NCBI RefSeq assembly: GCF_036971445.1
Contig: NC_091471.1
Location: 114,328,001-114,392,000, forward strand
DNA from: Narcine bancroftii
Taxonomy: Eukaryota
DNA length: 64,000 bases
Direction of reading: 5' to 3'
In this document: one piece after another, positions 1-64,000 of the stretch
Layout: each line of letters starts with the position of its first letter
Position numbering within the stretch: position 1 is the stretch's first letter
The notes under the pieces: model-generated
What the model was told of the DNA's origin: nothing
What the model saw: only the letters and a program-made list of their open reading frames with translations
Database searches by the model: none
Made by a program: the position numbers and the translations under genes

Positions 1-1639
1 TAAAGCAAACAGCATGGTAAACAATATGAATTCACTGGTGAGTAGAGATAGAATTTCAAATAAATAAAAGGCAAATAATTGCATGTTATATAAAAGAAAT
101 CATTGAATTAATTGGCTGCTTGGACTTACTCTCATTACTGGTCTGTGGTGAAAATGATTCAGCTGCAGACTACAATGTCAAGCAACTGTTCTGCTGGAGA
201 TTGGTTTTATATTTGCTTTGTAATTTAGGGTAAACTATTGCCAGGCAAACCTGAATAACTACATCTTTTAATCCTTCAGTGTGGGGACTGTATGTATTAA
301 CAACATGATGTAGGAATGGCAGGTGGTAGTCACACCAAGAAAAAAACAACAATCCAATTCTTTCAATTTTCCCTAAAATTAAAACAAAATCTTTTTGATG
401 CGATATTATAAAAGATACATATAAACAATGGCCAAATGTATGGGAAACTGCTCGATTTAAATTCCCCAAGAAATGTTTAACAAATAATACTTGGCTAAAT
501 TAGCTCTCATTCTGTGGAAAGCCATGTGAAAAATAAGATACGTAAATATAACTGAGTTCAGATTGGAGACAATCTAAAACAGGCTTTTGTATGTGAATAG
601 ATAGACTCAATAGAGGGATTTTGGAACACTTTGATGATTCTTATAAAAGCAGTTGTCAGACCTATTCTACTCCTTTTTTTTAATGATGGGGCTTAACCTG
701 AAGTGAAAACAGAGATGATTGCAGGCATATGCTAAAGAGTAGGTAAATGTTTTTCTTTAACTTACCATTATGTGGAGCTGGAGAGTAAAAGTTTGGTTCA
801 GTTACCATTATTGCTCCATCTTCAACCTCCTAGTGTTCTTCCCTCCCTTGATATCTACTATTCTTAAGCAGACTGCCAGCCTTTGCTAGAAATAGAGGCA
901 ATCCATCTTATCAGAATGCTGTACGGGGATGCAATATGCTCAAGACTGAATTGTTTGCAACATTCTGCAGCCTACTTCTGAGTTAAAAACTGACTTGTAG
1001 CCCTCAAAGCCCACTGTTTAGTACTTAATGTTCTCATCCTGTTATGTGGCCTTATGAACCATACTGTCATCAAGCCATAAAAATAAAATTTGATGTAGTA
1101 AAGGTTTAAAGACAAAATGAATATAAAGACACATAGCCTACCCATGAAATTATCCAGTATCCAAAATAACTTCTATTTGCACTGATATTCCTTCTCTCAG
1201 GCACTTTGGATTTGGATTTGGCTTTTGTTCTGATTCTGTTTGTTTTGTATTTCTAACCAGTTATATCTTTCCATTTTACATCCATTATTAACTCTTTAGA
1301 AATACATTTAAATTTCACTAGGCTGCAGAGGGAAATAGGCACCCTAAAACAAATATCACAGATGTTTCACATAAATTCCACTCACTAAAAACATCACTAA
1401 TACCACATGGAAATATGTATTCCCTCATCATAAAGAACTGATTTCTGCTCCCTTGCACACAAACAAAACCAAAATTAGGAACATATTCCCTATCTCATCA
1501 AGATGTCTGATGAGGCCATCTATGCCAGCTTTTCATCAGTCCCATTCCTTTATCATTTCCCTGTCAAGTATATCCTCTTTCATCCCAATTAACACTAACC
1601 CCCCCCACCACCCCCCCCCCACCCCTTCATCACTCATCT

Positions 1640-1820
1640 GTACAAGGACTCATTTATGGCAGTCAATTAACAGCAACCTGCAAAACCTTTGGGATGATGG
1701 TGCTAACCAGTAATCTGGATCAATATGGTCACAGAGGGAGCTCGAAACAGAGAGCATCAGAGGTCAGGATTGAACTCAGATGCTGGAGTTATGAGAAGGC
1801 AGAGCTACCTGCTTTGTCTC
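1640..1820 (-). mobile_element. Degenerate tRNA-derived V-SINE/HE1-like SINE fragment
   Basis: Reverse-oriented tRNA-like head (gtcaggattgaactcagatgctggagttatgagaaggcagagctacc) preceded by V-domain-like sequence; resembles 58840-59260. Recognised by eye. Confidence 0.4.
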
Positions 1821-2199
1821 AATGCTGCTGCAGGCCTGCTAATTATCATTAAACATACTGCATTGTTTCACAAATGCAACCTAACATTGCAGTTGTCACA
1901 AATGCAAAGTATTCTTGACAGAAATATTTTTATTTTTGGCATACCGTCCATGTTTTTCATTCATTGGATGTAATCTGGCAAGGTGAAACAGATATTGAAA
2001 AAACCCCAAATCATTATCTCTGTAATTTCAATATGATAAGAAATGAGGGAAATTTGCAATTATTTGACAGTGTGCTCCTCGAGTCACACTGAAACTGGCC
2101 TCTTGAACTGCTGCATCTGCACTGGACATCAAGCATCCATCTACAGATCACCTTGTGCATCACCATCAACTCAATTTCCCCTCTTCTCCCCTTCGTCCT

Positions 2200-2330
2200 T
2201 CACAACCAGCCACTTACACCAGTTGGCAGTTATCTACAGCATCTTGGGTTGCAGGAGGAAACTGGACCATCTGGGGTAAAATGCGCAAACATTGCACAGA
2301 CAGTACCAGAAGCCAGCATCTATCCCAGGT
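2200..2330 (-). mobile_element. Degenerate V-SINE-like fragment
   Basis: ggaggaaactggaccatctggggtaaaatgcgcaaacattgcacagacagt resembles the reverse V-SINE core. Confidence 0.3.
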
Positions 2331-3540
2331 TTCAGGACTACCTCCTTCACTACCTCCTTCACTGGTCTGCCAGATTCCAAGCCAGGTAGAAGATGATCAC
2401 TACTCTTATACTCTATACAGCTTTCAAGAAATAAAGTATCCACACACTTTACCCCTGAGCCACTATCCAGGATTCAGCATTACATTTGAATGAATGAACA
2501 GAATAAATCATATAATGTTTCCAAGCTAGCTCATTACAATTAACGTAAGACTGCTTCATCTGAGGAAAATTCTGTTAATTATTAATCTGTAGATAAAATA
2601 AATATTTAAAATGACTTTGGGCTTATAATTGCACCTCTGGATTGAAAAAAAAGTGGTTAGTTTTCATCCCATCTTTTACAATGCCATTCAAATGCCCTGT
2701 GGTAAAAATACTCTCTTCTTATAATCTGAATGTTATCATATCAGCTCATTTTAAGAACAAAGTTACATTGACTAATATTTCATGAAATCTTACAACTTTT
2801 GAAAGTAGCTGTTACATTTAAAGTCTGATCCAAAAACCTAAATAGTAATGTTTTTATTTGCCAGAGTGCATATTTTGAAGTAAGCCTGCTCATGAACTCA
2901 TTAGGGTGTGGCCTCACTGCAAACCATATGTTAGTGATAAATCCTATTTCTTACCTGTTGCAGGATATGCAGTAAAAGCTCTGTGTGCTGTGCAGCATTA
3001 GAATCTGTTGTTTTCTTACAAAGATCATTTTTTTAAATTAACACCTTTATGTTTGTGTCTGTTGCAGCAGCTTGTTTGAAGACAACACTGAAATACGCAG
3101 CAAGCTAAAACAGTATAAATTACACTAGAACATGTTCTTTTTACACTCACACATTGTTTCTAATAAATGTGGATGCTTGGCCAAAGTCCACAATGCGACA
3201 ATTAGCTTATGAAGAAACATCCTGATTCTCAGTCACTTTCCTACCTGTCGTCGCAAACTTCACGTTAAGGTTAAGGTGATACTCACAGGTACTGGAAGCT
3301 CAAGGTGCGCACTAACAGAATAGGTCAGTGATCCGATCCATTACAAGGGAAGAATTTTCCAAAAGAAATATCAAACATGAGGTGATCATTTTCTCAGTGT
3401 TTCACAACCCCATTCATCCGATAATTCGTAGTAAAAGGTGTGTCACCTTGGTCTAATTGTCTATTTGTTTAAATGTATGAAAGAAGGAACCAAAAAAAAA
3501 CTGCTGTATCACATATTAATTATTAAACCAGATGAAAATT

Positions 3541-3816
3541 CTCACTCAATGACCCAAGATAAAAGATATTAGTTTCTGTACCTGAGGCTTAGTCTTGTGT
3601 CATAGAAAGCCTGCTCTGATTATATGTTCTCATGGTTCAGTTTCCTGCACACCTTCTGCATTTGAATTTAAGATATACTGTATGTTTGAGGCCGCTTAGT
3701 TCTGGATTTGCATGACCTCTCATATTGCTACATTTGGCTAAAGTCATTGGTTATTAAAGTACCATGTGACTGGAAATCAAAATAAATACCTGTCTTTAAG
3801 GCTCTCCAACCTGCAA
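3541..3816. repeat. Left arm of a 276-bp inverted repeat
   Basis: Reverse complement of 4676-4951 with about 6 mismatches by eye. Confidence 0.95.
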
Positions 3817-4675
3817 TTCCTTTAACTCCTTCCTTGCCTTTTCCTCTGGGAAGAAAAACATTGTTGAACACAAAACACTGGACCAGCAGATGATTTCTAA
3901 TTATACTTATGTAGTATAGCTCAGATTTTACTCATAATATTGTTAAATGGAATTAAACATAAATCTCAAAATAGAATTGCTGAATTTATTGATTGAAACT
4001 TGCACATTTATGTGTGTCATGAACAGTTTGAATCTACGATATGACTGACCTTACACTTTTCTTGAGATGTTGTAACTTTGCGGACAATGTAGATAATTCC
4101 ATCATTTATTCATAAGACAACACATGACATAGTGTCCGACCACAATGATTAGACTAAAATGAATATTGAAATTTATTTCCTTAAGAAAGAACTATGTGGA
4201 ACGTGAAGACACACAACAAATGATTTGCCTCACACTGCACTCTGTGCTCTGAAAAAAGCAGCCCACACCCCCAAAAGTTAAAAGGATCTCCTAACCATCT
4301 CCATTCATGATTTATGATTAATAATCCATTATAGATTTCCTCTCCTTACAATTCTTTGATCTTGAAAATAGATAGTAGAGACAGAATATGGATCTTGAAG
4401 GAAACTACAGCTCTTGGCTAACTTTCTGAGACTTCTGTAGATGAGTTTCTGGACTCATAAAGTACATGTTAATAAGCAGCAGAGTGCATCATAAGGAGGC
4501 TGACACCCTCCAAAACCTAAACCATGCCAATTTGAATTCATTCCCATGACTAATAGAAAAGAGATAATCATGCAGTAGGACTTCAGGTACATCAGATATT
4601 TACATGTTTCACCGTGTTGGGATTCCCAGGATGAGGCTAATGCATTTTAATGGCAGATGATGTGACTGCATATAT

Positions 4676-4951
4676 TTGCTGGTTGGAGAGCTGTAAAGAC
4701 AGGTATTTATTTTGATTTCCAGTCACATGGTACTTTAATAACCAATGACTTTAGCCAAATGTAGCAATATGAGAGGTCATGCAAATCCAGAACTAAGCGG
4801 CCTCAAACATCCAGTATACCTTAAATTCAAATGCAGAAGGTGTGCAGGAAACTGAACCATGAGAACATATAATCAGAGCAGGCTTTCTATGACACAAGAC
4901 TAAGCCTCAGGTACAGAAACTAATATCTTTTATCATGGGTCATTGAGTGAG
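4676..4951. repeat. Right arm of a 276-bp inverted repeat
   Basis: Reverse complement of 3541-3816; 859-bp spacer; no flanking TSD seen. Confidence 0.95.
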
Positions 4952-6008
4952 GTGGCTACGCAGCTGTGCATTACTGTAATAACAACAGATTCAGAGCCTT
5001 CAAGTTTGGTTAATGATATAAAGAAATCAAAATAATCCATTTCCCCCATCTCTATCTCTGCTCCACACCAATTATTTACAGTTTCTTTCTTTCACCATAT
5101 AGAAGCAATTCTGTATAATCCACATCTATTCCTTTGAAAGTATGTCTTTTCCATACCTGCTGTGTGGAGAAAACACCAGAGGGAAGAGTAGCTGAAAAAA
5201 AACAAGTGACATCGTCCAGTATATCCTGGGCATTGAGCCCCAAGAGATTGATGCCTTAGTTAACCAACCATGTGCAAACTCCTTTTCAAATGGAAATTAG
5301 AATGAGTCTAATCCTACACATTCACTCACCCCTGCCAGCCTTAGTGCAAAAAAAAATGTTTTTCTGAGAAGATGTTGAACTTATTGAATATCAGCCTGGA
5401 TGTTGTGTCTGTTCTTTGAAGGACTGACTTTAGCTCTGTTAATGGCAGCAAAACATTGAGGAAGTAAGCCTCTTGACACAAAGTGTGCATATATACTTAC
5501 TACTCTCTGGATGTTTCTAGGCTGCTAGGATTATTTTATAGTGATGGCATTAAACATCAAGGGGAAATTGCTAAGTTCTGCATTGTTCAAAAATTGTTAT
5601 TCTATGAATTAATTGACAGTCCACAAATAGATATTTTCTAAATCCTTCTGTGGTTGACCTTTTTAATTATCAAAGGAATTGTGGTCAAGACGAAGTTGGA
5701 TGGTCAAGAATATTCCAGCTCCTCTGTCAGCAAACATACAAAAGTCTAAAAAGCAAAGATATGCTGGGTACCCGATGTACAAATGCTGAATGTCATTAGT
5801 GGACCAGACAGTATTCATGCCAACTGGTGCAAGAGATTGAGGGAACTACCAGGTAAAGCATCACAATTCTGATTGTTTCTTTGGATCATGCACGTTCTGT
5901 AACTGACAGAAAACTACCTATATACTAATGCCAGGAACACTCAATAATGTTTTAGAGAATCCTTTTGAAGACTTTCTGTTAGACTTTCCCTCCAATAACC
6001 TTTACATG

Positions 6009-6266
6009 TGTGGTGCTGAGGTAGCAGCAGGCAAGCACAAACTCAGAAAAGATTGTACAATAGGCTTTATTCCAGTAAAAGTCTGAACACCGGTTCATGC
6101 CTTGGTATCTCCCTGTGTGACTGATTTTTGGCTCAAGAGGGGCCGGCTCAGGTTTATATTCAGGTCGACTGATTGACAGCCGGCCAGGTGGAGTCAGTTC
6201 CTTAGGTGGTCTTCTTGCAGGTACAGATATCGCCCCCTTCAGTAGGTTGGTGGTCAAATCACCACG
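6009..6266 (-). repeat. 3' LTR of Gypsy copy A
   Basis: Direct repeat of 12930-13177; adjacent PPT; AATAAA on the minus strand. Confidence 0.92.
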
Positions 6267-6705
6267 CTCACTCCCTTCTTAAAATTAAGTCCTGTGGTGG
6301 GGGGGGGGGTGGGGTGGGTGTGTAAAAACGGTGCCAGGTGGTATTTACAAATTCAGGCGGTCCGGCAGCCATCGGAGTCTCTGAGACCGTCACAGGGTTG
6401 GCTCCTGGTCAAAGGTCGGTGAGGGCGTGGTTGCCTGATAGCTGGCTGAGTCCTGCATAGTCATGGCGGGCGTCGGTGTGGGCAGAGTGGTGTCTATATG
6501 TATGTCTGTCCACGGGGTGGTGGCCAGGTGGGAGTAGGGCCCTCTGCAGGGGCAGAGGGAGAAGGTCAGCCCCCAAATCCTGGGTGGGCCAGGGGTACTC
6601 ATGACGGGGAGGTTGGGCTGGGTAGTCATAGAAACATAGAAACATAGAAGATAGGAGCAGGAGTAGGTCATTCGGCCTTTTGAGCCTCATGGCTGATCTT
6701 AAAGT

Positions 6706-8510
6706 TCAGTACCCCGTTCCCGCTTTCTCTCCGTAACCCCTAATTCCCTTATACTGAAGAAATATATCTAATTTCCTCTTAAATATATTCAATGAACCTG
6801 CCTCTACTGCTCTCTGTGGCAATGAATTCCACAGATTCACCACCCTCTGGGTAAAGAAATTCCTCCTCATCTCGGTTCTAAATGGTTTGCCTATTATCCT
6901 CAAAACATGGCCCCGGGTTCGGGACTCCCCCACCATTGGAAACATCCCTTCCGCATCCATTCTGTCCAGTCCTGCCAGAATTTTATATGTCTCTATGAGA
7001 TCCTCTCTCAATCTTCTAAACTCCAGCGAGTACAATCCCAAATTGCGCAATCTTTCCCCATAAGTTATTCCTGCCATTCCAGGTATCAGCCTGGTAAATC
7101 GCCTTTGCACTCCCTCCATTGCAAGAACATCCTTCCTCAGATAAGGCGACTAAAACTGCACACAATACTCCAAGTGTTGTCTCACCAAGACTCTGTACAG
7201 CTGCAGTAAGGTATCCTTATTCCTATACTCAAACCCTCTTGATATGAAGGCCAACATACCATTTGACTTTTTAACCGCCTGCTGTACCTGCATGCTCGCC
7301 TTCAGTGACTGGTGCACAAGAACCCCTAGGTCTCTCTGCACTTCCCCATCTCCCAATCTATTGCCATTCAAATAGTAATCTGCCCTCCGGTTTGTATTAC
7401 CAAAGTGGATAACCTTACATTTATCCACATTGTAGTGCATTTACCATGTATCTGCCCAGTCCTCCAATTTATCCAAATCACACTGGAGCTTCCTGACCCC
7501 CTCTTTAGTGCACACAACCCCTCCTAGCTTAGTGTCGTCTGCAAATTTGGAGATACTACATCCAATCTCCTCATCCAGATCATTAATGTAAATTGTGAAC
7601 AGCTGGGGTCCCAGTACAGATCCCTGTGGCACCCCACTGGTCACCGCCTGCCACTCAGAAAATGAGTCGTTTATCCCAACTCTCTGTCTTCTACCTGCCA
7701 GCCAGTTTTCAATCCACATCAATACCTTGCCCCCAATCCCATGAGCCTTGATTTTGCATGCCAGTTGTTTATGTGGGACCTTATCAAAGGCCTTTTGGAA
7801 ATCCAGGTACACCACATCCACTGGCTCACCCCCATCTATTTTACCTGTCACCATCTCAAAGAATTCCAATAGATTTGTCAAGCACGATTTACCTTTTGTA
7901 AATCCATGTTGACTCCGTCCGATCCCTTCTCTGCTAGTCATATGCTCCGCTATTACATCTTTAATAATGGATTCCATCATTTTGCCCACTACTGATGTAA
8001 GGCTCACCGGCCGATAATTCCCCGCTTTTTCTCTACTCCCCTTTTTAAATAGAGGGGTAACATTAGCTACTGATTAGATCCTGAGTCTATCGAGTTCTGG
8101 AAAATAATTCTTAAAGCATCTACTATCTGAATGTCCACTTCTTTAAGTACCCTAAGATGTAGATAATCAGGCCCTTGGGATTTATCGGCCTTCAATCCCT
8201 TCAATTTCCCCAAGATCATGTCCTTAGAGATACTGATTTCTTTCAGCTCCTCCCTTGCATTAGTCTCTATGTTTCCCAACATCCTTAGGAGGTTATTTGT
8301 ATCCTCTTGTGAAAACAGAACTAAAGTAAGAATTTAATTGGTGTGCCATTTCCTTATTCCCCATTATATATTCCCCTGATTCTGACCTCAAGGGACCTAC
8401 TCTGGATTTCACCAATCTTTTCCTCTTGACATATCTATAAAAGCTTTTGCAGTTGGTTTTTATGTTTGCCGCAAGCTTACTTTCGTAATTTATTTTTGCC
8501 CTCTTGATTA
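6706..8510 (-). pseudogene. CR1 ORF2 reverse transcriptase (in-frame stops)
   Basis: ORFs 7441-8007, 7150-7440 and 6706-7119 are in one frame separated by stops; ORF 8067-8282 lies upstream. Confidence 0.9.
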
Positions 8511-8557
8511 ATCACTGTCCTTTGCCCTATCATACAGGTTCCCATCCCCCTGCCAAA

Positions 8558-9232
8558 TTAGTTTAAACCGCATCCGATGGCTGTACCAAACCTAGCTGCC
8601 AATAAATTGACCCCTTTTGGGTTTAGGTGTAACCTATCCTTCTTGTAGAGGTCATGCCTTCCCCAAAAGAGATCCCAATGGTCCAAGAAGCCAAAACCCT
8701 GTCTTTTACACCAGCCCCTCAGCCATACATTCATTTGTCTTAACCTTCCATTTTTGTCCTCAGTTGCACTTGGCACAGGTAGCAATCCAGAGATCACCAC
8801 CCTGGTGGTCCTATTTCTTAGTTTCTGTCCTAGCTCGCTGTAATCCTTTTTTAGTACCTCCTCCCTCTTTTTATCTATGTCATTGGTACCCACATGTACC
8901 AAGACATCAGGCTGCTCGCCCTCTCCTTTCAGAATACTCTGGACCCGATTTGAGATATCCCGTACCCTTGCATCTAGCTCACAGAATCTCTTGTCTTTAC
9001 CTCTGACAATGGAGTCCCCAATGACCACTGCATTCCTCCTTACCTTTAGTACCACCGTACCAGGCTCAGTGCTAGCGACCTGATCATTGCGGCCAGCTTC
9101 TGTCAGGTCATCTCCCTCAACAGCATCCAACACAATATACCTGTTGCTGAGAGGGGTAGTCACAGGTGTGCTCTCCATTTTCCTGGTATTTTTCTTCCCT
9201 CCCCTGACAGTTACCCACTTAACCTGACACAT
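8558..9232 (-). pseudogene. CR1 ORF1 SGNH/GDSL esterase-like domain
   Basis: Blocks VVIGDSIVRG, VHVGTNDI and DRLHLN. Confidence 0.88.
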
Positions 9233-12200
9233 CTGGTCTTGGGGTAACTATGTCCCTGAAAGTTGAATCTATTAACTCCTCATTCTCCCTTACTAATGAA
9301 GCTGGGGGTGGGGTGGGGCCCCTGCTGGTGCCAGATCCCTCATGGCCATTGGGGTACCTGACGTTGGCATAGTTCTGGTTGGTGTGGAGGAGGAGCACTG
9401 CTCAACCAGCAGGTCGGACTTGTGAGCTTGGATGTGTTTACGGAGGAGCCCCGGTCCTGGTGATGTGAGCCAAGCTGGGAGGGAGACCTCAGTCGCCGAT
9501 TTCCTGGGGAATGAGAAAAGGCGCTCGTGAGGGGTCTGATTAGTAGGCATGCACAAGAGCGACTTAATGGCATGGAATGTATCTGGAGGGTCTCTTGCCA
9601 GTGGACAACGGATCAGCCTTTGGACCTCAGGGCCTTCCAGATCACCCCGGTGTTGTGCTCCATCTGCCCGTTACCCCTCGGTTTGTAGCTAGTCATGCAA
9701 CTAGCCACAATGCCTCACGCTACCAGGTACTGGCACAGCTCCTCACTCATGAAGCTAGACCCCTGATCACTGTACCCAAACATGGTGAAGATCTGCATCA
9801 TTGCCCTGCTAACGGTGGCTGTAGAGGTGTTAGGACAAGGGATGGCGAAGGGAAAATGGGAGTATTTATCTACGACCTCAAGGAAGTAGATGTTCTTGTT
9901 CATGGAAGGCAGGGGGCTCTTGAAATCGATGCTAAGCTGTTTGAAAGGCCAAGTGGCCTTGACGACGTGGACTTGTGGCGGGCAGAAGAAGCACGATTTG
10001 TATTCCGCACAGACCCTGCATGACTCAGTCATGGTCTGGACTTCTTGGACGGTGAAGGGGAGATTCTGGGACTTGATGAAATGGTACAGGTGTGTGAGGT
10101 GTCGTGCAGCGCCTGCAGTTGGTCAGACTGCACAGTGGCACAGGTCCACGATAGGGCGTCAGAGGAATTGTTGAACTTCCTCGGTCTGTACTGGATGTTG
10201 TAGCTAAATGTGGCCAGCTCGACTCTCCAGCGCAAGATCTTATCATTCTTGATCTTGCTTTTATGGGTGGTGCTGAACATGAATGCCACTGTGCGTCGGT
10301 CAGTGAAGAGGGTGAACCTCCTGCCTGCTAGGTAGTGGTGCCTATAGCAGACTGCTTCCCCGATCGCCTGGGCCTCTTTTTCAATAGCAGAGTGCTCGAG
10401 CTTGGAACTGTGGAGGGTCCTGGAGAAGAAGGCCACGGTCGGCCCCCTTGGTTGAGAGTGGCCATGAGGGCAACGTCAGAGGCATCGCACTCCACCTAGA
10501 ATATGGTGTCCTCGTCCACGGCATGCATCATGATATCAGCAATGTCCTGCCTGATGTGAGCGAAAGCTGCTTGCACCTCAGGGGGGAGGAGGGGAAAGGC
10601 TTGGTCCAGAGGTTGGGCCTTGTCCGAAAAACGGGGGACCCACTGGGAGTAATAGGAGAAAAGCCCAAGTCACCTGCAGAGGGCCTTGAGCGTGTGGGGG
10701 AGGGGCAGTTCCATTAGTGTACACATGTATTCTGGGTCAGTACCAATGACACCATGTCCCATGATGTACCCTAGGATGCTGAGGTGGGTGGTGCTGAACA
10801 TACACTTCTCTTTGTTGTAATTGAGGTTCAGCTCCTTGGTGGCTGGAGACACCTCTCCAGGTTGTCATCGCGGTCCTGCTGGTTGTGGCCGCAGATGGTG
10901 ACATTGTCCAAGTATTGGAAGGTCGCTCCTAGGTTGTGCTGGTCTACCATGCGGTCCATCTTCCGCTGGAAGACAGAGACCCATTAGTGACCCCAGACAG
11001 GACTAGGCAGAACTGGTAGAAGTGCCCATCTGCCTCGAAGGTGGTATATGGTTTATCCTGGACGTGGATAGGGAGCTGGTGGTAGGACGACTTTAGGTCA
11101 ATTGTTGAGAAGACCTTATAATTGGCTATCTCATTGATCATGTCTATTCGGGGTAGGGGGTAGGCATCCATTTGGGTGTACCGGTTTATGGTCTGGCTAT
11201 AATCGATGACCATCCTCAGTTTGCTACCCATTTTTACCACTACGACTTGGATTGATGCTGGGCTCTATGATACCTTCTGCCAGAAGTCGCCTCGCTTCTG
11301 CCTTAATGAAGGCCCTGTCGGCCATGCAATAGCAAGGGTGAGGCTTTTGAGGTGGCACTGGAAATCCAGCCCAAAGATGACTGGAGCACAGAGCTGAGGC
11401 ATGACCAGGAGCCTGAACCCTTGGAATGTTCCCCCCAACAGTCAATTCCACTGAGCAGCGCCCAAGGGCCATGGTGGAGCGGTCCTGGGCAGCAAAAGTG
11501 ATGGAAATGTTCATGGGATAGATTTTGAGCTTTAGTGTCCGGGCCACTTTCGGGTGCATGAAGCTCTCAGTACTACCGCTATCGAACAGGCATTTTGTTA
11601 CCTTCCCATTAAGCACTTGAGTCCATGGGGAATGTCCCTTTATAAGGTGGTGGACGTTAGGATCATCTACGCATCTGAGTTGCTGATCCCTGATGGATGT
11701 GGCAAGTAGCAGCCAGCGGCTTCCTTCCTATGTGTGGGGTGCTTTGGGTAGGCTATTGGGTATGCACCCATGTTGACCACGTCATCCCGTCAATGTGGTG
11801 TGCGTGTTGCGGCAGTTGGGGGCTGGCTGACCCAAGATAGCGGCGCCCAGCGGATGCACGTGGCATCGGTGTCGTCGGGTGACCCGACTGGCAGTGAAGC
11901 CAGAGATGACGTCATCCGTGCAGGCGGAAGTGACGCCTTCAGTGCAGGCTGAAGTCATCCGGAGGAAGATAGCAACTCCCAGAGTGAGCAAACTGCAGCG
12001 GTGCAGGTCGGTGGCTGGGCCGGAAGTGATGTCAGCAGTGAGGGTGGAAGTGGTGGGGCAAGTAATGGTGTCGCCCGGTCCTTGCACGTGGCAGTGCTTG
12101 GGATGGCTCCCAGCTGGTCGTGGAGGGCTGCAGCATTCCCAATGAGCCTGGAAAGGCACAACTTGGCGAAGTGGCCTTTCTTCCCACGTCGAGAGCAATG

Positions 12201-12929
12201 TGAATTCCTCACTGGGCAGCCTTTGTGGGATCGCCTGTCTGACCCACACTGGGACCTGCAGTACTTACAGGGATGAGTTGCATCAGTGGCTGCGATCGTC
12301 TCCTCCAAGTAGGGCCCTTTGGTGGTGGTGGTAGTTTGCATCTGCCAAGCTGGAAGTTGGGGGAGTCGGGCATCGAAGACCTCTGCATGATGAGCTGCAG
12401 CCTCCAGGGAGTGGACTACCTTCATTGTCCTGGTAAGTGAGGCAATGCTTTCCTCCAGTAACTTTTATCGGGCGCTCCTCAAGTGCAGCTCTTGCACGCA
12501 GGCATCCTGGATCAGTCCACTTCAGTCACCCCAGTCTCGAGTTTGGCACAGGAGGACTAGCTCATGCAGGATCCCTAGATAGGCATCTGCCATCTTACCT
12601 GTCTCTGGACCCTGATACTGAGTAGGTATCGGGTATAGACCATATATTGTCAGGGCTTGTGTATGCTCTCCAGTATGGCCATCATGGGTTCGTAGTCCAT
12701 GTAGTCCTTGATGGCCTGGAAAGCTCATGGGCCCAGCTTGGTGTGGAGCACCATGAGCCATTTCTGGTTGGTGTTGATCACCTTAGCCTGTGTTTGGATG
12801 ATCACCTCAATCGCGTGCTTCCAGATCTTGAAGCGTGCCAGGGCATCCAGGTATTGGGGATTGATCTCCATGTTCCCGATCATCATAAACTTCTCCATGG
12901 TCTCTCTTTATAATTTTACTGGAATAAAT

Positions 12930-13177
12930 TGTGGTGCACTGAGGTAACAGAAGGCAAGCACAAAACTCAAAAGATTGTACAATAGGCTTTATTCCAGTAA
13001 ACGTCTGAACACCAGTTCAAGCCTTGGTGGCTCCCCGTGTGACTGGCTCAGGAGGGGTAGGCTCAGGTTTATATTCAGGTCGGCTGATTGATAGCCAGCC
13101 AGGTGGAGTCAGCCCCTTAGGTGGTCTTCCTTCAGGTACAGAGATCGCCACCTGCAGTAGGTGGTTGTATCACTGCA
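12930..13177 (-). repeat. 5' LTR of Gypsy copy A
   Basis: TG...CA termini; gag ATG at 12898, 31 nt downstream. Confidence 0.92.
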
Positions 13178-13346
13178 GCATGGCACTTTTGCATTGTAAT
13201 GGAAAACAACAATTAAGTGGAATGCATGATCAAACCAAAAAAAAATGGTTGTGTTGTCGAAGCTGTTGTAATGAATGGCAGTGCTGCTGATCATGTGGAC
13301 CTGAGGAGAGTGGGAAGCGGAGAGTCAGCACTCCCCGGAAGGATCT

Positions 13347-13612
13347 TGTGGTGATACAACCACTACACAGGCCACACTCCTACCAGCCTACTGCCAGGGG
13401 AAAACACTGTACCTGCTGGTAGGCAATATGGGAGGCTGGCCCCACCTTCCTGCTGTCAATCACCAGCCTTATAAAGACTCGAGCTGGCCCCTTTAGTCAG
13501 ACACATGAGGCCAGAAGTGTACTGAGAACTAGTGTGTATGTTTTAGCTAATTAAAGCCTGTTGTACAGTCTGTGGACTTTGTGTCAGAATTATTTGCACA
13601 GCAGTGCCTACA
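13347..13612 (+). mobile_element. Solo LTR of the same Gypsy lineage
   Basis: TGTGGTG...TACA; perfect 5-bp TSD GATCT; TATAAA and ATTAAAGCCTGTTGTACAGTC as in the copy D LTR. Confidence 0.9.
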
Positions 13613-14170
13613 GATCTTGCCACCCAGTCCAACTGCTGACAGCTGCATACAGCCTTTAAATGGACTGGTGTTTATTTAGAATCCTGCGACCATGGGGTTT
13701 GGGCCCAAGATGGTAGCGCTTGTGTTTAGAGGCAGCAACAAGAGGTTGCAGCCTCCAGAAGAGCAGCAAACCCTTGTGAAGATAAAGATGACCCTAAGGA
13801 TGATGACCATAGTAGCGGACCTGTGACGGGTTCTGTGGGTGTCTTGAGGTCAAAAGACTTGCACCAGGCCACTGGCTCATGAGAATCAGGTATCAGAACC
13901 AGGATTCAGGAGGGTGCTGAGGCAAAGAAATGGCTCCTGAAGGGCCCTGGCTGCTGAAGACTTCTTCATTGTGTCAGAGGTTTGGATCTGGGCTCGAGTT
14001 GCCAAGGATTTGAACTGAACTGAACTCTAGTGCAGCTGTAGAGGCCATGGGAGTGCTGGAGGTGAATCTACAGACACTCACTGACTCAGAGGGACTTGCT
14101 TTTGCTTCGCTTACTCTGAATGTAAAGGGTGCCGGGCAATGCTAATGGTGAATCTTTGTCTTATGCAGAC

Positions 14171-14456
14171 TGTGGTGATACACCACTAGCCTACTCCAGG
14201 GGGCAATCTCTGTACCTGCAGTAAGACCACCGAAGGACAGACTACACCTGGTCGGCTGTCAAATCAGCTGACCTGAATAGACCCCTAGGGGGCTAACTCC
14301 ACCTGGCCAGCTATCACCTGACCAGGATATAGTTCTGAGCCAGTCACTTGGGAGCCACCATTACAGCCTCTACTGTAGCAGAGACCTTTAGCCAAATAAA
14401 GCCTGTTGTACAGTCTTCAAGTTCGTGTCTGTTTACTGCTGCTGCATTGCATCACG
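14171..14456 (+). mobile_element. Solo LTR of the same Gypsy lineage
   Basis: TGTGGTG...CACG; perfect 5-bp TSD CAGAC; AATAAAGCCTGTTGTACAGTC; similar to the copy A and D LTRs. Confidence 0.9.
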
Positions 14457-15974
14457 CAGACTAAAGGCAATTTTGTGTAATATTGGTTTTTTGTTTTATT
14501 AGATGGCATTAAATAAATAGTATCTGATCTGCATCCTGCCATGGTCTTAATGCTACAATATGGTTCATGTGGAGACACATTTCCTGCTGGAGATCAGCAA
14601 TCAATTGAGAGGAATAGTTTCAAGATCCAAGATGTTATTGCTGCGTGTTGTGACACTTTGCATCTCTGGCTTGCATCACCTTCCTCAGGTATAGCACAGC
14701 ATGAAGTTGAGTAAAGAATGCTATACACTAACCCAGAATAATTTAAATCTGAACTCAAAAGATCACCACTTTGGACATTCCCATTCCAGCACTTGTTGGC
14801 GCTGTTGACTTGAATGGTTAATTGTGGGGAACTTTCTGCTATGGTCCTATATCCTGAGAAATTTTATTCATATTTTTCCCAAATGTAGTTCATGAAAGGT
14901 AAACAAATGGCATCCATCCCCTTTGTGCAGAAGGAATTGGAACGAAAAACATCAAGGCAATGCCAAAGCAATTTGGTATAGAAGTCTGGACCTGCTTGAA
15001 CCTGCCGACTTTTGTGCATTTTAGTACAATCACAGCGACTATGGACTTTCTTTTTTCACCACCACCCGCCCCCCAGCCCCGGTACAGAAGTCTGTTGTTT
15101 TCAATAAATTGACAAATGGAAGAGATCCATAAATAAAAACAACATGGAATTCAGAAAAAAATATGCTTTCTCAGAGAGAAGGCAGAATGTGGAATTCTAT
15201 CAGAAAAAATAATTGAAACAAATAAGTACTTGCGCAATGTATCTGATGGATAAAAGAATAGAAGGGTCAAATATAATGTAAAGTCTATATTGACTAAATT
15301 TATTCAAGGGTCAATTTCTTGCCTGAAATTTATAAGCCATTCTAAATAATATTTTTCAATGTTCATAGAGGACAAGAGTGCAAATATGTCATTTATTTTA
15401 AACTATATTGAGCAGTATGTTTGTTTCTTCTCTGGAGAAGATCTACTTATTATCATCAGATTTTTGACAAAGTTGCTGAAGTACTTTTTTTAAACTAACA
15501 ATAGTTTCCTTTTGAAACCTGCAATGTTGGAAAGCCTGCCCATTGCCATATTTATCTATCTGCAAGAAGTCAAGCATTACATTAATAACTTAACATGGCA
15601 ACCTTTAAGTCCTGGGCACTGCAGGATCAAAAACAAGGAAAATTTTAATTTAAGTGTCATTATGGAATTATTTTGATTGTTTAATTTGTTCAATACAATT
15701 GTTTTGAAGGAAATACACAGCTTTTCAAGAAACCACACATGGACTATTCTCACCAAGTGAGTTAACTTTCATCTTCCCTCAGGTCTCATCCCTGTAACTC
15801 ATCATGTATGTTGAAATACCTTCCGGTGGATATTTTTCACTCAGAAAATGGATTCAGCAAGAAACTTCCTTTTTCTGAGATTTGTTGCCTTATTCCAACT
15901 GTCAATATTTATAGTATAGATTAGATTGAATTGCTAACAATGACTTCAGCAAATATATTTTAAACCAAATGCAA

Positions 15975-16135
15975 TCAAAAAATTCTGGAAGCACTCAGCA
16001 GATATGGAGGCATCTGGAGAAAAAACAGTAAATGCTTCAGATTAACAACCTTTCTATTCTCATTCTGCAGACATTGTCCAACCTGATGAGTGTTTTCAAC
16101 ATTTTTGGTTTCAGTTTTCCAGCATATGCAGATTT
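15975..16135. repeat. Short palindromic repeat resembling a Penelope-terminus/MER6-like element
   Basis: ctggaagcactcagcag... is mirrored by ...ctgatgagtgttttcaacat; similar to 50965-51075. Confidence 0.4.
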
Positions 16136-16929
16136 TGATTTACTTATATTAAACTAATGTTTGTAAACTTTGTTTTTGTTTTTATTAAAACCATGAGACA
16201 ATCTGGCCATTCAATCATCTGCAAGTTAAAATCATTCTGATAAATGGGAAATGAACATTTGAACTTCTTCAATTTTAGCAAACATGAACAAATCTCTGTC
16301 AATTTTTATAGGCCCTGTTTCTGGGAAGAAGTGTTACATCTTGCTAGTTATAAAGGAGAGAGGCCATCTTTTGCTCTGAAACAAATGCCCTGTTGTACAG
16401 GAGGTTCCCTTTTCAGCTAAAGTTACCTCAAAAGTGAATATTATCTGAAGCACGAAGAAGGTGCTGAAAGTTTCCATCAGCCTCCCAGGATGTGTTGCAG
16501 ATGGTTTCAAAAAGGAACAGAAGGATCGCAGGGCTTTTAAATATGAAAAGAATGACAAAAGTGCACTCTTTGAACGAATTTACAATAAGCAATGTTGTTT
16601 TTGTGAAGTGGAGTATAATTTCCAGTTTGGTCAGCCAATATTGGTATTAAATATACCTCATGTATATTTTTTAAAAAATTCTTTTGGCTCAAAGTTTATG
16701 TGCCTCCTCCTCGTGAAGCAGTTAAGTTTTGGTTTCTTCTGTATTTCTCGCCTACCGACTAGATAAAAAAGTTTTTTAAATATTTACATGTATTATGTGA
16801 GGTTAAAAAAAACCTTTTACTTAAATGTGCAGTGGGCCCTCTAGTAGGACCCCTGATGAGAATGACTGCTCCACACAATGCTACATAATGCCAACAAAAT
16901 TTTTCTCCTCCAAAATGCAACAATATTTT

Positions 16930-17310
16930 GCATTTTTATAGAGCCTCAAATGTTTCACACAGTGTTCCCAAGCAAAAATTTGATGCCAACCGAGATAGAT
17001 ATTGGGGAAGGACAAAATAAAACTTAGTCGAGAATGCAGATTATAAAAGGGCATCTTGAATGAGGAAAGCAAATTAGAAAGGTTTGGAGAGCTTTAGGCT
17101 TGAACGAGAAGATCACCAATGGAAGTGCAAAGGAAAGAGGAGTGGAGGGTTGAATATCTGTAGGATGTCACAGAAGTAGAGAGCAGTGAGGTCTTGAAGA
17201 GATGTGAATATTTGTGAGGGATCTTTAAATTTAGAATTTTTCGGGTCTGGGATTCAGTATGAGTCCGTTCATATGGAATTAATGGATGAACTCTGTGCCA
17301 GCAGTTCTTA
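16930..17310 (-). mobile_element. Old L2-like LINE 3' fragment
   Basis: Purine-rich reverse-strand pattern resembling L2 3' ends; recognised by eye only. Confidence 0.35.
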
Positions 17311-18109
17311 CCATTTTCCATTGCTTGATATTAAAAAATAATCATCTGAGAGGTCTGTCAAGAATATAGGTAGTTAGCTATGGATTGTGGGTTGTGAAAT
17401 CTCCAGAGATGAACGGAGGGAGGCTGTACATTCTGATCTTATTCTTTATGATAATCTTTCTCATTAACTTAGCTTGTTTGGACAGGATTTGCATTTCAAA
17501 ATAATAAGCATAATTTAGTTCACAGGAAGAAGCCTCCAAAGATTTATTCAATGCTACAAATAGTCAGCCAGTTTTGTATCTTACAGGCATGACAGGCCTT
17601 TTTTCATGTTAATCTTTTTGACATATATAGTAAATGTCAACAGTTTAAAGAATTCTTCAAAAGAAATATTCAGTAGAACAAAACTTGAAATAATTATATA
17701 CGACAGTGCTGGACTCAGGTGTAAAATGAAAATGAGTTTAGTATGACTCATTAATCAGCACCGAAAGAAAAATATATATCAAACAAATTGAATATGTAAA
17801 GGAACTGGATTTTGAATTCAGTAGAAATCTAGTTCACTTCAAAGTAAGATAATTTACTCTTGGATTGGAGTACAATATTTCAAAATCCAGAAATAAACCT
17901 CAGATATAAATTACTTGTTCTGAATTTAATCACAAGGGCCCTGGTGATAAAAATGTTGAGTGAGAATGTAATAGGATTTGTTTGATTTTCTAGTATATAG
18001 TATTGGCAGCTTAATATAAATTATTTGTTCATTATGCAAAATGAGAGCTTAACTGGAGGAGAAGGTTTAGTGGCACACATAACTGAGGTCATTGCACATC
18101 TGTGAAACA

Positions 18110-18270
18110 AGAATTATATGAAATTGGAGCAGGGAGAGGTCACTTGCCCTTCAGGACTATACTGCCATTTGTCAAGATTGTGGGTGATTTTCTCAGTATC
18201 ACTTTTCTTACATTATCCTAACATCTCTTGATTTTGTTGATATCCAGAGGTCCATATGAGTGAATTGAGT
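18110..18270 (-). mobile_element. Old CR1 3'-end fragment
   Basis: gaaattggagcagggagaggtcacttgcccttcagg resembles the CR1 3' end at 6640-6700. Confidence 0.5.
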
Positions 18271-18277
18271 GACTGAC

Positions 18278-18526
18278 CCACTATTTTAATCGTACCTAAT
18301 TGACTCATTATGTGCATGGTTTCATAACTCCAAAGGAAATGGGCCAATGACAATTTTTCTCAAGCAAAATATTTCTGTAACAATTGGGTCCAGAGCAGTG
18401 ATTCTCAACTTTCTCTTCCCACTCACATACCACCTTAAGCAATCTCTTACTAATCACAGAGCATAGATGGCATAGGGTTTACTTAAAGTGGTACATGAGT
18501 GGAAAGAAAAAGGTTGAGGACCACTG
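18278..18526 (-). mobile_element. Partial hAT MITE (same family as 60073-60439)
   Basis: Reverse complement of about 60073-60313; ends GGTTGAGGACCACTG followed by GTTTAGAG, a Charlie-like target; the other arm is lost. Confidence 0.88.
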
Positions 18527-21486
18527 GTTTAGAGAAAGACTGTGGCATGAAAAAGATTTGACTCTGGAAATGGCTGTGAATATGTGTAGGGCAGCAGAGA
18601 AGCAGAACTCCAGGAGTTTTCCAAAGCTACAGCAAAGCAATGAGGTAAGCTCAAACAGAAAATGCAGCAGGTGCGGAGGTAGACATATTCCAAAGATGTG
18701 ACCTGCCTATGGAAAGTCCTACTCTAAATGAGGGAAGAAGAATAATTTTGCAAAGTGCTGCAAAGCAGGGGCTACCAAGAGAAAAGTGCACATAGAGGAT
18801 GAAGAAATGGCGGAATTCTTCGTGGATTCACTGCAGACGGGTGCTGGTAAAACAAAATGGATTGTTCCAGTGACTGTGAATGAGACAGTAATTCCATTTA
18901 AGCTCAACAATGGAGCCCAGGTGAATCTGTTATTTATGGATGATTACAAGTCTCTCACTGTAAAGAGCAAGATTTATCCGCTGAAATTAAAAGTGACAGG
19001 CTACACTGGAGAGAACATTCCAGTAAAAGGGGGCTGTATGGTGATCTTCAAACACAAAGGGCGCATCAAAGTCACAGCTACTGATTATAGAAAAGAGAGT
19101 ATAGCCAATATTAGGTCTGAGAGCATGTGAAGAGCTCAACCTGGTGAAAAGAGTTTTCATAGTGGCTTCACAGATAGAAGATGAGCTCACAGCATTCATA
19201 GGAAGAGTACACAGTTGTCTTTGAGGGGCTTGGATGTTTACACAAGATCCATGTAGATGAGACAGAGGCTCCTGTTGTCCATGCATTCAGGAAAGTTCTG
19301 TTTCCACTTAGAAAGAAACTTAAACAAGAACTAGCATGCATGGAACAGATGAAAGTGATACAGAAAATTGAAGAACCTACTGATTGGGTCATCATGCAAA
19401 ATAAAAATGGATCATTGCATATGTGTCTGGACCCAAGAGATCTCAATAAAGCCATCAAGAGAGAGCATTTTAAATTGCCAAAACAAGAGGAAATCATGTC
19501 GCAGTTTGCAGGTGCCAAGTGGTTTAGTAAGCTCGACGCATCATTGGAGTTTTGACAGATGAAGCTCAATGAGACACGTTCGAGACTATGCACTTCCAAT
19601 ATTCAACAGGGAAGATACCAATTCTTTCAGCTACCATATGGAATCTTGTTCATACCAGAAGTCTACCATAAAACTATCCATATGATCTTTGAAAATATAC
19701 CTGGAGTTGAGACCATGATGGATGACATCATTTTATGGGGGTCCACCAAGAATTAACATGACACGCGAATGTCAATTTGAAATTAAAGAGAAATGTGAGT
19801 TTGGTGTAAAGACACTGACCTTCAAAGGAGATGTCATATCTGAACAGGGAGTGAAGCCTGATCCAAGAAAGACATCAGCCATTGGGAATTTTGTGAGGAC
19901 CCAAAACAGAGGAGGTGAGATATTTCTTGGGGATGGTGACTTACTTGGCTATGTTCATCCTTTGGCTGTCGACTATGACAGCACCGCATAGGTCATTCCT
20001 TGAGCAGGTCTGGTCACACGAGCAAGAAGAGTGTTTCCAGACACTTAAAAAAGCCCCATCACAAGAGCCTGCACTAAAGTTTTATGATCCGGACAGGCAC
20101 ACCAGGATCTCATCTGATACATCCCAACATGGCCTTGGAGAAGAACTACTGCAGCAGCATGAGGACACATGGCAACCTATGGCCTATGCATCAAGGGCTT
20201 TAACAGGTGCAGAAGTCAACTATGCACAGATAAAGAAAGAGCTTTATGATGCGTGCAAAAGTTCCATCAATACATTTATGGACAAGCTCTTGAAATGGAG
20301 ACAGACCATAAACCATTGGTCTTAATTCTGTCCAAACCATTGAATGACTGTCCCATGTGAGTGCAGCGCATGTTGAAAAGTCTGCAAAAATACAATGTGA
20401 AAATGATCTACATGCCAGAAAATACATGCTTGCTGCTGATGTACTACTGAGCAGTTGACAAGAAAGAAAGGAGTGACCAAGAGGTTAATGTGGAGATACA
20501 GGCCTATGTTGACATGATTATCATCTCATTTCCAGTATCCCAGGATACACAGAGCAAATCAGAAAAGCAACAAAGACAGATGAAACAATGAAAGTGCTCA
20601 AAGATACAATGCAGAAAGGATGTCCAGCAGCTAAGAATGACTCTCCAATGGGTATTCGGGACTATTGGGCTTGCAGAGATGAACTGTCAGTTGTGAAAGA
20701 TATGGTCATCAAAGAGATCAGGTTTGTGATTCCAGTGTTGTTAGATGCACGAAGGACATCTTGATGAGGGAAAATGCAAACATAGAGCTTGAGAGGTGAT
20801 GTACTGACCAAGAATGAACCAAGACATAAGCCAGACCACCGCTTCATGCAAAATATGCCTTACCTATAGACCAAAGCAGTAAGAAGAACTGCTTACACCA
20901 CACCCTGCACTAGATAGGCTGTACTTCAAAGTTAGAGTAGATTTGTTCGACTGTAATGGGAAGTGTCATATAGAAGTAACAGACTATTTTTCCAATTACC
21001 CAGAGGTAACAACACTGCAGTCAACATCCAGCAAAGCAGTTATCACTTTCATGAAAAAAGTATTTGTGAGGCTTCGAGTTCCTTGTGAAGTAGTATCAGA
21101 CAATGGTCCACAATTTTCAAGCAGTGAATTTGAGTCCTTTGCCAGTACTTGGGAGTTTCAACGTACAACTTCAAGCCCACATCACCTAAAATCTAATGGG
21201 ATAGAAGAGAGTTCTATCAAGGTGGTGAAGAGCTTCATGAAGAAAGCGCATGATGGACGAGAGGATTTCCACAGAAGTCTAATAATTTACAGAAGTGTGC
21301 CACTACAGAATAGCCTTTCTCCTGTCCAAATGCTGATGAGTCGACGCATTCAGATCAAACTGCCAATGCATGAAAATCTGTTGACACCTGAAGGAGCACA
21401 CAAAGTCAAACAGGCTAAAGTGGAAGAGAAAGTAAAACGGAAATAGTATCTGATAAGACTGCGAAAAGCCTAGCGGTCCTTAAGCC

Positions 21487-24400
21487 TATGGTTAAACCAC
21501 TGTTATGCTATGATTGGCTGCTGCCGACTGAACTTACCTTCCTAGACCAATCCTACCCATAACACTTTGCATGCTCCCCATTCCACTCTGCCTGAGGTTG
21601 ACGGCTGTTCCAGTCTATAGTTAATAAAAGCCTATTAGTTTCATAACTTCAGTCTTTTGTGACTATAGTCAATTTTATTAAATATATTTTTTGCCAAAGC
21701 ATGGAACAATAGCTGAAACCTAAGAAGCTCAACATCATCCCTCGATCTCTGGATGCCCCGAACATGTTCGAACTCTGGCTACACTGTTTTGAAGAATTTC
21801 TGGTGATGTGGGCTTGAAGTTATACATTGAAACTTCCAAGTACTGGCAAAGGACTCAAATTCACTGCTTGAAAATTGTGGACCATTGTCTGATACTACTT
21901 CACAAGGAACTCGAAGCCTCACAAGTACTTTTTTCATGAAAGTGGATGCTATCACTCGGATGCTAACCAACTGAGATTATTCTTCACACTAGTCGGATCC
22001 AAGTATTCCCAATGATCAACGATGCCAACATGTACCCGACAGCCTTGAAGATTCTGAAGGCCCAATATCACAAGAAAGTAAATGAGGTCTATACCAGGCA
22101 CATCCTGGCCACCAGAAAATAGTGACCCAATGAGTCAACTTGTGTGCAACTGTAAGGCCATGTTGGCTGTCCAGAATGCTGAGGACCTCATTCGGGATGG
22201 TTATGTGGCCGGTATCTGCTCCTGGTACATAAGACAGAAACTCTTGGAACAAAAAGTACCTGATCTGCAGAGGGTGGTTGAACTGTGAGATACTAGAGCT
22301 GGCCCTCCAAAACTTGGATTATTATTATCTGCCTCTTGGTTGCCATGAATGCCTCTATCTTGGGATGGAGAATCATCCCACACCATGAGCGACTGGTCGC
22401 CCACACCATCCCACTCCTTTGGTGACCTGAACTCAGCTGCCATTGCTGGTGATCTTCCCAACTGCTACTTCTGAGGAAGTTTCCTGAGGAAACACTGCCC
22501 TGCCAAGGAGGCGGTATGCACTAGATAAAGGGACATTATGCCAAGGTTTTCCAGTCCAAACTGTCTGTGAAACCTTGCAGCGCCGCATGTGGACTGTCAC
22601 CGCTCTGGACAGTGTGATCAATGGCATCTCCTCTACAAACCACTGCCATCTTGGACCGCATGGCAAATGTCATCTTCTCAGGCATATGACACCATGAGGG
22701 AACAGAAAGGATGACCATCTTGGGACTGAGGGCAGCCAACTCAGGATCGTGAGCGCCATTGGACTCAGATAGCGAGCCTATACTGGCCTCCATCACCCTG
22801 AACTTGCCGGGTCCATGATGAATGTCCAGGTAAATGGGTGTGTTACCGACTGTTTATTCGATGACAGGAGTAGAAAAAGTTTCATTTACCCTGATACCGC
22901 TAAGCACCTATCCCTTAAAGTACAGCCTGTCAAGCACAAGATATCAGATGGGCCCAAATCACACACTGCAGCCATCTGTGGGTCCTGACCATTGGAGGCA
23001 TAGCTTACAAACATTTCAGGCTACTCATCATGATACAACTCTGTGCCTCCTGTGCTACTGAGGCTGGACTTCCAAAGCCAATTTCAGAAAATTGCATTGA
23101 AATTCGATGGGACCCATGCCTCCACTCACCGTCTGCAACAAACAATTCACAGACGGCCTTCTGCGTCTGACCTGTGGCCTATCAACCCTCAAGGTTGACT
23201 CCATCCCCCCCTCAACTGTTCACCAACTTCACCCCCAAGCCAGTGGCCACCAGGAATAGATGGTATTGTGTGGAAAACAAGGCATTCATTAAATTGGAGG
23301 TTCAGCGCTTGTTGGGCAGGGGCATAATTGAAGCCAGCAATAGCCCTTGGAGGGCGCAGGTGGTTGTGGTAAAGAATGGGGAAAAGGATAGGATGGTCAT
23401 AGATTACAGCAGACCATCAACTGGAACATGCAACTCGATGCGTACCCCCTTCCCCACATATCCGATATGGTCAACCAGATTGCACAAAATTGGGTATGAC
23501 CTGAAGTCGGCATATCACCAGCTATCTATCCACCCGGAGGACTGCCAGTATACTGCATTCGCAGCAGATGGCTGCCTCTACCACTTCCTCTGGGTCCCTT
23601 TCAGCATCTTCCAGCAGGAGATGGACCACATGGTGAATCACTATAATCTGCAGGCCACCTTCCCATACCTAGATACCATATCTGTTGCCACGACCTGTAA
23701 GATCACAATCTAAATCTCTGTAAATTCCTCCAGGCAGAAAAATGTCTGAATCTTACTTATAATGAGGACAGATGTGTATCCTGGACAGCACGACTAGCCA
23801 TCCTCAGATGTGTGGTCGAGAACGGTGTCATTGGCCTTGACCCCGACCATATGTTGCTGGAGCTAACTCTCCCACATATCTTCAAAGCACTGAAGAGATG
23901 CCTCATTTTCTTCTCATATTACGCTCAATGGCCACAGTTATCAAGGCCCTCCACAATATTTTCACACTCTTTTGGTACCCCGGCTTCATCCACAGCGATC
24001 GGGGGACCTCATTCAAGAGTAATGAGCTGCAGCAGTAGCTATGGCCGGGGCATCGTCACGAGCAGGACCACGAACTACAACCCTAAAGGGAATAGGCAAG
24101 CGGAAACAGAGAAACAGTCTGGAAAACCACCCTCCTGGCACTGAAGTCATGGGGCAATCTCCCAATGGCAAGAAGTCCTCCCAAACACACTCCACTCCAT
24201 TTATATATGGCCAATAGCAACAAGCCTCAGTCTGCATCAGGGACTTCGCTGCTCACCTGGCTTACATCCCCAGGACTAGTCCTACTTCAGAAGCACACCA
24301 GACAATCTAAAACTGATCCACTGGTCGAGAGGGTCCTCCTTCTCCACATTAACCTCTTGACAGGCGCGAGGACATGGTCTCAATCACTTCAACCGCCACT

Positions 24401-24937
24401 GACTACCGACAGACACTACACCCCCACCCCCCCCACCCACTGCTACCTCAGGGGTTCCTGAGCCTGTGGCTGATCATTCTCCACCCCTGACTACTGTTGT
24501 TTCCCATGATACACCAGCACCACACTCCCTTACCCCCTCACCTGTTTCCCCCCCTCGACAAACTGTAACTGGTGATGACAGGCCAACCCTACAACCTTCT
24601 CAGGATGCTATGGCAACACCCCGACCATTACCACGTTGTTCACTAAGGCAAAGGAGACCCGCTGACACACTTAATCTGTAAAATGTATATTTGTATCATT
24701 TTTTTCTCACTCTGCAGGACTCTTCCTCAAAAGAAGGGGTGAATTTGGTGAACCATTGTTGGCTGCTGCCGGCTGGACACGCCTCCCAAGACAAATGCTA
24801 CCCATAGTCTTTTGCAGGCTCCTCATTCCACTCTGCCTTGATCAGTCAATGAGGTTGGGCGGCTGTTCCAGTCTATAGTTAATAAAAGCTTGTCAGTTTC
24901 ACAACTCCAGTCTTTTGTGATTATTGACGGTGTGTCA
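21487..24937 (+). mobile_element. Ty3/Gypsy LTR retrotransposon copy B (decayed, internally deleted), nested in the Mag-like element
   Basis: LTRs 21487-21671 and 24744-24937; PPT aaaagaaggggtgaa; gag ATG at 21701; RT SPWRAQVVVVK..RMVIDY..ATFPYLD; C-terminus RRPADTLNL*. Confidence 0.9.
21802..21944 (-). repeat. 143-bp inverted copy of 21044-21186 (Mag-like integrase) inserted in the gag of copy B
   Basis: Reverse complement with about 4 mismatches; ORF 21779-21970 repeats the peptide in ORF 20943-21446. Confidence 0.93.
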
Positions 24938-25410
24938 AGTACATAAGGTCTAACAAGCTAAAGTAGAAGAGAAAGTAAAACAGAAACAGTATCATGATAA
25001 GACTGCAAAAGCCTACCTGTCCTGAAGCCTGGAGTTTAAGTGTGAATCTGAGAAAACAATTCTGGCACATGGTCCATGCAAGGATATGTGCAAGAGGAAA
25101 TAGATCCTCATTCCTACCAGATCCAGACAGAGAGAGGGACACCTCTGAGAAGGAACCACATGGATCTACGACCACAATCTCCAACCCATGGTTGTGACTG
25201 GTCACCTGTCAGTACACAAAAGGGGCTAGCATATGAAGAAAAGAAACATGTTGTTTAGAGTTCACAAAAAGTCACAATGACTAACGCAGCAAATGGAAGC
25301 AATACACCGGTGGAAACACATACCAGACCAAAAAAGACTGTTAAACCATCTCAGAGACTGATTGAAAGCTCTTGAGTGGAGAGAGACTGGCCACAGAATA
25401 TAGATACCCT

Positions 25411-25613
25411 TGTTATGCATGAAAGATGTGTTATTATGCGTGTATCATAAAGAACTACATTTCCCAGTAAGCAATGCAGGTGGTTGGCAGGGGAACAAAA
25501 GTAGACTAAGAGAGAAGTCGAATGCATTGTTGGTTCAAGCAGCTCGAAAAAATAAATTTGTTTAAGCATTTAACCTATGCAAGGCTGTTATTCTTCAAGG
25601 AACAAGCATAACA
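25411..25613 (+). repeat. Probable 3' LTR of the Mag-like element
   Basis: TGTTATGC...GCATAACA inverted termini with an internal AATAAA; the start could instead be 25429; partner LTR absent. Confidence 0.6.
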
Positions 25614-25950
25614 CTTGCAACCTGACCAAAAAATGTTTATACTCACTCTTTGCCTTTCCTTTGATAACTAATTGTCAATCAAGCTGGGACGTGGCAGCGA
25701 GGTCCTTGGGTCGTAGGTTTTATATCGGAGTGGCCTTCTCCTATGCAGGTTTCTTACCCGGGCTGGAGGGGCCTGGCTCCCCTCCTAGGTCGGACCATAC
25801 CTGGTCGCAAATCACCTGTGGACATGGCCTAGGTAAGTTTAATTGGGTTCTCTAACTACCTCTGAGGTAGGTCAGGGACCCGGTTGGATTCTGACGGGGT
25901 TGACCGAGTCACACCCTTTCTTACTGCTGTGTAACTGGGGTGTAAAATGT

Positions 25951-26464
25951 AAAAAGCGAGGGGGAGGCGGCGGCCCCAGCCTCGGCAGAGTGAGGCAGGC
26001 GGAGGCCCCGGTCCGGGCAGAAGCGAGGGGGAGGTGGTGGCCCCGGTCCGGGCACAGGGAAGGCGGCGGCGGCCCTGGCCCTGGTCCGGGCAGAAAGAAG
26101 GAGGCGGTGGCCCCGGTCTGGGCAGAGGGTAGGCGGCGGCGGACCCGGCCCCAGTCTGAGCAGAAGGTAGGTGGCGGCGGCCCTGATCCGGGCAAAAGCG
26201 AGGGGGAGGCGACGGCCCCGGCCTCAGTAGAGTGAAGCAGGCGGAGGCCCCGGTCCAGGCAGAAAGAGGGAGGCGGTGGCCCCAGTCCGGGCAGAGGGTA
26301 GGCCGTGGTGGCCCCGATCTGGGCAAAAGCGAGGTGGAGTCGGCGGCCCCGGCCTCGGTAGAGTGAAGCAGGTGGAGGCCCCAGTCCTGGCAGAAAGAAG
26401 GAGGTGGCAGCCCTGGTCCGGGCACAGGGAAGGCGGCGACGGCCCCGGCCCAGTCCGAGCAGAA
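25951..26464 (+). repeat. GC-rich minisatellite (about 15 units of 32-38 bp) in the RTE 5' UTR
   Basis: Recurring unit GCAG(purine-rich)GGCGGYGGCCCCGGTCCGG, ending just before the ATG at 26467. Confidence 0.9.
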
Positions 26465-26466
26465 CC

Positions 26467-29400
26467 ATGGGTGTAAAGGGTGGGGCCAGTACTGTGCACA
26501 CTGCACTCCACCTTAAAGCTCCTTTGCACAGGCCCGAGGACAGTCCACGTCCTCCCCCTCCATGTCCTCCCCCTCAAAAGATGCTCACAAACTCAAGCTA
26601 GCATGCTGGAACATCAGAACCATGCTAGACAAGGCTGACAGCCACCGACCTGAACGTCGGTCTGTCCTCATCGCACATGAACTCCTCAGACTTGACATCG
26701 ACATAGCCACTCTCAGTGAAGTCTGCCTTGCAGATGTAGGCAGCCTCCAAGAACGTGGCGCGGGCTACACACTCTACTGGTCTGGCAAGCCTATGGATGA
26801 ATGACGCCTATCTGGTGTTGGCTTCATGGTCAAGAACTCCATTGCCTCCAAACTCGAAAACCTCCCGACAGGCCACTCGGACCGGATAATGTCCATGCGA
26901 CTCCCCCTTCAAAACAAGCGTCGCATCACCCTCATCAGTGTCTATGCTTCAACCCTCCAGGCGGAACCAGCAGAAAAGGACAAGTTCTACAGTGATCTGC
27001 GCAACCTCATTCAACGCACCCCTACAGCCGACAAGGTTGTCATTCTTGGCGACTTCAACGCTCGCGTCGGCAAAGACTCAGAAACCTGGCCAGGAATCCT
27101 GGGCAAGCATGGTGTCGGCAAGTGCAACGACAACGGGCGCCTCCTGTTGGAGCTCTGCGCAGAACAGCGGCTTGTCATTACAAACACCCTTTTTCAGCAG
27201 AGGGACAGCCTGAAGACCACCTGGATGCATCCCCGATCCAAACACTGGCACCTCCTGTTCTACGTCCTGGTGCGAGAAAGAGACAAACGAGATGTGCCCA
27301 CACCGGAGTCATGCCCAGCGTGGAATGCCACACTGACCACCGGCTGGTTCGCTGCAAGTTCAACCTTCACTTCAAGCCAAAGTCCAGGAACAGTAAAGCC
27401 CCCAGAAAGAGGTTCAATGTTGGAAACTTGCAGTCAGACGAAGTGAGAGGAAACTTCCAGGCAAACCTCAAAGCAAAGCTCGAAGATGCAATCCGCTCAT
27501 GGACTCGTCCCCTGAAACCCTCTGGGATCAGCTGAAGACTACCATACTGCAATCCACTGAAGAGGTACTGGGCTTCTTCTCCAGGAAAAACAAGGACTTG
27601 TTCGATGAAAACAACCAGGAAATCCAGGAGCTGCTGGCAAAGAAGCGAGCTGCCCACCAGGCTCACCTTGCAAAGCCATCCTGGCCTGAGAAGAAACGAG
27701 CCTTCCTTCGCGCATGCAGCCATCTTCAGTGCAAACTCCGGGAAATCCAAAATGAATGGAGGACTATCCTCGCCAAACGAACCCAGCTTAGCGCCGACAT
27801 TGGCGACTTCAGGGGTTTTTACGAGGCTCTAAAGGCTGTGTACAGCCCCTCACCCCAAGTCCAAAGCCCGCTGCGCAGCTCAGACGACAAAGTCCTCCTC
27901 AGTGACAAGATCTCCATCCTCAACCGATGGTCAGAATACTTCCAATCTCTTTTCAGTGCCAACTGCTCAGTCCAAGAATCCGCCCTGCTCCAGCTCCCTC
28001 AACAGCCCTTAAGGCTAGAGCTGGATGAGGTCCTCACCCGGGAAGAGACATAAAAGACAATTGAACAACTGAAAAGTGGCAAAGCAGCAGATATGGATGG
28101 AATCCCCCCACCCCCCAGAGGTCTGGAAGGCTGGCGGCAAAACTCTGCATGCCAAACTGCATGAGTTTTTCAAGCACTGCTGGGACCAAGGAAAGCTGCC
28201 TCAGGACCTTCGTGATGCCATCATCATCACCCTGTACAAAAACAAAGGCAAGAAATCAGGCTGCTCAAACTACAGGGGACTCACGCTGCTCTACATTGCA
28301 AGCAAAATCTTCGCTAGGATTCTCCTAAATAGAATAATACCTAGTGTCGCCGAAAATGTTCTCCCAGAATCACAGTGCGGCTTTCACGCAACAGAGGAAC
28401 TACTGAAATGGTCTTTGCCCTCAGACAGGTCCAAGAAAAGTGCAGAGAACAAAACAAAGGTCTCTACATCACCTTTGTTGACCTCACCAAAGCCTTCGAC
28501 ACCGTGAGTAGGAAATGGCTTTGGCAAATACTAGAGCGTCTCGGATGCCCCCCATGGTTATCCAACTGCACGAAAACCAACAAGGTCGGGTCAGATACAG
28601 CAATGAGCTCTCTGAACCCTTCTCCATTAACAATGGCGTGAAGCAAGGCTACGTTCTCGCACCAACCCTCTTTTCAATCTTCTTCAGCATAATGCTGAAA
28701 CAAGCCATGAAAGACCTCAACAATGAAGACGCTGTTTACATCCAGTACCGCATGGATGGCAGTCTCTTCAATCTGAGGCGCCTGCAAGCTCACACCAAGA
28801 CACAAGAGCAACTTGTCCGTGAACTACACTTTACAGACGTTGCCGCTTTAGTTGCCCATTCAGAGCCAGCTCTTCAGCGCTTGCCGTCCTGTTTTGCGGA
28901 AACTGCCAAAATGTTTGGCCTGGAAGTCAGCCTGAAGAAAACTTAGGTCCTCCATCAGCCAGCTACCCACCATGACTACCAGCACCCCCACATCTCCATC
29001 GGGCACACAAAACTCAAAACGGTCAACCAGCTTACCTATCTCGGCTGCACCATTTCATCGGATGCAAGGATCGACAGCGAGATAGACAACAGACTCGCCA
29101 AGGCAAATAGCGCCTTTGGAAGACTACACAAAAGAGTCTGGAAAAGCAACCAACTGAAAAACCTCACAAAGATTAGCGTATACAGAGCCGTTGTCATACC
29201 CACACTCCTGTTCGGCTCCGAATCATGGGTGCTTTACCGGCATCATCTACGGCTCCTAGAACGCTTCCATCAGCGTTGTCTCCGCTCCATCCTCAACATT
29301 CATTGGAGCGACTTCATCCCTAACATCGAAGTATTCGAGATGGCAGAGGCCGACAGCATCGAGTCCACGCTGCTGAAGATCCAGCTGCGCTGGGTGGGTC

Positions 29401-29768
29401 ACGTCTCCAGAATTGAGGACCATCGCCTTCCCAAGATCGTGTTATATGGCGAGTTCTCCACTGGCCACCGTGACAGAGGTGCACCAAAGAAGAGGTACAA
29501 GGACTGCCTAAAGAAATCTCTTGGTGCCTGCCACATTGACCACCACCAGTGGGCTGATATCGCCTCAAACCGTGCATCTTGGCAGTTCACAGTTCGGCGG
29601 GCAGCAACCTCCTTTGAAGAAGACCGCAGAGCCCACCTCTCTGACAAAAGACAAAGGAGGAAAAACCCAACACCCAACCCCAACCCACCAATTTTCCCCT
29701 GCAACCGCTGCAACCGTGTCTGCCTGTCCTGCATTGGACTTGTCAGCCACAAACGAGCCTGCAGCTGA
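26467..29768 (+). pseudogene. RTE endonuclease-reverse transcriptase ORF with several frameshifts and stops
   Basis: ORF pieces 26562-26804, 26826-27446, 27499-28053, 28076-28507, 28375-28641, 28515-28946 and 29229-29768. Confidence 0.9.
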
Positions 29769-31498
29769 CGTGGACATTTTACCCCCTCCATAAATCTTCG
29801 TCCGCGAAGCCAAGCCAAAGAATTTTCAATCAACATTAGAATACCCTCATCTCAAAGTCTTCTTAAAATCCAAAGTAACATTTCCCCCAGGTACTCCCTG
29901 CATCTCACATTCTCCATCAATTTCAGCAAATCAGCAAGCATATTATTCCTTCATAAATCTTCTTAAACATACATTAAGAATGAGTCATTTTATGACTCCC
30001 CCACCCCTGCCTGAACAAGCCTTGCACCAGCAGTTTAGTTCAGTTGCTGCTGTGGAAGCTATTGAGTCGCTCGAGGATCCAATCTAGAACAAATATGGGA
30101 GTGGCCACTTTGTTTCACCGAGGCAGAGGAGAACTTGGCCATTTCAGAGACTAGAACTTGATGAAGCATGCAGACACCAGAAAGATATTCCTGCACGTTC
30201 AGAGACCCATGAAGATGTTAAGTGCATACGTTCCCATGGGTGGAGGTGATCTGAGATCAATGCCCAGAGGGATCCTGGCCCTGCAGCCATGAGACGTGCT
30301 GTGATATCACATGTTCAATCAAGGTAAATGAAAGTATCACCAAATCCCAGCTACCAGCAAACTGTTGAAATATTCACACACCTACCTTTCTCCTCATATG
30401 CATCTCATGCTCTTCAACCATGGTACAAAGGTATTCTCACATATTTTGATACTGCAATGGAGGATTACCTCCAGTCACTGTCTGCAACAGCTGATGGCAG
30501 GGCAACCCTTCCACATCCAGTGGCTCAGCTGGAGCAAAAGGTCCAGGTGATCAAGGGTTCCAGTGCAAGATGAGGCAGATCACAGAGATGAGGGGGATGG
30601 TATGCTCAATTTCCATCTGCCTTCACTTTCAGCTTCTCCCTCACCTCCCAATCTCTTAGTGTTCCAGCACTTAGATGGTTCAAGCAGGCCTCTGTAGTAT
30701 GGTTCTTCCAATGAACAAACAAATACTCTTCTCATTCTAGTCAATAATGTGATTGAAGTGATTAGGCCCTTGCACTGGAACCACAGAATGCAGAAAGAGA
30801 ACGGCATTCATCAGCCTTGGACTGGGTCTTGTTTGTGGAGTAGAGGATAGTTCAGATCTGGGTTCTGTACATGGTGAGTCATTAGGGACAGATGTGTTAT
30901 ATTCGGGGAGAGGAAAAGGGTAGATCGTGATGTAACAGAAGATCTCTTCTGCTCCAGATGATTCATATGAGGACTTTGATGAGTAGCCCATGGAGGTAAT
31001 TAATGAGAAACTACATTGAGAATCTTGCAACAAAAACTGACAGGGTTAAGGAGCATTGATGGGTTTGGCTCCAACCTTTGTATCGATCCTAGTAGTCAAG
31101 CTTCCCATCAGAAAGGTGGTAGCCAGCAGTATGTTAAGGATCCAGCCATGACCATAGCAGCCACTGCAGTTCAGGCAGAACATAGACAGTGTATGTGTGC
31201 TGCAATGGATCCACTGCTGTCATCATCATGGCTCTTAGTTCCACCATGGACTGGGTTTTTGAGGCAAGAAAGGCAATACTAAATCTGCCCATCCAGTAGA
31301 TTGCTAGGACAGCTGATACCTGTACTTGGGCTCATGCTTATTTTCCTCTGAGACGGTTAAACAATTGTCTTCCTGATCCAGTGTCCCACTTGTCCTTGGG
31401 GAAATCAAACACTGCTGTTTTGGACAAAGTACTGACATTGTGAATGAGCAGGAACCAGGAAAAAGAAGGTGTACTATATAGTTAGATGGCTTCCACAT

Positions 31499-32388
31499 CT
31501 CTTCTTCTTTTCTTCTTCTTTGGCTTGGCTTCGCGGATGAAGATTTATGGAGGGGTAATGTCCACGTGAGCTGCAGGCTCGTTTGTGGCTGACAAATCTG
31601 ATGCGGGACAGGCAGACACAGTTGCAGCGGTTGCAAGGGAAAATTGGTTGGTTGGGGTTGGGTGTTAGGTTTTTCCTCCTTTGTCTATTGTCAGTGAGGT
31701 GAGCTCTGCGGTCTTCTTCAAAGGAGGTTGCTGCCCGCCGAACTGTGAGGCGCCAAGATGCACGGTTTGAGGCGATATCAGCCCACTGGCGGTGGTCAAT
31801 GTGGCAGGCACCAAGAGATTTCTTTAGGCAGTCCTTGTACCTCTTCTTTGGTGCACCTCTGTCTCGGTGGCCAGTAGAGAGCTCGCTATATAACACGATC
31901 TTGGGAAGGCGATGGTCCTCCATTCTGGAGACGTGACCTACCCAGCGCAGTTGGATCTTCAGCAGCGTGGATTTGATGCTGTCGGCCTCTGCCATCTCGA
32001 GTACTTCGATGTTGGAGATGAAGTCGCTCCAATGAATGTTGAGGATGGAGCGGAGACAACACTGGTGGAAGCGTTCTAGGAGCCATAGGTGATGCCGGTA
32101 GAGGACCCATGATTCGGAGCCGAACAGGAGTGTGGGTATGACAACGGCGCTAATCTTTGTGAGGTTTTTCAGTTGGTTGCTTTTCCAGACTCTTTTGTGT
32201 AGTCTTCCAAAGGCGCTATTTGCCTTGGCGAGTGTGTTGTCTATCTCGTTGTCGATCCTTGCATCCGATGAAATGGTGCAGCCGAGATAGGTAAACTGGT
32301 TGACCGTTTTGAGTTTTGTGTTCCCCATGGAGATGTGGGGGGGCTGGTAGTCATGGTGGGGAGCTGGCTGTTGGAGGACCTCATGACC
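31499..32388 (-). mobile_element. 5'-truncated RTE copy of the same family
   Basis: Closely matches about 28945-29820; (AAG)n tail; perfect 13-bp TSD ATGGCTTCCACAT at 31486-31498 and 32389-32401. Confidence 0.95.
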
Positions 32389-32719
32389 ATGGCTTCCACA
32401 TAACTCATATGTAATTACCACAGCAATGTCCAACCTTGCTTTTCCTGGTGATACAGGCTGAGACATCCCTTTGAGATGGGAGGAAGTTTTTGTGAGTTGC
32501 TACTATTGAATTTGAAAGTGGTACACATTTCAGGCATGGAGCCAGTGATTCATTAGTTGGACCAGCAACAGGCCATTTAGTGCGGAATGGGGTGCAGCAT
32601 TCTTTACACTATTGAAAGCTTCCCTAAAAAGTCCAAAAGTTGGAATTTCATTGTGAAGGCCTTGGAGGATGCATGGTTTGGGGGATCGTGACTTTCACCT
32701 CTATGGCCAGAAGGGTTCA

Positions 32720-33334
32720 GGCACATGTAGAGGTTCTATCTCTATGTAGTGTTGCACAATGACCTGGACATTTCCACAAAACCTATCATTTGTGAAAGGT
32801 TCTTCATGTCCATCAAGAGATGGTCAGCACAGAACATTTTGCAGGCACTGTGGGATAAAGACACACTGGATCTTGTGGCATGTTTCCTTGTGCAGACTGT
32901 CCAAATCATTTGGCAAAATACCTCATCACCAGAACTCACCAACAAATACCAAGACCTTGCTTGGCATGGTGGAGAGAGAGGCATCCTATGTCACATCCTT
33001 CCTGTCTGGTCAGAATCCCATTCCAAAGGCATTCGCAAAGGTTGCAATGAGAGGAGACAGTTGAAAAGAAGATTAGAGCAGAATACAAACTGCCTTGGCC
33101 TAGTTCCCCTTGAGTAGCCACTTATTAGATCTCAGATCCATGCGCTGTTCACAAGATCACATACATATGAACAAGTGCTGCTGAAAGATAATCAATTCAG
33201 TGAGAAATGCTCTGTGCTTTGTCTGAAACATTTTGATCTTCCAGTACATAAGGGACATTCAGGCTACAGGAATACATATTGAGTAGCTTACTGAAGCTCA
33301 GTGCAACCAACCCAAAGGCTTTGTGGAGAAGGAA
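32720..33334 (+). mobile_element. Old Tx1/L1-clade LINE ORF2 C-terminal fragment
   Basis: WSAQNILQAL...IIWQNTSSPELTNKYQDLAW resembles the zf-RVT region of Tx1-like elements. Confidence 0.6.
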
Positions 33335-34311
33335 TGTAGTGTTATGGGTTATATTATATTTTATATTATATACAAATGTCTTTAAAAGAGATAGATTGTG
33401 GGGGTTTAGTGTAGGTCACTTCACAAAGACATTTCATTTGAAATGCAAGAGCTATGCATGAGCAGAGACTTCATGTCCACAGTGACTTAACATAAACTTG
33501 GAAGAATGGCTATAGAGACTTCACAAGTAGGTGTTAATTGGACTGATGTTGTGGAATAAATGGACTGTTGTCTTTAAAGCAACAGATGTCCAGGCTCAGA
33601 AACTGATTCTGGTGCCAGCATTCTGTCTGGTTGCAGTTTTATTAGGCGCACATGGTTTGCAAACAGAGAGAGAAAAACATGAGAGAGAGAGAGAGAGAGA
33701 GAAGTCAATTTTTTAGTAGCTTTTGGAGGCTGCAATATGGCAAGCCGGCAGGCTTGTTGAAACCCCTATTTTGAAGACGGGTTGTGAGTCCTGAGTTCAG
33801 TCTATTGAAAACCCTTGAAGTCCTTATAAGAGGACATGGCTGGCTATACTGTTTCTCCTGAATTAAGGGAAACAAGAGGAACCCTGAGGTGACCTGGAAG
33901 AAGAGGTTATCATTTGGAAAACCCATGATGGGACAAGTTTCTTCAGCAAGATACTGATCGGCGGAAATCAGCTTGTGTGTGTCCAACAAGCAACAAATCT
34001 CTCTCCGAAACCAACAGGAACCTTCCTGAGTGGTAACCACTTACCTTTAAGCACCAGAGTCTGGTGAAAATTCATAAATGTTAAATTCTGTGAACAGTAT
34101 AAGAATTGCCTGATACCAGTGAACTTGAAGGAGTGAGAAGTGAATGATTGGACTATTAAAGCAAAGAACTTTCCTGAACGTACATACATTACACACACGT
34201 GCACTTAGAATTAGAAGGGGGTTAAGTTACTATTAATAAGTTAAAGTTTGATCCTGTTTTTATATTTAAAGAAAATTAAAAGTAACTTTTGTTTCAGTAA
34301 CTATTTGTCTT
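33335..34311. repeat. Probable LTR-like interspersed repeat (truncated) with a (GA)n tract
   Basis: Begins abruptly with TGTAGTG, is non-coding and ends at the hAT boundary; no partner or TSD found. Confidence 0.3.
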
Positions 34312-35496
34312 GCAGAAATATTCCTTTGGCATAATTCTAGAAATGTCATGAATCCAAATATGTTTGTTTTTGCATCAACAAGCATCATATTTTCTACTTG
34401 GAGTTGCTTGTTCAATGTACTTATTTTCTCAAAAATGTCCATCAAGTAACTCACATAAGCTTTGCCATCTCTTGTTAGCAAGCCCTTCATTTCAGGTTTG
34501 TCCTTCAAAATCTCACTGAGGAGATCAAACAATTCCATAAACTTTTTGAAGCAGTTTCCCTTTGACAACCACATTACTTCAGTGTGAAACAATAATCATA
34601 CATGTTCTGCATTTTTATCGACACAAAACAGACGTTCAATTTGACATTAGCTTTGATGGCAACTGAGTTTTCTCAGTGGATAACGCAATGCACAACCAAC
34701 ATGTTTGGATTTTCATCCTTCATTAATTTTAAACATCCTGTTTTTTAACCCATCATAGCAGATGCACCATCTGCAGCACAAGATACAATGTTTCCTTTTG
34801 GTATTTCATTTTCATCCAAATACTTTTTGAGCTTGCTGTAGATATCAACTGCAGAAGTGATTGTTTCTAATGGTTCACAAAACAATATCTCTTCTTGAAA
34901 CTCTTCCTGATCAATATATCTCACGTATGCCAATAACAGACCCTCACTGTACCGTATGATAGATTTATCCAGTTGTATTGAGAACTTTAATGATTTCAAC
35001 ATCTCAATAAACTGTTTTTTCAACATCTTGACCCACATCATATATTCTGTTGCAGACAGTGCTATTACTCAATGGCCTTGCTTGGACATCTTTGTCATCC
35101 TTTTACAGAACTGTTTTAAGAAACAATGATATTGCAAGTTTAATCAGTTCCTCCTCAATTGTATGATTCTTCCCATGTTTTGCTATCAGCAGAGAAATTT
35201 CATAACTAGCTTCAAAAGTACGATTTAGGGCTGTAGTTTGCGCAGCGAATAATGAAGTAATTTTGGATCTATTTTTAAACTTCTCTTTCAGTGATTTAAG
35301 ATATTTCAATTTTGAATTGACATGGTTTTACCCTCAAACAAGCTTCAAGATGGCCTGCTTTCATTGATTCAATTGTCAAAGTCTGTTGGCACAATAGGCA
35401 AAAAAGTGCACGTTCATCATGTACAGCAGGTATAAACCCAAACTTCAAGAACTCGACTGAATATTGATGAACCTTTTGCTTGGTTGGTCTGCTCAT
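34312..35496 (-). pseudogene. Charlie/Buster-type hAT transposase relic
   Basis: QYSVEFLKFGF..CLLCQQTL..SMK (BED finger), ASYEISLLIAKHGKNHTI, FSIQLD..LLLAYVRYI, CAADGASAMMG, HTEVMWLSKG. Confidence 0.9.
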
Positions 35497-36239
35497 TTTG
35501 AATATACAACAGGGCAAGCTCCAGAAACAGATTAATCAATATTTTATTATGTCTTAAAATTGAAAAATGTAATAAAAGTAATGATCGAATCACAGGAAGA
35601 ATACTGACCCTAAAAAAAAAGAAAAAAAACATTAACGTGGTTTCTGGCATTTTTATTCTCACAGAGAGTGCATCAAAACTGCACTAGCCTCGTGCTTTAC
35701 TTTCTGGGGTTCCTATTTTTTTCAGATTTGGGTGTCCCCCTCACGCTGGCATCTGGGGTGGACTCCCCTCCTCCCCCATCAATACACTTGTGCCCAAAGA
35801 TACATACAGATACAGGTCAAACTCACTATTGAGCTGGAAAAGTAAAAGGATATGGACAGAGACATGATTGTTCAGATAATTTGGATCCTTGTTGCCAAGG
35901 AGATCATTTAGAATGGATGATAATAAGACCAGTCATAAAAAATATAGTTATAATGTTAACCAAGGATGACAACAGTTAAAATAAGAGAAACAGCAAAGAA
36001 ACATCAGAAGAGCAAAAACACATTATGAAAATAAAAAGAACAAAGTGATTTTACTTGGAAGTTATCACAATTATGTTGTACCGACAGTGTTGTCAGGTCA
36101 CATCTTTCACGTCAATATAACGAGTTTATTTTTTCAAGCCAACTTTTTAATTATTTCCCAAAATATTCCTACGCCACACCAAAATATTCTTAAGCCCCTC
36201 GCCCCACCAAAACATTTCCACTTCCCACCTTGAGAATCT

Positions 36240-37290
36240 ATGTTTTATGTACTGTTGAGTTCTTCTCAATGTAGGCAAAGAAGGTGTTCAGCTCATCAGG
36301 TAGTGAAGCATCATAGCCATTTATGGGGTTCACCCTCTCTTTGTAGGATGCAATGGCCTGCAATCCCTGCCTTAGCTGGCAAGTATCTGTCTCTGTCTCT
36401 AGCTTTCTCCTGAATTGCTTCTTTATTGCTGAGATAGCCTTCCACAGGGGGTACTTGGTCTTCTTGTAGTCATTTGGATCATCGTATTTAAACATCCTGG
36501 ATCTTGCCCTCAGCAGGTTGCGAATCTCTGATTCATCCAAGGCTTCTGGTTGAGGAACTCCTCGTATGTGCACAAGGGCACACATTCATCCTCGCAGGTC
36601 TTGATAAAGTTGGTGACACATGTTGCCTATTCATTCAGTGCTGAGGATGAGTCTTTGAATATGGTCCAGTCCATCGATTCAAAGCAATCCTGCAGGCGCT
36701 CCTTCCTGTCCCTCAACCATATTCTCACTGTCTTCACCACTGATACCATAGACTCTGCTTGTATGCCAGAAGTAGAAGTACAGCCAGGTGATTGTTCTTA
36801 CCGAAGTGTGGTTGTTGGATGAATTGATAGACATTCTTCATGGTGGTGTAGTAGTGATCGAATATGTTGGCTCTTATGGTTTTATAAGTGCTGGTGGTAA
36901 TTCCTGATTTAAATCCCCTATAATATGTGGTATCTTGGCTGCTGACCACAGTGCTCAGTGCCTTCAGTGCTAGCTGAGGCAGAATGTACACCATGACCAG
37001 GATAATGGTGGTGGACTCCCTTGGCAAATAAAATAGGTGGCACTTGATCACCAGATGTTCCACATTGAGAGAGCAGGTCTGGGACATAACCATCATATTT
37101 GTGCACCACGTTGAATTGATGATGTCACAAACACCGCCTCCCTTTGTTTTTCTGACCTGTTGGAGGGTGTAGCCCACAGGCTTGAGCACCATGTCTGGAA
37201 TGTGCTTCTGTGAAGCACATCACACAGCACTCCCTCATGTCCCTTGAGTGGATGCTGAGGGCAAGAATAGATGCACAAGCCCTGAAGTCT
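36240..37290 (-). mobile_element. Rex1/Babar LINE fragment (endonuclease to linker)
   Basis: KTKGGGVC..INSTWCTN, CSLNVEHLVIKCHLFYLPRE, ASLPDELNTFFA. Confidence 0.85.
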
Positions 37291-37299
37291 TCCTGATTA

Positions 37300-37557
37300 T
37301 ATTGGAGGTTGGGTTGCCAATGGATTGAATAGGAATCTGTGCAGCTCCAGAGATCGCGGGAGTGCTGGAGGTGAATCTATGGATATTCATCGTCTCTGAA
37401 GGGACTCTCTTTTGCTTTTCTTTCTCTTATTGTTAGGAGAGCTGGGTAATGCTCATGACAATTCTTTATTTGCCTTATCGTGGACAAAAGTTGAAGTAGA
37501 TCATGTATATATTTTTGTATATTGCTCCATGACAATAAAAAGGAACCTTGAACCTGA
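37300..37557 (+). repeat. 3' part of the unclassified repeat seen at 13300-14530
   Basis: Shared gggagtgctggaggtgaatcta...gggact..cttttgctt; tail aataaa..ttgaacctgaa. Confidence 0.55.
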
Positions 37558-37889
37558 AATGTTAAAATAACATTACAATCCTATTACTCTTAACAGCTTT
37601 CTGCAATTTCTCTACATGTTTGCTTCTCTAATTTCTTCTGACTGCTGTGGGGAGGGGACCTTTAGTACAATTGCATCATTATTTCTTGGTTTCATATATT
37701 TGATCTCATTGGATGATTCCCCCAACTGCTATGATATGCTCCCTCATCAAAAGCACAACTTCTACTTCCCTCTAACCTCTATCTCTCACACACCTGTACC
37801 CAGAACATTTTGCTGCCATGTCTGCCCATACATTAGCCATGTTTTTGTAACAGTTATAATGTCCCAAACATAAGTACTAATCAATATTC

Positions 37890-38195
37890 TGAATTCACCT
37901 GTCAGACTCTGGCATTAAAATAAATGCAGTTCAGCTAATTTAATTTTCCTTGCTTCTTTCCTTGTCCTACCTATCCTACCTACTGAACTGGCCCTCTTTA
38001 ACTTGTATATTTGCCTTAATTTCTCACCTGTCACACTATTGCTTTGGGTCCTAACCTCCCACTCCCCACACCACAACAAACCCCCCACCATCCCACCCAA
38101 CTAATTAAAATCCTCCTGAGTAGCAGTAACAAATATCCCATTTAAGTATATTGGTCCTGTTCCAATTCAGGAACAACCAGTTCCTCTTGTACAAC
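37890..38195 (-). mobile_element. Old CR1 fragment around the ORF1/ORF2 junction
   Basis: 38095-38195 resembles 8550-8650. Confidence 0.45.
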
Positions 38196-38600
38196 TGAGA
38201 GGTAATTTTAGATTAAAAGGTTCCTTTGGCCCACCTCCAAGATAATTTAATGTATCCATGCTGCTGATCAGTAATCTTCGTTAGTTGTCACACTAACTAG
38301 AAATACATACACTACCGACAACAAACTGACAGTGAAAGAGCTTCCGAGGCATGGATGCATCAAATAAACCCATATTACATGTACGGATTATTTAATAATT
38401 TTCCACTACCCTCGACTTTCTTAATATTTGCTGGTATTTATTTTTTTAAAAATCCAACTGCTTTTGTCTCAAATTAATTTTTCTTTCCCATCTGGAGAAT
38501 TATTGAAACAATCCACATATTTTATCTAATTCTTATTTTCTTCTCTTTAAAGACATTTCCCCTTTTCCTTTGATTAAAGCCAATCTCCCAATTCTTTCGT

Positions 38601-41600
38601 TACCATATAAGACGGCATTCGGATAAGACAGGTCCCCACTTTCAGCTTGAATTTCATGCTTTTATCATATATTGGGTGCATAACTGCAGTGAACTGGAAT
38701 TCACTGGTAGGGTGATTTTGCTGATGGCTGGCTCCGCCCCCATCTACCCACATAAAACCCTGGTTTCCCGCCTAAACCCAGAACCTTTCTGAAGACTACT
38801 GTGAGACTCTACCCTTAGTTATAAGCTAATAAGAAGGTTCTCCCTCCAGTCGTGAGAGCTTTTATTCACACTACAATTTTATTTTCGTATTCCCGAAATG
38901 ATGGAAGTGCTACTCAAGCCAGGTAGACCTGCTGATAGACCCTCTGTCTCTCGACGTACTGGCTAGACTGCTTTCAGTCCTACCTGAATGCGACCAGAGA
39001 TGTCTTCCACACTGATGAACTTAGGAGGTCTGCACTCATTTCAAGGTAGGAACGAAAGAGTATGCAGTCATCAGGGACTGCACTACATATAACGCTGCTA
39101 TCGAGGAGTTGAAGGCTGGGTACCTGAAGTTGCAAAATGAGGTCCTAGAGTTGCACCGACTCGCTTTACGTTGCCAGGAGAGACCATTGATGATTACCTG
39201 CTGGATCTGTGGATGCTTGCTAAGAAGTGCAGGTATGAAGTGGCTCTGGGCCGCATTCATGAAGAAGAAAATATCTAGGATACCCTGATTGCATGGGTCC
39301 GCTCGAGGTACATGAGGCAGGGACTGCTTGAGTCAGGTAAGAAGGACCTGGCCAAATCGTTGGATCAGGCCAAGCTTGAAAATGATGACCTCAAAGCCAG
39401 CGAGCTTGCTCACCCAGGTGATCCTTTCCAATGACTGGCTGCTCCTGCTACCCCAGCTCTAACGACTTCCGCTTCCCACACTAGGGAGCAGTTCCGTGCA
39501 AGGGAGTGCTTTTTCTGCAGCAAGAGCCAGTATCCGTGATCTTGTTGCCCGGTTAAAGACTCAGTGTGTTCCAGTTGTGGCAAGAAAGGGCACTGGGTGA
39601 GGGTTTGCCACATGAGGGGAAGCCTGGGGTAGTCCACGGCCTGCAATGCTCATGGATCCGATTCCAGCACCAAGCCATCTGCCCCAAATTCAACCAAACC
39701 CACTTGCTGATGGAGGGAAATGAGGAAACAGCGCAAAAAGGCTCAGTGACCATCTTGCCGTGACCCAAATTCAAACTCGGTGCTATCGTCGTCAGAGGAG
39801 GAAGGAGGGTGGCCATCTTGCCATGCCATGAGGTCGACGCCATCTTACCCATACCGGGCAACCCAGGATGGGGCCACTCGTGTGAGGAGTATGGAGTCTC
39901 CGAGTTCCTAGCCTCAATGGTCCTAGATCAGGACTAACCTCAGCAATTCAGCAACTCCATAGTGACTGTGAAGGTAAACGGACATTCCACTAAATGCCCA
40001 ATCGATACAGGCTCTACTGAAAGCTTCACAGACTCACAGATTGTACAAGAGTACAACCTAAAGATGTATCTTTCCAATAATCGTATATTCCTAGCGTCTC
40101 ATTCACATTCTACGCATATTCAACAACATTGTATAGTGCACTTGTCGTTTGAAGGGGGGGGGGAAATTTGTAAAATACACCTGTATGTACTTGATGAATT
40201 ATGTGTTCCAGTGCTGTTAGGTCTGGACTTCCTGTGTCACCTTAAGAGCATGACTTTTGAGTATTCTGGTCCCCTCCCCCTGTAACGGTTCGGAATGGAG
40301 GGCCTCTAAAATCAGAACCCACATGCAGCTTCTCCACACTTAATATCAAACCCCCACCTCTCTTCCTGAGTCTGTCCTCAGACTGCAAATCTATTGCTAC
40401 CAAGAGCAGGAGGCACAACACAGCAGACTGAAATTTTATAAAGTCTGAGACACAATGTCTGCTCAATGAAGGTATCATCAAACCTAGCACCAGCCCATGG
40501 AGAGCAAAAACATGTCCAGTCTAGTAATTGACTATAGCATAACTATTAATCGGTACACACTCCTGAACGCATAACCCCTCCCTCGAATTTTGGACATGGT
40601 GAATGATATTGCACAGTATCGACCACTGACTTGAAAGCATCTGATCACCAGCTGCCAATCCATTCTGAGGACCATCCATATATGGCTTTTGAAGCTAACG
40701 GTCATCTCTATCAATTCTGGAGGATCCCTTTCTGTATTACTAATGGGGTTTCTACAAGAGGCAGATGGACAGAATGGTGGATGAATATGGGTTATAGACT
40801 ACCTTCCCCTATCTTGATAATGTCATCATCTCTGGCCATACCTTGGAAGACCATGACGGCAACCTCCAGAACTTTCTCCATGTGGCGAAAGCCATGAACC
40901 TCACTTATAACACTAACAAGTGTGTGTTCAGGACTAAATGGCTGGTTATCCTTGGCTTTGTGGTGGAGAATGGCATCATTGGCCCCAACCCAGATAGGAT
41001 GTACTCTCTGTTAGAGCTCTCTGTTCCCAGGACCACAAAGGCTTTGATGAGATTTCTGGGGGATTTCTCGTATTATGCCCAATGGATCCCTCAATATGCT
41101 GATAAGGTTCATTCTCTCTTAAAAGCCACTAATTTCCCCCTCTCGGCTGAAGCCCAAAAGGCTTTTAACTACCTCCAAAATCGCATTGCGAAAGCAGCCA
41201 GTGGACAAGAATGCACCTTTCCAAGTGGAAAGCAATGCTTTAGACGTAGCCCTGGTCATTACTCTCAACCAGGCGGGCAGGCCGGTTGCATTCTTTTCTC
41301 AGACATTACAAGCCACGAGCTCCAGAACCCATCTGTGGAAAAGGAGGCTCAAGCCATTGTAGAAGTTGTGAGGCACTGGAGATGCTACCTGGCTGGTAGG
41401 AAATTTATGCTCCTCACTGACCAGTGCTCTGTCGCATTCATGTTTAATAATGTCAAGAAGGCCAAAATCAAGAATGACAAGATTGCTAAGTGGAAGATCG
41501 AGCTCTCCACCTACAATTATGGCCTATCAGCCAGAAGCCCTTAATGACTCTCCAGATGCCTTATCCAGAGGAAGCTGTGCCTTTGCACACACCAGCCAAC

Positions 41601-43409
41601 TGCAGTCTCTGCATAATGAGCTTTGCCATCCAAGGGTTACCCGCGTGGCTCATTTTGTCAAGGCATGCAATCTGCCCTACTCCATGGAAGATGTCAAGGA
41701 AATGACCAGGTTTTGCCAGGTCTGCGCGGAGTGCAATCCGCACTTCTACCGTCTCGCCCCGCACCTGATTAAGTCATCCTGGCCCTTCAAATGGATCAGT
41801 ATCGATTTTAAGGGACCACTCCCCTTCACAAACAGGAACACTTTCTTCCTCTGTATCATTGGTGAGTACTTCTCCTTCCCTTTTGCCAACACATGCCCAG
41901 ACACGTCCACTTCGTCAGTCATAATGGGCCTAGATTCTATTTTCGCCCTGTGTATCCCAGCTATATTCATAGTGACTCATCCATTATGAGTGACAAGCTA
42001 TGTCAGTACCTGCTGGCGAGGGGCATCGCATCCAGCAAGACTAATAGGTACAACCCCCAGGGGAATAGGCACATTGAAAAGGTCTGGAAGACTGTCAAAC
42101 TGGCCTTGAAGTCAAAAGGCCTTCCAGACTCATGCTGGCAGGTCGTCCTTCCTATGGTGCTCCATTCCATCCGGTTGCTACTATGTACTGCGACCATCAC
42201 TACTGCACATGAGCTCCTATTCAATTTCAAAAGAAGGTCAGCATCAGGAACTACACTCCCAACCTGGCTCACCACTCCTCATCCAGTCCTTCTCAGAAAG
42301 CACGTGAGGAGAACCAAAGCCGGTGGAAAGGGTGAAACTGCTCCACACCAATCCTACATATGCTTATGTGGAGTATCTGGATGGCAGAAAGGACATCGTC
42401 TCCATCAGAGACATGGAACCCACCGGAACAGAGGGTCCGTTGCCTTAACTGCCCTGCAAGTCACGGAACTCATTCTCACCACTCCCAGTCAGGGCCTCAG
42501 GGGATCCAGTTCAGGAGGAAAGTGCATCCCCTTCCACCATTAAGCCAGAGTCCCAGCCTGCCTCTCCTCCCTCACAAGGGGACCAGAAGACCCAAGGTGT
42601 CCCTGGTGCTAAGGCGCTCCACCAGAATCTCCAGACTGCTTAAATCTGTAGATTTGTAAATAACTCTATATTTTTCGATTTTTTTTCTGAACCCGTGTTC
42701 TCTGTTTTCATTCACAGACCCTAAATTGTGCAGGAAGGAGTAAATGCAGTGAACTGGGATTCACTGGTAGTGTGTTGTGCTGATGGCTGGTTCCACCTCC
42801 CGGCTCCACCCCCCACCTGCTCACGTATAACCCTGGTTTCCCGCCTAAACCCAGAAAGTCTACTGCAAGACCCTCCCCATAGTTATAAACGAATAAAAGT
42901 GTTGGTTTTCTTTCCTGTCGTGAGAGCTTTTATTCGCACTACAATAAGACAACTCCCTCCCCCCACAAAAAAAATGTATGTTGACTGAGCTGGTGTCGTG
43001 TTGACTGAGTTGTTGGGTGTGGTCGGAAGGTGGATGTTATAATGGACCCTCCAGCAAAACAAAGAAATTATGAAGCAAATTTTAAGTTAAAAGTCATTGA
43101 AGTGGCCAAGGAATCGACCAACTGGTGCTGCTGCGAGGTGATTTATTGCGGGACACCGATGACAAAATGGAGGCCAACTCATCAGATTCAGACTGGGACA
43201 CCAGAAACTCCAGAAGTGTTTTCTGAATTCTTTGCCTCAATAATAGTGATAGGATTTTAGATGTGTTTTTTTACAATAAAAATTTATTTCTAATATATTA
43301 GAATCTTAAAAATTTGTTGTAGTGTGGGGTCTGGGTGGGTTATGGAACCAATCGAGTGGTATTTTTTTGGGTGCTTCAAGGGTTGTCTTATATGTCAAAA
43401 TATATGCTA
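38601..43409 (+). mobile_element. Deleted pogo/Tigger-like DNA transposon split by Gypsy copy C
   Basis: TA-flanked CATATA..ATAAGACAAC terminal motifs (the left one reconstituted across the LTR insertion, the right at 43382-43409). MDPPAKQRNYEANFKLKVIEVAKES at 43042 resembles a pogo/Brinker-type DNA-binding N-terminus. Confidence 0.65.
38685..42943 (+). mobile_element. Ty3/Gypsy LTR retrotransposon copy C (decayed)
   Basis: LTRs 38685-38875 and 42745-42943 (TGCAGTG..CTACA); TSD ATAAC/ATAAG; PPT aggaaggagtaaa; protease IDTGSTES, RNase H EKEAQAIVE, integrase ISIDFKGPLP. Confidence 0.92.
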
Positions 43410-45182
43410 TGTACCTTTCACTTGATGTGCTCACGTCTTTTTGGATTCCACGATAACTAAAGTTGTGTTAACACATCAGAAATTCCTTTCTAGCACTGGC
43501 TTTTATTAGTTGGCCCAGTTAGAAAGTGTTGGGATAGCAAATCATTAATCTCTGAACCTGGGAAATTTAGCACAGTATGTCGGTTTTAGCAAAATTTCTT
43601 TGAGGAATTAGCAACTTGTCTTTTGTATGTATGTAAAATACAACCTCCTATGTTCTATTTTATTTGGTCCACGTCAGTGTCCCCATAATTTGTGCTATAC
43701 CTCACAAAGTGGGATGTGACCAGTGGGAATTTACAAAGATGTGCTGGACATGGTATAAATTAAGCTGAGTAAACCACCTGACATCCTTGCTCCCCTCTCC
43801 ATTTATAGCACAGGGATTAACTGCGAGAAGCAGCACTTCATTCATTGACTAATCTCCCACCCTGAGAAACAAGGAATTAATTTAGAGGCCGAGTTTCTTA
43901 GAAAATGTGTTTGGTAAGCTTTTCCTATTTGCTTGTAAACAGGAATTTGAGTGGCAAATGATTGCAGTGCTTGTGTGCATGGTCACCTCATTGAAAACGA
44001 ACTCTGGCTCTTCCTGATCAACAAACGTTTGCCAAGCCTTTGTTGCTTTAGGTTCAAAATAGTTAAAAGGTGTAAATAACATTTCAATTGAATGTTAGCA
44101 ATTTCTGGATGTAACTGATTTTGATATATCTGTAATTAGGGTTGATAAATAATAAATGAATCTATTTTATATATGAAGGATAATTAAAACTAAATTTCAC
44201 TTATGCAAGTTCAATAACTGAGACAAAAAAAAACTAGAAATTGATATGCACTTGAGCTCAGAACTGTGGCTTTGGACATTGCCTGCCTCTCATACTGTGA
44301 AACACACAAGGGAAAAGTCAGCAGGTCCAGGGTCCAGATCCAGAGGATGAGTCATTGGGAGCCTAGTCAGGACCTTGAATTGGGAGGGAGGGGAAAGTTG
44401 TGAGCCCAGTGCTCAGACTCTTGCCGATCAGAGGTTAGGTAACAGTGTTAATCATGGTCTTGTTATAAAAGGGGTGGGGGGGGGGGGGGTGCGGAATGGG
44501 TTGGGGATGTAGATGTTCAGAATTTAAACTCCAAGATGGAGGGTGCCTCTGTGATTAATGTCTAGCTGGAGAAAGAAGTGACTGGGGAAATGGGAAGTGA
44601 AGATAGGAGGTGCTCAGAGTTTGTTGTTGGGAGGTGAGATTTTGGCTGTGGGGTATTGGGCTAGCCCTGAGGCCACGAGAGATGTGTAGGGTTTTACAAA
44701 GATCAAATAAGTTACAGAGGTGAAAGGTGACCTTTCCGTGTCCCATTTTCTGAGCTAGGGTTAGATCAGCTCCATGATCTTAATATCACATGAAATAACT
44801 GCTAAGGGAGAAGGACCATGAAAACAATAATGGGCACTTCTTGGAATAATTTAGGCTGATATACCAAAAGAATACAACATGGTGATTGACTACACCCCCT
44901 GACAATATGTAGCTGATGTATGACATGCACAAGAGTGAATCGTGGCCTGACGTTCAGTTCAGTTTATATTTATTGTTACATGCACCATGGCACAGTGAGA
45001 AAGTTTGTTTAGCGAACAGTCCTGAGGGACATCCCATACAGAGTACAGCAATGTTCAGGTGTTTGGGGATGGGTGAAGTTTGACTTAGAAATAGTTGCAA
45101 TCATATTTTTATCTGAGAAACAAGTGATTTTCAGACATGTGATGCTGAAAATAATGAAAAGCAACATATATTTAAATGATAC

Positions 45183-45474
45183 TGTGGTGGTACACCACCG
45201 GCCTACTGCAGGAGGCAACCTCTGTACCTGCAGGAATGTAAGGGGACAGGACAACACCTGGCTGGCTGTCAATCAGTTGGCCTGAATGGATCAAGCCCCA
45301 CCCGGTTGGGTGTCAATCACCCTCTGGGATATAAGCCTGCGTCGGCCTCCCGAGGCCTCACTCAGAGTTGCTGCAGCTACAGCCAGCCTGGCTCTGTGGA
45401 AGTCTTTGTGGATTAAAGCCTGCTGTACAGTCTTTACCTTGTGTGTATCTGATTCTGGCTAACAGCGCACCACA
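45183..45474 (+). repeat. 5' LTR of copy D
   Basis: TATA-like gatataag at about 45328; ATTAAA at 45412-45417. Confidence 0.95.
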
Positions 45475-45505
45475 ATTTAATCCACAGAATGTTCCCACGG
45501 CGGCC

Positions 45506-48500
45506 ATGGAAAAACTCGAGCGCAGGGAGCCTCGAAGTCGACCCACGCCACCCGCAAGCCCAGACACGCTTCGAGATCTGGCAGCACGCGGTCGAGGCAA
45601 TCATCAAGGCACACAAAGGCGGCATCCTGGACTCAGATCGGAAGAGGTTGGTCCTACTCCGGTCAAAGCTGGGTCCCCACGCCTTCCAGGGAACCAAAGA
45701 CTGCTCCACGTACAAGAGTGCAATGGACACTCTCGAGAAGTTGTAAAAGCCCCCCATGAATCCTGTCTGTGCAAGGTACCTCCTCAACACCTGAGCCCAG
45801 CAACCTGGGGAGATGGCTGAATCTTACCTGGGACACCTGCGAGAGTTGGCCCGACCATGTCTGGCTGAACCCTGGGTAGGTGCAGAAGAGGTCAAGAGGC
45901 TGATCCAGGACACCTTTGTCTGAAGGTTATGCTTTACGGCCATCCGGCAGAAGTTGCTGGAAGACAATATCTATGCCTTAACCAAGATGATGGAAGTGGT
46001 CCAAACCCTGGATGCGGCAGCCCTGCACATCGGTCTTCGATTCCAGGTTCCCCTAGGCTCCTTCATGGCCCTCTCACACTGCAGCTGCAGCCCCAAACTG
46101 AGGTGGGGAGGAAAACATCACTGCAGCAGGTGCCCGGCGCCTCTGTAAATACTGTGAGTCCTGGTGTGGGTCAGACCGACGATCGCGCCAACACTGCCCG
46201 GCTAGGAACCAGTACTGTTCCCAATGCGGCAAGAGAGGCCACTTTGCTAAAGTGTGCCTCTTAAAACCAACCAACAGCTCAGCGGCCCTCTATGACCTCC
46301 CCACCTTCCCCGCCGACCCCTCCACGTGCACATGCTGGGCAGCACCATTGTCCCAGCTACAACTTCCACCTTCCCCAACTCCAACGGTACACCATTCGGC
46401 TCCGCCAGCGACGATCGCAGCGTGTGCCCCAAGCACCCGGACCAGCCCCCACCCTTGCCAGCTCACGATGTGACGTCACTTCTGGCAGATGTACTGACAT
46501 CACTGCCGCCGGCTTCCCCCAGCACAACGAACACAACTGGGGAAGGAGGCCATCTTGGGCCAGGCAGTGGCCTACATGGAGGGACCCCGATGGCGAGGAG
46601 AACAACATGGTCAACACGGGCAATGACCAGGCCACCTCTGGACACCATAAATCGCCAAGCACAACCGGAGAGCAACAACTCTGACCCCGAGATGGTCCTG
46701 GCTGCCACCACGCTGACCAGGGACATTCCTCACGACCTTGGGCACTCTATGATGGAGATGCAAGTCAACGGGCAGGTAACAAAATGCCTGTTTGACAGTG
46801 GCAGCACCGAGTGCTTCAATCACCCGAGCGTGGCCCACTCCCTGAGATTAAAAGTCCACCCCACCACCTGCTCGATTGCCCTCGCCACCAAGGATAAGAC
46901 TGTTGGTGCCCTTGGGCTCTGCTCGGCCGATATAACTGTGGGACAGGAGACTTACACGGGGTTCAGGCTCCTCGTCATGCCCAAACTCTGCGCCCCAGTC
47001 CTCCTGGCCCTAGATTTCCAGTGCCACCTGCAGAGCATCACCCTTGCCTTTGGGGGGCTCCAACCTCCATTCACACTACACAGCCTGCCAACCTACCAGG
47101 CCTGGCCAACCTGCAGCCTCTCCACACTACGCATCACCCCACAGGCGCTCTTCCAACATCTTACGCTAAGCTGCAAGCCGATCACTGCCAGATGTAGGTG
47201 CTATTGTACCGCAGACAGAGAGTTCATCAAGGTGGAGGTGTGGCGACTCCTTGTGGAAGGTGTCATAGAGCCCAGTTACAGCCCTTGGAGAGCCCAAGTC
47301 CTGGTGGTCAAAGGGGGAAGTAAGCCGAGGATGGTCGTGGATTACAGCCAGACCATTAACCGGTACACCCATCTGAATGCCTACCCCTTGCCTAGGATCG
47401 CCGACATGGTCAATGAGATAGCACGCTACCGGGTTTTCTCCACGATTGACCTGAAGTCGGCATATCACCAAATCCCCATCCACCCAAAGTACAAGCCCTA
47501 CACCACCTTCGAGGCAGACGGGTACCTGTACCAGTCTGCCGAGTTCCCTTTGGGGTCATGAATGGAGTCTCCGTCTTCCAGCGGGAGATGGATCGCATGG
47601 TAGACCGGCACAAGCTAAAGGCGGCATTCTCGTATCTGGATAACATCGCTATCTGCAGCCATGACCAGCAGGACCACGATGCTAACTTGGAAAATTTCCT
47701 CCAGATGGCCGGGGAGCTGAAACTCACTTACAACAAAGAGAAATGTGTGTTTAGCACCACCCACCTCGCCATCCTGGGATATATTGTGGCCCATGGGGTC
47801 GTTGGCCCAGATCAAGAAAGGATGCGCCCATTAATGGAACTACCTCTCCCCCCACGCTAAAGGCCCTTCGCAGGTGCCTATTACTCGCAGTGGGTTCCTT
47901 GCTTCTCGGACAAGGTCTGCCCACTGGTCCAAGCCTCAACTTTTCCCCTCCCACCCGAGGCGCAAGCAGCCTTCATCCGCATCAGTCAGGACATTGTGGA
48001 CGCCACGATGCAGGCCATGAATAAGGACTTCCCCTTCCAGGTGGAGAGCGATGCTTCCGAGGTACCCTCAACCAAGGGGGGCGCCCTGTCGCTCTCTTCT
48101 CTAGGACCCTCCACGGCTCCAAGCTAGGGCATTCCGCCATTGAAAAGGAAGCCCAGGCAATAGTGGAAGCGGTCCGCCACTGGGGCCACTACCTGTCTGG
48201 CAGGAGATTCACCCTCCTCATGGACCAGCGGGCCGTGGCGTTCATGTTTAACACTACCCACAAGAGTAAGATCAAGAACGACAAGACCTGCGCTGGAGAG
48301 CCATGCTGGCAACCTACAGCTACGATATCCAGTACCGCCCCGGGAAGTTTAATGACTCCCGCGATGCCCTCTCTCGGACCTGCGCATTTATGCACGACGA
48401 CATGCTGCAGGCATTGCATGAGTCCCTCTGCCATCTGGGTGACACCAGGTTGTACCACTTCATTAAGTCCCGGAACCTGCCGTATACCATCAGGGACATT

Positions 48501-49512
48501 AGGGACATGATCAAGGCCTGCCAGGTCTGCGCATAGTGTAAACCCTGTTTCTTCCACCCGCCCCAGACCCACGTCGTGAAGGCTACTCGGCCCTTCGAGT
48601 GTCTCGGCATGGACTTCAAAGGGCCCCTGCCTTCCACAAACTGAAACGTCTACTTCCTCACGGTAGTGGACAAGTAGTCATGGGCAGATCTTCACCATGT
48701 TTGGCTACCTCACTTTCATCCACAGTGACCGGGGATCAAGTTTCATGAGTGATGAGCTGCGCCGGTACCTGACGGCGAGGGGCATCCCGACTAGCCACAC
48801 GACGAGTTATAACCCGAGAATCAATGGGCAAGTGGAATGTGAAAATGGGGTGGTCTGGAAGGCAGTCCTCCTGGCTCTCAAGTCGAAAGGGTGGGCTGTT
48901 GAGTACTGGCAGGACGCCCTGCCCGAGGCGCTCCATGCCATTCGGTCACTACCAACGAAACTCCTCATGAACATCTGTTCACATTCCCCAGGAAGTCAGC
49001 GACTGGTATGTCCCTCTCAGCATGGCTCACGTCTCTGGTACTGGTGCTCCTGCATCAACATGTATGGACACACAAGGCTGAACCCCTGGTCGAGCAGGTC
49101 TTCCTCCTACACGCGAACCCCAACTATGACTATGTTAGGTTCAGTGGTGGCAGGGAGGACACAATCTCAACCAGGGACCTAACACCAGCAGGCACACCCA
49201 CCACTCCACAGCATCCTTCAGCCCAGGACGACGCCGACAGGGCATACATCTCCGTCCCCAGGCAGCTATGGGGTGCGCAGGACCTCCTTGACCACCAGGG
49301 GCCTGCTTCAGCCCTGGGGGACAAAACTGCCCCCCCCACCCATCTAATATGACTCGACCCTGGCCCCCTTGGCCACCCCTCCATTCGGCACCACACCAGT
49401 CACACAGACCCCTGCCGCCAGCCCCCCCACTTCTCCTCTTACCAGTGACCAGGAGCCAGTCCTACGATGGTCACAAAGACCCCGGTGGTCGCCCGATCGT
49501 CTCAATCTGTAA
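45506..49512 (+). pseudogene. gag-pol of copy D (frameshifted)
   Basis: ORFs 45489-45746, 46326-47561, 47558-47860, 48163-48510, 48303-48536, 48697-49182 and 49008-49352. Confidence 0.9.
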
Positions 49513-49601
49513 ATATTGTATTTTGTATAGTGGGTACGATTTCTTGTTACTGCACCACCCCCCCCACCACTCCCCAGGATAATTTTAAAGAAGTGGGTGA
49601 A

Positions 49602-49939
49602 TGTGGTGGTCCACCATCGGCCTACTGCAGGGGGCAACCTCTGTACCTGCAGGAGTGTACCGCTGGCCTACTGCAGGGGGCAACCTCTCTACCTGCAGGA
49701 GTGTAAGGGGACAGGACAACACCTGGCCGGCTGTCAATCAGTTGGCCTGAATGGATCAAGCCCCACCCGGTTGGAGGTCAATCACCCTCCGGGATATAAG
49801 CCTGTGCCGGCCTCCCGAGGCCTCACTCAGAGTTGCTGCAGCTACAGCCAGCCTGGTTCTGTGGAAGTCTTTGTGGATTAAAGCCTGTTGTACAGTCTTT
49901 ACCTTGTGTGTATCTGATTCTGGCTAACAGTGCACCACA
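49602..49939 (+). repeat. 3' LTR of copy D, carrying a 46-bp tandem duplication
   Basis: ggcctactgcagggggcaacctct.tacctgcaggagtgta occurs twice; 338 bp versus 292 bp for the 5' LTR. Confidence 0.95.
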
Positions 49940-50289
49940 GATACCTAAAAATTGTCCAGATATGTGGACAGCAGAACAAAGTTTTCCTTTGAACCATGTC
50001 TCCATAGCAACACAATCTATGTCAAAACAATACGAGAAATGACCCGGAAGCCTTTGAGTCTGTAGGGTGCAGCTGGGTGAATGTGTACCTTCAAAAGTGG
50101 ATGCACAGCCAGACCAAGAGGTTGTATAAATCTACAACGTGAGATGCCTCTGTATGGTTCTGAGGAGCTATGGGCTTTTCCTCTTGCTGAGATGTGGAAT
50201 TTACTGTGAAGTCTTTGGAGCATTTGTAGCTTTCAGAAGGGCAGAATATTGTGTAATAGAGAGAGTTCAGCTAAAAACAGTGCAAGAGC

Positions 50290-50490
50290 AGTAACATTTT
50301 ACAAAGGAGAAGTCCATTCAGTAGTTTCATAACAGCAGGAAAAAAGTGTCCTTGAATCTGGTGGTGCTTTCAAACTCATGTATCTTCTAACTGATGAAAG
50401 GGGCAGGAGGGAGCATCACTGGGCTGGGATGGGTCTTTTAATATGTTGGCTGCTTTCCCGAGGCAAAAGGACTTGCAGATGGAGTCGATT
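50290..50490 (-). mobile_element. Old Rex1-like LINE 3' fragment
   Basis: gtccttgaatctggtggtgctttcaaactcatgtatcttct...ttggctgctttcccgaggca resembles reverse Rex1 3' coding sequence. Confidence 0.5.
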
Positions 50491-50964
50491 TGTTTGTGTG
50501 TATGTTATGTTATGGTGTGAACATAGATATTTGAGCATGGAATTATATATTGAAAAACTTGCTCATGAGCAAGATAAAATCTGTAAGCTAAATTCTTGCA
50601 TGCTTAAGGCCAAATGGACCAAAATGTTGTCAAGTAGGATTTTCATGAGTCAATTTGAGCAGTGGCTGCAAGGTCACATAAATGGAACGGGTGGTGGGGG
50701 TGGGGGGTGCGGGGGAGAGAAGCTCTGGAGAAGTTTTGGTTTCATTTAAAAAGGACTAGCCCCTGAGCTGCACAGGCACTGGCCTCAGGGAGAAGTGGGT
50801 TCATTAGTCATCAGGAGACAATGTTTGTCTTCAGCTCTCTTTTATTAGATACAAAATTAAATCCTGAACAGAGCCAAGTTTAATCTAGACCCAACTCAAG
50901 CCTGAGCATGCAGATGCATTCCATCCCAACACAGGTCATATTAGATAATGAGACCAACAATGAT

Positions 50965-51075
50965 TGGCAAAGGTTCGTAGTCTCTAAACATTTGACTGTT
51001 TCTCCTTCCACAGATGCTGCCTGACCTGCCGAGTGTTTCCAATATTTTCTGTTTCAATTTACAGCATCTGTAAGT
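50965..51075 (+). repeat. Penelope-terminus/MER6-like fragment
   Basis: ccacagatgctgcctgacctgccgagtgtttccaatattttctgttt...cagcatctg; same family as 15975-16135 and 58902-58958. Confidence 0.45.
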
Positions 51076-52743
51076 TTTTTTTTATTTTCACAATGATTGG
51101 ATTCTGCTCGGAACTATAGCCCACAAATCACCTATCTAAGAGTATGTTTCTATGAGCTTTACTAATCCTGTGAGTGCATTTTGCATCTGACTCATTGCAC
51201 AAGATTCCTCACCAGCTCTGGCTCTGCATCTTTTTCATTGCAACATTTATTACATCAAGTTAGACTCTGCACAAGGTTCATTGCACTGAGCTGGTTTGAG
51301 CACTAAATTCCAGAGTGACCTGTGTAATGTCCTATAATTGTACTGGCAGTTGTTGTTTGGAGAGGGGATAAGGAAAGGACTATTTCTCCAGCTCAGATCT
51401 CGGCCAGTTTGACTTCATTGAGGTCACTGTTTGCTTCCTGTGGTTCATCTCCTTTCCTGTCTGACCACTTCCCAACCTCTGCTCCTTTGTGTTCCTTACA
51501 GCTTGTCAGTAAGCACACCTTCCTATATTGTAAATGGCATGTACATCCACCAAGTATACTGAATGCAAATGTTCCATCTCCAGATTCCAAGATGCTTGGT
51601 GCATTGCAAGGTATTATTAGAGCCCAAAATACTGAAGATCACTTTCTATCTCCAAGTTCCAGTCACTGTCATGACTAGGGACAGACGTCCCAACTATGCA
51701 CCAGCCACTCTCCTTTCCAGGTTGCTTGGCGATGGACACTGTCTTCACAGTTCAACAAAGCTCCTTGATCTAGTGAACCAATATATGATGTTGAACATAG
51801 AATCATGGAATTGTACAGCAGGGAATTCCAGTTCAATTGGGTTTGTTTTATTCTTTGGAGTTTTTCCACATGGGGATTAACAAAGAAAGCCAAATAGTGT
51901 TGATTGGTTCATAGTGCCAGTGTAGTCTGATCTGAGCATTTAGAGTTGTTTTCAAAGCTAAACCAATCCAAACGTATCACACAGCTTTTGTGGCCTGTCT
52001 AGCTGACAGTATCTCAGAGATAAATCCAGCGAAGGGGATTGAAGGACCAATAAGGGAGGAGAAACTCATCCCTGGGGACTGGGAAAGAGGAAGCATATCT
52101 TCCTCATGGGTTTTCAGTAATTATTCATTTTTTTCAAACAAACATTTTCTGACTTCAGGTGCAAAACATTTAAGAATGGTGTAGGTAATGGAATGGAAGG
52201 TCCCACTGAAATACCTAAACCATTGTAGGCAGCGTAGATCAAAGCATTAAATTACAAAGTAGTTTTAATAGATTAGGTACATAGAAAGAAATATGGCAAA
52301 CTGGTGCATAAAGAGTAAAAGAGAGGCAAGAGTGGACATTAGAGACCACTGGAAAATGCTGGAGAAATGGTAACAGGGAACAGAGAAATGAATAGATATT
52401 TTTCATTTGTCTTCACTTTTGGAGAGACCAGTGACGTGCCAAAAATTCGAGAGTGTCAGGGGAGAAGTGAGTGCCGTCGCGACTACTAAGGAGAAGGTAC
52501 TTGGGTAGTCGAAGGGGGCTGAAGGTGGATAGGTTACCTGGACCGGATGACTACTTCTGAAAGAGGTATACGAAGAGATTGTGAACACATTAGTAATGGT
52601 CTTTCAGGAATCACTAGAGTTGGAAATGATGTCAGGGGATTGGAAAATTGCAAATGTCACTCCACTCTTTAAGAAGGGAGAAAGGTAAGCAGGAAATTAT
52701 AGGCTGATTACCAGACTTCAGGGGTTGGCAGATTCAAATATTA

Positions 52744-53600
52744 TTAAGACCATAAGACATAACAGCAGAAATAGGATATTCAGCACATGAAGTCTGCCCT
52801 GCTATTCAATCATGAGGTGATCCATTTTCACACTCAGCCCCACTGCCCAGCCTTTTATCTTTGATGTTCTGGCTAATCAATAACCTATCAATCTCTGTCT
52901 TAAATACACAGATTGACTTAGCCTCCACAACCACCTATGGCAACAAATTTCATAGGTTGACCATCCTTTAGCTGAAGAAATTCCTGTACTTTTCTGTTCT
53001 TTAATCCTGAAGTTGTGCCCTCTTTTCTTCGACTCTTCCACCATGGGAAAGAACCTTTTGACATCTACTCTGTCATTGCCTTTTAACGTTCAAAATGTTT
53101 CAATGAGATCTCCCCTCATTCTCATAAATTCTAGTGAATAGAGGCCAAGAGCTGTCAAATGCTCCTCGTATGCTAAACCTTTCATTCCCAGAATCATATT
53201 GGTGAAACCCTTTTGTACCCTATCTAATGCCAGCACATCCTTTCTTAAATGAGGAGCCTAAAACTGCTCACAATACTCCAAGGGAGGTCTCACCAGTGAC
53301 TTATAAAGACCCAACATCACATCCCTGCTCTTATATTCTATTCCTCTTCAAATGAATTCCAGCATTCCATTTGCCTTCTTCGTCTCAATATGCAAGTTTA
53401 CCTTCAGGCCATCCTGCACAAGGACTCCGAAGTCCCTTTGCATCTGAGCATTTATAATATCAGACAAAAATAGTCTGCTAATTTTTTTCTACTGTAAACT
53501 TTCCAACATTCTATTTAATTTGCCACTTCTCTGCCTCTTCTTTTAATCTGTCAAAGTCCTTTTGCGACCTCTGTATTTCCTCTACACTATCTGCTGTTCC
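52744..53600 (-). mobile_element. 5'-truncated CR1 nested antisense in the older CR1
   Basis: Tail taagaccataagacat; parallels 6627-7560. Confidence 0.85.
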
Positions 53601-54097
53601 ATTGGTGGATGAGCTTTTGGAGTATTTGAAAGCAAGATAAAATAGGCCAAAGTCAGTGTGGTTTCCCTCAGGGGAGGTCTTGCCTGACAAATCTGTTGGG
53701 AGTTTTTTGAAGAACTAATGAGCAGGACAAAGGAAAATCAGTGGATGTTGTTTACTTGGATTTTCAGAATTCCAGAAGGCTGCACGTGAGACTGCTAAAG
53801 AAGACAGAGAAGTTCATGGTATTACAGGTACAGGTAAGGCATGGAAAAGAAGATTCTCTGATTGGCAGAAGGCAAAGGGTGGGAATAAATGGGGCCTTTT
53901 CTGACTGGTCGGTGTTCCACAGGAGTTGGTGTTGGGTCCATTACTTTTCATGTTGCATGTAAACAATTTAGAGGATGACATTGATGACTTTGTGGATAGG
54001 TTTGTGAATGATATGAAGGTGGATTGAAGAAGCTGCAGAGAGTCGTGGATGGGTTAGGAGAAGAGACAAAGTAGTGGCAGATGGAATGTAGTGTAGG

Positions 54098-56895
54098 TGT
54101 TGTGTCTCTGTGTTACTTGGGAGGCTTCTTAAATAACTTAGAGATGCAAGATTCAAATAACAATAGAGACTTTACTTACTGACATCTTCCACCATCACAG
54201 GACACTGTTCACACACACTTGTATACATATACATATGCCCCACAGTGGTGCACTCCAGTTACTACAGTGAGAAGGGTGTATTCGTATGCGGTTACAAAAT
54301 AGTTCACATTATCCTGACTATATAACATCCTTCCTTCTCAAGATAAAGAAGTATTTAGCATTCTTTATTGCTTTCTTTCCAGTGCAACTTAAATAACTGA
54401 CTTGTACACTAGTTTATTTACTCAATTATTTTTAAATAGTTCTTATCGATATCGCCATCTTGTGGATTTGGCTGTGACTGTTGGGCTCTGTGTTGCTGGT
54501 TTACGTGTAGATGATGTAGCTTGTTGTGCTTCACCTGACAACTGCTGTGTTGATGTTTCAGTATTAGTGGTTGTGGTCTCTTCACTTGATACCTCACTTG
54601 ATATTGGTGTTGCAGGCTTTGCTGGTATTAAAGCTTTCTGCTTCTTGTGTCAGCTGGATGTGAATTCTGTTCCTCCTCAGCTGATTGCCAGAGTCTGTCT
54701 CAACAATGTATGATGTCTCAGCTTTTCTGATGACCTTCGCTGGGGTCCATGTTTTCAACATCGCCTCTTGAATATGCACGTGCTGCCCTCTGAAGACTTC
54801 TGGCAATGTTTGTGCGTGTTTGGTATAATGATGGTGTTCCTTCTTCTTGCACATCAGTCAGTCTTCTAGTTTCCTCCTGGTCTTCTTGAGGGTGTATTTT
54901 GCTTGGCTGGGTTGTTTTATATCTCCCTCCATTTAGTTCTATTGGGGTCTTCATGTCAGCCCTTAAAGCTGTTGCTCATAATGACAGAAGAGCTAGGTAT
55001 AGGTCTTCTTTTGTTTCACGACACTTAACTAGTGTACGTTTCACAGTTTGGACTTGTCTTTCAATGAACCCATGACCTTTGGGGTAGTATGGGGATGATG
55101 TAGTGATAACAAACCCATACTCTGCCGCCAGCTTTCTGAATTCTTGTGATGTGAACTATGTTCCATTGCCACTTATTACTTGCTCGAGTATTCCTTGAGC
55201 GCTCTTATTTCTGAGGTGATAGTTGACGTTCTCAGGTCTTTCACCCTATTGATAAATGGAAACTTGGAGAAGTAACATGCTACATTTAAATACCACTCTT
55301 GATTCTCGGTGAACAAGTCTGCTCCCATTGCCTGGCAGGTACTTCTGTGGAAATCATTTCCTCTTTTTGCTGTGTGTTTCTGTACATTTAGTGTATCTTC
55401 TTCATCTGGATCTCATAATTGACACATCAATTGCAACCCTGCAGCTATCCAGTCCTGGAATTGCTGGTCCATCTGCATCTACCATGTAGAATGTATAGAG
55501 CATGTTCTTTCCCTTTTTGAAACTATTGATCTTAGCTCTCCCTAGCTGCTTGATCATGGATCCACCATAGGCTGTTAATGTGACATTTTCTATTTTCAAT
55601 GCACCGTCTTTTGGATACCCTTTTATTGTGTTCTCTGGGAACATCTGACAGTAGAGTCTGAGTGGAAGGACATTGCTTTATGATCCAGTATCCAGCTTCA
55701 CCTTTAGGTTAAATATCGTCGGCTTGTTCTGGATTCTCCTCTGAATTTGGATCTTTGTGTGCTTCTTTCTTTCATCTCACCCAACATCTCATAAAGGTGC
55801 ATGGATTCCATGTCCAGTATCTGGGTGTCGGAGTCCTCATTGTTGTTTCCTTTTATGTGGTGGATCTTCTTGTCTTTTTTCTTCACTAATATTACTGTTT
55901 TCTTTATTCCAGACTTGCACATCTTTGCCCAGTGGTTTGCTTTACCATATGCATGGCATATTTTTCGGTCATCAAAAGGGTGCCGTCTGCCATACTTCCT
56001 GCAGGTCTTGGGGGTTTGCACTTTTATGATTGTATTCTTTATAACATCAACCCTTTCCTGTGGGTGGGTCTACATAGATAGGGATTTCATTGCGTGCTCC
56101 TGGCTTTGAAGGGTCTGGCTGTATCTAGCTTCAAGCTATCCTTCTCTATAAGAGCCTTTTGCTCTTCGGGATGGGCACTCCCCCATATTAGTCGATCAAC
56201 TAATCTTTCGTCTATATCTTTAAATCTGCATTTTGCAGCAACAATTTTTAGTCTAGTGAGGAAGTTGTCAACAGCTTCATCAGTCTCTTGCATTAAGCCT
56301 CGAAATTCATTGCGGTTAATTCTATGATTCGATTTGGGTTCAAGGTGAGAAGCAAACTTTGCAAATATCAGCTCTAGATCATTTTTCTCCACCTCTGTAA
56401 GCTCCCAGCTATAAAATATGTCATGGCCTCGCTCCCCTCTCCAGAGAAGTATATAACTGACCTTCTCCTTGCTGTTGAATGTTAAATTACACACCTGCTG
56501 AAACTTTTTAAATGATTCAACACTGTCTTCATCCTCCCAGTCCATCATTGGGTGACCTGCTGTTGCTCCAGCCATTTTTTTTTTTCAGTAGTGTATTTTC
56601 TCTTCTTCCCCTTCATATTTCAGTGACTTACAATCAATTGTATGACTCTTATACCACTGCCACCAGGTTATGTCTCTGTGTTACGTGGGAGGCTTCTTAA
56701 ATAACTTAGAGATGCAAGATTCAAATAACAAAAGAGACTTTATTTACTGATGTCTTCCACCATCACAGGACACTGTTCACACGTAATCGTGTACATCGAC
56801 GTAAGTCCCACAATGATGAACTACAATTACTACAGTGAGAAGGGTGTATTCTTATGTGGTTACAAAATAGTTCATGCTATCCTATCTATATAACA
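54098..56895 (-). mobile_element. Mag-like Gypsy deletion derivative (gag, protease, partial integrase; no RT/RNase H)
   Basis: LTRs 54098-54327 and 56666-56895; PPT gagaaggaagga; gag ORF 56087-56575; knuckle CHAYGKANHWAKMC; protease KLDTGS at about 55685-55703; integrase tail SYIVETDSGNQLRRNR. Confidence 0.9.
56653..56665 (-). promoter_or_regulatory. Canonical tRNA primer-binding site (tRNA-Leu type)
   Basis: TGGTGGCAGTGGT directly after the 5' LTR; matches TGGTGGCAGCGGT, the complement of the tRNA-Leu 3' end, with one CpG transition. Confidence 0.8.
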
Positions 56896-58839
56896 TGCAC
56901 TTTGATAGAAGGAATAAATAAGTAGACAATTTTCTAAATGGGAATAGAATTCAGAAAACAGAGGTTAAAAGGGACAGGAGTCTTAGCGCTGGATTCCCTA
57001 AAAGTTCACTTACAGGTTGAGTCAGTAGTAAGTAGGAATCAAATGCAATGTTTGTATTCATTTTGTGAGGACTAGAATATAAAAACAAAGAAGCTTTACA
57101 AGCATTTTGGTCGGACCACGTTTGGAGTGTTGTGAGCGATTTTGGCCCCCATATCTAAGGAAGGGTGTGCTGGGATTGGAGAGTATCCAGAGGAGGTTTA
57201 TGAGAATGATTCTGTGGAGGAGAGGAGTGCTTGATGTCTCTGGAGCTGTACTTGTTGAAGTTTAGAAGGGGGGATGGTCTCATCAAAACATTCTGAATAT
57301 TGAAAGGGCTGGATATGGTCGACATGGATAAGATGTCTCCAGTAGTGAAAAAAGTCTGGGGCCAGAGGGAACAGCCTCAGAATAAAAGGAAGTCCCTTTA
57401 GAACAGAGCTGAGGGGAAATTTCTTCAGTCAGAGAGAGGTGAAACTGGAGAATTCAATGCCACAGACTGCTGTAGAAGTCATTGGGTGTATTTAAAGCAG
57501 AGGTTTCTCAGTTCTTGATTAGTAAGGGCATCAAAGGTTATGGGGAGAAGCCAGGTGAATGGGGATGAAAGGAAAAAGAAACATCAGCCATGATTTGAAT
57601 GGTCGAGAAAACTTGATGGCAGAATGGCCTCACTGCTGTCAGATACAGGGCCACTTATCAATGGTTAGGAATAATCCAGAATGACGTGTTGATGCTCTTT
57701 GTACCATCCTGGAATTTTCTTTTAAAGCAATGAGTTTTGATTTTGAATAGAAGTGCACACCTCATGTTTTGATTAATTCTCCATCTGTCAATTTGCAAAT
57801 GCTTCACCACGTGAATGATAATATTAAACTGGAAATTGTTGTCGGTTGAAGTATAATAATCTATTTTATTCAAATTACTCAGATAATAACCACAGAACTT
57901 TGTGATGCCACAAAGCTTTGTGAGACTATTATTTGAGCCTCCCCCTTCCATAGCTTGCTTTTCTCTATGAGTGCAAACAGTGAAGAATCATTTTACATTT
58001 TGTCTATTCTTTGTTCTCATTCAAATATTTAGCCTCACCATGTCTCAGTTGGAAACATGTGATTAACTGAAGAGCTTAGTCTGCAAATGCAGTCAATATT
58101 TATATTGTATCATTTTACAAGCCATCCTTTCAAACTGCAGCTAAAAGCTGTTTACTTACTTCCAGTGTGGTGTGACCCGCCTTTCTCAGAGAGGTCCGAC
58201 TCAAAGCAGTTAAAAATTAAACCAGCTGCAAGAGGTGGCCTGCTAATCCAGATATTTATTCAGGTGGTTGTCTAACTCATTTGCAGACACTAGTTTTTCC
58301 AGTTGTAAGCAAAGGTGCAACATGAGAAAAAGTCAATTTTCCTCTTTTGCATTTTGTAAATTAAATTCTTAATTAAGATGCATATTCAAAACACAAGCAT
58401 ACATTCTTACTAATGTGTCTCTTCCAAATGTCATGCAAAAGATGAGGGATGATTTTGGTTTCTTTTTTAACATAGAAATCTTAACAGGTTATGAATCTTG
58501 TTTAAATTAAAAAAAAACAATTACTTTCATAAAGAGAATACAGTTTCCTGACACTTTTGACTGGCTGCCATCCGTTGAACTCCAGTAAATGTGCCCTTTT
58601 TAGAAATTCAAATTACAATATCAGGACATGACCTTTTGAAGGAGGAAGTTGATCTTAGGAGTAAATATTGCTAGCTCAAGAGAGGGAACTGTGTACAAAG
58701 GGAAACCAAGGCCCAGAATTTCCTGGAACCATGAGCCACCTCTGCTCACTGTTCACCTCTAAATCTGCACTTTGTGTGGAATCTCGGCAGGAATTTCCCG
58801 AACACCACTTGAAAAGTCACAGAATATTATATCCTTGTC

Positions 58840-59260
58840 CTAGAGAGATACAGCACAGATACAGATTCTTCAGCTCATCAGGTCCTTGACAACCATTATC
58901 CTCCAGCATTTCTATGTGTTTTTACTATAATCACAGCATGTGCAGGCTTTTGTGTTTTAACCATCATCCCCCCCCTATGCACACTTATCCAACATTAATC
59001 TTATGTATTATTTTTCCCACATTCTCATCAATGTCCCTAAATCTCTAACACTCATCTACACCCTAGGGACATTTTACAATGGCCAAATCCACTCATATTT
59101 GGGATGTTGGGGGATGGGGTGGGGAGCGAATTAGAGCAGTCCGAGGAAACCTATGCTGTCACAGGGAGAATGTGCAAACTCCACACACACAGCACCTGAC
59201 ATCAGGGTTGAACCTGGTCTTTGGTGTTGTGAGTCAGGCATTATATAATCTGTGCCATTA
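58840..59260 (-). mobile_element. V-SINE/HE1-like SINE containing a 57-bp insertion (58902-58958)
   Basis: Core gtcacagggagaatgtgcaaactccacaca and head cagggttgaacctgg; the insert is flanked by AACCATTATCC/AACCATCATCC. Confidence 0.65.
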
Positions 59261-60072
59261 TATGTTGCTAATTATCAACACAGGAAGCAATGTGTATTAT
59301 TGGAGTTGAATCTACTTGCAAAACAATTGAGTGAACTTTGGTTATTATTTGCTTGTGTCTGGGGTCAGAATAATTATAAGAATAAATTGATAATTTGACC
59401 CACCTTCATATGCAAATAGCTACTCAGACCTGTCTCAGTGAACAGGGGCTTTGCTCATTCCTTAAAGGTTGGCAAATGACAACAACTACTCTAAAGAATG
59501 CTGATATTTTTTAATGTATCCCTTGACTCCAAATGAAGTAAAGGGAGAGAGAGAGAGGAAAAGAAGGGGCAGGGAAGGTTTTTTTTCAACTTACTCCTGA
59601 ACTGAGGATCTTAATAGAGACTGGCGAGGATATGAAGTGGGAGAGATGAGAATGCTGCAGAAAGCTGGAATCTCTCTGATTCAAACCTGCAGCCAATTCT
59701 CTCTTTAAATAAATCTGAGCAATTTTCTCAGTATATGCGGGTAGCAGTTGGCAACGTGACCTGTGTCATTTCTGCATTCCAAATCAGTGGCTAAAACATT
59801 CTGTGACTGCTGGTTAACAACCGGTTTTTATTTATGTGACACATTTTATGAGTTTACAAAGAGCTGTTGAAATCTGGTGCATTGCACAGTGAGTTCCCAC
59901 AAACTGCTCTGTGAAGATCTTTCGATGTTGAGGAATTAATTTTGGTCCAGGCACCAGGTATAGTTCGCATGCTTTTCTCAAAAATAAAATACTTGATATC
60001 CATCTGAGAGAGCAGACAATGTAATTTATATTTGCATACACACATTCCTTCAGTAAGGCACATAAACTGGAG

Positions 60073-60439
60073 CAGTGGTTCTCAACTCCTTACTTTCCAC
60101 CACTTTAAGTAATCCCGATGCTAACGGTGCTCTGTGATTAGTAAGGGTTTGCTTAAGGTGGGATGTGAGTGGGAAGGGAAGGTTGAGAATCACTGCTCAA
60201 GACCCAATTGTTACTGAAATATTTTGCTTGAGTAAAATTGTCATTGGCCCATTTCCTTTGGAGTCATGAAACCGTGCACATAATGAGTCAATTAGGTACA
60301 ATTAAAACAGTGGTTTTCAAACTTTTTCTTTCCACCCATGTATCACCTTAAGCAATCCCCTACTAATCACAGAGCACCTATGGCATAGGGAATACTTAAA
60401 GTGGTATGTGAGTGGAAGGAAAAAAGTGGAGAACCACTG
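60073..60439 (+). mobile_element. Complete Charlie-type hAT MITE
   Basis: CAGTGGTTCTC...GAGAACCACTG termini; 8-bp TSD AACTGGAG/AACTAGAG; long inverted arms 60073-60195 and 60308-60439. Confidence 0.93.
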
Positions 60440-60599
60440 AACTAGAGCATGAGTTTTTTTTTCCCAAGTCATTGGAACATGTTGAATAAACCCCAACCTT
60501 TTGAGTCAAAACCAGGTGTGCTGCCCACTGAGTCATAAGGCATGATTAAATATGGCATCAACTTTGCTTATGGTGCTAATTTTGTTGGAAATGCCACAA

Positions 60600-60920
60600 A
60601 ATCCCACAGCTTGTGAAGCAGGGACTCCCAGCTCCAGCCATCCAGGTTCAATCATCACCTCCAGTGGCTCGCTGCAGAGAGTTTTTGGGTTCTCCTTGTG
60701 ACTACTTCTTCCAACAACCCAAAAGTGTGCGAGAAAGTCCATAAATTGGCCACAGTCAATTGCCCCTAGAATCCACATGAGTGATAGAAGCTGAGGGGCA
60801 GGAATGGGGGGTTGTGAATGTTGATGAGGGAATGTGTTCAGATAAAATGGTAAGATTAGAGCTAAAAGATGATCAGCAGAACATGTGAAGATGAAGGGCC
60901 TGTTTCTGTGCTGCATCTAT
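60600..60920 (+). mobile_element. Degenerate V-SINE-like SINE
   Basis: cagctccagccatccaggttcaatc (B-box-like), aattggccacagtcaattgccccta, and a CR1-like tail gaagggcctgtttctgtgctg. Confidence 0.55.
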
Positions 60921-61172
60921 GATTTTAGCAGTGTTTGAGATATTGGAGTTCCCTATTCTCAGCTGTACTCTACAACTGATCTGCAGCTGTTAAACAGTCA
61001 AGTAATGCCACACTTTGATTGATTGCTCCATAAGATAATCTAGGAAAATTCAATTACTTTCCTGGAGTATTAGTCAGTTCATCAGCATACATGCCTGGAA
61101 ATGATAAAATTTAATAGGGCCAAATTTCTATCTTTAAATAGCCATTACAGTATAGAGTATTAGAGTATAGAG

Positions 61173-61351
61173 CACTGACAAAGACAAAGGAGGAAAAACT
61201 CAACACCCAACCCCAACCAACCAATTTTCCCTTGCAACCACTGCAACCGTGCCTGCCTGTCCCGCATCGGACTTGTCAGTCACCAACGAGCCTGCAGCAG
61301 ACGTGGACATACCCCTTCATAAATCTTCGTCCGCGAAGCCAAGCCAAAGAA
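61173..61351 (+). mobile_element. RTE 3'-terminal fragment
   Basis: Matches about 29640-29820. Confidence 0.9.
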
Positions 61352-62309
61352 AGTATGGACAGTTGTAAGCAGAGGACAGGTGGGCTTGTTGTAAAGCAGA
61401 AAAGAAAAGTCTGCTGGATTCCTGCATTTTTTTCTTGTCCATTTCCACCCAGTATGTTTTATTCCCTAATCTTCACCAAATGGGAGATTGCGGGCACGTG
61501 AGAAGGAGTGAAGCATAAAAGGTTTACAGGTAAGAAATTGGTTTCTATTTTTAAATACTCAGCTCAGTTTAAAATTTTGGCTGGGGTATTCTCTTCTCAA
61601 TTGGCAGCTGGAAGGTCAGCAGATTTTGATATTTCTGCATCTACTGACTCCCTCCCAGCTGAAAATCATGCCCTGTGTTATACAAAACGAGCATTCAGAT
61701 ATTTCATAATAGAGGAAGTGTTTACTGTCAACAGAAATAGCTGGTGTGCATTGTGAAGGTTATTGTCTCCTCAGTAAAATTGCAATTAGCACTTTTCAAT
61801 ATATTGTTAGTTTTACTGCATTTTTTTGCCTTTTTTCCATGAACCTGTGTTCATGAAACAGCGAGATGAATTCATTTAGGGCACCCCCTGCCAACATTAA
61901 TGTCTCTTGCTTCGGCCATTTTATGTAGTTGCTTTTAATCATCATAGCTTTCGCTGGGTGCCTGAATGTGAAATGTTTCCTTGTGCTTCAGCTAGCATTC
62001 CAATCCTGAGTGAACTTGCCAAATTGTATTGAGTTAGAGCTATTTTTCAGCTTTTGGCCAGTGGCCAAATGGAAGTGGAATGGATTACATGTACTGATTT
62101 CATGCAGGGTTGCTACTTCTGGATGATGATATTCTTACCTGTTATTTTGAAGCAGACACGAAGACTTAGGACAGTATTTATTTTGTTTGGAAATGAAAGT
62201 GCACGGCCACACCAATCTCCTTGCCCTATGATGTTATGCTGTGAGTGATTGGAGATAATAATGACTTATAAACACGCAAGATTAATGATAATGATAAGTA
62301 ATGATAAGA

Positions 62310-62820
62310 TCAATGAAGGCCTGCCTTCAGGAGAGTGAATCCAAGGAAAGCATCCAGGCCAGATGGAATACCTGGCCGAGTACTGAAAACCTGTGCTGAC
62401 CAAGTTGCCAATGCATTTACAGGTATCTTCAATATCTGATTGGCAGGGCATGGTATCCAATTGTTTCAAATAGGCCTCAATCATACCGGTGCCTTAAAAG
62501 GGTGTGGTAACCTACTAAATGACTACTGTCCTGTGGCACTCACATCCACAGTGATGAAGTGTTTTGAGAGGCTGTTATTGAAGCATATCAGCTCCAGTCT
62601 GAGGCGATAACATGGATCAATTCCAATTTACTTAAAACAACAATAGGTCTATAAAACCCTGGAACACCTGGACAGCAAAGATATATACATCAAAAAGTTC
62701 TTTATCAACTACATTTCAGCATTCAACACAATCATCCCATCAAAACTGATTAGCAAACTCCAACACTGGCCTAAATGCCCCACACTGTAAATGGATTCTC
62801 GATTTTCTTATCTCTAGACA
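62310..62820 (+). mobile_element. Rex1/Babar RT fragment
   Basis: [23 protein letters not shown]...VALTSTVMKCFERL...FINYISAFNTIIP. Confidence 0.85.
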
Positions 62821-62869
62821 CTATCGTGAGCTTTGTGGCTTAGCCTACACCATCTGCCTGAGCTGGTGA

Positions 62870-64000
62870 TGCACTGAACAAATTCTACCTGAACTCTGAG
62901 ACGAAAAATGACATTGCAGCAAAGACCACCTTTCCTCCAAATGACCAGGTGCTGTGCCTTGCTGTGGCTGATGTGCAGAGAGAACGAGGCAAGGCCAATC
63001 TACGGAAAGCTGCTGGACCGGATAACATTCCTGGCGGAGTGCTCAGGGGATGTGCGGCTCAGCTAGTGGATGTTCTCACTGACATCTTTAACATCTTCCT
63101 GAGTAGTGCTGTGGACCCAATGTGCTTCAAAGCCGCTACCATGGTGTCCGTGCCGAAGATGTCATCTGTGTCCTGCCTCAATGACTCCCGCCTTGTCGCA
63201 CTTACACCTATTGTCATGAAGTGTTTCAAGAGGTACATCAAGCTTCTGCTACCTTGGCACTAGACCTCCTGCAGTTTGCATACAAACCCAACTGCTCTAC
63301 GGATGATGCCACGACCACTGCCTTCCATCTTGCCCTCACTCACCTGGAAAATAAAGACTCGTATGTTCGAATGTTGTTTATTGATTTCAGTTTGGCATTC
63401 AACACAATTATACCACAGTACCTAATAAGGAAGTTGAGTCTGCTGGGTCTAAACTCCCCCTTTTGCAATTGGATTTTTCACTTCCTGTTGGGGAGACCTC
63501 AGGCAGTCTGGATCGGTAACAGCACCCCCAAGACCATCATACTGAGCACGAGGGCCCCCTAGGGCTGCGTGTTTAGTTTCTCTGCTATTCATTCTGCAGA
63601 TAAACAGAGATCGAACTACATCATCAAGTTTGCTGACAACAAAACTGTGGTGGACCTTATTAGAAAGAATGAGGAGTCAGCGTACAGAGATGAGGTGCAG
63701 TTACTAACGGACTGGTGCAGAGCCAAAAACCTGCATCTGAACGTTAATAAAACAAAAGAGATGGTTGTCGACTTCAGGAGGGCCCAGGGGGACCATGTTC
63801 CATTGACGATTGACAGCTCGACTGTTGAGGACATCAAGAGTTCCTTGGAGTGCACTTGGCAGAGAGTCTCACCTGGTTCCTTAACACCAGCTCCTTAGCC
63901 AAGAAAGCCCAGCAGCACCTCTAATTTCTGCAAAGGCTGAGGAAAGTTCATCTCCCACCCTCCATCCTCATTTTATTCTTCAGAGGATGTATTGAGAGCA
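62870..64000 (+). mobile_element. Second Rex1/Babar RT fragment, running off the window end
   Basis: [59 protein letters not shown]. Confidence 0.9.

Follow-up and report, generated by a model that had tools for sequence, protein, structure and literature searches.

The window analysed here, a 64,000-nt stretch of the Narcine bancroftii genome, contains element A (copy A), a decayed Ty3/Gypsy LTR retrotransposon read on the minus strand (LTRs at 13177-12930 and 6266-6009). The 5' LTR (12930-13177, minus strand) was 248 nt long, and it was identical to the 3' LTR (6009-6266, minus strand) at 220 of 245 aligned positions. The LTR ends were TG...CA, with the exception of the 3' LTR, which begins with CG. 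A target-site duplication of 5 bp (CATGC/CATGT) was identical at 4 of 5 positions. Pfam matches were found along the minus strand in separate stop-to-stop pieces, arranged as protease, reverse transcriptase, RNase H and integrase. This pol order, the two LTRs, a polypurine tract (6267-6280, minus strand) and the short target-site duplication are those of a Ty3/Gypsy element. The closest solved structure was Ty3, which confirmed the superfamily only. The gag-pol region (9290-12898, minus strand, lower coordinate approximate) begins with a start codon at 12898-12896 and contains stops and frameshifts. In the 5' LTR, the motif TATAAA (13068-13073, minus strand) was taken as a putative TATA box, with counterparts in the 3' LTR of element A (6153-6158) and in copy D (45330-45334). 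An initiator-like motif (13041-13046, minus strand) lies 29 nt past it, and these motifs predicted a transcription start near 13044.

Other repeats were found in and around element A. A LINE of 6625-9290 (minus strand, ends approximate), presumably of the CR1 type judging from its family features, lies within the end of the integrase region. It has the same orientation as element A, with a GDSL-esterase ORF1 (8561-9247), a reverse transcriptase (7444-8073) and a short repeated tail. Two solo LTRs related to copies A and D lie on the plus strand within 1.3 kb of element A (13347-13612 and 14171-14456). They have perfect 5-bp target-site duplications (GATCT and CAGAC, respectively), and both kept the junction motif A(A/T)TAAAGCC. 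Three long inverted-repeat elements, probably DNA transposons, were located at 28945-32381, 3541-4951 and 21044-21944, with arms of 878, 276 and 149 nt that were 94-98% complementary. A GC-rich minisatellite with units of 32-38 nt was found at 25905-26483, with open frames on the minus strand.

We focused on the junction between the 5' LTR and the leader of element A. On the minus strand, the final CA of the 5' LTR (12930) is followed by a single A (12929) and then by TTTATTCCAGTAAAA (12928-12914). This tract (12914-12928, minus strand) lies at the position of a primer-binding site, one base past the LTR end, and has no TGG. The initial annotation had claimed a helix between the LTR and this position, and the helix was found to be real: the tract at 12928-12915 and the 5' LTR bases 13001-12988 are exact reverse complements (14/14 pairs). 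Its second claim, that the tract was complementary to 15 nt of the 3' LTR, was also borne out, and all 15 nt of 12928-12914 matched 6080-6066 (15/15). This 3' LTR copy of the arm has no tract behind it. The arm in the 5' LTR (12988-13001, minus strand) is the candidate self-primer. Its 3' end is the poly(A) hexamer AATAAA (12993-12988), and GCCT follows immediately (12984-12987, minus strand). The boundary between AAA and (G/A)CC is the candidate cut junction.

The helix of copy A was the sole perfect inverted repeat of at least 14 bp with arms no more than 130 nt apart in the 64-kb window, and five composition-matched shuffles of the window gave 0 of that class in each. The upstream 125 nt were also shuffled 200 times with dinucleotide content kept, and by this measure the helix had p = 0.005, with a null mean of 6.2 nt. 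On folding, it was recovered in both the MFE and the centroid structures, and pair probabilities were 0.68-1.0 in three contexts. The folding energy of the whole region was ordinary (z = -0.44 and -1.14), and an Rfam search gave one chance-level match only. At position 13002, contigs from four runs of one study agreed with the 3' LTR at 99-100% of depth. Since these contigs read 13002 as the 3' LTR does, the difference between 14 and 15 bp is one that only this 5' LTR carries. The contigs, of uncertain type, showed no transcript start, end or cut. No substitution in either arm was found among the substitution rows listed for the contigs of these four runs, and three single-contig insertions from one study touched the far end of the tract. 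Several contigs stopped at 12969-12970, and this was rejected as a poly(A) site, since a difference in T-run length lies there.

Other copies in the window were compared with copy A. Copy D (plus strand, LTRs 45183-45474 and 49602-49939, target-site duplication GATAC) has an arm at 45405-45417 ending in ATTAAA and a tract at 45476-45488. Its helix of 13 bp is in the same register as that of copy A, with 11 Watson-Crick pairs, one G-U and one more pair, and its letters differ from those of copy A, as the annotation had stated. In copy B (plus strand), the arm at 21616-21629 and the tract at 21673-21686 formed 13 of 14 pairs. One of the three long inverted-repeat elements splits copy B just past its gag start. 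In the case of copy C, a degenerate tract (38877-38888, plus strand) had its best match, 10/14, to the 3' LTR arm at 42889-42898, and no helix in register was found in the family comparison. The U5 of copy C contains a second, 9-nt complement of the arm (42927-42935 in the 3' LTR; similar in the 5' LTR), so that a poly(A) hairpin could form within its LTR, with no need of the tract. As a control we used element E (54099-56896, minus strand), an unrelated LTR element of 2.8 kb. It carries a TGG tRNA-type site (56654-56665, minus strand); the LTR complement of this site was 5 nt at most, and no such helix was found.

Among named relatives of element A, those of sharks and rays ranked first, at 50-55% identity; nematodes, cnidarians, crustaceans and tunicates came next. 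Where a relative is intact, it carries a single ORF of about 1,200 codons. With a profile built from 38 such relatives, 89 loci were obtained, comprising the best 80 of 271 confirmed metagenome stretches and 9 others. A gag start could be placed in 41 of the 89 loci and not in the other 48; two more were left out because of too little upstream DNA, and the tested set, including copies A, B and D, was 42 elements. Within the loci, three pairs (L006/L051, L067/L068 and L073/L074) each represent a single insertion sampled twice. All 38 intact relatives have an RNase H domain. None of the 38 matched a chromodomain model at E <= 0.01, and PF00385 was absent from the domains of the matches listed in two sets of 120. 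Two scans of viral contigs gave no relatives of element A. The loci L081-L089 were animal-type retrotransposon contigs in assemblies labelled bacterial, and they were most likely host DNA carried into the bins.

The complementarity was kept in these other copies, and its loss elsewhere, one of two refuting outcomes named in the initial annotation, did not occur. A perfect helix between leader and LTR was detected at p <= 0.01 in 31 of the 42 elements (shuffle null mean about 6 nt), and the gag start codon lay 0-30 nt behind the helix. Among the 11 elements that failed this strict test, L056, L062, L067/L068 and copy B showed a helix in register with one to three imperfect pairs, and L025 formed 12 of 14 pairs with its own 3' LTR. 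The leader of L063 had no clear match to the LTR, and L030, L053 and L073/L074 had no tract at all. When elements were grouped at 80% nucleotide identity and copy C was added, the helix was present in 21 of 25 families. The helix was 11-18 bp long and the loop 21-70 nt across families, whose RT-RNase H regions were 43-81% identical to one reference (33-40% for copy B). The helix is a real feature of the whole clade.

The position of the helix was fixed. In 19 of the 21 family representatives, CA was followed by one base and then by TTT paired to AAA. The LTR end was set independently by LTR pairs in A, D, L002, L005, L008, L017, L038 and L043. In addition, 17 of the 21 representatives had (G/A)CC following the arm in one LTR or both. 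This fixed register meant that the 3' end of the arm sits at the place of a tRNA end. Pairing was nearly free of wobble. At helix positions 1-11 of the representatives, 228 of 231 pairs were Watson-Crick, with 0 G-U and 3 mismatches, compared with 26 G-U in 189 predicted loop pairs. The representatives were the best-paired member of each family, chosen by the analyst, and the count was therefore redone with motif-only anchors. It then gave 224 Watson-Crick, 3 G-U and 5 mismatches (29 of 43 elements, near-identical copies included).

The two arms changed together. The first three helix pairs were nearly invariant. At helix positions 4-13, tract and LTR of the same family paired at 9.7 of 10 positions, those of different families at 5.3 of 10, and only 7 of 420 cross pairs reached 9. 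L017 and L008 differ at 9 of 798 sites (1.1%), yet the tract of L017 carries the compensating base for one change present in both of its LTR arms. Another compensated pair was observed between L001 and L002/L004 at 17-20% divergence. The second refuting outcome, a better-matching host tRNA, was not encountered either: the 3' end of a tRNA did not fit the tract. A TGG tRNA site was found in 0 of 43 leaders, the single pattern match (L046) being the gag start codon. ARAGORN predicted no tRNA gene in the window or in any of 34 loci.

Features around the arm were also compared. In copies A and D, the TATA box and the initiator-like motif would place the arm about 45 nt inside the transcript (+44 to +57 in copy A). 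L013, L015 and L020 have TATA-like words 23-30 nt before the arm, which would fit Tf1. No common promoter spacing was found in the other families, and most showed neither arrangement. Tf1 requires an additional stem beside the primer duplex. Here, a second stem at the junction had a mean of 3.9 bp compared with 3.0 bp in shuffles, reached p < 0.05 in 4 of 21 families, and was absent in A and B. A conserved second hairpin past the arm was convincing by eye but weak against shuffles, and it was rejected.

The complementarity and its fixed position suggested that the helix and the tract are most likely a self-primer and its binding site. We propose that this Gypsy clade primes itself independently of tRNA, with the tract as its primer-binding site, and that the 5' arm would be cut by a nuclease as in Tf1. 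We give this reading, made from sequence comparison and predicted folds, a probability of roughly two in three. As the genomic RNA is transcribed, the arm of its 5' R region would fold onto the tract, as the complementarity and the predicted fold indicate. In the particle, a nuclease, most likely the element's own RNase H as in Tf1, would cut between AAA and (G/A)CC. The freed 3'-OH would then lie one base from the LTR end, the position of a tRNA end that the register defines. Reverse transcriptase would copy the loop of 21-70 nt to give minus-strand strong-stop DNA, and strand transfer would use the short stretch from the cut to the poly(A) site. The primer in Tf1 is reportedly not removed, which implies that plus-strand synthesis renews the site from the primer sequence. 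In the same way, plus-strand synthesis here would copy the primer, and the site would be rewritten to match the arm. Such rewriting would account for the observed covariation without wobble. In most families, where the arm ends in the poly(A) hexamer, the helix probably also hides this signal in the 5' LTR, and the 3' LTR copy, which no tract follows, would stay free. Poly(A) occlusion is a plausible second role of the helix.

The primer might instead come from the other end of the RNA. In that case, the arm of the 3' LTR, on the same RNA or on a dimer partner, would pair with the tract, and the poly(A) tail and the bases behind the arm would be trimmed or cut back to the duplex, leaving a primer at the 3' end of the genome itself. 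This reading would account equally well for the register, for the covariation without wobble and for the short distance between arm and poly(A) signal. It would also provide a longer R for strand transfer, which would be useful with loops of 21-24 nt (L035, L088). However, the 5' arm is only 21-70 nt from the tract and is predicted to be paired at a probability near 1 long before the 3' arm is made. Since the arms are identical at insertion, an exchange would bring no gain in energy. The 15-nt match of the 3' LTR of copy A was rejected as evidence of such priming, because the LTRs were identical at insertion and the extra pair is a post-insertion difference. We know of no precedent for priming from the 3' end, and we considered it unlikely. 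Self-priming of either kind, from the 5' or the 3' end, was judged highly probable.

The helix could also be purely regulatory, hiding the poly(A) signal of the 5' LTR or controlling gag translation or packaging, while another primer is used. A canonical poly(A) hexamer ends the arm in 14 of the 21 families, the 5' LTR alone is followed by a tract, and the short distance from helix to gag start codon is in line with such a role. However, a canonical hexamer is missing from the arm in seven of the 21 families. In two of these it lies in the loop instead, 26 nt in for L002 (AATAAA) and 5 nt in for L003 (ATTAAA); the other five show none nearby. In the L083 family, the loop holds a second AATAAA. 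For poly(A) occlusion, the helix would not have to keep a fixed one-base distance to the LTR end or be free of G-U pairs, and the element would still lack a primer site. These results made a purely regulatory helix improbable, and self-priming by the 5' arm was retained as the preferred reading.

A host RNA was considered as a primer at the tract, either a tRNA half or another small RNA ending in AAA, with the LTR arm as a decoy or a by-product. Half-tRNA primers are known in Copia lineages, as described in the available portions of PMC6317226 and PMC10886601, and the near invariance of the first three pairs would also be in line with such a primer. However, the tract varies by family in step with its own LTR, even at 1.1% divergence, and a conserved host RNA cannot follow such changes. 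This made a host RNA primer very improbable. Finally, a chance inverted repeat or an assembly artefact would suit the AT-rich arms and the ordinary overall folding energy, but it was refuted by the uniqueness of the helix in the window, its absence from all five shuffles and a register shared by 21 of 25 families of varied origin.

Self-priming by the 5' arm would resemble known systems in part. Like Tf1 and Tf2 of Schizosaccharomyces pombe, Tj1 of S. japonicus and the Tf1/sushi group, the relatives of element A have a site past the 5' LTR that is perfectly complementary to their own upstream LTR, no tRNA site, and a single gag-pol ORF with RNase H. Unlike the Tf1/sushi chromoviruses, they lack a chromodomain in all 38 intact relatives, and the clade is not assigned to the Tf1/sushi group here. 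In Tf1, the first 11 bases form the duplex with the site, and the RNase H cut falls between bases 11 and 12, according to the parts available of PMC7175516, PMC4600332 and PMC5341516. In contrast, the arm here ends in AAA, usually as the poly(A) hexamer, and is followed by (G/A)CC, the helix is 11-18 bp long, and the loop is only 21-70 nt. Whereas the Tf1 primer is the 5' end of the transcript, the arm in A and D is predicted from the promoter motifs to be internal to R.

In the available portion of PMC6317226, self-primers are predicted from LTR complementarity of at least 10 nt beginning 0-5 nt past the 5' LTR. Copy A has 14 nt beginning 1 nt past the LTR, and such complementarity was found in 21 of 25 families. 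The same type of evidence was used there for plant Tcn1 chromoviruses and for TAR Copia elements (Houba, Osr-1), and these cases show that self-priming arose outside Tf1 before. Unlike the clade of element A, their hosts are plants or fungi and TAR belongs to Copia, and that portion of the text does not mention an overlap with the poly(A) hexamer. The Conserved Hairpin Site of fungal GalEa and the polypyrimidine tract of dictyostelid Skipper also replace the tRNA site by another conserved feature directly past the 5' LTR. However, no complementary LTR sequence was found for these sites in the available portions of PMC5445492 and PMC5006619, whereas the tract here has a covarying LTR partner. 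Both arms of the GalEa hairpin lie downstream of the LTR in the part of PMC5445492 available, whereas one arm lies inside the LTR in element A.

The helix of element A can also be compared with the poly(A) hairpin of HIV-1, which occludes the 5' poly(A) signal. The HIV-1 hairpin sequesters AAUAAA of the 5' R region, as the helix of element A would. In HIV-1, both arms of the hairpin are in the LTR and priming is by tRNA, whereas one arm in element A is the putative primer site outside the LTR. The full combination would be a widespread animal Gypsy clade without a chromodomain that acquired self-priming independently of Tf1, takes its primer from inside R at the boundary of AAA and (G/A)CC, and hides the 5' poly(A) signal with the same helix. 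This combination is put forward tentatively, and it is somewhat doubtful that all of its parts hold together.

We examined whether this clade had been described. Cigr-1 of Ciona intestinalis, which we take to have an LTR of about 245 bp and about 1,200 codons, matches the relatives of element A in size. On this likeness in size, the clade may be the Cigr-1 clade, which also includes molluscs and annelids. No match named Ciona was found among the 120 matches listed. 'Selfy' is a label of a Gypsy group. It was not found in the literature searched, and a prior description at the level of Repbase is possible. The Cigr-1 clade is named in the available portions of PMC6238403 and PMC8556966; the term PBS is absent from the main texts of both, and no Cigr-1 sequence was found in the supplements searched (PMC6238403). 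The portions of PMC6238403, PMC8556966 and PMC3670739 that were covered gave no description of a primer site for this clade, and those of PMC3601003, PMC10886601, PMC5443660 and PMC10680173 contained nothing on the clade of element A. No account of self-priming in the clade was found in the literature, with Repbase, GyDB and most subscription journals outside the scope. Self-priming here would be a variant of a known, Tf1-like mechanism, in a group where, in the literature searched, it was found undescribed.

According to the literature covered, tRNA priming is the rule for animal LTR elements, with the Tf1/sushi chromoviruses as the exception. If self-priming by the 5' arm holds, this exception would widen to a compact clade with named relatives in sharks, rays, nematodes, cnidarians, crustaceans and tunicates. 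PMC3601003 asks, in the portion available, which arose first, hairpin or tRNA priming, and a likely independent origin would be added to this question. Such elements would be free of control by tRNA supply or tRNA fragments, and annotation pipelines that require a tRNA site would miss or mislabel them. With a leader of less than 150 nt and natural compensatory variants, the cut site and the effect on poly(A) are directly testable.

Several elements differed from the common junction. In L006 (= L051), the second helix pair was mismatched in both LTR arms and not in the tract. The self-priming model allows this as a change inherited from the 3' LTR of the parent, and the mismatch shows either that a defect is tolerated at the junction or that the junction is placed slightly differently. 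At its far end, the L006 helix was also longer than in its sister copies. L013 and L046 have other junctions, with two bases after CA and no (G/A)CC, and yet they form perfect helices of 14-15 bp. From these two, the pairing of the helix may be older than the junction motif. In L020, 18 nt of a sequence located about 50 nt upstream of the arm recur as a direct repeat in the leader before gag at 2337. This repeat starts inside the tract and extends into the leader, and it could record a template switch during primer copying.

Follow-up and report, generated by a model that had tools for sequence, protein, structure and literature searches.

Four related LTR retrotransposons in a 64,000-nucleotide stretch of the Narcine bancroftii genome ("the window" means this whole stretch), together with most of their relatives, probably prime their own reverse transcription in a Tf1-like manner, the element's RNase H cutting after the final AAA of an arm of the 5' LTR that pairs with a tract just past the LTR. 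At the sequence level, what argues for this is the helix itself, which keeps a register of one base from the end of the LTR, has a sharp inner edge and is absent past the 3' LTR. Self-priming had been among the roles proposed by the initial annotation, and it comes out as the likeliest one: the helix is made with the element's own arm, no tRNA site is found and young copies keep the helix. As a whole, the clade is one of Ty3/Gypsy LTR retrotransposons, with TG...CA LTRs, a target duplication, a polypurine tract and the gag-PR-RT-RH-IN order, and its best solved relative is Ty3 Pol (E = 3e-68).

The reference element, copy D, is a complete but broken Gypsy element, with the following features:

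45178-45182 and 49940-49944, + strand: 5-bp target-site duplication, GATAC.
45183-45474, + strand: 5' LTR, 292 bp, TG...CA; contig ends at 45183 and 45474.
About 45362-45367, + strand: Inr-like word, with a predicted RNA start near 45360-45364.
45405-45417, + strand: arm 1, the predicted self-primer, TTTGTGGATTAAA, holding ATTAAA (45412-45417) and followed by GCC.
45418-45474, + strand: 57 nt between the predicted cut and the end of the LTR, from which minus strong-stop DNA is predicted to be copied.
About 45428-45450, + strand: candidate poly(A) site, CA followed by a GT-rich run, inside the 57-nt stretch.
45475, + strand: single unpaired spacer base A between the LTR end and arm 2.
45476-45488, + strand: arm 2, at the primer-binding-site position, TTTAATCCACAGA, complement of arm 1.
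45506-49512, + strand: gag-PR-RT-RH-IN region, interrupted by stops and frameshifts.
49587-49601, + strand: polypurine tract ending in GAA, before the 3' LTR.
49602-49939, + strand: 3' LTR, with about 41 bp duplicated near its start.

The two LTRs of copy D are 95% identical over 281 nt. That the LTR ends at 45474 is known without recourse to the pairing, from the 3' LTR (end at 49939) and the GATAC duplication, and contigs from three of four runs exit the LTR at this same base. The two arms form 12 Watson-Crick pairs plus one G:U, exactly as had been described, and none of 1000 LTR shuffles reached 12 of 13 pairs (best, 11). The 3' LTR carries arm 1 and is followed directly by the target duplication, with no arm 2. 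As for the duplication of about 41 bp at the start of this LTR (49602-49700), similar go-back joints are seen in family contigs.

The three other copies of the window carry the helix at these positions:

13001-12988 (arm 1), LTR end 12930, 12928-12915 (arm 2), - strand: helix of copy A, element about 13177-6009.
21616-21629 (arm 1), LTR end 21671, 21673-21686 (arm 2), + strand: helix of copy B, element about 21490-24933.
38821-38834 (arm 1), LTR end 38875, 38877-38890 (arm 2), + strand: decayed helix of copy C, element 38685-42943.

Their pairing agrees with the original description (a perfect 14/14 in A, 13/14 in B, a 7-pair core in C), and so does the short leader, the gag ATG lying 31 (D), 31 (A), 29 (B) and 22 or 25 (C) nt past the LTR. 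The YLDN motif attributed to the RT of all four copies was seen in three of them, A, C and D, and a search of B did not find it, and the R.S.R...DRLNL-type integrase end is in frame in A, B and D and can be read in C only across a frameshift.

Several other structures were seen around these copies. Copy B lies inside another integrase-coding element and is flanked on both sides by a 93-bp stretch (21395-21487 and 24938-25030, 86% alike) that exceeds a normal target duplication. Copy A contains an insertion (7441-9247, - strand) in which a GDSL esterase-like frame is followed by an RT frame, a layout that we take to be that of esterase-bearing LINEs. A solo LTR related to families A and D (about 14170-14457, + strand), devoid of an internal region, has an arm-like word ending in AATAAA, then GCC. 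The window also contains inverted repeats at 28945-29822/31516-32381 (878 bp, 94%) and 3541-3816/4676-4951 (276 bp, 98%), and these long repeats are possibly DNA-transposon ends or inverted insertions.

Concerning the primer-binding site, the initial annotation was right that no tRNA-type site is present: TGG was found at this position in none of 133 host copies and none of 30 non-redundant elements, and the tract begins with ATTT instead. The tRNA search that it had recommended was run with six tracts against 32 host tRNA genes covering 10 of the 20 amino-acid types. The longest complement was 7 nt anywhere in the tRNA and 1 nt at the CCA end; within that incomplete tRNA set, complementarity to inner tRNA parts thus does not exceed 7 nt, and across families the tract follows the element's own arm. 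Other elements served as controls. One of the window (54099-56896, - strand; LTRs 88% alike, gag-like frame) has a TGG-initiated tract, a normal site of the tRNA type, after its 5' LTR. Among 20 other Gypsy loci, an LTR pair was found in 13, and in 12 of these 13 the self-complement was 9 nt at most. In this set, which came from an integrase zinc-finger search, five of the six integrase-before-RT elements with a clear LTR end carried TGG five bases beyond the LTR.

The host genome (3.3 Gb) gave 3292-5804 first-look candidates per family query, 40 of which were scored. Five family sets were then assembled, totalling 133 fetched copies, which were chosen by likeness to queries that included the leader or gag start and are thus biased towards well-kept ones. 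In these copies, at least 12 of the first 13 positions were Watson-Crick paired in 112 of 133 (D, 26/30; A, 20/25; B, 20/25; C, 20/25; E, a young family taken with its sisters, 26/28), and the spacer was A in 127. All 13 pairs were present in 19 of the 30 D-family copies. The pair counts first given for copies C and D are accurate; the weak pairing of C and the G:U of D are private to these copies and represent single-copy decay, since the copies of their families mostly pair well.

In family E, ten young copies have LTRs 98.8-100% identical, one open frame with YLDN, two CCHC knuckles and RNase H motifs, the helix and mostly clear 5-bp target duplications. Because these copies, with their near-identical LTRs and open frames, carry the helix, the lineage has moved recently without a tRNA site. 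In its RT, family E is nearly identical with a protein from a source described as an electric ray, which agrees with a ray as the probable host. The open frames of this young family (L253-L262) range from 1367 to 1492 aa, a spread that may be explained by a low-complexity repeat between gag and protease, as seen in the near-identical protein P0004. As for family C, its LTRs (e.g. L150) contain a 9-nt complement of the poly(A) word within the LTR itself in seven of ten copies with an intact arm end; folds using this complement are conceivable at both LTRs and could compete with the helix at the primer site.

Homologous proteins were found in sharks and rays, corals and anemones, nematodes, crustaceans and tunicates. 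The helix tests cover metagenome and MAG loci and host representatives, the relatives in named animals being known as proteins alone. From 87 metagenome and MAG loci, the 50 whose match reached the gag start were examined; 44 of these had enough upstream DNA and, with ten host representatives, yielded 37 non-redundant loci. The host was mostly represented by individual natural copies picked after viewing, B and C being picked as typical; for L103, the leader window was shifted manually. No relatives were found in viral contigs or in a first metagenome scan with one protein, and a protein atlas search returned generic gag clusters only. Seven contigs filed under bacterial MAGs (L111-L117) carry clade members, a placement that likely reflects bins contaminated with host DNA.

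In a quick RT tree, with integrase-before-RT elements as the only outgroup and with A and B on long branches drawn from partly out-of-frame pieces, the 39 members were all separated from the six integrase-before-RT elements, which come from this same genome; the ten cartilaginous-fish rows formed one branch.

The statement that pairing rather than sequence is conserved is upheld by the comparison of own and cross stems, by a permutation test and by two-sided changes. The longest uninterrupted stem that a leader can form with DNA upstream was scored with no selection on pairing: stems of 10 bp or more occurred in 26 of the 37 own pairs vs. 24 of 1332 cross pairs, and stems of 12 bp or more in 21 vs. 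3. A helix anchored one base past the CA end was found in 30 of the 37 loci, and this CA is the LTR end wherever both LTRs are present; of the seven loci where no anchored helix was found, at least four have no recognisable LTR upstream. In the 30 anchored elements, a selected set, positions 4-12 were 95% Watson-Crick vs. 53% (maximum 64%) in 2000 permutations, and each of positions 5-10 and 12-14 showed three or four pair types. Given the kinship among elements, neither these figures nor the stem counts come from independent data, and they are not to be read as probabilities. At positions 1-3 the pair is almost invariably A-T. Pairing fades past position 14, and on the inner side the pair adjoining the helix is Watson-Crick in no element. 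The spacer base is A in 29 of these 30 elements. Across relatives, the helix measures 11-18 bp, typically 13-14, and its loop 31-66 nt. Compared with family E, its sister families show one substitution on both arms and one insertion on both arms; L037 and L071 likewise differ by two-sided changes in their arms.

At the RNA level, the median pair probability of the helix core was 0.98 over the 30 elements, and the helix was present in both the minimum-energy and centroid folds of three leaders, the total folding energy of the leader being ordinary (z from -0.2 to -1.7). Side duplexes such as those of the Tf1 "pretzel" did not exceed shuffles in 30 and 20 elements (4.07 vs. 4.09 and 5.25 vs. 5.02), nor did loop structure or structure in the 45 nt before the arm (median z of -0.34 and +0.37). 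The Rfam search returned a single chance match, below the cut-off. A 5-7-bp hairpin directly after the arm was observed in the metagenome and MAG elements L031, L032, L034, L055, L057, L104, L108 and L111, and not in host families A-F. As evidence, this second hairpin was rejected: hairpins of at least 5 bp occur in 10 of 30 elements, the mean is 3.9 bp vs. 2.8 bp in shuffled sequences, and the start positions show no peak.

The absence of a chromodomain, already remarked upon from the window, holds for the clade: no chromo match was obtained at E 0.1 in any of five unbroken proteins, and none appears in the precomputed domains of the 120 relatives listed. A chromodomain search of the genome gave 16 matches, and none of the 12 that were fetched has an RT or integrase nearby. 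RNase H and integrase motifs are present, including the RNase H active-site motifs in an unbroken relative.

Turning to the RNA start, the TATA box reported 75 nt before the arm of copy D was confirmed as TATAAG at 45330-45335. Among host copies with an intact arm end, used for all promoter-word counts, the spacing of copy D is shared within its family by TATA-like words in 22 of 25 and by Inr-like words in 20 of 25 copies. TATA-like words occur 69-75 nt before the arm in D (22/25), A (13/16), C (10/10) and E (23/24), and not in B; D, A and E also have Inr-like words, at -39 to -45, and CCAAT-like ones further upstream. A second Inr-like word, 4 nt before the arm, is found in A (16/16), B (14/16) and some C copies, and is absent in D and young E. 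Most invertebrate members have no TATA-like word. Assembled contigs on the D leader and the young LTR make the LTR borders visible and are unsuited to mapping starts or poly(A) junctions. Judged from these promoter words, RNA synthesis in this host may well begin about 40 nt upstream of the arm, an assignment made with modest confidence. A longer primer is favoured by this promoter spacing, a short one by the sharp outer edge near 14 bp and by the stop needed when the primer is copied.

Under the favoured self-priming reading, the nascent RNA would fold arm 1 onto arm 2 across the 31-66-nt loop, and the element's own RNase H would cut right after the closing AAA of the arm, leaving a 3'-OH paired at the primer site. 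Extended by RT over the one-base spacer and then the loop, this end would yield a short DNA, which would transfer to the 3' LTR by way of the 12-22 nt common to it and to the RNA end upstream of the predicted poly(A) site. If plus-strand synthesis copies the primer, a change in arm 1 would be written into arm 2, and the near-perfect covariation would be due to templating as well as to selection. The Tf1 self primer is reportedly not removed. In elements whose arm doubles as poly(A) hexamer, a side benefit of the helix would be to hide this hexamer, at the 5' LTR only. Closing AAA is found in 29 of 30 arms and GCCT or ACCT comes next in 19 of 30, a pattern at the arm end that looks like a cut site. 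A more far-reaching version, in which a pan-animal, chromodomain-free Gypsy clade acquired self-priming independently of Tf1/sushi, its primer lying some 40 nt from the RNA start and doubling as poly(A) signal, and a single helix blocking premature 3'-end formation in the 5' LTR and, once cut after its AAA, priming, with no pretzel, is possible and is put forward tentatively.

The first alternative is that the helix hides the poly(A) signal of the 5' LTR (or paces translation or packaging), with a tRNA fragment, a protein or another molecule as primer, which we consider unlikely. Masking suits the geometry, arm 2 being present only after the 5' LTR, and a precedent is provided by HIV-1, where an RNA helix over AAUAAA represses 5' polyadenylation (PMC2645353, in its available part). 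The HIV-1 hairpin, however, forms at both RNA ends and is not a primer, whereas the partner strand of the clade lies outside the LTR, at the primer site, so that its helix forms at the 5' end only. The initial equation of the arm with the poly(A) signal stands for the 18 of 30 arms with AATAAA or ATTAAA, and in a looser sense for five with a weak variant; it fails for the remaining seven, which have none. One of these seven, L052, is a decayed copy whose sibling has ATTAAA. The hexamer-free arms occur in four places of the quick RT tree, two of them beside hexamer-bearing sisters, yet they pair over 11-18 bp, and two have a separate free hexamer downstream, in the loop. Since these seven arms still pair, masking can have at most a side role, and it cannot account for the helix throughout the clade. 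Moreover, masking does not need a register of one base from the LTR end, and no other primer site is visible.

The second alternative, similarly improbable, keeps the cut after AAA and takes as primer the same arm from the 3' LTR copy in the RNA tail (by circularisation) or from a partner RNA. Both LTR copies of the arm would be in the RNA if it starts upstream of the arm, they are indistinguishable by sequence alone, and with a primer from the tail, all of the R region would stay available for strand transfer. On the other hand, the local helix (31-66 nt, probability 0.98) would form first, so that a distant arm would have to displace it, and no published case was found in the literature searched. 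The pairing of the 3' R region with the primer-binding site, which the initial annotation had listed, likewise found no evidence in the sequence analysis.

As for a chance complement in AT-rich DNA, or a functionless relic, both arms are indeed AT-rich and their first three pairs nearly always A-T, but chance is refuted by the cross-pair, permutation and shuffle tests (0 of 1000 shuffles match, and cross pairs of AT-rich relatives rarely reach 10 bp) and a relic fits poorly with a helix intact in the youngest families, which leaves this explanation very improbable.

A comparison with known systems places self-priming by the clade among several proposals. Proof of self-priming exists for Tf1, and the same mode has been predicted for related chromoviruses and for a few lineages in plants. 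A chromodomain at the integrase end is usual, although not universal, in the Tf1/sushi group. In Tf1, the first 11 bases pair with the primer-binding site and RNase H cuts after base 11 (PMC7175516). Tf1 and sushi are chromoviruses, in which the primer is the RNA 5' end, held in a three-duplex pretzel (bioRxiv 2022.12.06.519325, PMC4600332, PMC5341516). Like Tf1, Tf2, Tj1 and sushi as presented in the available parts of PMC7175516, PMC4600332 and bioRxiv 2022.12.06.519325, the clade has no tRNA site and a primer-binding site complementary to its own 5' LTR; like Tf1/sushi in the same sources, it has a single gag-pol frame and its RNase H in cis. Unlike Tf1/sushi, it has no chromodomain and has YLDN at the RT site. 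Its duplex is of 13-14 bp (11-18) vs. 11 bp in Tf1, with no pretzel side duplexes, and its arm, in contrast to that of Tf1, usually overlaps the poly(A) hexamer and may sit about 40 nt inside the RNA. The clade would thus work like Tf1 and is not filed as Tf1/sushi, because neither a chromodomain nor pretzel side duplexes were found.

In plants, Tcn1 (gypsy) and TAR (copia) were called self-priming on the basis of a complement of at least 10 bp located 0-5 bp past the 5' LTR (PMC6317226, in its available part), and 26 of the 37 clade loci reach the same 10 bp. Hosts and clades differ, Tcn1 elements being chromoviruses related to Tf1/sushi and TAR being copia. Self-priming has, therefore, been proposed more than once outside Tf1 itself.

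The clade may already be catalogued in repeat libraries. The name "Selfy" is used there for invertebrate Gypsy families annotated as self-primed, and this group is presumably a candidate for being this very clade. The combination of "Selfy" with "retrotransposon" gave no match in the literature searched, most subscription journals and Repbase being outside its scope. Cigr-1 has about 4.2 kb and one frame of about 1200 aa, a size that fits invertebrate clade members, and Cigr-1 or MolGy is a candidate name for the clade. Cigr-1 and MolGy are small non-chromovirus Gypsy clades of tunicates and molluscs (PMC6238403, in its available part). The available parts of PMC3601003, PMC6934838, PMC13524379, PMC6238403, PMC2774666 and PMC10680173 hold no description of the clade, and the literature searched, with most subscription journals outside its scope, contained no description of self-priming in a chromodomain-free animal Gypsy clade.

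Several consequences would follow. Candidate copies number in the thousands in this genome alone (3292-5804 per family query), and element finders requiring a tRNA primer-binding site would miss or down-rank such elements. Self-primed elements would presumably also escape silencing by tRNA fragments at the primer-binding site. With a fixed cut site and a short leader, the mechanism is directly testable with short RNAs. The clade also bears on whether hairpin or tRNA priming came first, a question raised in PMC3601003, and an animal clade with neither chromodomain nor pretzel would add a further, probably separate, origin of self-priming.
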